64,000 nt of DNA. Origin: Eledone cirrhosa (Eukaryota). The number at the start of each line of letters is the position of its first letter. Positions within the stretch are counted from its first letter, which is position 1. This document shows, one piece after another, positions 1-64,000 of this stretch. Under the pieces are notes generated by a model. It did not search any database, was not told where the DNA came from, and worked only from the letters and a program-made list of their open reading frames with translations. The translations under genes were made by a program, and so were the position numbers. Location: the NCBI GenBank assembly GCA_964016885.1, contig OZ024742.1:265856001-265920000 (forward strand), read 5' to 3'.

Positions 1-669
1 GTCAACGGGAGAACTGTTGACTTTCCCGGCTGCATCTAGCCTCCTTCTCATTAATAACGAAAAACAGTGTTATGAAAGATCAGACTCACTACCCAGTGTA
101 TGCTTCCATGCAAATTTCGGAATTGTCTCCCTTCCTTGTCATGAACGAATATTATTGTTCTTTTCAATGCGGATACAATTTGAATTTGTTAAATATTTAA
201 GTCAGCACATTACATTAAGTATGTTAACACTAAAATCGGAAAGACAGCAGCCCGTCTGAGGAAGGAGCCCCGCAAGGTAGGTGGCTGTTGTAGCGGTTGT
301 TGCCGATCATTGCCTACGGCAATGCCTTTGCCATTTTGTCCACGAGGCGCAGCCGAAGCACCACTCTGACTTAGGTGTAGAGTCTGTCATCCTCTCCCCT
401 TCCCTTTTCTCTCGTTGCTTAACAATCCTAGGCCATTTCCTCCCTCGTGTGTTTTTTTCCTAATGTACTTTGTCATTATGCGATATATTTATAATAATTT
501 TATATTTTTTATTTATCGTCTGCCGCCAATACTTAAAGTTTCTTAGCCATGCCTTCTACAATAAAAACACATTGTTATGTGTAATCTAACATTCCTATAT
601 GCCTTGCTCTGGATACATTTACCGGACGAACAAACCTTATATGAGTAAGAGATGACCGAAGCTGTACCG

Positions 670-2780
670 GTTCTCTGATTTTCATTCCAGCCATGCATCA
701 AATCTACCAAGTGCAAGAGATCAACTTCTGTCGAATTAAGTAACACCATGTCGTCTGCAAATTCCAGCCGATTTATTTTACACCAGCTAGTCATGATTCC
801 TCTTCCAGCCCGGCTGAGCATATCAATCTTGTTCATGTAAATAATTGTTTCTACTTTTTGGCACAAAGCCAGCAATTACCCAGTACATTACTGGTACTTT
901 ATTTTATCGACCCCGTAAGGATGAAAGGCAAAGTTGACCTCGGCGGGATTTGAACTCAAAATGGAAAGGGCTGTAACTCTATGCGTCTAAGCATGACGTC
1001 CGGCCCTCTACCGATACTGCCAATCCACGTGACAGTACGCACCCTTGGCGGATTTCGACTCCCCCATGGTTTCGATTTAGCACCATTTATCCGAACACAA
1101 ATACTCAGGCATTTGTATAGAGACTTCAGGGCAGCAAGAAACTGACCATAGATCCCATACTCTTGCAAAACCTTCCGCAGCAAGTACCAGGGAACGTGGC
1201 CATGTCTTTTCAAGGTCGACAAAACAGAAATATACCTTTTAGCAGAAGTCCCCCGAATTCTCGAAGACCTGACGCAATGTAAATATTTGGTCGGCTGTAC
1301 TGCGTCCGGAGTGCAAACCGCACTATTCATCAGCTGGCTTGGACTCGACAATCTCCCTGCATCTCTTTGCCAGACATTTAGCATAGACTTTACCGAGGAG
1401 GCTTAACAAAGAGATCCCTCTGTAATTAGAACAATCTCTCTTGTCTCCCTTCTTGAAAACTGGGATTATCACTCCCGATTGCCATTGCTTAGGTACCTTT
1501 CCAGAGTTCCAGGCCACTCGACAAACACGAGCCAGCCAGAGAATGCCTTCTCAATTTAAGGCTTTTAACATCTCGTGCTAGGTTCCATATTCCACAGCAG
1601 CCTTGCCACATTTGAGTTCGTTAACTGCTCTGGTAACCTCAGCCTCTGAGAGATTAATCACCGCTCCCAAATGCACCTCGTATACATCAGAAGATGCTGT
1701 TGTGACACGGTTTAGGAGATCAGCAAATTATTTTCTCTACCTCGCGAAGATACACTTCTCTGAAGAGAAGAGAACCCCAGACACGTCCTATATAGCAGGT
1801 GTGGAGGAGGGCTTCTTATTACAAAGTCTATGGATGGTCTGTCAGAACACTTTATTTGCTGATCTGAAGTCGGATTCCCGCTTAATCCCAAATATTTCTC
1901 ATGTCTTAACTTTGGACACATTTACTATCTCTGCTGCAGTTTTTTGTGCCTGCTTATACCGCAAGTGCAAGCAGGAAACATATTTCCAAGCTAAGTTTTG
2001 TAGACCTTCTTCTTTGCTCAGATGGCATCTTTGACCTCTTGATTGAATATCCTCATGCCATCCGGTGCCGCACCAAGCCTCTGGTCCGCAGCATCTAAAA
2101 GCTGAAGCAGTAGCTGCTGAACTGAACAATCTACATTCTGTTTCAATGTCCTCAGTTTGCTCAGGGAGTGTTCTGAATTCGAATGCAATAATATCAGCAT
2201 ACCTGGTCCCGACTTCCTTATCCACCAATGCTTCCCACTTTATTCTGTAGGTCATCCTGGATCTGTCAGTTTTGTGGGTTTCTTTGGCTTTATGTAGTTT
2301 CAAGTTGCAGATAACTAGATGGTGATCTGTTGACAGCTCAGCCCCTCTCTTAACACGTATATCAAGCAAAGAACCTAAGAGACAATAACAAAATCAAATA
2401 TTGATCTCTGTCCCTGATTCCTCTTATACCATATATATTTATGGATGTCTCTGTCCTGGAAGAAGGTGTTCATAATAGAGTGTCCATTGCTAGAACAGAA
2501 GTTTAATAAGGCCCCTCCATTCGTATTTAGATCGGAGTCAACATTCCTTCCAATCAGTCCTTTCAATGTCAGATAGTCAGTGTCAGCATGTGCATTGACG
2601 TCTCCAGGTTCCAATTATCAAGGTTTGCTCCTTTGCCCCTAATCTTTGTGCGTCCATCCCACACCTCCCCGAAGGCCCATCGCCAGTTTTTCCGGCATGA
2701 AATGGAAACAGCAATATAATTTTCGAACCGGCCCCACTACTTAAGCCCCTTAACCCGTGCGAAGGTCGATGCGGTATGGT
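670..2780 (-). mobile_element. RTE-clade LINE, 5' part (APE endonuclease + RT N-terminal half), decayed, interrupted by a SINE
   Basis: Minus-strand fragments TLIIGTW (~2610-2630), GDVNAH, RVKRGAELSTDHHLV (APE), WQSGVIIPVFKKGDKRDCSNYRGISLLSLLGKVYAK, LEFADDMVLL (RT YADD-like); many stops and frameshifts. Boundaries approximate. Confidence 0.85.
843..1028 (-). mobile_element. tRNA-derived SINE (family recurring across window)
   Basis: Reverse complement carries GGATTGGCAGTATCGGTAGAG (A-box region), GAGTTCAAATCCCGCCGAGG (B box) and CTTTGCCTTTCATCCTTACGGGGTCGATAAAATAAAGTACCAG body; splits the RT region of the RTE LINE. Confidence 0.9.
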
Positions 2781-2894
2781 TCTTTTTTTTGTTTTCTTCA
2801 GTATATTGCAGTTGCAGTGTCAGTGGTCTTACCCATACCAGTCACAATCTGGAACTTTGTCAAACCCGCGAAACCTAGGGGTTTTTTTTAAAGA

Positions 2895-3522
2895 GATGTC
2901 GGTGCGGCGAAAACTGAGACGCTCGTTCTTTCAAGGAAGCCTGCGCGGTGCACACTACATGTGAATGGAGTTCCACTGAAGCAGGTAGAGAAGTTCAAGT
3001 ATCTTGGGGTCGTGTTCATGGGTGATGGAAGGTAGGAGGATTAAGTGCAAGAATTGCAGGGCTGGTACAGTGATGCACCAGTTTCAGTAATCAGAAAAAG
3101 GGAGGTAAGCGTAAAAACCAAACTCGCTTTCTTCAATACAGTTTTCGTGCCAACCCTTACATATTGTCTTGAATCTTGGGTAATGACTGAAAGAATACGA
3201 TCGCGAATACAAGCGGCCGAAATGGGGTTCCTCCGAAGGGTCTTTGAAGTAATGTTACTCGATAGAGTGCGTAGCTCGGAGATCAGAGAATTACTCCAGG
3301 TAGAGTCACTATTTCTCCGAATTGAGATCACAGCTCCGATACTACGGCATATGATTAGACTGCCTCAGGAAGGAATCACTGGACGGATTTTACAGGCAAA
3401 ACCAAATGGCAGGGATTATACAACTCAGGAGTAGAGCCTAGCAGATGGCTGGATAACATCCATGGTCTTGGCTGGTCACGCTTGGAGATTCAGCCGGATC
3501 AATTGGAGACGGTTAATTTCTA
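2895..3522 (+). mobile_element. RTE-clade LINE, 3' part (RT C-terminus) ending in a simple-repeat tail
   Basis: KTETLVLSRKP...VNGVPLKQVEKFKYLGVVF; ORF 3045-3434 with FVPTLTYCLESWVMTERIRSRIQAAEMGFLRR; followed directly by (AAG)n. Confidence 0.85.
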
Positions 3523-3784
<262 letters not shown>

Positions 3785-4982
3785 TAACTAAACTATAGGT
3801 TATTGTTTAAGACCAGAGAAGCAGCTTTAATTTTATATATTTATTTTTCTAGATATGACCATCACATCATTTTAGAGTTATTTGTGATTATACTAATATA
3901 TGTGTATTTCCTTGTTCGAGACGGTGGAAATATCTGGCTGCTATTTCTAGCCAATTAAGTGACCCCGTAGAGACTTTGATGATTTTAAAAACAAGACCTT
4001 AGATTGTGTCAATGAACGATGTATGTCCAGACCTCATAGACTCGACAGTGTTTCTGGCATGATCAATGGGATGGTTCAGTGAAATATGTATCTACATTAG
4101 AGTGTCTCGAACAGGTTTTAGTTTTATCTTTTGATTTTGCTGTTTAATCAGGAGGCAAAAACCAGAACCCGTGACCCATTTAAGGGCCTCGGAGACTAAT
4201 AAAAGGGATAGAGAAAGGTATCCTTAAACGGAGACCTCTTTCGACAGCTTGCGACAGAGTGGGCTCCGCAAATAGCACCAAATGGTCATGTTGTGTTGTT
4301 AAACCAGGTGACGGATAAGTCGAATATCTAAGGAATCCGCAGCGAGATTTGAACTTAGAATGCAAAGAGCTGGAATAGATGTTATAAGACATCTCCTTCG
4401 GCGCTAAACCAATTCAGTTAATTCTACGCTCTGGATTAATACTTTATTTTACAAGTCCTGAAACGATGAAAGGCAATCTTGACCTAGGCATTATTTGAAC
4501 TGAATGTGCAGAGAGTTGAAGGGAATAATACTGCAAGGCAATTTTTACTTACGCTCCCACACTTTTTACTAACTCACCGCATTAAATGAACTGGTTCGGT
4601 GAAGTATTATTATCTCGGTCACATTTATATCAGATATTCTTTGGGACAGGTATGGTGACTAGTCACATACACATCTACAAGAGTCCAATCAACAAACCAT
4701 TCGGCTGTGAAGTCAATTTAAATTTTACTTATAGACTCTACCAGGCAAAGATAGCAGTTATGTGTAAAGATACATGTAACTATACACGCATAAATGCGCA
4801 CAAACAAACACATAATGTATATTTACGGAAGAAACCTATTCTCAGATAATGTTTATTTACAGAGGAGCGCTATTCTCTAAAGTGGCATGATATAAACAAG
4901 AAAATATTTACATATTTGCAGACGCCTACATAATATATACAGGAACGTCTTTAGGAAGCATTTTATGCATATATATATATAT

Positions 4983-5031
<49 letters not shown>

Positions 5032-5268
5032 CACAAATTTGTGTGTGAAGCAGCGAGATATCTGTTTATCAGCTGTTGGCTATCGCTTCGAGTAAAAACG
5101 TCCTCATTCATAAACAGTGCATCGTAAGATGTGTGCGATCACCTGATGTAATTCGTACGAAGCAAAAAAATATATACATAAATAAACACACACACACACA
5201 TGCATGCACGCACACACGCGCACACACACACACACACACACACACATGCATGCACGCGCGCACGCACA

Positions 5269-5352
<84 letters not shown>

Positions 5353-5562
5353 CAGATTGACTTTAGTGACGAGTAAAACTATCTCATTCATTAGCATTGG
5401 ATCGTAAGATATAAGGATATGTGAGACGATTGTGATAGAATGTTATAATATGTATCAGGACACACTCGAGCACACATGCTTACGCACACACTTTCACACA
5501 CTTATATACAAATATGTATATATATATATATATATATATAAACATACTTATATATATATATA

Positions 5563-5616
5563 GGAGTAAGTAAGACCCCGACGGCTGAGCTCAAGCCGTT
5601 TCGACGGCTAATTCTG
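5563..5616 (-). ncRNA. 3' half of a type I hammerhead ribozyme, inserted in (TA)n
   Basis: Minus strand: GCCGUC GAAA CGGCU UGAGCUC AGCCG UC GGGGU = stem II 3' strand, GAAA, 6-bp stem III, GUC cleavage triplet, stem I 3' strand; homologous to 47419-47478 and 49679-49770. Confidence 0.65.
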
Positions 5617-5918
5617 TATATATATATATATATAAACAAAATTTGTTTTCGCTCTAACATGGTTGATACCTAAATGTATTCGTGAGTGAATAATAATAAT
5701 ATTATAATAATATTATTAACATTCGGTTTTTTTGCAAGCAAACAGCCTCATAACAACATGCGTGTTTTCTAGACGACTGACGTCATCCTTTTGTCCAGTG
5801 GTAGCAGAATGAATATAGTCTACAACTGCTTCGGAGTTATTGCCCCTTTTCAAGACTGTGTTTTCTCTCGTCTCAGCCACTCGCTGGAACTGTTGAGAAT
5901 GCATAGTATTCTTTAAGG

Positions 5919-6236
5919 CAGGGGCGTGCAACAGGTGGCCGCGGGCCATAATCCGGTCCGCCAGACCAGTTAGAGTGGCCCGCGATTACCGTCTTTAATT
6001 TTTACCTTGTAGGCTTATTTAGAATTTTTTTCGTAACCGTTATATAATTTTCTGTTAGTTTACCTCTACTAAAGGACTTCACTGATAGGGTTATGTGTGT
6101 TATAATTTCCCAGTTCCATGTCATGGAAAGAAGTTGTGATGAATCTTTGGAATATTGCTTAATAAATATTAATGGCCCTAACAGTTGTTCCAATGTTCAA
6201 AAGTGGCTCGTCAATGGAATATGTTGCACACCCCTG
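5919..6236. mobile_element. hAT (Charlie-like) MITE, 318 bp
   Basis: TIRs CAGGGGCGTGCAACA / TGTTGCACACCCCTG; 8-bp TSD CTTTAAGG (5911-5918) vs CTCTAAGG (6237-6244); subterminal GGCC(C)GCG motifs. Confidence 0.88.
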
Positions 6237-7384
6237 CTCTAAGGTATACATGATACTGTGATTAACGTCATCCTTTTTCTCCATTGGTAGCAGAAAGAAA
6301 ACAGTCTATTAACAATAATATTATGATGATATTATTATTATTATTCAATCAGAAGAAGAAGAAGAAGAAGAAGAAGAAGAATTTTGTTGTCCATACTCTA
6401 CTATTCATTTTTGCCTATTGAATTACTTATGAGGATGGAATCAAGTTGATTCAAGATATTTTAAATATATTGCCTGTTATAGAGAATTACCGGGAACATT
6501 AAATTGAATATGAATATGTGATAGAGTATATGTTCAATATTTTCAATACTTAATGTTAATTCAAGAACATAGTATTTACCAATAGAAATAACAAAAGGTA
6601 ATAAACATGTCACATTATATATTCATTGTATGTACAGTCGAGACATATATGTAGTAAGAACAAGGTAATGTCACTTGGCAAAGGCTGATCCAGAATTCCT
6701 AGTCTCTTATACAAGAAAGGGGTGAGACAGGCAGCAATTCCCGTGGCCGCCAACTTCCCTTCAAAATTATCTTCTTTTATAACCACAAGATAAATGCACT
6801 AAATTGACCCGGCTCTAAAGTCACTATTTCCAGAATTCATTTATTTTTGGCGCCGAGTCCACTTTTATCAACCATGCCATTACGAGGGAGAGTTTAATAA
6901 TGTGTTTTCCGCTACTTCTGTTTCAATAATGAAAAATAAATATTCTGAGGTGAAAGCAAACAAGAATTGTTGTATGTACGCGTGTGTTACAAGGCCATAT
7001 AAGCTTTAACTGCAGTTGTTATGCCATCGTATTAGAAATTAGTTATTTTCTAATTCTATAATCGAAATCTCATTTTGTTATGTATAAATGTTTTTATATA
7101 TTAGACCGTTTTGACTTTCAGACGCGCTCCCAGCGCACCAGCATCTTCCGTAATGAACTCGTTGCTTTCTTGCGACACCCTAACGTTTTCGTTATCAAAT
7201 CGGCTGACAAAGGCAGTGTTATGGTCTCTATGTATGGCTATTCCCCATAACGACGGCTTCTGTGTCCTACGACACTTCCTCGAACTATGCCCCCTCATCA
7301 GCGTTGGACCCCTACATTTTTTCCGTCTGGCCGAACTCGTTCTTTAATTGTTTTTTTTTTCTTTCTCGGGTGAAATCTACTAAC

Positions 7385-8350
7385 AGGCTACTGGGTGGCC
7401 ATGTGGACGAAAATAGGCCTCAAGTACGTAATCTTATTCGATGGCTACGTTGTGGTCCATATCTTCTTCCAATCCAGTTGTCCTAACCTGTTCGTTACAT
7501 TGACGACAGTATTGATGCCACCTGTCGACTCTTATATCTCTTTCTTCTGCTCCTACCACCGTGCTCTCCAATTCATCTCCTCTTTCTTTGCCACTTTCAC
7601 CAAGTTTCCCGACACTTCAATCTCCATCAATCTTCAATTCTCAATTTCTCCGTCTTCTTCACCTTCGTAACGGGCAACATGATTTTTAGATTATGCTGTA
7701 AAAGATTTTCATCCGTCCAGTCCGCTCTCACTTTCACCCGTAAAGTCGACTGCAGCAGTACCTTCACACTTTACAAAGTTTTCAACAAGGAAACTCCCTT
7801 GCCTAACATTCCACCATATTGTCTCTCTTCAGCACATTGTTTTTAGTCTCTTGCGTCACCTCCAATCCTCTAGCTTCTTCCTTATCCACTCCTCCCCTAT
7901 TTCAAGTGCGTTTACATGCTCTATATCCTCGTTGTCCAAAGCCCCCCACCACCCCTCACACACACCACCTGATTTACCTGGATACTTCTACATTTACCGT
8001 TTCCGTTGTAATATGTTTAGTTACCTCAACAACACCCTTCACTTACCGGACCCAACGTCCACACATTCCTCATCAGTTACTTTTTCTCTACCAACCTCAT
8101 CTCTCAGGCTAACTACATCAACCAAACAGGGTACCGACTAGCGGCCAGATTTGCCGACCATCTTCTTGGCGGCATCATGCTCCAAAACCAGTCTCCTGTC
8201 GCTTAGCATTTCTATTCTGCCAATCGCTCCAAGCAACTTCTTTTACTCTTCGTTCTAGTCTTGAGCACTGGATTCCCTATCTTTAACCTCTTGAGCGAAG
8301 AGCAACTGTGTTTCCTCTCCTGAATCTCACATTTTACGACCTAAATTCCC
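7385..8350 (+). pseudogene. Highly decayed Penelope-like element (RT + GIY-YIG remnants)
   Basis: AMWTKIGLKYVILFDGY resembles AMGTKTAPTYANLVMGY of the ORF at 38951; VRYIDDS at ~7491-7512; YINQTGYRLAARFADHL at ~8114-8164 (YIGQT motif); followed by a CA-rich tail. Confidence 0.65.
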
Positions 8351-8840
8351 AGCCATTCTTCCATTTTCTTTAGTCTACACTTCCCATTGATACACACACA
8401 ACAACACATGCGAGGCCTGCATACATTCAATAAAAAAACGTGCATCCTCGTAGGTTGCCACATACACAATATATATATATATACCGCATACAGGCTCTCA
8501 CATGCACCTACATACCACTCGTACACACATCCTCAAACACACAGAAAAATAAACACATTCCCACGTCTAACACACGTATGAATACGATTCATTCGCACAT
8601 CTACACTACAGTATTCCACACCAGGCTTCACACATGCAGACACACATACCAGCGCATATATAAACACATCCACTATACTCCCCACGTTCATGCATCATAC
8701 ACGCTGACATCTATGTACACCCACCCACACATACAAACATTAACACAGACGCACACTTACACAAACACGTACACGCCATCATCACACACATATCTACACA
8801 GGCATTGTCAGTTAGATACGCCCGTACATTAATATATACA

Positions 8841-9027
8841 TGGGCGGTGGATTGGCAGTATCGGTAGAGGGTCAGGTCAGACGCCATGCTTTGTTGCATA
8901 GAGTTACGGCCCTTTACGGTCTGAGTTCAAATCCCGCCGAGGTTAACTTTGCCTTTCATCCTTACGGGGTCGATAAAGTACCAGTAATATACGGAGAATT
9001 TCTGGTCTTGTGCCAAATGTAGAAACA
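8841..9027 (+). mobile_element. tRNA-derived SINE with 13-bp TSD
   Basis: Family consensus; ATTAATATATACA at 8828-8840 and 9028-9040. Confidence 0.9.
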
Positions 9028-9924
9028 ATTAATATATACAGACTGATACATGTATGCACAAGTACACACACTCACACTTTAACAAGCAGATACACACTGA
9101 CACGGCATACTGACAAGCACACACACACGTATATTATATATACACATTGATATACTGATTCACATGCACTCACAACGATATACACACCAACATACGATAT
9201 ATCTGCACACAAGTTCTTTTCTCCCGCGGAAGTAAAATCAAACTTTTTCTCCTTTAGCATTATATGTTTTATTATGCAATTACAATTCGTTTACACTAAA
9301 CTCTATGCTATCTACATTTTCTTCTCACTTATATGTGCACGTAACAACCTAGTCTATTTTCAACACACACCATTCCTATTTCACACATACACTACGCTAT
9401 ACAGTTTTCCAATATCTAATATTATACAAGTACACAAAATATTCAGTTCAGATCGTACACACATATACACAAGTACATGTAGTTATATACCAAACTAAAA
9501 ACGTTACACTTAAACAAAAACAAGATTTAATTCACATATGCACACACAACGCCATGACATTAATTCCTTATTGAGTGGTAGGAGCGCTGTCGTTACAAAA
9601 CCCCTCCAGGGGGGGGGGGGTAAAAAGAACAAGAAAGAGGGAGTGACATAGAGATAAGAAGGCAGAATTGACCCCAGGGATGAATTGGGGTTTTATCTAT
9701 CGACCTCCAATGGATGACCCCACTGTAACCTGAACTCAGAGAGCAGAGCCGGAAAGAATAATGTGAAACATTCTATTCAATGTTCTAACCACTGTACCAA
9801 TTCACCACTAAAACGTAGCTTACCACATCTTTTTACAAAGAAAAGACCCAATCTAAATCGTACACACACACACACACACACACATATATATGTAACCCAT
9901 TAGCAACCACGCAGCACGTTTATT

Positions 9925-9977
<53 letters not shown>

Positions 9978-10285
9978 GCACACACGCACACATAGACAAA
10001 CACTCGAATACATACACTTGCATGCAAAAATCAATTCCTCATACTATACATTCCCACATCCTGCCTCAAGCCCCATAAACACATACCTAACAGAGTCAGA
10101 TATGTGTGCAAGTTCTAGATTACAATAAGTGTAATGTGTAACGCCCTCTCTGACTTAAATTCTTCATATATTTATTTTATTTTGCCTTGAGTCTTTTTCA
10201 CTGAGTGTGTGCTGTGTGCACCACGAAGCAGTACTACAGTATACGCACACACACACACACACACTCACACACACACAGACACACG

Positions 10286-10353
<68 letters not shown>

Positions 10354-10361
10354 AAGAACAC

Positions 10362-10445
10362 AACACACAAGCCAGTCCAGGTATCGAACCCACGACGTTA
10401 CGGTCATAAATCCAACACCCTTACCACTAGGCCACGCGACTCCAC
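10362..10445 (-). mobile_element. tRNA-like SINE head (second family)
   Basis: Minus strand GCGTGGCCTAGTGGTAAGGGTG...GTGGGTTCGATACCTGG (Pol III A and B boxes) with no proper acceptor stem, ending in (CA)n. Confidence 0.6.
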
Positions 10446-11439
10446 ATGCATATATTTAGGGGGTGTCATTATACGTGCGCAGGCGTGTGTATGTATGCAT
10501 GTATGTATACAGAGAAAGTGAGAGAGAGGGAGATATAATAAGGGGAAAAGAGAGTGGGGGAGAGAAAGAGCAAGCTTAAACAGAGATTTTTTCCGATAAA
10601 CAAGCAGACTTCCTATACTTATTGAAATACTACGGCATAGAATTTCGTTCCTAGGAGACCAACCGGATGTGTTATGTAATTAGAGTAAGGCCGACTAAGT
10701 TGATGGGGAATAATATCTCGACTGTTTGTTCTGGTCAAAAAATGTAGTCGACATAAACTAGTATCAACAGTAATAGCAGCATCTAACCAATGGAAGTTTT
10801 CAGTCCCCTAAAATTAGCAATGAACTCTACATGAAACAATTTTCCATCATCTTTAATTGGGAAAGGCACTTTGAAATATTCATTTTATTTTATTTTTTAC
10901 GCTATACTCTGCGAGAGAAGGATAATTCCCATGACATTTTTTAAGGTCCTCGGACACTGGTGATTGTGAAAGAGAAAGTTATCCTCAAACCGGGGGCCTG
11001 GTTAAATCTGCTAAAGGCACACAAGTTACACGTGGTGATGCTAAACCGGGCGATCGATTAAGTCTACCACCCACAGTTACGTCTTCCATGCAAACTTAAG
11101 GATACCGCCCAAGACTATGTCTACCACCCAAGCAATACATTATTCACCTACCACTTGAAATACATGAATGTCACGTACAGCTGGCTGTAAATCGGTTAAA
11201 TGACACGTAGTGTAGAATAAATTCGAAGATGACGACTTTGCACAATTCAGATATATAAAATCTAGTAAAACGGACACACCCCAGGACCAAATTCAAATAT
11301 TAGCGAAGAAACAAGGCTCGACGTGATCGTTCGAAATGCTAAAAATAGCAGTCGAATTTCCTTCAAATCACACTCAAATATCGTAAAGAATGACGGGTGC
11401 TTTAACTGTTTCATTTCTAGTGCTATTATATCTGATGCA

Positions 11440-12163
11440 TGTTGGCAATGACACGGAACCTCTTCTGCTTCATATTGGCCCCGACGCCGTGGAATTTGTC
11501 AGATCCCTCATTTACCTGGGCTCGACTGTCATCAACACTGGAAACCTGACCCCGAAGATCAACTGCTGATGTGGCCTGGTTTCCAGAAGGTCATGCACTC
11601 CCTATGGAAGCCCTTTTGATGCCACTGCTCAATCTCCCAGAAGGCGTATTTACAATGCATCGGTCCTCTCCCTTCTCCTTTATGGAGCAGAAACGTGGCC
11701 CTTCACAACGACCTTGGTGAAGAGGCTCGACATATTCGATAGCAGAGACCCGAGGACCATTAAAAACACCTGATGGCACTACCATGTTTCCAACAAAGTG
11801 TTGCCTGCGCGCACGCCTCAGTTCACTGCTTCCCGCATGCGCTGGTACAGACGGGTATTCCGCTTTCCCCCAGATCATCCTACCTGAGCCTTACTCTCCT
11901 TCGACACAGCGGCCGCAGGCTAGAAGAGGCCACGTGGCAGGCCCCGCACCAGGTGGCTGGATGTCATCAGGGAAGATCTCCGGAGGCTCGACATCACCTT
12001 CGAGGATGCAGAGGAGCTGGCACAGGACCATCAGCGATGGAGAGCGCTGGTGGACCTGGTCGGCTCTATGCGCGAAAATGCTTCTGTGATCGCTGGCTAA
12101 GGATGACCCCGGCCTCGTCGAGCAAGAAGAAGAAGAAGAAGAAGAAGAAGAAGAAGAAGAAGA
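11440..12163 (+). mobile_element. RTE-clade LINE 3' fragment with (AAG)n tail
   Basis: IYLGSTV, LLYGAETWP, GRPRTRWLDVIREDLRRLDITFEDAEELAQDHQRWRALV read across frames; (AAG)n at ~12124-12163. Confidence 0.8.
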
Positions 12164-12309
12164 AAGAGAGAGACCAGTTGGTGTTCTTGAATGAAATTGT
12201 AACAAGTGACTTCGAACAAAGAATCGAATACAGCATTACTGTACTCGAGTTTGGTGACTGAATATTAAGTCATATGTATTAAAGGGTTCTATGTATATAT
12301 ATATATATC

Positions 12310-14250
12310 GTACGAACACTGTACCAGGCAGGAAAGTTGGCTCAGCTACTGCACGAGTTCGACCACTACCATCTAGACATTTTGGGCGTGAGCGAAATGC
12401 GCTGGACTGGCAACGGAAAGATGAGTGGCAGTGGAGGCACGACTCTGCTCTACCCTGGACACCAAGACAAGCACGTCCTTGGTTTTGGAATTGTGCTTAG
12501 CGCCCGAGCAACTAGAGCGTTGGTCGGATGGGAGCCAGTCAGTGAACCTATCATAACCTCTTGTTTTCAGAGTAGGTATACGAAAGTCACTGTTGTTCAG
12601 GTCTACGCGCCGGTTGATGACGCAACCGACATCGACAAGGACGCCTTCTACGAACGGCTACAGGACACATTCAACAACTTGCCCTGCCATGACATCAAAC
12701 TACTGATCGACGATTTCAACGCTCAGATTGACTGAAACAGACAGGACTGGAACAGGTCACCGGGCCGTTTGGTTTTGTTGCAACCACCATTGACAACGGC
12801 GGGAGACTCTTTTGCGCCATCAACAGCTTGTGCATCAGCAACACCTACTTTAAACACAAGGCGATTCCCAAAGCTACTTAGCAGTCTCCGAACCAGAAAA
12901 GGCACAACGAGATCGACTATGTCTGCATCAACCAGCGCTGGCGGTTCTCGGTGCCCGACGTCGGAGTGTACCGAGGTGCAGACGTGGATCAGACAACTAC
13001 CTACTGAGTGCCGAACTTTAGTTACACCTAAGAAACAGACATGACTCGAAAGACCGAAGCCGTATTCAGTTGAGAAGAAGGATCCCGGTCTAGAGCGACT
13101 GTACCAACTGGCGCTGCACAAACGATTCCGGCAGTTGATTGAGGCTGCAGATCTGGAAGATCAATGAGTGATATTTGCGACAGCAGTGACTCAAGCAGCA
13201 CATGAAACTGTTGGCCTAAGGCAAGGAACAAAGAGAGAACAATAGGTCCAGGAAGCAACGAGGGACCTGATTGATGAACGAAAGAAGGCGAAATTTGAGC
13301 GAGATTCTGCCAGATCGCAGGAAGACCAGGGGAAAAGAGATGCCGCATACCGCTAAATCGACCGACTAGTAAAGTGAAGGTTCTGGCGGAACAAATGCGT
13401 CTGGCTAGAGGAAAAAGGTGCTGTGGTGGAGGAAGCTGCCGGTCGCAACGACACGAAAACACTGTTCCGCATTGTGAGGAATTTGACGGGAGTGTTGAGC
13501 AGTGCCAACATGTCAGTGAAGGAGATTGACCACGGGAGCAGAACAGGACCAGATATAGATGGAGCACTTATGGGAGACGCTGAACCAACCAAATCCTGTC
13601 GCCCTAATAGACTTGACCGCAGAGACTCCAGCAACCGCTGTGGTACTTAAGGTCTGTGAGGACCAAATCACCAAGCAGGAGACGGGGGATGCGATCAGCG
13701 ACTTGAGCAACGGCAAAGCAGGCAGACCTGATGAGATCTCTACAGGGTTGCTCAAATTCGGTGAAGATAGCATGATAACGGGGTTGACAAACTTGATGAA
13801 CCACTGCTGGAGGGTTGGTCAGGTTCCTCTTGAGTGGCAACGCGGTGTCGTCGTCAAACTGCCGAAGGAGGGAAACCTTGCCGACTGCAACAACTGGCAT
13901 GGTATCACATTGCTGTTAGTCCCAGGCAAGGCGTTCTGCACTGTGTTGCTATGTCGACTCCGGCAGACTGTCGACTCTGTGCTTTGGGAAGAACAAGCCG
14001 GCTTCCGAAACAATCGATCTTGCACCGAACAGATTTTCACACTAAGCAACATCCTCGAACAATACGGTGAGCTCCAGCACCCTTTGGCGGTCAACTTCAT
14101 TGATTTCCAGAAAGCATTCGACAGTGTGCATGGGGTATCGCAGTGGAATATCGTGCACTCGTACGGCATTCCTGCAAGATTCATCGCCATTTTCAAGGCC
14201 CTGTACGCAAACACCAGCTACTGTGTGCGAACTGAGTCCGGTGTGAAGGA
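12310..14250 (+). mobile_element. RTE-clade LINE, APE + RT N-terminal part, decayed and 3'-truncated
   Basis: ORF 12337: LDILGVSEMRWTG, VVQVYAP, DFNAQI; ORF 13559: KLPKEGNLADCNNWHGITLL, EEQAGFR, FIDFQKAFDSV. Confidence 0.9.
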
Positions 14251-14261
14251 GTTACAGCCTG

Positions 14262-14510
14262 GGTATCAAGCATGAGATCAGTAGCATATTTTTTGCTCTC
14301 CTTCAAGATAAAATGAAGCTTCTTACTTCTCTCATGCTTTTCAACAAGTTTCAGCATACAGTCGTTAGTTGTTTCAAGGTATTTGGCCAGTCCAATGATG
14401 GTTGTCGTGTAAGCAAGTTCAAATTGGATCAGGCCACGGCCTCCTTGAGTTCTAGGAAGGTAAAGACGATCCACATCTGCTTTTGGGTGGTGCACCCTAT
14501 TACAGGTCAG
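14262..14510 (-). mobile_element. R4/Dong-like LINE fragment
   Basis: MHHPKADVDRLYLPRTQGGRGL (post-RT motif, cf. SDIDRLYLKRKQGGRGL at 26.5 kb); abuts (ATT)n. Confidence 0.75.
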
Positions 14511-14512
14511 TA

Positions 14513-14551
<39 letters not shown>

Positions 14552-14786
14552 AGTGAATATATAATTAAAAGTTTCGCTGATATTTTAAGCTAAACAGTTC
14601 CTTTTCAGGGGTGTTTGAGATTCTAAGTGTCTGCCATCAAAAGCTCTACTTGTGTTTTTGGTATAGATAACCCATTTGCAAGAGACTTCCTAATACAGTA
14701 GTGCCGCGAATAATAACTACTACTATTTCGCTTGAATTTGAGAAACGACCATCATAATCTACATCAATTATATCTTATGGCTATTA

Positions 14787-14975
14787 TGCGGTGGATTGGC
14801 AGTATCGGTAGAGGGTCGGACACCATGCTTTGCAGCAAAGAGTTACGGCCTTTTATGGTCTGAGTTCAAATCCCGCCGAGATTAACTTAGCCTTTCATCC
14901 TTATGGGGTCGATAAAATAAAGTACCAGTAATACCCTGGGATAATTGCTGGCCTTGTGCCAAAAGTAGAAACAAT
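14787..14975 (+). mobile_element. tRNA-derived SINE
   Basis: Near full-length match to the family consensus. Confidence 0.9.
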
Positions 14976-15706
14976 TATTTATCAATGAAAACAGAAAAAT
15001 ATGATAAAATAATATATACTATTACGAAAACACGTAAAGAAAGTACACACTGGGTGAATGTTCCCAGATGCCGTATAATTAATAACTCAAAATATCTCGA
15101 AATAGATACCCATATATTAATGGGGGAATACACAGTATATAATGTGGTTCTATAGTCGCTACTAGAATTCAACAATATGCATACGTTATACACATACCAG
15201 AACAAAATTGTACTTAATTTGTTTTTAATTACTAGTGCCTTAACATTGTTTCGTTATGATTCTGTAATATGGACAAGCCGCAATCATAAGGTTCCGGATT
15301 CGATCCTACAGCGTGGCATCTTGGATGAGAGTAATTTTTTTTAGTTTTGGGTTGACACAAGCAATGGGACTGATATCGGGGAGAGGAAAGTGGTTTGGAA
15401 GCCTGTCGAAGGGATTATAATTCAAAGAGCAGTTGTGTCACATACTGTCACGTTGAATCTAACTAGCAAGTTATACCAATCCTGTCTGATTCTCTCAAAA
15501 TTAAATAAACCATGAAAGAATACAAGATAACATGTAGCACACATTTACAGGAAAATCATAGTGATAGACCTCGAAATTAGATTTTAGCTAGTACAGCAAT
15601 CGGTCTTGTATGTCGTCGTAACAAAATGAAATTCCACATTACTATTACAAGTAAAATTACGCTCATACACCCAGAAACTTTTATTATATAACAATACACC
15701 ACTATA

Positions 15707-15895
15707 TGGTGGTGAATTGGCAGTATCGGTAGAGGGTCAGACGCCATGCTTTCTAGCATAGTTATGTCCCTTTATGATCTGAGTTCAAATCCCGCCGAGG
15801 TTAACTTTGCCTTTCATCCTTACGGGGGTCGATAAAATAAAGTACCAGTAATGCACTGGGGTAATTGCTGACCTTGTGTCAAAAGTAGAAACAAC
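15707..15895 (+). mobile_element. tRNA-derived SINE
   Basis: Near full-length match; ACTATATG on both sides (possible TSD). Confidence 0.9.
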
Positions 15896-16267
15896 TATAT
15901 GTCTGATCTGTGTGTTTATGTAGAGGAGAACTTCGTTTGCGACTGATACTGCTGTGTTACACTTTTCTAACTAAATGAGCAAGCACAGCAAGCAAACGTC
16001 ACCACCAAGTCTGGAATAGTAAGAAGCATTCTGGTCAACTCAAGTAGCTTGAGTAAGGCAGTGTTACATTTGATTGGAGGAAATGTCACGAAAAAGTGTT
16101 AATCAACTCACAGAATTCATTAACGGCATTCATAAATTTTCCAGCCAGTTATTATAACCAGCATGGTATTCACGAGCCACTTGACCACACCTAGTTTTCC
16201 TAGTACCAGATATACTAAGTAATATGTATCTTTGTGTTGTACTGTTCAGAATTACCGGCAATATGTT

Positions 16268-16525
16268 TTACAATATCTTTGTAAAACTGTTTATAAAATG
16301 ACTTGAAATATCCTTGTGAGGTTCATTATAAAACGACTTGCAATATCCTTGTGAGGTTCATTATAAAACGACTTGCAATATCTTCGTCAGGTACATTATA
16401 AAACGATTTGCAATATCTTTGTAAAGTATTTTGTAAAACGATTTTTAATATCTTTGTGAGGTTCTTTATAAAATGACTTGCAATATCTTTGTAAGGTTCA
16501 TTATAAAACGACTCGCACGATCTCT
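16268..16525. repeat. 35-bp minisatellite, about 7 copies
   Basis: Unit TGCAATATCCTTGTGAGGTTCATTATAAAACGACT; GTTCATTATA recurs at 16321 and 16356. Confidence 0.9.
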
Positions 16526-19500
16526 TGTATTCTTTATTCATATTCCACTGAGGTAAACTTTGTATTTCATTCTTTCAGTGTCAATAAAATATGGACCAGT
16601 CAAGTATTTGAGTCAACATAATCGACTATAAACCTGCGCCAAAATTGCTAGAAATGTTTAGTATGTATATTATTAGCTGTGTTATTCATTGTTCGATAAA
16701 TACTATAAAGAGTTTCCTTTATTAAAAGAAGAAATAGGTGCATCTTGGAAAACATGCATAAGAAAATATTCAAAATTAACAAAATAGTGAAGGCTGTGTT
16801 TGTTCTATTTTTATTAGCCAACTTATTGGTCATGAATTAGCAGATTCGTTAGTGTCAGAAAAAAAAGTTATTATTGCTGTTTTTCTGGCGCTAAGTCCAG
16901 CTTTGCCTGTCATTCCTCAACAGCCAGTTGAGGAAGAATGGCAGTCAAATACTAGAGTCGATATTTTTCTGGGCCTTGTATTTAGGTTAGTCATTATCAT
17001 TGTTGCTGTTGTAGTTATCGTACTTGCTGTTTGGGTTGTTATTATTCCCATTTTGTTATTATTCTTGTTGTTGCTATTGTTAGTGTCAGTATCATCATTG
17101 CTGGGTTGTTATTATTGCTACTGTTCGTGTCATTGTTATTACTGTTACTGTTGTTACAATTATTATTGTTGTTAATATTGCTGTTGCTTTATTACAGTAA
17201 TGGTTGTGGATCGGCTGAATCAGAAAAAATGCTTTACGTTATTTAGTAACGTCTCTTTACTTTCTAGATTCAAATTCCACTGGGGTCGATTTACTCACAC
17301 CTTCATCATTATTTCTATACTTGTGCTAAAATTTGAACTCATCATTATTGCTGTTGTTATTAACATTTTTGTAATTTTATTACTATTCCTGTTATTTTTA
17401 TTGCTACTGCTATTACTGTTGTTATTGTTGTTACTGTTGCTGTTATTATTATTGCCATTATTAGTTTTTACTGTTGTCGTTAGTATAGCTATGCTACTCT
17501 TATTGTTATTATTGGTGTTGTTTTTGTTATTACTATAATGTTGTTTTTATTTTTTATTGTTGTTATATTATATAACAGCCAGAAGGAACAGTATCGTCTT
17601 ATCTTCAGTTACAATTTTAATTCATTTTTTGTTTCTCGGCCTTTCGTTACTTTAGTTTCTTTTACATTTTTTTTTCTTTGATACAAGGGTGAATATTTCT
17701 TCTATTGAGTTAAGTAATGGTTAACGCTAAATTAATTTTGAAAAATGTCAACAATTTACTGTATATTTTTGCTTAGTTCTTGCTTGTCAACTAAACCAAC
17801 AGACGTGTAAAATTTCTTTACAAATATGTTGTGTTTTCTGGAACCTCGTCAACAAATAAAATAAAAAAGAATGTACAGTTTCGCTAATTAGCCATATCCT
17901 TTTGGTGATGTAGGCTGTTGGATATATATAGATGTCAAATATATAGGCCCCGTATGTAGGTGGTGACGAGTTAAATATATTTGTGAATGTTAAGTGGATC
18001 TAGAAGGCCTACAAATGTTGACCACATAAACAGATTGTGAAATGGGTGACTGGCAAAATTTAATTTGGAGATGATTTTCTGACGATGTTATCTGCGTAGA
18101 CACAGTATGTAGATATTAACTAACTCAAATTAAAATCGATAATATTTTCCAACAAAAGGATATCTCAGTTGTGGAAATTAGTGATTTAGTTGATTAGTGT
18201 CGTCTCATTTCACTGCTATAATTGACTAGTGATAATGTATATTCGTGTCGGCATTTGGGTATAGTTTATTGAGCCAAAATATAATCGTTGTTGTTGTTTA
18301 ACCCAAGCAAGCCTTGATCAAGCAGATCTACAATGAAAAGTGTTCATTTGTATATCGGAGACTACATTATCATATATGTCCTTTCCTTTTTATGTCATAA
18401 GTGTATGATTTAAAGTTGATTCTATCAGGCCAAGTGACTGCATAATTGGCTTTATCATTGGATCATTAAGACGTGTTATTTCTCAGAGGAGCATAATATA
18501 CATTGTCTTATTTCGTTTATGTGTAGCAGGATGTGTTTAATTATCGGTTATTAATGTGGTTCCAGAGCTTTCTCTTGCAAGAGACGCTTCAACAAAGGGC
18601 AAGATATGAATACTAAGAAACTTGTTTGACATAGCTGTGGAATTTCCCCCTTTGATTCAATCATAATATTACGGAAACCACTTTTCAAGTTGACCTCCTA
18701 TATAACAATATCAGTTTTCTCTACTCTAACTATTAACATCTCACCCAGTCTGTCTCCTACGTCTCCCTCGTGCCTCTTCTCTTATCTTCCTTTCTTTACT
18801 CTCTTCCTTTCTTCTCTTCATTTTTCTCTCCTATTTTCTTTTCGATCTCTGATCTAGCATTTTACTCTTCCCACGAAAGGCTGCCCAGACTGTAATTGCT
18901 TCCGAACTTAAGTAGGGGCTATCTTAATGGTGTTAGGTTTAAACTGGATTTTCATCTTAACTTACCATTAGTCAATGTCCTTGTATCTTGTGATTTGTAC
19001 TTCAGCCTGGCTACGCGAGGGAAGCTTTGCTGTGTATTATAGACACTTTATGAACATTCTATGAACACGAAGAAAGTTTGTAACAAGTTCCCCATATCTA
19101 TCTAGTTCAATAAAGCTCCTTCATTGATCTGAGATTTCATCTAGGTAAGGTGTACCACCAATAACCTGCCGGTATCAACCCTTATTGTGAATTGCATGAG
19201 AATTTACAAATTTTGAGCGCGGGAGAATTTACGGTAATAGAAGTGCGACACTACCAACAATGTCTTCTCATATTCCTTCCTGTATTGCTTCAGTATATTA
19301 TACTCTATTGCGTACTAAATTGTTTTGTTATTTGGTTTCCATGCCTCAAATGTAATCGTACATGTTTTTAGTATACAAAACTTATTTTAATGCTACTTAA
19401 TACTTGCGACAATTCGAGATCAAAACGAGATTTATGCTGTCTTTTATTAACATTGTTTGTATTTGTTTTGTATTTTATTCCAGCATGGCGGCCTGATGAA

Positions 19501-21940
19501 CACCCGGGGATATTTCATGTCGGAAACTGCAACTAATCGATGTTGTTAATTTCAGTTCACCAAATTATATATACTCAACTTTACGGTATTTCTTTACTAC
19601 GTTACTTCCATTACCGTATAGTTATATTTATATAAATATATCTATATGTTTGAATGTTTCACAAGGGGCACACATTCAAACTGGTGTTGTTTTTCTTAGT
19701 GAGAATGTAATGAGTATCTATTGTGCAATAGAGGTTTTCTACCAGGCAGCCAAGTAACATCTTTGACCAAGGGCTAATGGCAAGCTGATAGCTAGAAACA
19801 GCGACAAACGTCTTCGTACTTTTAATTTCTCATTCAGAATGAGGTCAGCCATTTTCTTATTACTATAGCATATTATTTTTGTACCATTCACCCGTCAATG
19901 AGTCTTGCTTATTCTTCCGCCTTCTGTCTAGAAGAATACTTTACTATTTTTGCTTTTTTTATGGGGATATTTCTAGAAGAGAAGAATATTTTCCAATAGA
20001 TAAAATTTCGAATCAATTTTAGATTTAGTATCCTTTATATTGTATTTATGGAAGGATAATTTTTCTCACGATATCTTTATTAAACTGGAATGTAAAACAT
20101 AGAAGGAAATTTTGGATCTAACTTTTGACCTCTATGATTTCTATGTTTATCATCCTATACATAATGAAAAATAAGAAGCAACAACACAAAACTTCAACTG
20201 TATTCGAAATAAGCCCATGCTTTACAAAAAACAATACTAGATTACTTCTAAAATTAGAAAAAGTAAAAAAGTGAAGTTTCTGCTAAATTCAGGACAGTTG
20301 AAAAGAATAAAATGATATGACATATAAATGATACAAAAATAACATGCATTTGTATATATATATAATTTCTGCGCGGTTGCGAATTTTGTACAACCGAAAC
20401 TCTACATATTATTAATAGTAGACCATAGGTAAGTAACAAATTCTCTGATCCCTTTAAGATTTGTAAGCATAAAATGTCTGGAATAGCTGTTCCAGCGTGT
20501 CTCTCTCACCATCCTCCGGGGAAATGCTTTCTCTATTCTGTCTGCCGGGGCCACGGGGCGGCCAGCGCGTGGGCCCTCATTTGCTCATAATAGTGAAAGA
20601 TGGGGAGAGCGGGAGAGACGGAAGCAGTGACAGTAGTTCTTTTGTGTTTGGACCTGGTGTATATGTATATGTTTCAGGAAAGAAATATAACGCAAGTATT
20701 CCTTAGATTATATAGTTAGCATATTCCTTAGACATTAACCTCCACCCAACACGTTAACATAATCACTTAACCTAGAAGCATATCGTTGCGTCATTGTATA
20801 GTTACACGTGCCTCTCTTTCTTTACAACTGCCTAGCCCTAGAACATACATTAGACAGATATATATCGATTAATCATACTTCTGCATATCAATTCGTCAGT
20901 CGTCTGAATCAGTTGGTGTCAAAACGTATACACTCACTATATGGTGGATATGAGGACCGGCAGATACCTAAACCCAATTCGTACACAATATGAAAGCACA
21001 ATGCACAACTTCTCGGCACTAGTATGTTTACATTCTGTACGCAACAATGGGCTCTACAAATCTCCATAACATTATAACCGTCACATATGAATGTCTTGGT
21101 TTATTGTATACACACACATGACTTTTATATATCTGTATATTCTGTGGTGAGTATTTATGTGTATATATATTCTTGTGGTGTATACCCGTGCATATATGAG
21201 TACCCACCCGTTGTTGTCTCCGGTGGGGAGGGTATGAGTGCGTGTACATATGTGCATGTACCATGTGCGTGAATGCACGGATTTACACATCTTTTATTAA
21301 ACCTAGAACACACGATTACCAACATCACTATATATCCCACCCATCGACAATACACAGACATTCACCCCAATGTACACCACGGAGAAACTTGACAACCTCC
21401 ATAAAATATGAATATAGTACCAGCAGCTAAAATGAATGAATATATAAGTAAATATTCAGACTAATTTTTTAACCTATGTAAACGGGAGCAACTGACCCAC
21501 TTGCTAATTTGACACCTTATTCTACTGACCATCGTATGAATTATAGCAAGGGTGGTTCCCCCTTACACTGCCTGCCTACAGAAATAGTTATTTATATCAT
21601 ATGCTTAATGGAGGTGGGACTGCTACTACCATGTTCCCAACTACTGCAGCTTATTAACAACAAAAACATTACAATTTAATACATGTCTGATGAAAGCACG
21701 TCAAAGGGTTATCGTACAATCACTTTGATGTCTTTGAAATACGTATAAGAGGATTATATAATAAATAGAGGATGTACACTTAAAACCGTCTCTCTTCTTT
21801 ATAATATTTACACTCCGTTTGATATCTTATTGACAATACTTTAAGGAACCCAAGTTGTGGAGTGCCTTACGTCTGTTTACAACTAGAGCCGGTAAAGTAA
21901 CTGATCAACCAACGTTTCTTTACTTAAATAAGATATATAT

Positions 21941-22053
<113 letters not shown>

Positions 22054-22363
22054 TATGTGTGTGTGTGCGCGCGTGCGTATATATGTGTATATATCGTCTC
22101 TGATTGCAAAATGTCGTGCCAAGTAAAGCAGCAGCTTGTATTATTTCTCAATGGACACATATCAGTCGGAGTGACAAATTACTTATGTCAGTCGTCTGCC
22201 AGAAGTGTAACGTAATAGCCGACTGACTTCCTCCTCAACTACAGCTGCTTGCCATGACGGCAATTCTGGCGGCTTATTATCAGGCTCATTGCAGTCTATA
22301 CACTATCTTACCATAGAAACGACTACTAGCTACTCACCCTCACCCCGATTTAAGCACACACGA

Positions 22364-22366
<3 letters not shown>

Positions 22367-22458
<92 letters not shown>

Positions 22459-22527
22459 ACATATACATATACACACAAGCATGGATATATAAATATATGT
22501 ATATATATATATATATGTATGCATATA

Positions 22528-22567
<40 letters not shown>

Positions 22568-22597
22568 AGTATATATATATGTGTGTGTGTATGTATA

Positions 22598-22628
<31 letters not shown>

Positions 22629-22713
22629 CCATATATACGTATATATATGTATATATATATATATATACATATATGTATATATACATATATATCCATATAT
22701 ACATATACATATA

Positions 22714-22744
<31 letters not shown>

Positions 22745-22820
22745 ATATATACATATATACATATACATATATACATATACGTACAAATATATATCTATTC
22801 TTATATACATATATATACAA
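22367..22820. repeat. (TA)n/(GA)n/(TATACA)n compound microsatellite block
   Basis: Seen directly. Confidence 0.95.
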
Positions 22821-23104
22821 TTATGTATGTGGGTGGGGGAGAAAGAATGAAAATCAATAGTGGTTTCACACTGGTGCAATTAAGTGGAAGAAGTATTCAA
22901 TAATGTTAGATAGAGAGAAATAATATTTATTCGAAGTATCTTGTTTCCGGTTTCGGGCATCTGGTGTTGTTTTTAAGCAGGCTCATCGATGTGCAAGGTA
23001 GATTGTCAATTAACCAGTTCCTCATTACTTCCCCAGTAGTGACGGTCAATGGCAACTCTTTTCTATTTCTCTAATGGGTAGTAATTGATAAAGTAGAAAA
23101 TCAA

Positions 23105-23290
23105 ATTTTCCAGTCGTTGTCTTCCTGTTTCTTCTACAACAACTACAACCGTACGCGATGGGGCCCACCCACAGCCCCGGCGGACAGAATGGCGAAGGCG
23201 TTTCCCCGGTGGACGGCAAGGCAGACGCACTGGAAAAGCCACTCCAGTGTGGCTGGCAGATCCGGAGGCCGAGCCTCAGGGAAACTTGTA
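23105..23290 (-). mobile_element. 3' end of a CRE-like (REL endonuclease) non-LTR retrotransposon
   Basis: Minus strand translates LEWLFQCVCLAVHRGNAFAILSAG, resembling the C-terminal (L/F)QRLS.A.QRGNA motif of CRE-type elements; GC-rich island. Confidence 0.6.
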
Positions 23291-24378
23291 TCTGAGATTT
23301 ATGTAGCTTATCATATAATCTTTCTTTGGTAGGGTGTTCTTTCCAGGACGCTTTTAAAATGGCACAAAGTATACGCGTGTAGGTTCCTTCAAGGGGTGAC
23401 TAACTTTTTTTTAAATAAGTATATTATATTAAGGCAAGGCAATGAATTTGTTATGAGGAAATCGGATTAAAACTGTGTCGGTAATAGATCTGAGCTCCGA
23501 GTTTAAATCCCGCTGAGGGCAACTTTGCCTTACATTGGGATTGATTGAAGTACTAGTCAAGTAGTGGATTAGTTCTTTTTTTTTTCTCTAGAAGAAAACG
23601 GCAGTGTTCTGGCCTGAAGAGGGATGAGCCCGGCCAGGTTTAAATTTCCCAATACACGCCGTGTATCATGAAGGTGCTCCTACAACTCCATCAAGAATTA
23701 TGAAACATTTACATTGTTACTTTACCATATTGGGTTGAGGCCGAGCTGAACTTATACGTTTTGAAATAAGGGAGTAGAATTTGCGATGATAAAGTGTTTT
23801 AATACATTTGCTTCTTTGTTTATGTGGGTGGAAAGGGCTACAAACAGTATATCTCTTAAATTGGGTTTTGTTTTGTTTCATACATATTTCCAAAAGAGAC
23901 GTTTGGTTCCTATCAAATGAAAATCAACTGTAGTTCTTCTTACGGTACGTATAGAATAGATCATGTTTGGCATTCTGTGACACGTACACATACACATGCA
24001 AGCATACACATACACAAGCACACACAGAGACAAACACACTGTGCTAAGTGAGTAAACATATGAGTAACAACACCACTCGTTGTTGTGATAGCAAATATAA
24101 TTGTATTTTAATCGAAAGTAAATATGTAATATGATCTTTACAATGCAATTCATTTCAACCATATGTGTGTTTATATGCACTGCTGCATCTACGGTGCCCA
24201 TATATTGCATATATCAATGAGCACATTAAGGTAGTCTCATTCCAGGTTTAAGAAATGCACAAGTAGTGACAAATAGAAGTGTTGACAGACTTAGGGAACG
24301 ACAATATAACAATATCATAGACAGCAGAAAAATAGTTTTTCACATTTAACCATAAACGTACGCACGCGCACAACACAC

Positions 24379-24430
<52 letters not shown>

Positions 24431-24698
24431 CACACATGCGCCCACATACACAGGAGCACACACAAGCACACATTCGCACATTCATAATTTAATAAAGCTG
24501 AATGAGATTTTTAAAGAGGGGGTACCTACGTGTTCACATGTATATATGCACACATATACATATACACATATTCACACATACACACCCATATATTCTAGTT
24601 TATATAAATATCTGCAAACACCGAAGGGCATAAATTAAAAATTGAAACAGAAATTTTAGAATTATATAGCTTTTTAGAAATGAACTAAATTAAAAATG

Positions 24699-24735
<37 letters not shown>

Positions 24736-25091
24736 GCGCACGCGCACGCGCACACACACATACTCATTCTTCCAGGCATATGTACATGTGGATTATACAA
24801 ACTTATTTAAACATGAGCGGCCATTTAGACGCACACAAGGCTCACACACAGACATGCATACATACATACGCAAGTGTATACTCTTAGACATATATGCATA
24901 CACGTAGATATGCGTGCCCAATCTCATTTACAACTGCATATACACATACTGCACTTACATGCCACACATAGTTACCCATAGGCACACCCAGCAAACTCTT
25001 TGTAGATATCTTTCTACAAAGAGAAATGAATAGGCGTCATGTAAATTAGTCTGTGAATTTCAGTTAAGTTTTGGTTTGTGAGAGACATAAA

Positions 25092-25277
25092 TAATTGTTT
25101 CTACTTTTGGCACAAGGCCAGCAATTATCCAGTACATTACTGGTACTTTATTTTATCGACCCCGTAAGGATGAATGGCAAAGTGAACCTCGGCGGGATTT
25201 GAACTCAGATCGTAAAGGGACGTAACTATGCTGTAAAGCATGGCGTCCGACCCTCTACCGATACTGCCAATCTACCA
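25092..25277 (-). mobile_element. tRNA-derived SINE
   Basis: Reverse-complement match to the family consensus. Confidence 0.9.
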
Positions 25278-25402
25278 TTGCTATAAGTTCTCTTATATGC
25301 CGAAATTTGGAAATTTGAAACAAGATTCTCGATAAGCACCATATACATGCATACATACATACATACATACATACATACATACATACATACATACATACAT
25401 AC

Positions 25403-26166
25403 ATGGTGGCTGCCAACTCGTTTTCGAGTACGGCCACTACTTTATATCCATGTAAGAGAACCCCTACCGATGCGCTGAACAAGTGTGACTTTTTAGTCCA
25501 GCCAGCGACTTGAAAACTCTGGTACAAACACTACACTTGTGACAATTATTGACACATAGTGCTGGGCCCATGGTACCATGTGATGACAAGTGCAGAGAGA
25601 TCTCCAGATATAAAGCAATGCCTGTGCCGTGAAGCTTTTATAGTGAGCAAAGGCACTGCACAAAGCCAGTCCCACTCTCTTAACTAAGATGATATTTACC
25701 AAAAAGAATAACAAGTCAACATCATTGAATACCATCAGGGTTGCAGGTGTTATATCAGAGTTTTCCTTCTCCTAGAATTCTGCCTTGACAAAGGCTAAGG
25801 GGTCATCGCTTCCGGTGATTTGGGATGGCCATTGACTCTTAAGAGCTCCTTTGCCCTTTAACAGGTTTTGTTTTTAGTCATGCAGGATGTCCAAAGTCAC
25901 CCTCATCACCAAGAAACCTTGGTGGGGTTGGTTGCCAGTTTAGTCGCCAACGACCCGACCATGGGACAGGTTGTACTGGGATACATGTTACCAGTAGCAC
26001 CAACTGGTGACCTGACATACATACATACATACATACATACATACATACATACATACATACATACATACATACATACATACACACACAAACACATACATAC
26101 ATACATACATACATACATACATACATACATACATACATACATACATACATACATACATACATACAT
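25403..26166 (+). mobile_element. ~610-nt non-coding retroposon-like repeat with (ACAT)n tail, copy 1
   Basis: Homologous to 27827-28650 (ATGG(TGG)CTGCC...CTCGTT.TCGAGTA.GGCCA start; CCTTCTCCTAGAA; GCCAGTTTAGTCGCC.ACGACCCGACCATG; ACATGTTACCAGTAGCAC end); (ACAT)n on both sides. Confidence 0.7.
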
Positions 26167-27811
26167 AGGAATGGGGAGAATTACAACCCAATCTAGAAAC
26201 ATTTTTACCAATGGCCTAACTGTTTCACCGATATCTGACAAGGAGTGCTATAGATACCTGGGGATGGATGAGAATATATCCTTTAATGGTATTTGTAATA
26301 GGGAACTCGTAACCCCAGAATATTACACCCGATTAAGAAAAATATGGTCATCGGAACTCTCTCCACACAGTAAAATATTGGCTCACAATGTGTTTGCTGT
26401 TCCTGTCCTAACACCAACATTTGGAAAATTCGATTGGACGATAGACAAAATCCGAACAATTGATGTTAAACTCGAAAAATGCCAAACAACACCGTAAACT
26501 TCTACATCAACAGTGATATAGACCGCCTTTACTTGAAACGTAAGCAGGGAGGCAGAGGCCTAACATCGGTCCAGACAGGATTTGAGTGTCGCATCATATC
26601 CCTCCAACATCTACGAACCTCCAAGCGTAGGAGCCAGTATATTAAGCATGAGACTGATAGAATCATGAGAGTTGAGAAGGAACTCCTTGAAAGATGCTCC
26701 CTGCATGATAATCAAAACCTCACACCCAGAGAAATTGCCCAGCAATACCACAGTGAATCCATGGATGAAAAACTGCAAGCTTATCAGCAAAAAGTCATGC
26801 ATTGATATGTTGCCAGGAAGCTCCAGAGTGGGAGTAATATAGATAGGCAAAGTAGTCTATCTTGGACCAACAAACGCTATATTGGCTCCCACTTTGAAGG
26901 ATATGCTTTTGCAATCCAAGAACAGGAAATGAACACAAAATACCTGATTCACAAAAGAGATAAGGAAGCAGGCAAAAACCTGGATGTGACAACTAGTGTA
27001 GACTCTGCAGAATTAACATCGAAAATGTCACCCATGTCATAGGGAGCTGCCCAAAGATGTTATCATGGTACTATCTACCTATGAGACATGATGTAGTGGC
27101 CAAAACACTGTACAATGCAATGCGTACAAAAGATAGCCTCGACAATGAACATATTAAAAGTTACAGCAATGTGGAAGACATACATATACATAATATGAAA
27201 GAGTACTGGTGGAATGTTCCAGTAAAACCCCAATAAAATGAAGGCATAACAGACCAGATATTATGATATCGGACAGGGAGAAGAAAACATGCACAGTAAT
27301 GGAAATTAGCTGCCCAGCAGATGCCAATATAATATCAAAGATTAGCGAAAAGGAGAATTTTTATGCAGAACTGGTGAGAAATCTGCAGATACTCCACCCT
27401 GATTACACCTTCAGATTTATGCCTGTGGTTATTGGGGCACTGGGGTATGTTAGTAACTGCCTCAATACAAATCTTGAGAAGCTAGGCTTCACAGGAACAG
27501 AAAGAACACAACTAGTTAGGAAATTACAAGTACAACTCATTAATGGAACAGTAAAAATATGTAAAACATTCCAAAAATATTGCATCTAATAACTGCATAT
27601 ACACATGTACAGAGCATATACACATGCACACATACAACTCAAAACACACACATCCGCACATACAATAACATCCATATCTACACATGGATGCATACATACA
27701 TAATCTACCTAGTTTATGTTGTGTAAATTCCAATGAGAGAGTCTTGTGTCTATGTTAGAAACCGACTCTCTCTCTATTGGGAAAAAATTTGTGAAATTAT
27801 AAAACTAGAAG
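26167..27811 (+). mobile_element. 5'-truncated R4/Dong-clade LINE (RT C-terminus, CCHC finger, REL endonuclease, 3' UTR)
   Basis: YRYLGMDENI, AHNVFAVPVLTPTFG, DIDRLYLKRKQGGRGL, EGYAFAIQEQ, CRLC...HVIGSC, RHDVVAK, RPDIMI, MEISCP, PVVIGALG; frameshifted; flanked by (ACAT)n. Confidence 0.88.
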
Positions 27812-27826
27812 AACATACATACATAC

Positions 27827-28650
27827 ATGGTGATGATGGCTGCCCCCTCGTTATCGAGTATGGCCATTGTACGATATACCATTATTGGTAATTATTAATT
27901 AATTCTATCTAAGGGCGGTGAATTGGCAGTATCGGTAGAGGGTCTGACATGCTTTCCAGCATAGTTACGTCCCTTTACGTTCTGAGTTCAAATCCCGCCG
28001 AGGTTAACTTTGCCTTTCATCCTTACGGGGTCGATAAAATAAAGTACCAGTAATGTACTGGGTAATTGCTGGCCTTGTGTCAAAAGTAGAAACAATTAAT
28101 TAATTCTATCGTGCAATGCCTGTGAGCAAAGATGTTTTTTTATATGAGGAAAGACTGTACACTGAGCCAATCCCACTCTCTGAGCGACAGTAGCTATAAC
28201 CCGAAAAGAAGAAAAGATCAACATCATCGGTAACTACTGAGCCGCAGGTTTTATGTCGGAGTTATCCCAGTTTCCTGAATTGCCTTCTCCTAGAAGAATG
28301 CCCTGACAAAGGCTAGGGATCCTTCACTCCCAGTGGTTTAACCGCGCGATCGGGTATCCAGCCCGACTATTTCTATGTCCCCGCGCATATACATATACAT
28401 ACACATGCATATGTACATGTGTATATACATATTTACACATTTTTGGATGGCCGTTGAGTCTTATGAGTTCTTCCGCCCTTTGTCAGGTTTTGTTTTTTGC
28501 CCTGCAGGGTGTCCAAAATCACCCTCCTCACCTTGGTGGGGGTGCCAGTTTAGTCGCCGACGACCCGACCATGCGGCAGGTTGTAGTGGGTTACATGTTA
28601 CCAGTAGCACTAAGAGTGATCCGACATACATACACACATACCTACATACT
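27827..28650 (+). mobile_element. Non-coding repeat copy 2, interrupted by a SINE; a third partial copy follows at ~28655-28970
   Basis: Homology to 25403-26015; ends in ACAT repeats. Copy 3 shares CCAATCCCACTCT.TGAGC and CGCAGGTTTTA with copy 2. Confidence 0.65.
27910..28094 (+). mobile_element. tRNA-derived SINE with 16-bp TSD
   Basis: ATTAATTAATTCTATC at 27894-27909 and 28095-28110. Confidence 0.93.
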
Positions 28651-29241
28651 TAGGTTATGGATGCGTCTCAGTTTCGAGAATTGCCATCCCTTCACATTTT
28701 TCTTATATATGGGTGGCACGAACATGGTGTTTTAGCCCTCCAAGGACTTAAATCCCTTTCTGCATATGCTGCAGCGAAAAAGAAATGAAGGCCATACTCA
28801 GGTAACACACATGAATGTTGTTTAGATCAAGTGATGCCTGTACTTGAAGCTTTTTTCAGTGAAGAGAGTCGTTGCAATGGACCAATCCCACTCTTTGAGC
28901 CACGGTGACAGGTATCCAGGAACAGAACAACTCAATAACATTGGCTGCCGTCAAGTCGCAGGTTTTACATTACAGTTTTTGTGTGTTGTGTGTTGTGTGA
29001 ACACACAACACACAAAAACAAGATGGTGTAGGACAAAACAAAGGGGACGCAAAATAAAAACCTAGTTACTGAGGAGATGACAGAATGTGTGGCGAGAGAG
29101 GTTTGGCAATATATAAACAAACATCCGGTTATCGAACCAACCAATCGGAAATTTATAATAAATTGAAGTGAAAACCAACAGGTGCATGTGTTTTTATTGG
29201 CAGCATGACCCTTCCAAAGTATAACAATATATATATATATA

Positions 29242-29364
29242 ATAATTGTTTCTACATTTGGCACAAGGCCAGCAATTACACAGTACATTACTGGTACTTT
29301 ATTTTATCGATCCCGTAAGGATGAAAGGCAAAGTTAACCTCGGCGGGATTTGAACTCAGATCGT
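29242..29364 (-). mobile_element. 5'-truncated tRNA-derived SINE
   Basis: B box and body present; A-box region replaced by the adjacent element. Confidence 0.85.
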
Positions 29365-29373
29365 AATATATAT

Positions 29374-30038
29374 ATAATAATGAAATACACACACATATTC
29401 ATATGTATATGCGTGTGTGGTGCCCGCCTTAACAAGCATCATCTCTGTGAGGTTGATACGGTTTATCAAGAGACCCCTCAGAAAAAATGACTGTTTCTTG
29501 ACGCGTTATAGCAAGTGAGTAAGTCTCAGAGGCGGAGGGAGAGATTAACAAGTGATACAGTGGTATAAAAAAAGGATTGTTTCTTTCGTAGCAAGTGAGA
29601 ATTTCTCGAGAGGCGAGGAGAGAGATAAACACATGATACAGTGATCACATAAGGGTAGTAAGGTGGACAGTTAGCGAATAACATATTTGCTAGAAAAAGC
29701 AGTTAATACACTCGTGGTTAACTCGACCATAGGGGAATTTGGGACAATATAATAATGAAATACACACACATATTCATATGGATATGTCCGCTTTAACAAG
29801 TTTTCCTCGATGACCGAAAGAACCAAAATAACTAAAATAATTAAATTAACTCCATAATCAGAGCTATTTATCAAATTTCAAAATAGGAAATAATAGACAA
29901 ACATATACCTATTTTTTCTTCAAAGTCCCGACTGCAGTTTCGCCGATCCGTGTGCACTGATTTCTGCACTTTAAAAGTGCATCATCGCTGTGAGGTTGAT
30001 AATATATATATATATATATATATATTATCAACCTCACA
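29374..30038 (-). mobile_element. Retrozyme-like non-coding element, ~543-nt unit with terminal redundancy and split hammerhead
   Basis: GCATCATC(T/G)CTGTGAGGTTGAT at 29436-29457 and 29979-30000 (period 543); circular permutation of 49141-49643; HHR 3' half at 30000-29925, 5' half at 29474-29436. Confidence 0.75.
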
Positions 30039-30546
30039 TATATTATATATAGATATATATATAGATATATTTATATATATATATTCATATATATAATTAT
30101 GGAATTCTATATATATATATATATGTATAAATATATATATATATATATATATATACACAAGTATATATACACACACATACACACATTTACATACGAACGC
30201 ATATGAAGCAATACATATATGTATTTGCAGGAAATAAAATAACCCTATGCACTCAACCATATGTATAGTATAATAACATACACACACAGTTACACGCACA
30301 CGTGCGTGCACGTGCACACACACACACACACACACAAATATGTCTGTCTGCCTATATGTATATGTGTGTTTGTGAGTGTGTTTGTCTTTTTCTCACATAT
30401 ATATTCACATAGTTTCACAGTCACGCATATACTTAGAGGCAAATAACCTTATTTCTTTTTCTCTCATACTGCTTCTCACATATTTATAAGCACATGCTCA
30501 CTCAGCAAGGCACACACAATCAAACAGGCACAAACACACACACACA

Positions 30547-30594
<48 letters not shown>

Positions 30595-30665
30595 TCATGC
30601 TCTTTGCGTCGTTAAATAGAATTAACAGAGATTTACTCTCAATCAAAAGTAAAATAAATAAATAA

Positions 30666-30719
<54 letters not shown>

Positions 30720-31199
30720 CAGACGTTTGCAAAGAATATCGTCTGTAAAAGCGATTTAAGCTCTGCATTTCATTTAAAGAGGAAATGCTTATTATTTTCT
30801 TGTTTGCCTTTTCATTTCTTATTCATTGTTTTCTTTTTTAAAGTCAACCTCCTCAACTCCATTCGGCTATCCTATGGTTCATTTGTGAAACTACTTTGCA
30901 AGTAATTTGGTCTTCATTGTTTCAATCTCAACAGAGAGACTACGAAACAACTTCTGTAATTACCAGTATTTTGACGAAAGTCAAGCTGACGAAAGATTCA
31001 CAGCGATTCCTGCAGTGCCACCCGGGTAATGTAACGTAGATTAAAAACCAATGTCGTATTGGTAAACGGGTTGTTAACGAAGCAGAGCGTGGATGCCAAC
31101 AGATGTCACAGAAATGCATTCTGGGTAAAGAATGCGAATAAAAGAGGGGAAAATGTCATTTTGAAAATGTGCTTGATTTAAAGTACCATGGATGACAGA

Positions 31200-31410
31200 A
31201 GGCGGCCAAGTGGCAAAACCATTAAAGCGTAGAAAAAGGCTTGCGGTGTTTGTTCCTATTCTCTCCACTCATAGTTCAAATCCCGCCAAGATCAATTTTG
31301 TCTTTCATCCGCTTAGGTTGATAGATAAAGGCGGAACTGTTAGGGCGTCGGACGAGATGCTTTGTGGTATTTGTTCCGGCTTTTTGTGTTCTGTTTTCAA
31401 ATCCCAATGC
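31200..31410 (+). mobile_element. Diverged SINE copies (two partial units)
   Basis: GTTCAAATCCCGCCAAGATCAATTTTGTCTTTCATCC and a second TTCAAATCCC. Confidence 0.6.
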
Positions 31411-32043
31411 AGGTTACTTGTGTTTCGAAGATGAGTGTTCTAGTTACGCGGTCAATGGAATGGTTTACTCTGGAAATTAACGCGCTAGTGGTTGAGTTTT
31501 CTTCAAGCACGTGTACTCATGATGTAATTCTCAGCGAGTCAACGTGACAGAGTGTGACAAGGCTAACACTGAATTATACTGATACACTCAGCTGACGGGG
31601 TACTGAGCAGTTTCGTCCATCCCAACTCCATTCATAAGACTTAGGCTGACCGGAGCCTATGGCAAAAATTGCCATGCAGTGGGGCTGTATATGGAATATT
31701 ATGATTGTGAATTGAACTTCTTAAACATTCTGCTATACTGCGTCTCGACGCAAAATATAACTGAAATTAGAAATAACTAGCAGGAAATGATTACATTCAA
31801 TACGAAAGTGTACATGAAATAGTGGCAATTACTGTCGAATGAGTGAAGACATAGTTTCCTTGACAACTGTATCTGCTGCCAGGTTCATTTTTGTCTCTTC
31901 ACTGACACCGGTGTAATCCCTTCAGGATATGTATTACTTATTTCAACCCCACCCAGCCTCTCAGAATATAATATACCTCTTTCAAATTTAGAGAATCAAC
32001 AAAATATCTTCTCCTCCTCCTCATTCTTCTTCTTCTTCTTCTT

Positions 32044-32258
32044 CGGTGGATTGGCAGTATCGATAGGGGGTCGGACGCCATGCTTTGAAACATAGAGCTA
32101 CGGCCCTTTGCTGTCTGAGTTCAAATCCCGCCGAGGTTAACTTTGCCTTTCATCCTTACGGGGTCGATAAAATAAAGCACCAGTAACGTACTGGGGTCAA
32201 TTTAATCGACCCCCCCCCCCAAAAAAAAAAGTACTGGCCTTGTGCCTATACTAGAAAT
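32044..32258 (+). mobile_element. tRNA-derived SINE
   Basis: Family consensus followed by (ATT)n. Confidence 0.9.
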
Positions 32259-32329
32259 CATTATTATTATTATTATTATCAGTCTGTTCGGACGCTTTTT
32301 GCTCGGTCCCAGTAAGTCGCTTTATTTGC

Positions 32330-33327
32330 CTGTTAAAATTATTTGTTGTTAAATATTTCTTGTTGTGTAAGGGATATAAGCCCTTAGACTTTGCCCTGTG
32401 AATGGGAAAGTATAATATTTGGGTCTTTTGGCCCAAATATTTGAACATTTTACTTTTTTTTTTAAATAGTTTTTTTAAAAAACATGGCTGAGTCACGCCC
32501 CCCCCCCCCCCCCCCCAGCAATATGTCTGCTGTCGTCTGACAACGACGTAAAAGTTGAGAGGAGGGTTACAAACATTGTTACAACAGACACCACCACATA
32601 CAACGTGAACAAAGACAACACAGAACACTAATTTCGAAAGATTTACCACACCAACTACAACAATAACAGCGTCAACCATAATACAGACAACAGAAAAAAA
32701 TGACAACAAATGCAACAACGATATTAACACCACTAACAAGAAAATAAACAACGACAACACCAACAGCAACAATACAAATTGCACCGAAAACAACAACAAC
32801 GGTGGCACCAAAACACAACCAACTACAACAGTGATAACAGCAACAACACCAACAGCACCGTTTGTAGCAGTAACAACAGCAACAGCACCAACAACAAGAC
32901 CAGTAGCGGCAGCAATAATGGTGCCGCTGAAAAAGGGACCACTTCTTTCGCAGGTGTGGCTCGAAATATAGAAACAGTGCTAGTCACGGAGGAGGAGATG
33001 GCAGTCATAAGAGCCATGGTGTCGAGAAACGACAATTGAGTTTCCCTGAAACCTCCACCCGATTTCTTCAAAGACCAGCAGTTGCGTACGGTGACTTACC
33101 GCACTGTAAGCAAAATGTCACATCAGGTGGAGAGAGCCACGGAGGCTCAAATCCCAAAGGCCTTAGGGTGCGTCTGGGCGCGCAAAACACACATCACCCG
33201 AGGCAAAAAGTACGCCACAGTAGACGTACTTTTCGCCATCCCCCAAGAGGCGAAGTCTCACTCTTTGGAAACCCTAAAGAGTGAGGAGATAGTATTGTGC
33301 CCTCCTACTGCGGGCAGAAAATTGTGA
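32330..33327 (+). mobile_element. 5' UTR and ORF1 fragment of a Tx1/L1-like LINE
   Basis: RTVTYRTVSKMSHQVERATEAQIPKALGCVWARKTHITRGKKYATVDVLF aligns to CTVSYRTINIKTRRMERASESQIQKALGHVWAQKPHIRRGQKYGTVDVFF of the ORF1 at 55486-56103; T/N-rich N-terminus and similar 5' UTR. Confidence 0.82.
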
Positions 33328-34839
33328 GTGTCAAGCTACTGAAATTCTTGCACTTAAGTCAGCCTCCTGCCTTCTATCACTCGTGAACACGGCTCCGAGG
33401 TATAATATTTATAATATGTTCAAATAATTTCATGTACCTCATCCGCACACTTACGATTTCGTGTAATAACTGATGTTTCACTGCTGCTAATGCTTGAAAA
33501 AATAAAGTATATCGAAACGTCGTTAGAATGTTAGAATGCTCTCGTAATGTGCTTGAAATAAAGTATAAAAGATGGCAGAAAACGGCTAACTGTCAGAGTA
33601 TTGGAGCCAAGGAGAAAATGCCTTACAGCATTTATTCCGATTCTTTGCGTTAATAATTCACATCCCACCAAGGTCAACTTTGCTAACCATTTGGGTCGTT
33701 AAAATTTTGTGCTCCACACCATTCCTTTATAAATTAGACAAGAATATTTTGTTAAACCCATAGTTCTTAGTCAAGTCAAAATTGCGCCGCAGAGACATAC
33801 AGCGTTTCTTGGGCATTTGTTTAATCTGGTGGAGCCAGGTCTGAATACAATCGATTTCTTCTAGAGAAGGAGAGGGCGTATTAGAAAGAAAATGAGAAAG
33901 AGATATAGAGGAAGAAGCAACTCTAGCATAGGACTGAGACCTTTTTTATCGACTTCAAAGGGCTGAAAGGTAAAGTTGACATCAGCAGAACGCAGAGTCA
34001 GAAGAAATAACGCAAAACATTCTATCTAACATTCTAACGACTTTGCCAATTTGCTGCTTGCAGGCAAGAATATAATTATTGCTAAAATTTCCTGATTATT
34101 TCTTTATTAGACGACTGGAAACAAATAAACAATTATTCAATACTTGTAATGTAGTTTACAAACACCTCAACTTATAAAAGAAAGAATATACTTGATAATG
34201 TAGTCTTGAAAGAAAAAAACGGATGGTCATAGCTAGAAACGTTTAATCCTAGGTCTATTGGTTCAGGACCATCTTGGATTTAAATAGCAACCGATCTTTA
34301 TTGGCTGTTGGGGAATGAAAGGTCAGCTCAAGTCATGTGGTAGATGAACTCAGAAACGAAAGCAAACCTCGTAAGATATTTAGCCCAGTGCTTTGATTAA
34401 CTACTAATTTGTATTTCTTAAATATGAAATTACAATTGTATAAGAGAAAAGATACCGGCATAATCAAATGCTCAAGTATTAAAAAGATATTTTGATGCCT
34501 GGAAAAGTCACATAATTTCTATTAGGGATTTAAACACCTTATTTCTTCAAGGGTTTTCCATACCAATGAAATGTAGACAGGGAAATGGGTGCAACTGGTT
34601 GGGTTTTAGAGACAGGTATCAAATGTACGGAGGTAGCTTTACGTGGTTGCTCGAAATGTTATAAAAAGCAACCACATTTCTTTTAATTCACAAACTACTT
34701 TTTTAAAAACAAAGGACACATTGGACAATGTAGTTTGATATGTACTCGCCCGACTTTTCGTCAAATCGGACCGAGGAAACAATGTTTCCGTTGGTCTTTC
34801 CAATTGCTAATACTATCGATCGCAACTCCAGGTAGAAGG

Positions 34840-34958
34840 AGAAACGTGAAATAAAGTGTCTTGCTCAAGGACATAACGCATCACCCGGTCCAGGAATCGA
34901 ACTCACAACTCACGATTGCGAATCCAATTCTCTAACCACTCAGCCACGCGCCTTCACT
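34840..34958 (-). mobile_element. tRNA-headed SINE with GTCCTTGAGCAAGACACT core
   Basis: Minus strand GCGTGGCTGAGTGGTTAGAG...GAGTTCGATTCCTGG then TGTCCTTGAGCAAGACACTT, a motif typical of V/Meta-type SINE bodies. Confidence 0.7.
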
Positions 34959-36009
34959 AGTTTGATATATATACTATATAAAAAAATGAAAATATGGTCA
35001 CAGCTGAAACAGATTTGATCATATGGGTTTAATCAGGGTTGAGCTAGGACTAACAACGAACTCATCCCCTTATTTTTTCGATTCCTCACTACAATCTTAC
35101 TGGTCACCTAAATAACGAAAACGTTTCTTTTGATATATTATTTGTTCCTTTTTCTTTCCCGTTATTTGGATGCCCTGCAATGAATTAGGTGCTGTCAGAC
35201 AAGTCTTCTCACAGTTTTTACGAGTTTAGCAATGCGATCGACAATACACCAACCATTGCATTCCAGTAAAGAAATAGAATCAGGCAAGCTCTTGAGTAGA
35301 CTAGGCGTCGGTAAAGAACAACTAACAAGCTTATAACCGAGGACATTCAGCCGAAGATTATGAACAACAATAAAAAAAAAATCCCTGGAAGTTCTACCCG
35401 GGGAAAGACGATTTGTGAATTTAGGATATGCTTTACGGACGCCGGATGAAGCGGTCAATCGGTCTTGTCCATACAAGCAACAAAACCGTTCTACATGCAG
35501 TCGTTCAATATCGAATCAATGTTGTCTTATGTAAATGTTGAACAGCTTTTGTCGCGTATACGGCAATTCGAGCTATGAACCGAACCCATCATGGGGATCG
35601 CTCCACCATTTTTTCTTAGTCTGGTTGCTATGATAAAAAAATATGTCGTAGACAAGATTGAAAGAATTGGGGAGAAACACTTCTTTTCGGCCATGGCATC
35701 ATCAACCCCTTCAAGTAGTGAGTGGGGAGATGGGGAGTGATGGGTCGCCTTCCAGTAAATTTTCTGAAAGGAGGATGATATTGGCAGGTATAACCCCAGT
35801 GATTAAGCCTACTGTCAGTTCGTGAACATAATAATCCTGGATATGAACAGTTCTTTGATATGAGCAGTTCTCTGATTGGCCCGTGGTGACTGTCCTCCAA
35901 TTAGGACGTTTCATTCCATTTCTTTATATACTATTGCTTTCACAACGGTATCATTTATATGTAAACCGCTTGGCAAAATAAACAAATATTAGTAATATAA
36001 TTAGTTTTA

Positions 36010-36350
36010 TATGGGGGATGGACTAGCACAACCATTAGAATCTTGAACAAAATGCTTTGCAGTATATTGCGGATTCTTTACGTTCTGAGTTCAAATCCTT
36101 TCGAGGTCGACTATGCTTTTCATCCTTTCGTTAAAAAATGTACCAGTCATGTAATGGGGTTGATATGATCGATTTCCCCGTCTCCATAAAATTACTGGCC
36201 TTGCTCCTAAATAAAAATGTATTATAAAAGTGATGAGGTTGTAGAATCGTTTGAGCATCGGACAAAATGCTGCGCAGTAAAGTACCAATCAAGTACTGGC
36301 GTTGATTCACTTGATTTCCCCTACCCTGAATATGTTGGCCTTGTGTCTAA
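36010..36350 (+). mobile_element. Diverged SINE copies
   Basis: CTGAGTTCAAATCC..CGAGGTCGACTATGCTTTTCATCC and two ...TGGCCTTG ends. Confidence 0.65.
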
Positions 36351-36729
36351 AAAAAGACTCTGACTATTAATACTACTACTAGGATTGTTATATCATAAGA
36401 ACCATCCTCTAATCATAGAAAAACCCTTTCCTATTCTTCGCATCCTTGGTCACACACCTCTACAACTAACTTCCTGCCAAAATTATCCCATGACCTTATT
36501 GGAATTTACAAAGCTCGCCATTCCTTCATCACAACCCACATCATGTGTTCTAGTCATAGCTTTTGCCTCATTACATACACGAGACAAGAGCAACCTCAAT
36601 ATTCTAGAACAACTCATTACATATATATATATAATATAGTCAGACTTGACTGTAACCTATATTTCTGATGTGTGCAGTGGATTATTTTGAAGTGTCATAG
36701 ATATACTACAAAATAAAGGTATTAACCGT

Positions 36730-36879
<150 letters not shown>

Positions 36880-36996
36880 TAAACGGAATAGAAAATGCTG
36901 ACAAATTGTTCACAGTTGAAAAATGGTTTAATTAGGAATAAAAGAGTATTAGTGATTGTATGGGTTAGTATTCAGTTGTGGTTTTAAGTTTTTAAG

Positions 36997-37035
36997 TTTT
37001 TACCGGTTGCGCATTTCTAAATGCTTTTCAAAAAT
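36997..37035 (-). ncRNA. Minimal hammerhead-like motif in the PLE pLTR (second copy at 41246-41283, +)
   Basis: UUU UUGAAAA GCAUUU AG AAAUGC GCAA CCGG UA AAA: U3-A8 core, 6-bp stem II, palindromic CCGG stem III; GCAA replaces GAAA. Confidence 0.5.
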
Positions 37036-37362
37036 AATTTTGAGATAGAGTGTCCGTGCTGTTTGCTCTGATCTGATTAGTTTTGGGAATTCTACCTGTT
37101 TTTATGTTAAAAAAGTGGCTCCAGCGTTATTTTTGTGTTGCAAATATGCTTGTGGTCAAAACAATTTTGATTGGTCGGTAGAGGTCATGTGAATGTAAAA
37201 AGTTGATTTTGCGCCAAGACTGTTTTTATGTTAAAAAAGTGGCTCCAGCAAAAATTCTTGGTCAAAACAATTTTGATTGGTCGGTAGAGGTCATGTGGAT
37301 AAAAAATTGGTTTTGCGCCAAGATTGAGAAATGACTCTTTCACAACAAATATGTGTGTGTGT

Positions 37363-37449
<87 letters not shown>

Positions 37450-37451
37450 TG

Positions 37452-37486
<35 letters not shown>

Positions 37487-37559
37487 AGTAGTAGTAGTAA
37501 GGTGTTCGATGCTGCGACAATGGCCAGCAGCGATGTGTGTCAAATGGCTATTAAGATAA

Positions 37560-37640
<81 letters not shown>

Positions 37641-37950
37641 GCAGAGTCATTCGAAGGTCAAAAGATATTTTTCAACTTTTGTCTTATACGGAGAAGTGCG
37701 TGTGTGTGTTTGTGTGTGTGTATAAGTCTCTTTGTATGTTGATGTATGCGTGTGTATGTGTTTGTGTACATATGTATGTGTGTGTATGTGTGTGTGTGTG
37801 GGTGGACCAGTATTTTTTTCCCCTGGTAAAATGGTGTTCATTATTAGATTTTTTCAGTAAAATCGGTTCTCTTAATAGAACATCAAAAATCTAAACAATA
37901 AAAGGTGTGAAATGATATTCACTATATATATATACACACATACATATATT

Positions 37951-37991
<41 letters not shown>

Positions 37992-38134
37992 TACATACAT
38001 ATATATGCACATATATTTTTTTTGTATTGCACCATAGAGCATGTGTGTTTACGTGTGTCATTGTGTTTATATGTGGGTAGAGATGTGTGCTGATGTAGGT
38101 ATGTATGTTGACGTGTGTATGTTGTGGGTTCGTC

Positions 38135-38848
38135 TTAGGGAGAAGTGTTTAGACGGGGTCCGTATTTGTTAATGAAGTAAGATTCCTTGCTGATGCGCTG
38201 GGTGTGGGTGGCATTATCTTTAAATTTGTAGAGGGGAAAGATTATGAAGTTGGGATGATTTTGGGCGGCACAGGTATCAATGTGTTCACTCAGTGGTATT
38301 TTCCTGTATTCCCATATTTTAATTTGGGATCTATGGACAGTGATGCGTTGGCGGAGGCTGTTTTTGGTCTGGCCTATGTATTGTTCTCGACAACCTGAAC
38401 AAGTTAATACATATATTAGATTTTCCGATGCACATGTGAAATTGTGTTTTACTATAAAACGTTGTCCATCTTTGAAATAGAATTCTGAACCCTCTATTAG
38501 GTTGATGCAAATGCCACAGTTGGGTCTATCGCATTTTTTTACTGTGGGTTTCGTTGTTGTGGTTGGCAGTACTTTGGCATGTGTTAAGATGTTTTTCATT
38601 GACTTGGATTGTCTTTTGCTCTTTATGATATCGTGTGTTCGTAGAATTTGGTTCATTCTATGGTCCCTTTTCAATACAGGGATGTTCTGGAGGATGGTGT
38701 CAAAGGCCTCATTGTTGAGGGGGTTGTGTGTGGAGATGTATGGAAGAGCTTTTAGTTTTGGTTGATTTACTTTAGGGTGTCTAAGGTCCTGGGTACTGAG
38801 TTTTAGGGCACGTTGGATTCCATTGTCAATTAGTGATGCAGGGTAGTC
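38135..38848 (-). pseudogene. Inverted duplicate of the PLE GIY-YIG region
   Basis: ORF 38135-38674 is nearly identical to the C-terminus of ORF 38951-40225. Confidence 0.93.
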
Positions 38849-40225
38849 AACCTATACTCCAACATCCCCCACAACCTAGGAATAGAAGCTATCCAATTCT
38901 GGCTGGATAATTTCCACAATGAACTCCCACAACGCATCAAAAAAGAATTCGTGATAGAGGGACTCAAATTTATCTTGGAGAACAATTACTTCGTTTTCAA
39001 TAACAAACCCTACAGGCAGAAATCTGGGACCGCTATGGGAACGAAAACAGCCCCTACTTATGCCAACCTAGTCATGGGATACCTGGAAATCACCATCTAC
39101 ACTAAAGTCCTAAACAAATTTGGAAACACCCTCCACTTACACATTGAAAGGAACTGGAAGCGATATCTAGATGACTGCTTCATCCTTTGGCACGAAAACA
39201 TCGAAAAACTTAAAGAATTTCACACCCTTATAAATGGGCTCAACACAAATATTAACTTCACGATGGAATACAGCCAGCAACAACTCCCCTTCCTCGACAT
39301 CCTCATTAAGATCCATAACAAAAAAATAGAAACAGACATATACTACAAGCCCACAGACTCCAAGCAATATCTCCCCTTCAACTCTTGCCACCCTAGACAC
39401 GTTAAAATTAATATTCCCTACAACTTAGCCAAGAGAATCTGTACTATAGTCTCCAATAAAAACATCTGCTACTTACGGCTACAAGAACTAAAGGACACAC
39501 TCATAGGCAGGGACTACCCTGCATCACTAATTGACAATGGAATCCAACGTTCCCTAAAACTCAGTACCCAGGACCTTAGACACCCTAAAGTAAATCAACC
39601 AAAACTAAAAGCTCTTCCATACATCTCCACACACAACCCCCTCAACAATGTGGCCTTTGACACCATCCTCCAGAACATCCCTGTATTGAAAAGGGACCAT
39701 AGAATGAACCAAATTCTACGAACACACGATATCATAAAGAGCAAAAGACAATCCAAGTCAATGAAAAACATCTTAACACATGCCAAAGTACTGCCAACCA
39801 CAACAACGAAACCCACAGTAAAAAAATGCGATAGACCCAACTGTGGCATTTGCATCAACCTAATAGAGGGTTCAGAATTCTATTGCAAAGATGGACAACG
39901 TTTTATAGTAAAACACAATTTCACATGTGCATCGGAAAATCTAATATATGTATTAACTTGTTCAGGTTGTCGAGAACAATACATAGGCCAGACCAAAAAC
40001 AGCCTCCGCCAACGCATCACTGTCCATAGATCCCAAATTAAAATACGGGAATACAGGAAAATACCACTGAGTGAACACATTGATACCTGTGCCGCCCAAA
40101 ATCATCCCAACTTCAGAATCTTTCCCCTCTACAAATTTAAAGATAATGCCACCCACACCCAGCGCATCAGCAAGGAATCTTACTTCATTAACAAATACGG
40201 ACCCCGTCTAAACACTTCTCCCTAA
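38849..40225 (+). CDS. PLE reverse transcriptase + Cys-rich linker + GIY-YIG endonuclease (5'-truncated, uninterrupted)
   Basis: Frame open from the junction (NLYSNIPH); GTAMGTKTAPTYANL, KRYLDD, LPFLD, YYKPTDS..YL...SCHP; CDRPNCGIC; NLIYVLTCSGCREQYIGQT...LRQRITVH. Confidence 0.95.
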   Translation, partial: NLYSNIPHNLGIEAIQFWLDNFHNELPQRIKKEFVIEGLKFILENNYFVFNNKPYRQKSGTAMGTKTAPTYANLVMGYLEITIYTKVLNKFGNTLHLHIERNWKRYLDDCFILWHENIEKLKEFHTLINGLNTNINFTMEYSQQQLPFLDILIKIHNKKIETDIYYKPTDSKQYLPFNSCHPRHVKINIPYNLAKRICTIVSNKNICYLRLQELKDTLIGRDYPASLIDNGIQRSLKLSTQDLRHPKVNQPKLKALPYISTHNPLNNVAFDTILQNIPVLKRDHRMNQILRTHDIIKSKRQSKSMKNILTHAKVLPTTTTKPTVKKCDRPNCGICINLIEGSEFYCKDGQRFIVKHNFTCASENLIYVLTCSGCREQYIGQTKNSLRQRITVHRSQIKIREYRKIPLSEHIDTCAAQNHPNFRIFPLYKFKDNATHTQRISKESYFINKYGPRLNTSP

Positions 40226-40544
40226 GACGAACCCACAACATACACACGTCAACATACATACCTACATCAGCACACATCTCTACCCACATATAAACACAAT
40301 GACACACGTAAACACACATGCTCTATGGTGCAATACAAAAAAATATATGTGCATATATATGTATGTATATATGTATATATATATATATATATGTAGTGAA
40401 TATATGTATGTGTGTATATATATATAGTGAATATCATTTCACACCTTTTATTGTTAAAATTGTTGATGTTCTATTAAGAGAACCGATTTTACTGAAAAAA
40501 TCGAATAATGTACACCATTTTACCAGGGGGAAAAAAATACTGGT

Positions 40545-40605
<61 letters not shown>

Positions 40606-40731
40606 CACAAACACATACACACGCGTACATCAACATACAAAGAGACTTATACACACACACACACACACGCGCGCACTTCTCCGTATAAGACAAAAGCTGA
40701 AAAATATCTTTTGACCTTCGAATGACTCTGC

Positions 40732-40774
<43 letters not shown>

Positions 40775-40843
40775 ATCTTAATAGCCATTTGACACACATC
40801 GCTGCTGGCCATTGTCGCAGCATCGAACACCTTACTACTACTA

Positions 40844-40931
<88 letters not shown>

Positions 40932-41442
40932 TTGTTGTGAAAGAGTCATTTCTCAATCTTGGCGCAAAATCAATTTTTTATCCACATGACCTCTACCGAC
41001 CAATCAAAATTGTTTTGACCAAGAATTTTTGCTGGAGCCACTTTTTTAACATAAAAACATTCTTGGCGCAAAATCAACTTTTTACATTCACATGACCTCT
41101 ACCGACCAATCAAAACTGTTTTGACCACAAGCATTTTTGCAACACAAAAATAACGCTGGAGCCACTTTTTTAACATAAAAACAGGTAGAATTCCCAAAAC
41201 TAATCAGATCAGAGCAAACAGCACGGACACTCTATCTCAAAATTATTTTTGAAAAGCATTTAGAAATGAGCAACCGGTAAAAACTTAAAAACTTAAAACC
41301 ACAACTGAATACTAACCCATACAATCACTAATACTCTTTTATTCCTAATTAAACCATTTTTCAACTGTGAACAATTTGTCAGCATTTTCTATTCCGTTTA
41401 CCAATATATAATAACTTGTGTGTTACACCTCTATTCTTTTAA

Positions 41443-41466
<24 letters not shown>

Positions 41467-41473
<7 letters not shown>

Positions 41474-41940
41474 CAGGGAGTGTAAATACAGAAAATATCC
41501 TAAAAAATATATAAAAAATATAGATTCCAAAAAATTCACTGTACTTACTATATGTGCCCTTACGGTGATTTCAGATCCCAAACAAATCGATAAACCAAGC
41601 GGATTTCTATTGAGAAAGAGATCCTCGTCAGAAGGCTTTTCTCTCTCGGAGAATATAAAATTCCCGAGTTCAAATTACAAACTGGCGCCATACAAAACTG
41701 CCTCAGAATGACAATAAATGAATGATGAAACACATATAGTAAGTACAGTAAATGCTTGGAATCTATATTTTTATATATTTTTTAGGATATTTTCTCTGTT
41801 TACACTCCCTGATTTTATAGGTTCTGGCTTGTTAATTTATTAACTTGCCATTCAACTACATTAGCATACGGTCGGACTATACTTATGTCCCTATGTGTGT
41901 GTATTAATTACATGTAGGAACATATACCTTTAATAAATAT
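41467..41940. mobile_element. Small non-coding element with ~90-bp inverted repeats enclosing a hammerhead
   Basis: 41467-41556 is inverted relative to 41731-41820; flanked by (TA)n. Confidence 0.75.
41556..41636 (-). ncRNA. Type I hammerhead ribozyme with intact core
   Basis: GCCUU CUGACGA GGAUCUC-(~38 nt)-GGGAUCU GAAA UCACCG UA|AGGGC: 5-bp stem I, 7-bp stem II, minimal stem III, GUA triplet. Confidence 0.75.
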
Positions 41941-41954
41941 ATATATATATATTT

Positions 41955-42552
41955 ATATATGAAAAAATGGGGAGAAGAATACTGCAGGTTGCACATGGAT
42001 AACATGTTATAAAATGAGTCCCTCATCAGTGATTTGCCAACGATCATAGATATTTCATTACATTAAAAATCATATACCTCACGTTGGTGCAATAATAACT
42101 AAATTAAGTTATTAGGACAATTAAAACGCGTAAAGCGAGTGAGACAAGTAAACAACAAAGAGGAAAGCTAACCGTAGATAGGAAGGGTACAAGCTACATA
42201 GTTATTCTGTCAGCTTAAGCTGGGTGAATATATGAGCGCGTAGAAAAAAGACCTTTCGAGATGAATCCAAATGTAAGAAAGAAGGAAATTGTATTCGTCG
42301 CGAACGGGTGAAGTGAGAAGGGGAGAAACAGTGAGTGAGTGAGTGGAAGTGTGAGGAAGAGGTCAGTAGAGAGAAAGTGTTAACTGACATGACAGAGGGG
42401 GCAAAAGAAAGTAAGAGAAACAGTGAGAACGAGGGAGCAGTAAGAGAGAGAGAGAGAAAAAAACAGAATCGCAGTTTAGGTAAATATATGTGAAAAAATG
42501 GGGAGAAGAATACTGCAGGTTGCACATGGATAACACGTTATAAAATGAGTCC
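41955..42552 (-). mobile_element. ~531-nt non-coding unit with terminal direct repeat and a degenerate HHR core
   Basis: GAAAAAATGGGGAGAAGAATACTGCAGGTTGCACATGGATAACA.GTTATAAAATGAGTCC at 41961 and 42492; CUGAUGAG on the minus strand at 42029-42022; (TA)n both sides. Confidence 0.6.
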
Positions 42553-42799
42553 ATATATATATATATACACACAGTCGTGACTGTTTAAGAGGATACCATT
42601 CTAGTTTGTTTCACAGCCTTTGTCAACTGATAGATTGCCTAATGAGGTATTTACTCCAACAGCCAAACTCGTTTTAGAATTGTTCGTTATATTCTGAGTA
42701 AAATTTATATGTAAACAAATGACCACCCAACATTTATATTCAAACAGAAGACCACACAACATGTATATATAAGCAGATAGCCATTCCACTTCTATATTT

Positions 42800-45290
42800 A
42801 AAAAGATGGACTCTTACTAATGAGATCCAAACAGATGTCCTCTTAACATTCATATCTAAACAGATTACCTCTTAACATTCGTATTTAAACAGATGTCCTC
42901 TGAACATTCGTATATAAAAAGATATCCTCTTAACATTCATATTTAAACAGATGTCCTTTGAACATTAATATTTAAACAGATGTGCTTTTAACATTCATAT
43001 TTAAACAGATGTCCGCTTACCATTCGTATTTAAACAGATGACCTGTTAACATTCATATTTAAACAAATGTCCTCTTAACATTCATATTTAAACAGATGTC
43101 CTCTTAACATTCTTATTTAAACGGATATCCTCTTAACATTCATATTTAAACAGATGTCCGCTTAACATTCATATTTAAACAGATGTCCTCTTAACATTCA
43201 TATTTAAACAAAACTTCTCTCAACATTCATATTTAAACAGATGTCCGCTTACCATTCGTATTTAAACAGATGACCTGTTAACATTCATATTTAAACAAAT
43301 GTCCTCTTAACATTCATATTTAAACAGATGTCCTCTTAACATTCATATTAAAACAGATGTCCTCTTAACATTCATATTTAAACAGATGTCATCTTAACTT
43401 TCATATTTAAACAGATGTCCTCTTAACATTCATATTAAAACAGATGACCTCGTAACATTCATATTAAAACGGATGTCCTCTTAACATTCATATTTAAACA
43501 GATGTCCGCTTAACATTCATATTTAAACAGATCTCCGCTTAACATTCATATTTAAACAAAACTTCTCTCAACTTTCATATTTAAACAGGTGTACTCTTAA
43601 CATTCATATTTAAACAGATGTCCTCTGAACATTAATATTTAAACATATGTCCTTTAAACATTAATATTTAAACAGATGTCCTCTTGACATTCATATTTAA
43701 ACAAATCTTCTCTCAACATTCATATTAAAACAGATGTCCTTTTAACATTCATATTTAAACAGATGTCCTCTTAACATTCATATTGAAACAGATGTCCTTT
43801 TAACATTCATATTTAAACAGATGTCCTCTTAACATTCATATTTAAACGGATGTCCTCTTAACATTCATATTTAAACAGATGTCCGCTTAACATTCATATT
43901 TAAACAGATGTCCGCTTAACATTCATATTTAAACAGATGTCCGCTTAACATTCATATTTAAACAGATGTCCGCTTAACATTCATATTTAAACAAAACTTC
44001 TCTCAACATTCATATTAAAACAGATGTCCTTTTAACATTCATATTTAAACAGATGTCCTCTTAACATTCATATTGAAACAGATGTCCTTTTAACATTCAT
44101 ATTTAAACAGGTGTCCTCTTAACATTCATATTTAAACGGATGTCCTCTTAACATTCATATTTAAACAGATGTCCGCTTAACATTCATATTTAAACAGATG
44201 TCCGCTTAACATTCATATTTAAACAGATGTCCTCTTAACATTCATATTTAAATAGATGCCCTCTTAACATTCATATTTAAACAGATGTCCTCTTAACATT
44301 CATATTTAAACAAAATTTCTCTCAACATTCGTATTTAAACAGATGTCCTCTTAACATTCGTAACATTTGTTTCACAGCCTTTGTCAACTGATAGATTGCC
44401 TAATGAGGTATTTACTCCAACAGCCAAACTCGTTTTAGAATTGTTCGTTATATTCTGAGTAACATTTATATGTAAACAAATGACCACCCAACATTTATAT
44501 TCAAACAGAAGACCACACAACATGTATATATAAGCAGATAGCCATTCCACTTCTATGTTTAAACAGATGGACTCTTACTAATCTCTTAACATTCATATCT
44601 AAACAGATTACCTCTTAACATTTGTATTTAAACAGATGTCATCTGAACATTCGTATATAAAAAGATATCCCCTTAACATTCATATTTAAACAGATGTCCC
44701 CTGAACATTAATATTTAAACAGATGTGCTTTTAACATTCATATTTAAACAGATGTCCGCTTAACATTCGTATTTAAACAGATGACCTGTTAACATTCATA
44801 TTTAAACAAATGTCCTCTTAACATTCATATTTAAACAGATGTCCTCTTAACATTCTTATTTAAGCGGATGTCCTCTTAACATTCATATTTAAACAGATGT
44901 CCGCTTAACATTCATATTTAAACAGATGTCCTCTTAACATTCATATTTAAACAAAACTTCTCTCAACATTCATATTTAAACAGATGTCTGCTTAACATTC
45001 GTATTTAAACAGATGACCTGTTAACATTCATATTTAAACAAATGTCCTCTTAACATTCATATTTAAACAGATGTCCTCTTAACATTCTTATTTAAACGGA
45101 TGTCCTCTTAACATTCATATTTAAACAGATGTCCTCTTAACATTCATATTTAAACAGATGTCCTCTTAACATTCTTATTTAAACAGACGTCCTCGTAACA
45201 TTCATATGAAAACAGATGTCCTCTTAACTTTCATATTAAAACAGATGTCCTTTTAACATTGATATTAAAACAGATCTCCACTCCACATTA
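42800..45290. repeat. 29-bp satellite in two arrays separated by a duplicated unique leader
   Basis: Unit TTAACATTCATATTTAAACAGATGTCCTC; leader 42605-42820 repeated at 44366-44581 (period 1761). Confidence 0.97.
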
Positions 45291-46233
45291 ATATTATTAA
45301 TATTCAAACAGAGATATCGAAGGAAATCTAGTTTAGTTACCAAAAACGGAGATTTAAAGTATAGCATACACTATAGGTATGTACACAAATAGCTGTGTGT
45401 TGTGTGTATATAATGCAGTCTTTCTCTATTTCTATATAGACTACTTACAGATATAAATGAACGTATACATAAGTATGTTTGTATGTATACGTGCATGTAT
45501 ACGTGTATGTATGTATGTACATACATAAACATATATACACAAATATACATATATACACAAATACACATACATACACTAATAAACATTTATACACAAACAT
45601 ACGCATAATATATATCTATATATAAGGATATACATGCGTGTGTTTATGTTTGGTTGTTTGTGTTGTGTGGTTGTGTGTCTGTGTGTGTGTGCATGTATGT
45701 GTGTGTGTGTATGCATATGTGTGTATGTGTGTGTGTGTATGTGTGTGTCAATGTGTGCGCGCGCGCACGTGTGTGTGTGCATGTGTGTGTGTGTGCATGT
45801 GTGTGTGTATGTGAATGCATGTGTGTGTATGTGTGTGTGAGTGTGTTTGTGTGTATGTGTGTGTCAATGTGTGCGCGTATGTGTGTATGTGTGTGTCAAT
45901 GTGTGCGCGTATGTGTGCGTGTGTCGGTGACAACCTCTTAATCAATGGTGCTTCAAACGTACGTCTCTAATGATTGATAAGATTCGAGGAGATAAATATT
46001 AATGACTCGGTCGTTGGTCCTGTGAATAAGAGGAGAGTTTTGTCTGTTTATTTTTAAACTCCACGTCACTAGTCCGATATTAACTCTATGTAATAGTGCA
46101 TAAATGATGTTATATATAGCACAGATAGTGTACTGTTGGACACACGAAACATATACACACTTGTAAAGACAAATAATGTGTAAGTTTATTATATATATAC
46201 ATATTTCTTTATACGTAATGTATATATATATAA

Positions 46234-46271
<38 letters not shown>

Positions 46272-46479
46272 TATTTAGTTTTATTTCTGTATTGGTTCCA
46301 CTCATAAGTCTACGACCATACTGATGTTTCGCGTTGAAGATATTTAGTTGAATATCGTCCTCAGAATTTATTTTTTCATGTTTGCTATTTATTTTATCGA
46401 TCATTTTTTGTTGAACCACTAAGTTATGGTACGTTACCAAAAATTACATGTAAAAGCTAACATGAATAAGCATACATAT

Positions 46480-46635
46480 ATAGTCCCTGCTATACAGTTT
46501 CCGTCCACAAACATTCACTCAGAAGACATCCATCGACTCGATGCCACAGCAGTAGACATTGCCAAGGGGACACGCAGTAGGATTGAAACCGATACCACAT
46601 GTTTATGAGCGAGCTCCATAACCACACAGCCATGA
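46480..46635 (-). mobile_element. Diverged tRNA-headed SINE fragment (related piece at ~31600-31740)
   Basis: Minus strand TGGCTGTGTGGTTA...GGTTTCAATCCTACTGCGTGTCCCCTTGGCAATG. Confidence 0.5.
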
Positions 46636-46919
46636 TATATAGCTCATATGAAATGGAGCACTATATGTTATTTTATTAAGGCATTGGGAGAGCCTCTGTG
46701 TAGTTTATCAGGCTATTGTATTCTGTGTCTTTATCAAGGGAAAAACCAATTCGGGAAATTAGGGTGTAAGTGGCCGAATATCCTATAGTTACGTGTGCCC
46801 CATTATTATACATACATGATGGATGTAAACTCTGCTAAAGTATTGCAATCGCTTGTCAGATTACAGAAAATGGTGCACTTTTAGGCTACCGCCAGGAACC
46901 CCCCACCCCACACACATAC

Positions 46920-47065
46920 TCTTCGGTCGGGGCTGACCATGGGTAGTATCCTGTTGTCAGCTGGCTGGAGCAGCGTCTCCGGTGGCTAAGCAAACCTATA
47001 TGTGAGTGACAGTTTCTGTCACATACAGCACATCTGTATATGGTCTCTGGTCTGTTAGATTTATT
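46920..47065 (-). mobile_element. 3' end of an RTE/BovB-like LINE (terminal C2H2-type finger)
   Basis: YRCAVCDRNCHSHIGLLSHRRRCS, typical of the BovB-like ORF C-terminus. Confidence 0.7.
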
Positions 47066-47271
47066 CGATCGTTCCTCGAGTTGATTGGCAGTGAAACATA
47101 TGCAATATGTAACTAAATATGTATATGATGCACTACTGATTCTTTGTTCCCTATTTACCGCCTTAGAATGGAAATGTCTGGACAAACGTCTATGAAGCTT
47201 TTCTACTGAGAAACATAATCATCATTCTATAGTATATATATGGTATGATACCTTAATACACACACACACAT

Positions 47272-47358
<87 letters not shown>

Positions 47359-47362
<4 letters not shown>

Positions 47363-47554
47363 AAAAAGTATGACACCGACGGAAGAGCTCAAGCCGTTTC
47401 GACGGCTATTTCTGGACTAGTCCAGAAATAGCCGTCGAAACGGCTTGAGCTCTGCCGTCGGGTCATACTTTTTCCTATTTCCCACTCTACTACCCTAAGT
47501 ATTGAGTACTATGGTGCGTTATGGTCCATCTGGTTCCTTACCACAATTCCTTTG

Positions 47555-47558
<4 letters not shown>
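47359..47558. mobile_element. Palindromic pLTR-like fragment of two back-to-back hammerhead 3' halves
   Basis: ~60-bp arms centred on GGACT|AGTCC (47418/47419); right arm AGCCGTC GAAA CGGC TTGAGCTCT GCCG TC GGGTC; within (TA)n. Confidence 0.75.
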
Positions 47559-47603
<45 letters not shown>

Positions 47604-47743
47604 GGTGAGTTGATAATACGACCATATAAAAGCTAAGATAATGTTAAAGTTCAATATGATAGATAATAAACAGTAAATTCCGAATCACAGTAGTGTTATA
47701 ATTTCATAGAGCATATCTATAAAAACGGAGGTTTAAGTAAGAA

Positions 47744-47993
47744 TTATTATTAAAGCATTTAAAGGATTTACGAACCCTTCGTTAGACTAACTCCACAGAA
47801 TCAATCAAATACAATTAAGTACCTTACACGTTTTAAAGTCTCAGCCTGTTTTTTTTCTTTCACTGGGACTTTAAAACATGTAAGGTATTTATTTGTATCT
47901 GTTGATTCTAAGGAATTATTCTTACAGGAATGAATATTTATTCTTGTTAGTCTAACGAATCATTCGTAAATCCAGTAAATAGTTTAATAATAA
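47744..47993. repeat. Imperfect ~250-bp fold-back palindrome
   Basis: TTATTATTAAA...GGATTTACGAA...TTCGTTAGACTAAC vs GTTAGTCTAACGAA...TTCGTAAATCC...TTTAATAATAA; inner TACCTTACACGTTTTAAAGTC vs GACTTTAAAACATGTAAGGTA. Confidence 0.85.
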
Positions 47994-48034
47994 ACACTGT
48001 GTCATTTTTCGTTTATATATATATGTGTGTGTGT

Positions 48035-48102
<68 letters not shown>

Positions 48103-48333
48103 TTAGAGGAATGGTCATGATAGTCTCTGGCTCATTACAGTTCATCTCAAATTGCTACTGACATCTAATAACATTTTGAACTTGAATTCAGTTGGTTTTG
48201 TCACGAATACAAGTATAAGTGTGCATGTGCATGTATGTATTTTAGTGCACTTACTCTTTTGTAATTGCTATGATTAATCATTTTTGTCCTTATCGTTTTT
48301 TGCTAGTAGTAGTAGTAGTAGTAGTAGTAGTAA

Positions 48334-48389
<56 letters not shown>

Positions 48390-49140
48390 TCTAAAATTAA
48401 ACATGCACTTGACATGAAGATATTTTGATTAACATTTAACCAATAACATAGTTCCCAGTCTCTGTTTTGTTTTACTAATTTATTTCTAATTCTATTTTTT
48501 TCTTCAATCACCATCAGTCATCAACCACCATTTACGATAAAAGTTAATTGATGCTGATTAAATGTCGATACAATATATAATATATAATATCTATATAAGG
48601 AGTTTGACAATAACAACTTGTACACGAACTAACTGGCTAATTATCTTAAAGAGGCAAAAATAGAATCGGTCATAGATAATAGCAGAAAAAAATAGGCTGA
48701 AATATCTAATTTAAAAGTAAGGATTGGCAATCTGCGACATAGCTGGTGATGTAGACCTACCACACGATGGGTACATGGTTCAGATCATGTCATTGGACCA
48801 AATTGGGGTTTATAATGTCTAACATATATTCCCCCGCCTATATCGTTTTCTTTTTACTCTATGATATAGTGTTTAAGCTGAAATAATCAGATCCTTTCAC
48901 TTTTCATTTGGTATAAATATTTTCTTTGTACAAACTTTACTGTGCATATATATTATCCAGCGTTTATTATTCGCGTTTGTTTAATTTGTCTAATCTCACT
49001 GCACGTTCAACTGGCTCTCTCTTCTTTTACTTTTCCCCCCGTTCTATTTGTGGAGTAGTTTACTTATAAGCGTGAATCTAATATAACTGTGTAATTTTGT
49101 TTCCAGTTTTTGTTTTGTTTCCTCTATTAATGATATATAT

Positions 49141-49643
49141 GGTCATCGAGCAAACCTTGTAAAGGCGGACACCACACACACACATATACATATGAATATG
49201 TGTGTGTATTTCATTATTATATTGTCCCAAACTCCCCTATGGTCGAATTAACCACGAGTGTATTAACTGCTTTTTCTAGCAAATACGTTATTCGTTCACT
49301 GTCTACCTTACTACCCTTCTCTGACCACTGTATCGTGTTTATCTCTCTCCTCGCCTCTCTAGAAATTCTCACTTGCTACGAAAGAAACAATCCTTTTTTT
49401 TTTACCACTGTATCATGTGTTAATCTCTCCCTCCGCCTATGAGACTTTCTCACTTGCTATAACGCGTCAAGAAACAGTCCTTTTTTCTGAGGGGTCTCTT
49501 GATAAACCGTAGCAACCTCACAGCGATGGTGCACTTTTAAAGTGTAGAAATCGGTGCACACGGATCGGCGAAACTGCAGTCGGGACTTTGAAGAAAAAGT
49601 AGGTATATTTTTGTCTATTATTTCCTCATAGTTTGTAATTTGA
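49141..49643 (+). mobile_element. Retrozyme-like non-coding element (permuted relative of 29374-30038)
   Basis: High similarity to the reverse complement of 29436-30000 with a different start point; flanked by (TA)n; contains a complete HHR. Confidence 0.78.
49494..49586 (+). ncRNA. Type I hammerhead variant (U3-A8 core, large stem II insertion, palindromic minimal stem III)
   Basis: GUCUC UUGAUAA ACCG-(~56 nt)-CGGC GAAA C UGCA G UC|GGGAC; predicted cleavage after C49581. Confidence 0.68.
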
Positions 49644-49678
49644 TATATATATATATATATATATTATAAAGAGTCGGG

Positions 49679-49770
49679 ACCCCGACGGTTGAGCTCTTTC
49701 CGATTCAACAGCTAGTTCCAGACTGATTACCGAAGGCCTTGACTGTTAACTGGCTGTATCATCAAGGGGT
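49679..49770 (-). ncRNA. Degenerate full-length type I hammerhead
   Basis: ACCCC UUGAUGA UACAGCCAGUU...AACUAGCUGUU GAAU CGG AAAGAGCUCAA CCG UC|GGGGU; all three stems pair, two core substitutions. Confidence 0.62.
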
Positions 49771-50149
49771 GTAGTTTGTCCAAATAAGGGCACACACTGT
49801 TTATTCAATTATAAATAATCTTCATATAGATGCTAATTTTTTTTTAATCAGGCTTAGTGAGTGTTTATATGTATATGTGCGTCTGTGTGCGCATCTGGGT
49901 GTATCTCCCTGGTCAACTTGAGATGGAATAATTATGTAGAGGAGGTCGAAGTATATTTATCGAGAAAATATATTAAGGTGAATGTGTGTATGTGTATGTC
50001 TGTTCCTAGGCTTGGTTATCGCGACCTTCAGATAACAGGTCTTGGGAATACTACTTTTATCCAGTTCCACATCGAGAATTACTATTACCACTCTTGGGGG
50101 TCGCAATAGATTACGTCTGGAATATAATACCCATTCGTAATCATGAAAT

Positions 50150-51300
50150 CGACATAATTCCACACGCTTGGAAGGCCGTCTGGCTTTTTGAAAACTTGGA
50201 TAAAAAGAGCCCTAGACTCACCCTTCGATGTTTGTATGGGAGCAACCGACTTTGCGGAGGTTACAGACCTGATAGGCCTGTACAAACTCCAGAAACTAAT
50301 AGAAAAGTTTCCTGCTCTGGGGTTTGGGGGGAGGTCTGTACCGGATACAACCCCAGTATTACAGGCCGGGTTCGCAAACATCTCATCAAGTTCTTCCGGG
50401 AATAAGGATTTAAGGTTACCTTACAGGCATCCCTCACCAACTTCTCGGAGAACCAATTGCACTCTCCTTTCCGGAAACCTGATGAAAACTTATATTACAT
50501 CCACCGATTCTCAAACTACCCAAAGAATATAACTAAAAATTTGGTATGATCTCCCTCCGTATATCACGCTTGTCTGCTAACGAGCAGATATTCAAGGAAC
50601 ATGCGCCGCACTACAACCATGCCCTTAAAAAGCAGATTTAAAGAAGAACTTACCTACTACCCAAGCCCTATTGCTCGCGCAACATAACGGGATTTAATCC
50701 TCCTCACAATGCTGAAGTCACCACACCAATTGCGAACATTTTCTTCAAACTTCTCAATAAACACTTCCCACCACACCATCGCTACCACAACATCAACAAA
50801 AACAATCAAACTTTCTTACATCACCACACCCAACATCGCACAAATTATCGCGTCCACAAACACTGCCGAATTCAATTCTAAAAGATTCCATTCTGACCTT
50901 AATAAGGAGGAATCCAGGAAATATAATTTCATGAATAAAACACATTGCTCTTTAAACAACAAATGCCGGCAACACAACCTCGTGCACAAGTGCAACGTCA
51001 CGATGGAACATACCAACAAAGCCTACATCGAATTAACCAACTGCGAATTCAAGGCAAGGTTTTATCAACATACCTTTAGAACCCGGCCCGGAGAAATGCT
51101 ACAACACTGTCTAGCCATATTTGGGATCTCGGTGACAACATCACCTATGAACTGAATAGGAGCTCCTTGTCCAAAACCAAATAGGATACAGGAGGAGTCT
51201 GTCCGTGCAATTTGTGCTCTGAGGAGACAATCCAAATGTTGTTCGCCAAGGAACAATAATTAAACACCGGATTTACAAAACAATTGCTTGCGGACAGCCT
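50150..51300 (+). pseudogene. Decayed Penelope-like element (different lineage from the Neptune copy)
   Basis: FDVCMGATDFAEVTDLIGLY (cf. MGSYDGAE.C.LVGLY), PFRKPDENLYYIHRFSNYP, CSLNNKCRQHNLVHKCNV...YIELTNCEFKARFYQH (GIY-YIG remnant). Confidence 0.75.
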
Positions 51301-51454
51301 CCATGACCCCACTAGAAACACACATAGGTACCCTAGATAAAAGTAGGCCCATTACATTGAATAATAAATAGTTGTCACTTTGTTAATAGATATATTTTCC
51401 ATTCGGTGAACTTGGACTATTTTTTGATTGGGAATCTTCTGCTAGATCTGACGC

Positions 51455-54400
51455 CAGTACTATAAATCCACCAGTCAGCAATGCTCAGACACTGGACGAG
51501 TGCGTGCAAGACGGTTTCGTCGCCCTGCGCGCATCTCGGACATGCCCGGCTGAAGGCACTTCCATGCCTGTAGAGTTTATCCCGAACTGGCAAGGCTCCT
51601 TGGTAGCACTGCCAGGCCAGAGATTTCTGGAAGTTGTCCATAGGCCCCGGCTCAAAAATTCTCCCGAACAGATTAGCTAGTTGATTTTCGTCGACGTCCA
51701 AAGTCTCCCCAGGTACGTCGTCGCTCTTCCCCTCCACTAATCCTCTATAGAACGCCAAGGTGAAGTTTCCACCGATCGCCTTTCCCGACTGGTCGAGGGC
51801 TGTGAGCGCCTGAAGACATTTCGGTCACCAAGCGCTCCCTTTCGGTCTTCGCTTGACCCAGGACTGCAGTTCCGTCAAGGAGACGAGCTGGGGAAACACG
51901 CGTCTAGCAAATGGCGACCACACCTGATAACCGTCGAGGAAGGGGTGGAGATTTCATAGCCTGAGTGCGTGTCTGCGCATCATCAGCCACGGCTTGCCCA
52001 GCCCTCCACGTAGCGGGTGTTCACAGCAGATGGACCGCCTGACCATCGGAGCGCGTCCCTTCCGCAAAAAGCGAAAGAATAAATCTTCCAGCGCAGTCAG
52101 ACGAGGCTTAGGACAAGACACGACGGTCAGGCGGTAGTAGATGACGGACGCGATATACGCATTCGCCACTCCGCTTGACCTTTCAGAGATAGCTTCCTCT
52201 GCCCATTTCTGGGTGAGAGAAGCCACCCTGCTCGTCATCTCGTCCCAGTTTTTGTCGGTCTGGAGGTCTGGACCGAACCAGAGCCCTAGCAATTTAACCG
52301 GTCTGTCCGCCTAGCGCCCGACGACGCTGTTGGACGGCATGGGCCTGCCTCTCCAGGTGCCGAGCTGCAGGCCCACCGACTCTTCCTGGTTAATTATTGC
52401 TCCTTTCACCGCCTCGTATTCTCTTAGTGTACTGCCGATTGCTTCGATGTGTTTAGCGCTGGACACCACTACGGAGACGTCGTGTGCATATGCTGACACG
52501 GATCTTCCGAATCCTAGTTCCCTCGGTACCCCCCTCAAAGTCTCCAGTTTGTGCAGTAATGGCTCGAGAGTCAATGCGTACAACAGGGACGAGAGGGGAC
52601 ATCTTTGGCGGACCCGAGAACATGATGTTGAACGGTTCCGAAAGGTGACCGTTCACTCTCACCACAGAGCAGATGTCGCTGTACATGGCAACGATCCAGC
52701 CTCTGAAGACGGGCTCAAAGCCAGCCGCCCTCAGAACTGCCGCCAGATAACGATTGTAGACCCTATCGAAAACTTTCGACTGATCTAAATTGATCAAGGA
52801 CCCACCCGTGCCAGGTTCCCTAGCTACCCTCTCCACGATGTATCAAATGAGGTGGAGGTTGTCGTGGATAGATCTATCGAGAATGGCGCATGTCTGCGCC
52901 TCTCCCACCAGACCACCAACGACAAGCGCCAACCTCTTTGCTAGCACCTTGGCCAAAATCTTGAACTCAGAGTTATGGTCCTGAAATTATATATGTTAAC
53001 TCCCTTGTTTGGATCCTTACTCAGCAGCGCCACCGCTCCTCGGCTCACAAAGCTGGGAATTCTCCGGTTCTGTTTTCAGTTGCAGTAGACATCCGCCAAG
53101 AGGTCTCCGAACAAGTCTGGCATGTGTATGTAAAGTTCGTAGGGCAGACCATCCAAACCAGGCGATTTACCCCTTGTGCAACTAGTCATTGCATCCCGTA
53201 CTTCAGCGGTTGTTATCGACTTTTCGCAACACTCCGCCTCAGTGGCCGAGAGTCGCAGCAATCCGTCGAGGTAGGCACTAAAGTCCATCCCGCGATCCGG
53301 CCCGCCCTGCCCCATAACAGCTGGGCGAAGTATCGCTGAAAAGCTTCACACATTTGCCCGGCATCGAGTAGCATGCGCCCGTCGTGGTCCACCAAAGACC
53401 ACTCGGGCCCATTGAACGGCTTTCGTCCCCTCGTGTCTGAGAGCACGCACCCTAGCTCTGACAACGCAACCTTCGTGCTTTGCATTGAATAATTGGTCGA
53501 TGGCCAATTTCGCCGCGGTCGTACGTCGGTCGCGATGCCTTTACTAAGCGCCTCGTCTAATTTTCTAACTAGTTCTGCCTCTGCTCTATTTTTCTCTATT
53601 GCTAACGCCTTATTAAACCTAATGGACTCTATTCTAATCGCTCTTTTCAGAGCAAACCACCATTTGTTGTTGATGATGGCCCCCGCCAATGCCCGCTTAA
53701 CTAGTTCGCTAATCCGGTCTCTGTAGGCCTTGCGCGCTGTTATCGACGCGTTTGGCTTCCAGTAGCTGGGTCCCTGCCTATAAAGCCTATCTAAATCAAC
53801 CTCACAGATCACGAATTTGTGGTCCGTGTAGTCGACTATTTTGAAATGTGGACAGTCTATGCTAGACCTATCTATTTCCATACAAAATACCCTATCTAGA
53901 TATGATCTGGATGACCCGATTCGGTTTGTCCATGTCCACATTGGCACATTCGGGAAATCCAGACGTTGAAAGCGTCTGAGCAGGTTTGTGAGGCTTTTAC
54001 ACCCTCCTCCCCTATCCGCTAATCTCACACAGTCCCAGCGTGCATCTCAGATCCCGTTCCAGTTGCCCACAAACACTAAAGAGCGGGACGTTCCAAGAAA
54101 GGTCTCCAGACGCCGGAAGAAATCAGGCAACGCTACTCCTGTCGGGGCATAGACGGCCACTAACCTAAAAGCTTGTCCGTCTCCGCTGGTCACGTCCAAC
54201 ACCACCAACTTACCTAATTGGGTCCAGGAAGATGACTCGTATGGCGAGATCCAAGCCTCTCCGAAAAAGCAAAGCAAATCATCCCCCCGATCCAGGACAG
54301 CTGGGAGATGCATATACATCGTAGCCGCCGAACATCGGTGTGAAGGCTTGTGCTTCGGAGATTCTGGTCTCGCTGATGGCCACCAGATCTATGTTTAGTG

Positions 54401-54485
54401 ACCTGAGGTCGTTGAGCAGGTGGCCCTGCTTCCATGACGATCCCAGGCCACGTGCATTTATGCTGCCTATTCTGAGTAAGGTCAT
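51455..54485 (-). pseudogene. LINE ORF2 (APE-RT-CCHC) with stops and frameshifts
   Basis: LRIGSINARGL...VAISET, AVYAP, SYLDRVF, TDH, KSPGLDGLPYELY, LDQSKVFDR, AYAHDV, LGLWFG, CPRCAQGDETVLHALVQC. Confidence 0.9.
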
Positions 54486-54925
54486 CTTGAAAAGGAGTGG
54501 AAAAAGATGGGAAAGACCACTTACCTCACTTCTTGTGGAGGAAGGATGGGTTATCCGTCCTTCTCATTGCTTGTGGCCCCCTCCGGAAGGATGTCTTTAT
54601 AAATCCTCCTGGAAAGTGTTTGTCGGAAGTCTCCGATCTCCTTGGGAAATTTTAATTTTAGTGTCGTGTACGTTTTCTGTGTGATGCGAGTGATTTGTAT
54701 GTGTGGGGGTGGTGTGCATTTTTGGGGTGTTGTATAGTCTTTTTCTGTGGTGCTGTTGTTGTATTGGATGTAGTGTAATAATTGGTTGTTGTTCAAATTT
54801 AATGCTGTATAGTGTGTATCATTTTGGTTGCTTTGTTTTGTTTACGTTTGTTGTAGGTTTGTCTCTGTTTCGCTTGTTGGTGATTTTTGTGGTGTTGGTG
54901 ATGGTGGTGTTTGGGTTAATGATGG

Positions 54926-56404
54926 TTATGGTGTTGGTGTTTGTGGTGATGGGGCTGGTGATGCTGGTGTGGGTGGTGACATGGCTGTCTTAACTTTTTT
55001 GTTAGTTTGTTTGTTTGTTTCGCCCTGCATTTTGTTTTTGGAGGGCGAAGGAAGAGGATTTTTTTTTTTTGCTTTCTTTTTTTTCTTCTTTTTTCCAGAT
55101 ACAGTTTCCCACTCCTCCTCGTCGTCACAATCTGTCTCCAGTTGCGAGAGGTCAGGGAGTGGAAAATCCTCCACAGGCGTTGGTTTTGGTTGTGGCGTGG
55201 TGAATGGTGGAGGCGCTGGTGCTAGTTCTGGCGCGGTGGGTGGTGGTGGTATTGGTTTTGTTACTGTAGCTGCTACAGTTTCTGGGGTTGTTGCTGCTAC
55301 AGTTGTTGCTGCTATTCCTGCTTCTGGTTTTGATTGTTGAGTCACTGGGGTGGGCAGGAGAGGTGGCCTCAACTTTTTAGCCTGAAGGCAGAAAGCCTGT
55401 TGGTGGGTTCCTTCGGCACAAACGACACACCTAGGCCTTCTACCCTCAACGATTACGGTGAGGCGGCTGCCGTCATTGAGGTCTATCACCTCTGGAATTT
55501 CCTGTATGGTTTTTGGTCCGCTTGGATCAAGAGCTCCATCCCAGATCCGGACCAGTTCTCCTGGTTTACTTTTATCACCTCAATTACTTTAGTGTCGGCC
55601 TCGAAATCGGCGAGAACCTCAGCCATTAGCCAGGGAATTTCAATCGCCGGCGGAACCTGAGTCACTCTGATCCTTACCAGCCTCTGACCACAATAGCTTG
55701 GGACGAGTGTGAACTCGTCACTTTTTAATGGGGCCATGGAGTGCTTTCTGGCTTCCTGTGGGGTTCCAAAGAACACGTCCACGGTTCCATATTTTTGCCC
55801 ACGTCTGATGTGGGGTTTTTGAGCCCACACATGTCCCAAAGCTTTTTGTATCTGGGACTCGGATGCACGTTCCATTCGGCGTGTTTTAATGTTTATCGTG
55901 CGATATGACACGGTGCATAGGCGCCGATGCTCCATGGTATTAGATGGGGGCGGGGAGGCTGACCCTGTAACCATATTTTTTACCATTCTCTTGGCTTCAT
56001 TCAATTCCTCCTGGCTTACCTCAACCGTTTCATTTTTGTTTGGTGGTATCAGTGGCGTTCGGCGTGGAAGAGTCCTTTTTCGGAGAATCCATTTCGATAT
56101 CACGAGATAATAATTTATTTTTTGTTAGAGTTGTTGCTGTGGTGGTGGTGGTGGTGGTGGTGGTAGTGGTGGTATCAGTGGTGTTGGTTGTTCTTTTTGA
56201 CACTGTGGTGGTGGGGATGGCGGCTTTAACACCTGTAGACATTGTTAATGACGGGAAATCCATATCTGCATGTGACAAATCTAAATAACTGCCACTGCTA
56301 TTACTTATATTTTCAGTGTTGGTAACCGTAGCAAGGTTTACAATGGTGGTGGTGGTGGGAGATGTTAGTATGTCAGGAGATTTGGGTGGCTGAATGCCGT
56401 CCAT
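54926..56404 (-). pseudogene. LINE ORF1 (Thr-rich N-terminus, RRM-like region, Zn-knuckle-like motif, Pro/Lys-rich tail), frameshifted
   Basis: Overlapping ORFs 56030-56404, 55486-56103, 54926-55489; GRRPRCVVCAEGTHQQAFC; EWETVSGKKKKK. Confidence 0.8.
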
Positions 56405-56637
56405 GATTTTTTTTCAAAGAAATTTTTGTTTGATAAAATAAAAGTTTAAATTCTGGGCTCAAGGCCCCAATATTATTGAGTGTCCTTTTCAGAAAGTAAT
56501 ATATATGAACTTATAAACATTTAACAACAACAATTTTCCATAACTGGCAATTTGAAACAACTGAAAACAACAAACCTTTGTGGAGCTCACGATAATACGA
56601 TTTCCTATGTAGGTCGCCAATAATAATAATAATAATA

Positions 56638-56687
<50 letters not shown>

Positions 56688-56688
<1 letters not shown>

Positions 56689-56853
56689 GCTACTTTTGGC
56701 ACAAGGCCAGCAATTATCCTAGTGCATTACTTGTACTTTATTTTACCGACCCCGTAAGAATGAAAGGCAAAGTTAACCTCGGCGGGATTTGAACTCAGAA
56801 TGACAGGGGCCGTAACTCTATGCGTCAAAGCATAGTGTCCGACCCTCTACCGA
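56688..56853 (-). mobile_element. tRNA-derived SINE followed by an (AAT)n/(ATT)n tract
   Basis: Reverse-complement match to the family consensus. Confidence 0.88.
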
Positions 56854-56991
56854 TAAATAATAAATAGGGAACAAAGAATCAATATTGTATCATATACATA
56901 TTTATTTACATATTACATATGTTTCACTGCCGACTAGCTCGAGGAATATATATAAAACTGTTTGAGTATGTAAGCATTCTTTGGTTTCTTT

Positions 56992-57026
<35 letters not shown>

Positions 57027-57140
57027 TAGCGGAGCTACCCGGCTTCGCTCAGTGTTAAAAAGCTTATTTAGAAAAGAATAATATTAACATTTTAATCGTT
57101 ATTTAAAAACTTCTGTAATTTAGTTTCTATTTTTTAGATT

Positions 57141-60100
57141 TTAACATTTATCTTTAAATGACTGAATGACTGACGAATTTAAAGAAAATTCGTTATAAGA
57201 ACATTTAATTTGTTTTACTGAAGTGCTTTTGGATACACAATGTTTTTTTGTTTTTCCTTCTGGTGCGTACACGAATAAATCAGAAGGTTTACCGACGCGT
57301 GAGCAAGCCACATACAGCTGTCCATGTGAGAAGCATGGATTTTCTAAATTTAGTCCACACACTTGTAGCGATTGTCCTTGTGCTTTGTTGATAGTCATTG
57401 CAAAGGCGAGTCGCACTGGAAACTGCAAACGTTTGAAATCGAATGGCGTATCTGTTGGAATGATTGGGATGCGTGGCAAGAGTACATCTTCTACTTTAAA
57501 TTTTCCATTTAAAATTGTAGCCTCGATGATATTGTTCATCGTCTTTTTCACTGAAAGTCTGGTACCGTTGCAAAGTTGTGGTGGATTGATGTTTCGGAGA
57601 AGGATGATAGGCACGCCAATTTTCAATGTTAAAATGTGCGGTGGCATGCCTGGCAAATCAAGTGAATTCAAGAATTCAATTGGATAATTGATAATTTCGT
57701 CTTGATTCATTACAGTATCGATGGACTTATACGTTGTCGCTTCGCCTGGTATTTCGTTTTGAATGCTGAAATTAATGGCATTGACATCGGTGTTTTTGGC
57801 TGCTAATATAGCACTGATGATTTTTGTAATGCTGCGCAATATTTGGGAACACTTTGTGAATCAGTTCGTCTCTGGTTGCCGTGATTCTACAGAAGTTTGT
57901 TGGCAATGTGATACATTTTGTGGAATCATCGATTACCATTTTCCCATTCCCAATATCCAGCAATTGTTTTGTGAAACGTTCAGCGGATGCGTCATTTTGT
58001 AGTTGTACACGCATATTGTTTTTTAAAGTTAATTTCTGTACGTGTCGCCATAAAACTGATGATTTGAGACATGCATTAAGCTCATCAGCGGGTGTTGATC
58101 GCGGTATAATTGGTAGAGTTTGTCGAAAATCACCAGACAATAAAATGAGTGTGCCACCGAAGAGCTGTTCATTTCCTTTCAAATCTTTTAGCGTATTATT
58201 AAGCGCTTCCAATGATTGTTTATGCTCCATAGTACATTCGTCCCATATAATGATTTTACATGATTGGAGTACTTTACCTATACCAGAATTTTTGGTAATA
58301 TTGCATGTTGATGTCTCAGCAATTTGCATATTCAATGGCAATTTCAGGGCTGAATGTGCTGTTCGGCCACCATCTAAAAGAGTTGCCGCAATTCCAGATG
58401 ATGCGATTGCCAGTGCAATATTATTTTCTGATCGTATAGTTGCCAAAATAAGTGAAATGAGAAACGTTTTGCCTGTACCACCGGGCGCATCTATAAAATA
58501 CAATCCGCCGCTTTGACTTATAATTGCCTGCATAATTTGGTCATATACTATGCGTTGTTCTGGTAGCAATTTGGGAAGATTCGTTTGAACAAATGTACCC
58601 AATTCGGCGACATCAAAGTTTGTTTCTCGTTGCAAATCACGATCGAAAATGTCGTTTACAGATCGATTCGGCGCAGGCATTCCCAATAGTACCAATGTTT
58701 TGTTAGCGATTGCTAAACATATGACCTCAATGGAAACCAATGCTTCATTATACACATTTGGTGTGAATTGAATATTCATATTTTGATTTGTTGCACGCAA
58801 ACGATGTAGGATGTCTTCACTCATGTAGTCTTTATATTTTTCCCAAAGATCTTTTGGATTTGATGGGAAGCACGTTGTCAATATTATTGAGAATAATGTG
58901 CGTATTTGCTTTGGTCGAGCAGTATTCGATGCATCAGCGAGTGAAGTGTCCCAATGTCCATCATTTTCAAGAAGATTTAATTCTTGGCAAGCTTGACGAT
59001 AAGTGGCACATACTTGACCGTTTACTGTTCTCAATTCTTGGAATGATGTCGGTCCACGTATGTTAATTAACAACAATCGCAAATAAAAGCATTCTGCATT
59101 ATTTGGGTGAACAGTGTACAAACGGCCTAACGCGTCGGTCGAATATAAATTTGGATGTCCTTCAACTACTTTACCCTGTTTGCGACGTTTAAACTTTTTC
59201 GTTGGTGTATTCCATGTGTAATATGTTGGCACTTCAGAATAAAGTAGTGTCTTTGCAAACACATCTTCGCTGCACAATGAGAAAAACGCAGTTAACGTTG
59301 TTGGCGGTGGTGTCAGTGCCCTTGCACGTACATTTTCAGTTGTGAAGTATACGCGCTGTTCATGTTCAAGGTGCACCGCCAAATGAACAACTGTTGGATG
59401 TCGATGATGGATTGGAAATGATAAAATGCGCCATACTGCTTCATTACTACTAATGTAGCGTCCCAGTTGGTTTTGGTCGATTTCATCGATAAGTGTAGTT
59501 GCATTGCACACTCCAAAGACTGCCATATCGCTTCCTTTGTTGATATATTTGCAAATGTACTTGATCGCTTTCACCGAATTGCAATACTCGACATTGATGT
59601 GTGCTTTGAACGTCTTCGAGAGTAACGGTGAATATGGTACAACCCAACGATTATTGACTTCAACATAATTGTTTCGTACTTTTAAAGTGATGGATTTGCC
59701 GCCATCTTCAGTTGCTCGTCGACGATAGAGTGGATATCCGTCATTGCCAGTGATAGTGTCGGCAAGTAAGTCTTTTGGGTATTGTTTCGTGCATTTCCCA
59801 TCAGACATGCATGGTGAATTGTTGTTGAGTAAGCCACATGGACCATGAATCATGTTTTTAGTGATGACTTCAAATAAGTCTGGATCAACGTTGACATCTG
59901 GTATTTCTGCTGAGATGATTTGATCAATTTGATCTGGTGTGACTTTTTCAATCAACCAAATCAAAATGTGTGCATGTGGCAATCCTCTTTTTTGCCATTC
60001 AATGGAATACATCCAACAGCGTGTCTCTCCAAAAACATGATGCTTGACAATGAAATCGATTAAAGATTTCAATTTTTGTTTGAACACACGCGCTGTAATA

Positions 60101-61649
60101 TCATGACGATCCGAAGATGATTGACCAGGTAACAAAAGTTCTTTAATTTCATCCCATGATTGCATGTGAATGTAATGAACAAATCTGGACGGCCATATGC
60201 GCGAACATATGTCATTGCATCTTGTGCGTATTCATGCATGTGCCGTGGACTCCCTGTAAATGTAGCCGGCAGTATGACCATGTTCCCCAATTCATTAGGA
60301 TTCATATTGCCATCATTAAGAATGGCATCACGTAAATGAATGTACTCTTCTGAACGTAGCTCGGTTTGATTCAATCGAATGTAGAGAAGTCGTTCGGTTT
60401 CGATTTTTGCATACATATCGACAATGTATTGATGGAACAATTGTCGACATTTCAAAATATGATTTTCACCGTTTTCACGAATCATTAATCTATATGAATA
60501 ATAATTCATGGCACTGACTTTCTTATTCGTTTCCTCATCTGTTTCTGGATTTCTCAGTTTGATGTTGAAATGATATCCATCTTCTCCTTGCCAAAATAAA
60601 ATTGGATATTGCAATCCATCGTATGACCGATGCGTTTCTGAGACTCGCTGAACATCACCATTTCTGCGGTGAAGAATTATATCACGCGAGTTAAATTCTT
60701 CACCTACTATAACGATCGCCACTTCATCAATTGTTGGTGCATTGTACTGTCTTTGATGTTGGCCAACAGGTGTTTTGTCTGCTCTAACTACAATTGTGTA
60801 GTCATCATTTGGCATTTGTTCCAGGGCAGCTCTGAACAATCTAATTAATTTGTTGTGTTGATTGAATAAAGTTTGTAATGCAGTAACAATTTCTCGTTTA
60901 GTTCCCCTATTGAATTTGCAACGTTGATCTATTTGGTCATCAGTGTTTCCCATGAAATAAATTTGAAGAAATTTGTGATCTGCGTCCGGCAGTGGTAGTA
61001 GTGATCCAGCACGATGATAAATTTGCCCTTGCACTTTGAATGTTGGCATGTAATTCTCGCGCACGATATTTGTTGCACCGAACGATGTCATTTGGAAACA
61101 TGAATTGTACTTGCGTATGTTTGCCAAGAAATGTTTAGATTCGCTTGTGTCACCTGATACTAACGTTGATAATGGTTCAGGTGGTGGATGTAATTCTGGC
61201 AATTTCACTTTTCCACCCGAGCAGCACATTCCTGGTGTTTCATTTTTAAATTTGAGGGCACCACAATACCCGCATAATTTATCCATTTTTCCAATAATCA
61301 CACTTGGATGAAGACTGTAATCACAATTTGAATCGTAATGAAATGCACCAAGATTGAAATCATCGTGCAGTATTCTTCTTGTGAGAGCATTGCGTAGTCG
61401 ATTCGTTTCCAATCTTGCTTTCCGTTGCTCGTCTGTTTCAGATGAACGGGCTTGAGCAGTTCTTACTCGAACGGTTTGCAATCTTGCTTCCCGTTGCTCG
61501 TATGTTTCAGATGAACGGGCTTGAGCAGTTCTTACTCGAACGGTTTCCAATCGTGATTCCCGTTGCTCGTATGTTTCTGAAGCTCGTAATGCATATTTTT
61601 TCGTTGCTTGAGGGGTAGATTGACCAATCACTCGTCGTTTGGGAGGCAT
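57141..61649 (-). pseudogene. Helitron Rep/Helicase split by frameshifts near 60160 and 57810
   Basis: Zn finger CGYC...CC; PDLFITFTCN; HUH motif QKRGLPHAHILIW; YICKYINK; Walker A DAPGGTGKT; IIWDE; GDFRQ; RLQFPVRLAFAMTINKAQGQS; HGQLYVACSRV (PIF1-like). Confidence 0.95.
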
Positions 61650-61658
61650 AATTGAATA

Positions 61659-61965
61659 GAAAATATTTTATCACAATCACTCTACCGAAATGAGAAGTAG
61701 TGTGAAATACGTATGAAGAACTCAATGTAATCGAAATGTAGAAGGAGTCATAACCAATATGTATGTGTTGATTGATGATATAAACAATTGTAAAAACAGA
61801 GTGAAAAAATAAAGGAAAATATTTTATCACAATCACTCTACCGAAATGAGCAGTAGTGTGAAATACGTATGAAGAACTCAATGTAATCGAAATGTAGAAT
61901 GAGTCATAACCAATATGTATGTGTTGATTGATGATATAAACAATTGTAAAAACAGAGTGAAAATA
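61659..61965. repeat. 156-bp tandem duplication upstream of the Helitron ORF
   Basis: GAAAATATTTTATCACAATCACTCTACCGAAATGAG at 61659 and 61815. Confidence 0.92.
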
Positions 61966-62106
61966 ATACAAATTATTCAGACAAAATAACACGTACCTCA
62001 GTCCTTCATCAGAAAATTACAGTATATAAGGAAAATGGATCATGGTATTATAAGTGATCATTGTTTATGTGGTAGGGTAATAAAACTAAAAATATAAAAC
62101 CAAAGT

Positions 62107-62590
62107 ATGAAGAAATAAGTAGTAACTTCTATAGAGATAAAGGTAGGGAAGGTAAGCTGCTGGTGTAAGTCCAGGTCAGGAAAATAAGGACAGACGAAAT
62201 GAAGATATCAAATTACAGCAGTTAGTGGCTATAAGATAGCTAGAGTAGAAATTCTAGTGATTGGCTATAAGATAGCTAGAGTAGAAATTCTAGTGATAAT
62301 AGTGGAAGAGAGATATAATATTTTAAGAATATTAAAACACCAAGGTATTATAATATTTTAAGAATATCAAAACACCAAGGTATTAAAAAGGAAACCCAGA
62401 AACGGTATATGGAGAAATGATGAAAAACAGGAAAAAACTCTATATAGATACATAGACTAAAAGAAAAGGATGAAGAAATAAGTAGTAACTTCTATAGAGA
62501 TAAAGGTAGGGAAGATAAGCTGTTGGTTTATGTCCAGGTCAGAAAAATAAGGACAGACGAAATGAAGATATCAAATTACAGCACTTAGTT
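62107..62590. repeat. ~120-bp direct repeats (period ~363) plus short tandem duplications in the Helitron 5' region
   Basis: TGAAGAAATAAGTAGTAACTTCTATAGAGATAAAGGTAGGGAAG at 62108 and 62471. Confidence 0.85.
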
Positions 62591-63103
62591 AAGGGCTAGC
62601 TGAAAAAGATTTCCCTGTAATGGGAGTGGAAGGGAAGTAACGTGAAACAGACACTATACTAATTCTATTGAAATTATATTAAATTAAAGAGAGAATTTAC
62701 TAATTCTATTGAAATTATATTAAATTAAAGAGAGAATACTAATTCTATTGAAATTATCTTTAATTAAAAAAATTTCACACTCGCTCTTTCACTCACTCTT
62801 TGTCTATACGTTGATTTCTCTTTCTCCGTTTATAGCACTCTCTCTTTGTCTATACGTTGCTCTTTCACTCTCTCTTTGTCTATACGTTGATTTCTCTTTC
62901 TCCGTTTATAACTTTAGAGACAGTCTAATATAGGGAGTGGTTCAAAGCAGCCAGACTACTCGCTCTTTCACTCTCTGTTTGTCTATACGTTGATTTCTCT
63001 TTCTCCGTTTATATCTTTGGACAAACAAACAAACATACATTCATTTTTATATATATAGATTATGGAATACTGTTAGCTTCTCGCTACAATTTCTATACTT
63101 TTC

Positions 63104-63158
<55 letters not shown>

Positions 63159-64000
63159 GGTGTGTGTTGGTTAATTACCGACACTTCAGTATGCAGGTTA
63201 GAGCACTCAACGAAGTGCGCAGGTGGGTCTGTTTACTCCGGAGTAATTTAAAAACAGATATGTTAGTCAACAGGTTAAAATTAACTTCGTTTATTCATAT
63301 TCACTGTTATATATATAGTTGGTGATAACCATTATTCAACAGCTATGACCTCATCAGACAGCTAGAACTTGAACAGAAAAAAACAGAAAAACAAAATGAT
63401 AGAATAAAGTTTACTTCTATTATTTCGATCATTTGATATGCCCAGTCCCAAAGTATGGTGTTGTTTTCTCAAAGAACTGGTGGAGTTCTTGTTGCTGTAG
63501 CTGGCTGCTATTTCTGCCGTTGTTGCTGCTGTTGCTACCGTTGCTGCTGCTGTTTCTGCCATTGTTACTGTTGTTGCTTCCGGTGCTGCTACTGTTATAA
63601 CCATCGTCCTTTTTGTTACTTCGATGATTTGATAGGCTGTTATATTGGCCATAAGTGTAACCAGTGATACTGATAATAATGGCTGCCTGACTAATTATAA
63701 AAGTAATTATAATTATAACAGCTATAGTAATAATAATGATACTAAACATCCTGGTATTGATGGAAAAATATAATAATATAAGAATATAGTAATATATAGT
63801 ACATATAATATTGCATAATAATCCATATACATACATGCATACATATACGTGTGTATGTACTGACACAAGTGGATGGTTGCATACAGAACAGGAACAGGCT
63901 GGGATGCGACCGGGAGATTAATACCTGACAGTGTTTAAATAAGTGTTTAAAAAATATATATAGCGGCACTGCCGTGAATGTTACAAGTAAAATTACAAAT

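Follow-up and report, generated by a model that had tools for sequence, protein, structure and literature searches.

Beside a Neptune element in the genome of Eledone cirrhosa lies a short stretch of DNA that reads, on its minus strand, as a hammerhead ribozyme, and it raises the question of what kind of element carries this motif, whether the motif is likely to cut, and which enzyme brought the element there. A first-pass annotation of the window (the whole stretch of 64,000 nucleotides analysed here) had described an intact-core hammerhead inside a small inverted-repeat element and had linked it to the adjacent Neptune. As judged by comparison with related loci, the element appears to have arisen by insertion of a non-coding hammerhead repeat with a unit of 491 nt, and to be by now a decayed copy with two arms.

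The element in the window and its hammerhead motif

What the window contains is part of a non-coding tandem repeat with a monomer of 491 nt, present in two arms; the monomer is numbered here from the first base 3′ of the predicted cut. The sense arm (41465–41732, minus strand; 94% identity to the consensus) comprises monomer positions 320–491 followed by 1–94, where it stops at the short end of the family. The inverted arm (41731–41935, plus strand) comprises positions 5–205, stops at the long end of the family and shares two bases with the sense arm at the join. Each arm runs out into a TA run: a (TA)n target at 41445–41466, common to the element and the end of the neighbouring Neptune, and a TA-rich run at 41936–41957 at the long end. 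The 112 nt leading from the short to the long end site (41821–41935, plus strand) form a “tail”, for which hairpins are predicted in the consensus. The inverted duplication of about 90 nt that had been placed at 41731–41820 is present, with 92% identity between 41466–41556 and 41731–41819, and is merely the overlap of the two arms, which differ from each other by about 8%. The inversion is thus real, but the element is larger than the small one first described, its plus arm extending to 41935.

The motif itself, of type I and of the Penelope type, occupies 41636–41556 of the minus strand. Stem I pairs GCCTT (41636–41632) with AGGGC (41560–41556) over 5 bp; the core, CTGACGA (41631–41625) and GAAA (41572–41569), is intact; and stem II, of 6–7 bp with an extension, is formed by GGATCTC and GGGATCT (7 pairs) and closes a loop of 38 nt. 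After GAAA follow TCACCG, TA, and then AGGGC, with the predicted cut between 41561 and 41560. The first reading of the core and of stems I and II therefore stands, but stem III has degenerated: its insert TCACCG (41563–41568) is three changes away from the palindrome CCGCGG of the family consensus, carried by 50 of 79 copies, and the predicted minimum fold of the motif is not the active one (folding z 0.2). With a strict descriptor of type I motifs, the window gives this one site, versus one match in 100 block-shuffled windows, and for a covariance model built on the clade the motif is the sole match in the window. The Rfam hammerhead models, proposed earlier as a check, gave no match for the window, for a 511-nt region or for five related loci. 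The statement that the element is unrelated to a 543-nt family, presumed to be the repeat at 29436–30001 and 49141–49649, is borne out within the comparisons made here: elsewhere the window shows only similarities of 14–34 nt (E 0.03–0.3), and the clade model has that single match.

The motif had been called the best candidate here for an active ribozyme. On folding predictions, the window copy would instead be a poor ribozyme candidate, and a poor choice for a cleavage assay, because the stem III palindrome CCGCGG is replaced by TCACCG, which is found in 1 of the 79 complete motifs of the first locus set, the window copy alone. The predicted stem III self-duplex amounts to −0.3 kcal/mol versus −14.1 for CCGCGG, so that no dimer helix is predicted; the active monomer fold is predicted to lie 10 kcal/mol above the minimum (4 for the consensus); and the clade covariance model finds one motif in the locus, without a tandem partner. 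Moreover, motifs of this type are reported to be poor cutters as monomers (PMC4209133; PMC7229834), and eight of nine predicted Xenopus dimers were reported without cleavage (10.64898/2026.07.22.740005). Activity of the window copy, as a monomer or with a partner in trans, is therefore very improbable despite the intact core and stems I and II and the A-U and U·G pairs remaining in stem III; the copy probably does not cut and is among the less likely cutters of its family.

Other features were noticed in the window. A region at 41954–42552, which starts in the TA run past the long end, contains a 68-nt direct repeat 531 nt apart and has a very high contig depth. At 42076–42020 on the minus strand, GAAA stands upstream of CTGATGA, i.e., hammerhead parts in reversed order. 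A 29-nt tandem satellite of about 80–90 units begins at 42608, and Helitron-like Rep/PIF1 helicase frames lie on the minus strand at 57772–61667. The two repeat copies at 29436–30001 and 49141–49649 are about 90% alike and bear a degenerate hammerhead-like core. Finally, a SINE-like dispersed repeat of about 190 nt has at least eight copies at 83–93% identity (838–1028, 8844–9031, 14790–14982, 15708–15897, 25080–25276, 27914–28110, 32044–32195, and 56680–56855).

The repeat family and its sister subfamilies

A collection of copies from the genome, suggested as a further check, showed that the motif is present in other copies of the repeat. The first locus set was drawn from the 3.0-Gb genome (75 loci, 61 distinct), its loci being picked by similarity to queries that take in the hammerhead region; the second set includes 40 further loci chosen with short queries and mapped to three references. 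The monomers are arranged head to tail, with a consensus of 491 nt (37% GC) and a period of 487–496 nt, and the arms extend to about two units at most; two motifs within one arm, some of them damaged, occur in 6 of the 61 loci. The longest stop-free frame in the circularised consensus is 76 aa, so the repeat has no coding capacity. Copies of the first set diverge by about 5% from the consensus, and in the second set the window's consensus is the best reference for 12 of the 40 loci, the other 28 being closer to sister monomers of 487 nt, which are 73–84% alike.

A shared 30-mer has 968 exact matches in the genome, and a 24-mer specific to the window's subfamily, held by 24 of the 61 loci of the first set, has 60. 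By simple scaling from the first-set sample and these exact matches, the window's subfamily comprises roughly one to a few hundred loci and the clade about 2,000–3,000; the 2,286 and 2,200 search candidates were ruled out as a subfamily copy number by the low count of the 24-mer. Contigs of three sequencing runs from one sample confirm the repeat in DNA, with the contig depth pointing to the sister families. The flanks of some loci of the collection (L109, L108/L086, L125, and L084) contain other compact canonical type I hammerheads, which represent further families; in that of L109 three of them stand in tandem at a spacing of about 500 nt.

The 79 complete motifs of the first set (three incomplete ones were dropped, and two more were misregistered by the core-scoring script) include 57 in which the script finds the core kept and 24 with all features. 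In a comparison of 32 motifs, drawn from about six subfamilies, double changes are seen at 7 of 14 pairs (59 double changes, the covarying cells tracing to about six subfamily events inherited by many copies). In the same motifs 91.5% of cells are paired, a level seen in 0 of 500 shuffles and compared with 15–57% in slid controls; the pattern used to extract them prescribed the core and some of stem I, which partly builds in the invariance of the core, and left stem II unconstrained. Because stems I and II covary across the sister subfamilies, the fold was under selection in their parent lineages or RNAs. Helix I of the family has 5 bp and helix II 6–7 bp with a long extension, and stem III reads CCGCGG, CCGCGCGG or CCGATTCGG across subfamilies, being mostly palindromic. 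Through this palindromic stem, cleavage by the family ribozyme is predicted to occur in a dimer, and the Penelope-type architecture is reported to work weakly, as dimers (PMC4209133).

The block best conserved among the sister subfamilies is a predicted hairpin upstream of the hammerhead, rather than the ribozyme (monomer 371–410; 41645–41684 in the window, minus strand), for which a promoter or protein-binding role may be supposed. Some words in it resemble polymerase III promoter boxes.

Two fixed arm ends and a proposed route of insertion

Beyond the cleavage site, the arms of the repeat stop in (TA)n at either of two fixed positions, at 94 nt and at 206 nt. In the 61 loci, 83 of 98 arms end in two site classes, 47 at +86 to +99 (exactly +94 in 43) and 36 at +193 to +212 (exactly +206 in 25), with 15 ending elsewhere; of 124 arm ends at the two sites, 114 lead into TA. 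In the 35 head-to-head loci of the first set, each of the 22 that can be fully classified combines a short and a long end (p = 2.4e-7), the other 13 having one unclassifiable end. The second set adds 6 of 6, two sister-family loci among them, with 5 more unclassifiable, so that the combination holds in 28 of 28 classifiable loci. Such pairs correspond to the Penelope signature of a tail at one end and are likely the mark of a Penelope-type enzyme. The earlier proposal that the hammerhead family is non-autonomous and integrates with the geometry of Penelope elements is supported in this respect. Head-to-head junctions overlap by 1–7 bases in 33 of 46 cases, although BLAST overlaps somewhat overstate microhomology. 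The 112-nt tail between the two sites has predicted hairpins (z −4.6), similar ones being predicted in the sisters, and the circular monomer shows strong predicted self-pairing (z −7.9). A G-C/A-U switch in the pair formed by tail positions 159 and 193 (p 3e-7) was discarded as covariation, since many unpaired sites are linked equally, which indicates one event.

Both arms of a locus derive from the same sequence variant: at polymorphic sites, 293 of 338 comparisons agree within a locus versus 26681 of 48776 (55%) between loci, and arms or successive units of one locus differ by 6.1–6.4% versus 9.2% between loci. The cut site is crossed by 111 of 124 arms, and twice by 17 of them, a share inflated by the hammerhead-containing queries. 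A special meaning of the inversion's start at the cleavage site is not supported, as 5′ ends show no accumulation at that point (6 at +1 to +17 versus 5.3 expected, and 8 at −20 to −1 versus 6.0, none significant), nor do they at the short site (8 versus 6.6, not significant). Since the arms run through the cut site without such a pile-up, the template RNA was uncut or religated. An RNA-editing scar that would mark an RNA stage was also sought, and no excess was found (A>G 0.0136 versus T>C 0.0137).

It is quite probable, in our judgement, that the element is a decayed two-armed insertion that ends in TA microsatellites at the two fixed sites, and that a Penelope-like protein with RT and GIY-YIG domains, supplied in trans, is the likely enzyme behind its reverse transcription from RNA. 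By this route, the endonuclease would cut both strands of (TA)n, and a probably dimeric RT would extend both broken ends, beginning one cDNA at +94 and, at the opposite end, the other at +206; the template would be either a multimer left uncut or a circle closed by religation, with about even odds. Both cDNAs would stop at scattered places and be joined head to head via 1–7 shared bases. In Penelope-like elements, the tail has been equated with the segment that separates two start sites of the RT, cutting and extension have been shown for both strands, and a dimer has been predicted (PMC11167929); for autonomous elements, a tail on one inverted pLTR is reported, as is a pLTR sufficing for mobilisation in trans (PMC3846280; PMC8557442).

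Two other origins of the paired arms have to be weighed against this one. Fold-back self-priming on an antisense template, rather than priming from both break ends, has been put forward for head-to-head Penelope structures in rotifers (PMC3846280) and would also account for the variant common to both arms; it is an unlikely source of the inverted pairs here, as it leaves the short and long ends of 28 of 28 loci unexplained, the junctions are not palindromes, and the arms start no more than 40 nt apart in 5 of 35 pairs, against about 6 by chance in a hand count. The repeat could also be the pLTR of an unsampled autonomous Penelope-like family, the window copy being its 5′-truncated end, and the ribozyme does have the build of a Penelope one, with a short stem I, a long stem II and a palindromic stem III (PMC4209133), Xenopus retrozymes are reported to be related to pLTRs (10.64898/2026.07.22.740005), and a Neptune-B ORF lies upstream on the same strand at two loci. 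However, the long arms continue into a further monomer instead of an ORF, 40 of 40 loci in the second set are without a Penelope ORF match, the 5′ flanks of 25 single-armed loci have no common junction sequence save for the Neptune-B pair, and the ends of Neptune-B have their own tail of about 50 nt, without the monomer. An ORF with RT and GIY-YIG flanked by the repeat occurs in none of 101 loci except the two Neptune-B chimeras, and the exact chimeric junction matches the genome once, which also ruled out a chimeric Neptune-B subfamily. The pLTR origin is accordingly rated a little lower still than fold-back. In five of the 35 two-armed loci (L016, L018, L029, L041, and L063) the arms start 26–32 nt apart in monomer coordinates, possibly reflecting a minor fold-back route, a suggestion made post hoc.

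Candidate drivers and relation to known systems

For the preferred insertion by an enzyme supplied in trans, the nearest candidate is the neighbour itself, Neptune-A (36876–41444, plus strand), a young two-armed Penelope-like element outside the hammerhead element, which follows the one-end tail rule, its tail of 35 nt being confined to the 41444 end. Neptune elements are recognised by a C-terminal GIY-YIG with a CX2-5CxxC linker, and Neptune-A has RT, GIY-YIG and a C-X4-C-xx-C linker, a linker type common to Neptune and Nematis (PMC8557442). Its direct adjacency across one TA run, its identical geometry and its abundant, active-looking family (150 scored matches with 99% protein identity, 8,509 exact end matches in the genome, and many intact frames of 784 aa) would suit a driver. 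However, its arms differ at 5 of 832 bases (99.4% alike) versus about 92% identity for the hammerhead element, no sequence is shared with the monomer in 38 Neptune-A loci (the window's own aside), and the similarity of its ends to the monomer stays within the range of shuffles. There is thus little chance that Neptune-A mobilised the hammerhead element or inserted along with it, although an ancestor of Neptune-A may have done so, and the link drawn earlier is not supported; the two most likely became neighbours when Neptune-A inserted later into the same TA run.

The likeliest driver, though one we would put at somewhat below an even chance, is an older second family, Neptune-B, with about 72% protein identity to Neptune-A, 617 exact end matches, and copies about 90% alike, which appears by sequence divergence to be of similar age to the hammerhead repeat. 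At 4 of 60 loci (window aside) a Neptune-B copy stands no more than about 1.5 kb away on the same strand, versus about 0.3 expected from its abundance by a post hoc estimate, and at two of them the monomer is joined directly to the short end of Neptune-B. None was found near the monomer in the 40 loci of the second set, nor the monomer in 29 other Neptune-B loci, and the end-motif similarity of Neptune-B to the monomer is not significant (19 of 300 shuffles). A consistent hammerhead was sought with a relaxed descriptor and the clade model in the Neptune-A loci and, downstream of the Neptune-B 5′ end, in the Neptune-B loci, and none was found. At locus L114 (2229–4697; G000:C9:1619228-1621696), the short (3′) end of a two-armed Neptune-B runs directly into exactly one full monomer, and the opposite end of this Neptune-B carries its tail.

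By testable sequence criteria, the clade can be assigned to the non-LTR retrozymes. As in metazoan non-LTR retrozymes (PMC7229834; 10.64898/2026.07.22.740005), the unit is non-coding and arranged head to tail, with a type I hammerhead and a weak palindromic helix III, the GC content is below 50%, the predicted circle is strongly self-paired, and dispersed monomers and short arrays coexist with Penelope-like elements. The unit of 487–491 nt exceeds the 170–400 nt given in PMC7229834 and falls within the 51–972 nt of 10.64898/2026.07.22.740005. The ribozyme here is of the Penelope type, unlike the canonical 6-bp/4-bp form of these retrozymes: its helix sizes are non-canonical (helix I 5 bp, helix II 6–7 bp), and canonical helix sizes with loop 1–loop 2 contacts were not found, as with the Rfam match. 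Mussel retrozymes also lack such contacts (PMC7229834), which are therefore typical of the class and not strictly defining. Two consecutive units with whole motifs are the mark of an “active” retrozyme in 10.64898/2026.07.22.740005, a mark that the window copy, with its one motif, does not bear. Two-armed insertions with two fixed ends are not described in the available text of either report, and the word “inverted” is absent from PMC7229834.

Parallels with Penelope-like elements are equally close. Their pLTR hammerheads and solo pLTRs have a helix I of 4–5 bp, a helix II of 7–8 bp and a small palindromic helix III, with many covarying families per genome and motif pairs on opposite strands 100–700 bp apart (PMC4209133); unlike them, the repeat has no ORF-bearing parent among the loci collected here, and its units are tandem monomers. 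Insertions of Penelope, Neptune and Naiad elements (PMC8557442; PMC3846280; PMC11167929) likewise show an inverted 5′-truncated copy, a tail at one end, (TA)n targets and two RT start sites, the first about 85–95 nt past the hammerhead cut, as here; the tail of 112 nt compares with a reported 30–40 nt, and the present element codes for nothing. Non-autonomous Chlamys elements, e.g., MRC1, are a reported parallel, but resemble their parents at the 3′ end (PMC8557442; PMC3846280; PMC11167929). A literature search, mostly below full-text level, found no cephalopod retrozyme report and no two fixed ends in a non-autonomous hammerhead repeat.

Thus, the repeat would work like a non-LTR retrozyme mobilised by Penelope machinery. 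We put forward more tentatively, as a reading with perhaps one chance in a few, that these hammerhead RNAs of 490 nt form a radiating clade which lives as a parasite of Neptune elements without a canonical hammerhead of their own. The RNA structure would then determine where a Penelope RT dimer primes its two cDNAs, and this dimer would copy a single RNA, probably circular, into the two ends of the break; the folded 112-nt spacer is conserved across subfamilies only 73–84% alike. Penelope-like elements have been named as likely drivers of retrozymes (PMC7229834; 10.64898/2026.07.22.740005), and for animals this role is proposed and unproven. Retrozyme class and Penelope geometry are both published, and what the present clade adds is one more well-defined test case: because it offers exact start sites (+94 and +206), a structured tail of unusual length and a family that is a candidate for the driver, it makes the proposal testable in vitro.

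What the first reader, a model, noticed from the sequence alone, without database searches (positions are those of the whole stretch)
49494..49586. Unusual hammerhead architecture: UUGAUAA core, multi-hairpin stem II insertion, GAAAC-UGCA-GUC minimal stem III
Seen: CUGAUGA is replaced by UUGAUAA in both copies of the family (also on the minus strand at 29469-29463), a compensatory C3-G8 to U3-A8 change. Stem II encloses ~56 nt including the hairpin UGCACUUU-U-AAAGUGCA (perfect in the 29-kb copy). Stem III is 2 bp closed by palindromic UGCA. Known: positions 3 and 8 form a Watson-Crick pair in the active HHR, and PLE-associated minimal HHRs with palindromic stem III can cleave as dimers. Inference: a variant that standard HHR descriptors would probably miss. 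The 10.1-11.1 pair is an A-C mismatch, so these copies may be weak.
Basis: partly seen in the sequence, partly recalled or inferred. Interest (0 to 1): 0.78.

Follow-up and report, generated by a model that had tools for sequence, protein, structure and literature searches.

The report
Long-armed hammerhead ribozyme in mobile repeat
This is a decayed copy of a hammerhead self-cutting RNA motif carried by a short non-coding mobile repeat; the family has an unusually long second arm and a predicted pseudoknot, likely cuts as a pair, and is one of several such families in this animal genome that current search tools miss.

Summary
The motif is real: a type I hammerhead (U3-A8 core, 56-nt loop II, palindromic 2-bp stem III, predicted cut after 49581) in a ~560-nt non-coding repeat. 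Copies are circularly permuted, sometimes tandem or inverted, and mostly end in (TA)n, as expected of a retrozyme-like element moved by Penelope-like elements (PLEs); no linked ORF was found. Comparison supports the hammerhead: position 7 varies freely, stems covary, and a homologous sister family has C3-G8. Corrections: U3-A8 and palindromic stem III are published for PLE hammerheads; the A-C mismatch is decay (G in 144 of 168 copies); the insertion is one long hairpin above an internal loop; the 29-kb copy is permuted and has no complete in-order ribozyme. New here: the 5' side of that internal loop is complementary to the 5' tail of stem I, a predicted 5-bp pseudoknot kept in the same register, with changed letters, in five further repeat families. 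Three patterns give 121, 344 and 862 long-loop matches genome-wide (controls 3, 92, 18). Rfam and the published descriptor miss them. Cleavage and expression are untested. Verdict: new variant of a known kind.

The parts
49141..49649 (+). Copy of the non-coding repeat (509 nt of a 558-nt permuted unit) that carries the hammerhead
   Evidence: family copies 85-94% identical
49324..49486 (+). Internal ~80-bp duplication typical of the young subfamily, absent from older subfamilies
49488..49492 (+). 5' tail of stem I (UGAGG), predicted pseudoknot strand
49494..49498 (+). Stem I, 5' strand
49499..49505 (+). Core positions 3-9, UUGAUAA (U3-A8)
49506..49513 (+). Stem II basal helix, 5' strand; two changes in this copy break pairs that the family keeps
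49516..49520 (+). CCUCA in the 5' side of the stem II internal loop, predicted pseudoknot partner
49521..49556 (+). Long irregular hairpin inserted in loop II (apical part 49530-49546)
49563..49569 (+). Stem II basal helix, 3' strand
49570..49581 (+). GAAA, palindromic stem III (49573-49580) and GUC triplet; predicted cut between 49581 and 49582
49582..49586 (+). Stem I, 3' strand
49644..49663 (+). (TA)n at the 3' junction, the commonest 3' end class of the family
29436..30001 (-). Second, circularly permuted copy (slightly more than one unit): 3' half of the ribozyme first (GAAA at 29941), 5' half last (29469-29463)
29372..29436 (-). Extra piece of the same unit ending at the second preferred 3' end, followed by (TA)n

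Best explanation
The stretch is a decayed genomic copy of a type I hammerhead motif in a ~450-560-nt non-coding dispersed repeat that is likely a retrozyme-like passenger of Penelope-like retroelements, and the intact family motif is predicted to cut as a dimer, held in shape by a pseudoknot between the 5' tail of stem I and an internal loop of a hairpin-extended stem II. Shown by sequence and comparison: conserved core, covarying stems, self-complementary stem III in every family, permuted and tandem copies, two preferred 3' ends at TA-rich sites followed by (TA)n, inverted segments, no ORF. Inferred: read-through transcripts of more than one unit pair two palindromes into an 8-bp helix III (double hammerhead), cut after GUC, and give unit-length RNA that may be circularised; a PLE RT/GIY-YIG protein nicks (TA)n and starts reverse transcription at an internal site, which gives 5'-truncated, permuted or longer-than-unit copies. 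The inserted hairpin likely stacks on stem II away from the core; its own role is not shown. The window copy itself is likely weak or dead.
For: Core and stems are invariant across subfamily majority sequences (6 groups: core 12/12, stem I 10/10, stem II base 6/6, stem III 6/6; flanks 58/142; position 7 variable), Fisher p 1e-6 to 1e-11 over three clusterings. In two sets picked on upstream non-ribozyme DNA the core is still kept and position 7 is U, A, C or G. Sister family F, homologous outside the ribozyme (62% over 264 nt, E 8e-12), has C3-G8, a rewritten stem II and inner hairpin, and a 12-nt stem III palindrome; subfamily E lengthens the palindrome by 2 nt and keeps it. Named structure on 20 rows from five groups: 89.8% of cells paired against 79.9% shuffled and 29-46% slid; both-sided changes in stem I, stem II, the 3-8 pair and 2 of 5 pseudoknot pairs. 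Pseudoknot strands: UGAGG/CCUCA (A, D, E), UGAGG or UGGGG/CCUCG (F; 20 of 21 copies with >=5 bp counting G-U), UGGGC/GCCCR (G), UGAGU/ACUCG (L323, read by eye) and UUGUAA/UUACAG (H), each 5-7 nt before position 3 and 7-10 nt after position 9; background for >=5 Watson-Crick pairs between such windows is 2.2%. For copy L006 the free dimer minimum equals the double-hammerhead fold (-63.3 against 2 x -24.0 kcal/mol). 16 tandem ribozyme pairs 438-762 nt apart. Of 137 segments in 119 loci, 76 end at one site and 23 at a second, 72 of these 99 next to (TA)4, against 3 of 38 other ends; 16 of 119 loci hold inverted segments. No long frame in the unit. An apparently active (TA)n-associated PLE with its own long-stem-II hammerhead is in the genome.
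Against: No cleavage or expression data. Sets A-C were picked by similarity or by patterns that contain the core, which inflates invariance; in the unbiased sets the margin per copy is modest (core 0.91 against flank 0.82-0.83). The pseudoknot strands alone are not clearly more invariant than flanks (7/10; p 0.01-0.19) and many single copies have lost them (>=5 Watson-Crick pairs in 13/20, 3/17, 21/47, 2/6, 2/3 copies of sets A-E). Families G and H show no BLAST similarity to the window unit (tested for G; not tested for H), so their changed pseudoknot letters may be convergent, and in H the partner strand is partly paired in the predicted minimum fold. RNAalifold on 48 decayed copies recovered no hammerhead. 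Monomer hammerhead folds lie 2-7 kcal/mol above the minimum (pseudoknot not modelled), and for two of three copies the free dimer minimum is not the double hammerhead. Circular folding of 4 of 16 tandem units gave mixed z-scores (-2.4, -0.4, -0.4, -4.5; 12 shuffles). No autonomous partner was tied to the unit. In an Anolis PLE the hammerhead was dispensable for insertion in vitro and needed protein (PMC11167929, passages); 8 of 9 Xenopus retrozyme dimers did not cleave (bioRxiv 2026.07.22.740005).
Confidence: 0.7

Rival explanations
1. The unit is the pseudo-LTR of an autonomous PLE not yet sampled; the copies seen are 5'-truncated insertions, not an independent non-autonomous element.
For: PLE insertions are mostly truncated and PLE hammerheads mostly occur as solo motifs (PMC4209133). 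PLE ORF fragments lie within a few kb of about 20 of 212 family loci, one directly downstream in the window (50010-51250). One family-G copy lies 1.2 kb behind a near-complete decayed PLE ORF on the same strand.
Against: Those ORFs are in either orientation, of different families and separated by simple repeats. 24 other copies of the neighbouring remnant carry no unit. The active 6-kb PLE has a different hammerhead and no similarity to the unit. Tandem copies run unit into unit with no ORF between. The G copy is separated from the ORF tail by another repeat fragment.
Confidence: 0.15
2. The hammerhead works as a monomer; the pseudoknot compensates for the weak stem III and the palindrome is a relic, or the tail/loop pairing is a folding switch and not an activating contact.
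For: Pseudoknots raise rates by orders of magnitude in other hammerheads (PMC3088659, passages). Subfamily E and family F can form 3-4 bp stems III alone. Most invertebrate retrozyme hammerheads cleave as monomers (PMC7761336, passage). Most copies are under one unit long.
Against: The stem III loop stays self-complementary through four rewrites (UGCA, UGCGCA, CACCGGUG, GAUC, also GCGC), which a monomer would not need; the young family's 2-bp stem III is not formed in any monomer prediction.
Confidence: 0.1
3. The motif is a catalytically dead relic, or the structure is kept for protein binding (PLE RT recognition) and not for cleavage.
For: The window copy is decayed; no RNA evidence; PLE hammerheads cleave poorly in vitro (PMC4209133).
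Against: Exactly the catalytic positions are kept while position 7 and the stems change, over families about 60% identical.
Confidence: 0.05

Closest known systems
Minimal and small-helix-III type I hammerheads of Penelope-like elements (Cervera and de la Pena 2014, PMC4209133; results, discussion and supplement passages read)
   Same: Type I, stem I 4-5 bp, helix II longer than usual, G10.1-C11.1, palindromic helix III, U3-A8 variant (Schistosoma Cercyon, ~1,300 hits), dispersed and inverted copies.
   Different: Loop II is 40-100 nt with internal loop and hairpin (descriptor 3-10 nt); no extra base after position 9 in this family; predicted pseudoknot, whereas PLE motifs are described as lacking tertiary contacts; no ORF linked.
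Metazoan non-LTR retrozymes (Cervera and de la Pena 2020, PMC7229834, passages; Li et al. 2026 bioRxiv 2026.07.22.740005, parts 1-3 of 5)
   Same: Non-coding repeat unit with one type I hammerhead, GC under 45%, tandem dimers, proposed PLE mobilisation, dimer cleavage in amphibian forms.
   Different: Unit 440-760 nt against the usual 150-400 (range 51-972 reported by Li et al.); mostly dispersed monomers or less, no long arrays seen; no canonical loop 1/loop 2 contact; (TA)n junctions; circular RNA not shown.
Pseudoknotted hammerheads (Perreault et al. 2011, PMC3088659, passages; includes human C10orf118)
   Same: Watson-Crick helix of about 5 bp joining the stem I side to loop II; natural U3-A8.
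   Different: There the partner is not described as an internal loop under a long hairpin in the passages read, repetitive type I motifs were left out of that analysis, and the motifs are not tied to a palindromic dimer stem III.
'HHR half core' motifs in Naiad elements (Craig et al. 2021, PMC8557442, passages)
   Same: Core halves 35-50 nt apart that do not fit descriptors; (TA)n targets for Naiad and microsatellite bias for Neptune.
   Different: Not resolved there as folded ribozymes; different PLE clade; here stems and pseudoknot are supported by comparison.

Membership tests
Type I hammerhead ribozyme | Core C3-U4-G5-A6-N7-G8-A9 with a 3-8 pair, G12-A13-A14, A15.1-U16.1, H17 | tested here: met
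   Met with the known U3-A8 change; position 7 free; sister family C3-G8. 7 of 84 exact-pattern copies have U3-G8.
Type I hammerhead ribozyme | Three stems around the core, stem I open | tested here: met
   Both-sided changes in stems I and II across families; stem II z -3 to -5.6 in three intact copies. Window copy partly broken.
Type I hammerhead ribozyme | G10.1-C11.1 pair | tested here: met
   Family: G in 144 of 168 copies. Not met in the two window copies.
Type I hammerhead ribozyme | Tertiary contact between stem I and stem II sides | tested here: inconclusive
   Predicted pseudoknot in constant register with changed letters; invariance test alone weak; no probing.
Type I hammerhead ribozyme | Match to an Rfam hammerhead model | tested here: not met
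   None at E<=10 for window or L004; HH9 14.6 bits, E 0.53, for a family F copy.
Type I hammerhead ribozyme | Site-specific self-cleavage | not testable with these tools
   Needs an assay.
PLE-associated minimal hammerhead | Short palindromic helix III | tested here: met
PLE-associated minimal hammerhead | Extra unpaired base between 9 and 10.1; loop 2 of 3-10 nt | tested here: not met
   G10.1 follows A9 directly; loop 56 nt.
PLE-associated minimal hammerhead | Located in the pseudo-LTR of an RT + GIY-YIG ORF | tested here: not met
   No shared ORF junction in 212 loci with 1.5-4 kb flanks or behind 24 copies of the neighbouring remnant; the sample is not the whole family.
Non-LTR retrozyme | Non-coding unit with one type I hammerhead, in tandem | tested here: met
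   16 tandem pairs 438-762 nt apart; no long frame; only dimers seen.
Non-LTR retrozyme | Monomer of about 150-400 nt, GC under 45% | tested here: inconclusive
   GC 0.38-0.43 met; length above the usual range, inside the 51-972 range of Li et al..
Non-LTR retrozyme | Accumulates as linear and circular unit-length RNA | not testable with these tools
   Needs RNA from the organism.
PLE-mobilised element | Variable 5' truncation, fixed internal 3' ends, inverted segments, microsatellite targets | tested here: met

The most novel reading that the evidence does not exclude
This genome holds a whole overlooked class of type I hammerheads: thousands of copies in many PLE-dependent repeat families, in which loop II has grown into a 40-115-nt hairpin domain while a Watson-Crick pseudoknot to the 5' tail supplies the tertiary contact, combined with a dimer-forming palindromic stem III. 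These would be fast, dimer-gated ribozymes with a protein-binding handle for the PLE reverse transcriptase, invisible to Rfam and to published descriptors, so the animal hammerhead census is well short and the view that PLE-type hammerheads lack tertiary contacts fails for this lineage.
Probability: 0.4. Interest if true: 0.68.

Novelty: new variant of a known kind. Interest (0 to 1): 0.52.

Why it matters
The role of hammerheads in PLEs and their passengers is open, partly because tested motifs cut poorly and are said to lack tertiary contacts. A family with a simple predicted pseudoknot gives a direct disrupt-and-rescue test, and shows that constructs trimmed at stem I would lose the contact. 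It also shows how large a loop II insertion nature tolerates, and that descriptor limits on loop II hide over a thousand motif-matching copies in one genome. The single copy flagged is decayed and ordinary; U3-A8 is not new.

Tried and rejected
Rfam scan of the whole window: only simple-repeat miRNA matches among the 150 of 173 rows shown. Folding the window copy alone: no hammerhead, z 0.05. RNAalifold on 48 copies: no useful structure. C3-G8 version of the young family's 16-mer: 0 matches; C3-G8 appears only in the distant sister family. An extended stem I (U-tract with A-tract) seen in the young subfamily is not kept in D, E, F, so rejected as a family trait. A 169-codon open frame in one copy is not a family trait. 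Link to the PLE remnant at 50010-51250: rejected. Link to the active 6-kb PLE by sequence: none. Expression: no RNA holder listed; laying three contig runs of unrecorded kind, one sample, only showed many variant copies. Metagenome pattern scan: 0 matches. Earlier findings by place and by sequence: none. Lunse, Weinberg and Breaker 2017 was not held and Arkhipova et al. 2017 on Terminons was not read; either could already describe long loop II forms. One of three supplement files of PMC4209133 was not searchable and bioRxiv supplements were not seen.

Full report
Observation. The motif is at the stated place: stem I 49494-49498 with 49582-49586, core UUGAUAA 49499-49505, 64 nt to GAAA at 49570, the 8-nt palindrome 49573-49580 and C17 at 49581. 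A relaxed long-loop descriptor hits the window once and none of 100 composition-matched random windows. The window copy alone does not fold as a hammerhead (z 0.05) and Rfam shows no hammerhead there. The second locus at 29.4-30.0 kb (minus strand) is a circularly permuted copy: the hairpin and GAAAC..GUC half come first, the UUGAUAA half about 500 nt later, in the next unit.

The element. The window lies in a 3.0-Gb animal assembly; a 141-nt query gave 944 first-look candidates, 40 scored. Copies map to a 558-nt unit that can start anywhere and run past one unit. Of 137 segments of 100 nt or more in 119 loci, 76 end at one site and 23 at a second; 59 and 13 of these abut (TA)4, against 3 of 38 other ends (some loci overlap, and 'other' includes alignment breaks at an internal duplication). 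Sixteen of 119 loci have inverted segments and 16 tandem ribozyme pairs lie 438-762 nt apart. The unit has no frame longer than shuffles give. Variable 5' ends, fixed internal 3' ends, inversions and microsatellite targets are PLE traits (PMC8557442 passages; PMC11167929 passages). No ORF is tied to the unit: PLE fragments near about 20 of 212 loci are in both orientations and of several families, and 24 other copies of the PLE remnant next to the finding carry no unit. The genome does hold an apparently active PLE (68 of 68 scored matches 98-100% identical, 830-codon frame, 6-kb tandem unit), related to the window's RT plus GIY-YIG ORF (Pfam itself gave no RT hit); I call it Neptune-like from recalled motifs, without a tree. 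It has its own hammerhead with a 116-nt rod as stem II and no similarity to our unit.

Is it a hammerhead? The family stem II is GCCG/CGGC continued by three more pairs; position 10.1 is G in 144 of 168 copies and A in 11, so the A-C mismatch is decay. An exact 20-mer has 84 matches, 77 with U3-A8, 7 with U3-G8, none with C3. A looser pattern gave 121 matches against 3 for the reversed control and revealed older subfamilies. To limit bias I picked two sets on upstream, non-ribozyme DNA: their majority sequences keep the core, put A or C at position 7, rewrite the upper stem II pairs, and in subfamily E lengthen the palindrome by two bases while keeping it. Across subfamily majority sequences the core and stems are invariant far more often than flanks (p 1e-6 to 1e-11), though sets A-C were chosen with the core and the per-copy margin in the unbiased sets is 0.91 against 0.82-0.83. 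Family F, homologous outside the ribozyme (62% over 264 nt, E 8e-12; 2,545 first-look candidates), has C3-G8, a different stem II and inner hairpin, and a 12-nt palindrome. On 20 rows that I picked from the 29 listed, the named structure is paired in 89.8% of cells (shuffles 79.9%, slides 29-46%), with the 3-8 pair U-A in 14 and C-G in 6; these rows are related and hand-picked, so the number is no probability. RNAalifold on 48 decayed copies found nothing.

The arm and the pseudoknot. In three intact copies from families A, E and F the region folds alike: basal helix of 6-7 bp, a 6-7-nt 5' internal loop, one long hairpin, a 5-6-nt 3' loop (z -4.6, -5.6, -3.1; window copy -0.3). The 5' loop is complementary to the tail before stem I (49488-49492 with 49516-49520). 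F keeps it with G-U changes in 20 of 21 copies. Further families found by pattern keep a 5-6-bp complement in the same register with other letters: G (UGGGC/GCCCR), L323, which shares stem I with our family (UGAGU/ACUCG, read by eye), and H (UUGUAA/UUACAG in 4 of 30 loci, one more with a compensatory change). Background for five Watson-Crick pairs between such windows is 2.2%. Against: the strands alone are not clearly more invariant than flanks (p 0.01-0.19, partly an alignment shift in E), about half of single copies in sets A-E fall below five pairs, homology of G and H to our unit is not shown, and in H the partner is partly paired in the predicted fold. I put the pseudoknot at about 75%.

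Scale. Patterns with other stem III palindromes gave 344 matches (control 92) and 862 (control 18), with 40-115 nt between the core halves, both C3-G8 and U3-A8. Only the first 100 of each were listed and 12+10 and 30 loci examined. Long loop II is thus common in this genome's hammerheads.

Mechanism. Stem III is self-complementary in all families examined. For copy L006 the unconstrained dimer minimum is the double hammerhead (-63.3 kcal/mol against 2 x -24.0); for two other copies it is not. The likely cycle, by analogy with retrozymes (PMC7229834 passages; PMC7761336 passages): read-through transcription of more than one unit, dimer cleavage after GUC, possible circularisation, and PLE-driven insertion at (TA)n from internal start sites. 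Cleavage, circles and the partner are inferred, not shown; circular folding was mixed in the 4 of 16 units tried.

Known and new. U3-A8 is known in nature (PMC3088659) and in PLE hammerheads (PMC4209133); palindromic helix III and dimer cleavage are known; pseudoknots are common in other hammerheads; animal retrozymes as PLE derivatives are proposed (bioRxiv 2026.07.22.740005). PLE-type hammerheads are described as lacking tertiary contacts, the published descriptor caps loop 2 at 10 nt, and Craig et al. noted unresolved half cores 35-50 nt apart. Nine paper searches showed no description of a hairpin-extended, pseudoknotted form in animal repeats in the listings and passages I saw; Lunse 2017 was not held and Arkhipova 2017 was not read. 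Verdict: works like a PLE-type or retrozyme type I hammerhead; a new architectural variant; the flagged copy is decayed. Interest 0.52.

Noticed in passing
window 36810-41469: Penelope-like element with RT and GIY-YIG (ORF 38837-40225) in a long inverted arrangement, arms 98-99% complementary; no hammerhead found by my descriptors.
   Followed up: partly
window 49900-51370: Decayed PLE remnant (RT and GIY-YIG fragments) with an inverted 5' piece, right after the finding; a separate insertion.
   Followed up: yes
L159 2321-2455 and 2741-5231 (G000 C2): Apparently active PLE family, 830-codon ORF, 6.06-kb tandem unit with a 3-kb simple-repeat-rich tail; hammerhead with CUGAAGA core, 116-nt rod stem II and GAUC palindrome about 400 nt before the ORF. 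Relatives of this hammerhead with U3-A8 in L297.
   Followed up: partly
L225-L254: Family F: ~700-nt sister repeat, about 2,500 first-look candidates, C3-G8 hammerhead with 52-nt stem II region and 12-nt stem III palindrome.
   Followed up: yes
L257, L259-L266, L292-L296: Family G: ~690-nt tandem unit, hammerhead with a two-hairpin junction of about 96 nt in stem II and a predicted pseudoknot.
   Followed up: partly
L302-L331: Two or more very abundant families with GCGC-loop stem III, 60-nt stem II region and stem I of only 2-3 bp; 862 pattern matches.
   Followed up: partly
L061 1490-1570: Another U3-A8 hammerhead candidate with a long, non-palindromic stem III that could work as a monomer; single copy seen.
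   Followed up: no
window 57141-61667 (-): Helitron-like Rep/helicase frames (assignment recalled from motifs, not scanned).
   Followed up: no
window 42608-45200: Array of about 80 copies of a 29-nt unit.
   Followed up: no
window 838-1028, 8828-9038, 14788-14982, 15708-15904, 25080-25276, 27914-28110, 29236-29366, 32044-32195, 56676-56855: About nine copies of a ~190-nt SINE-like repeat, often abutting the hammerhead repeat in other loci.
   Followed up: no
L066 3240-3360, L103, L262: Short palindrome-rich repeat inserted at (TA)n beside several family copies.
   Followed up: no
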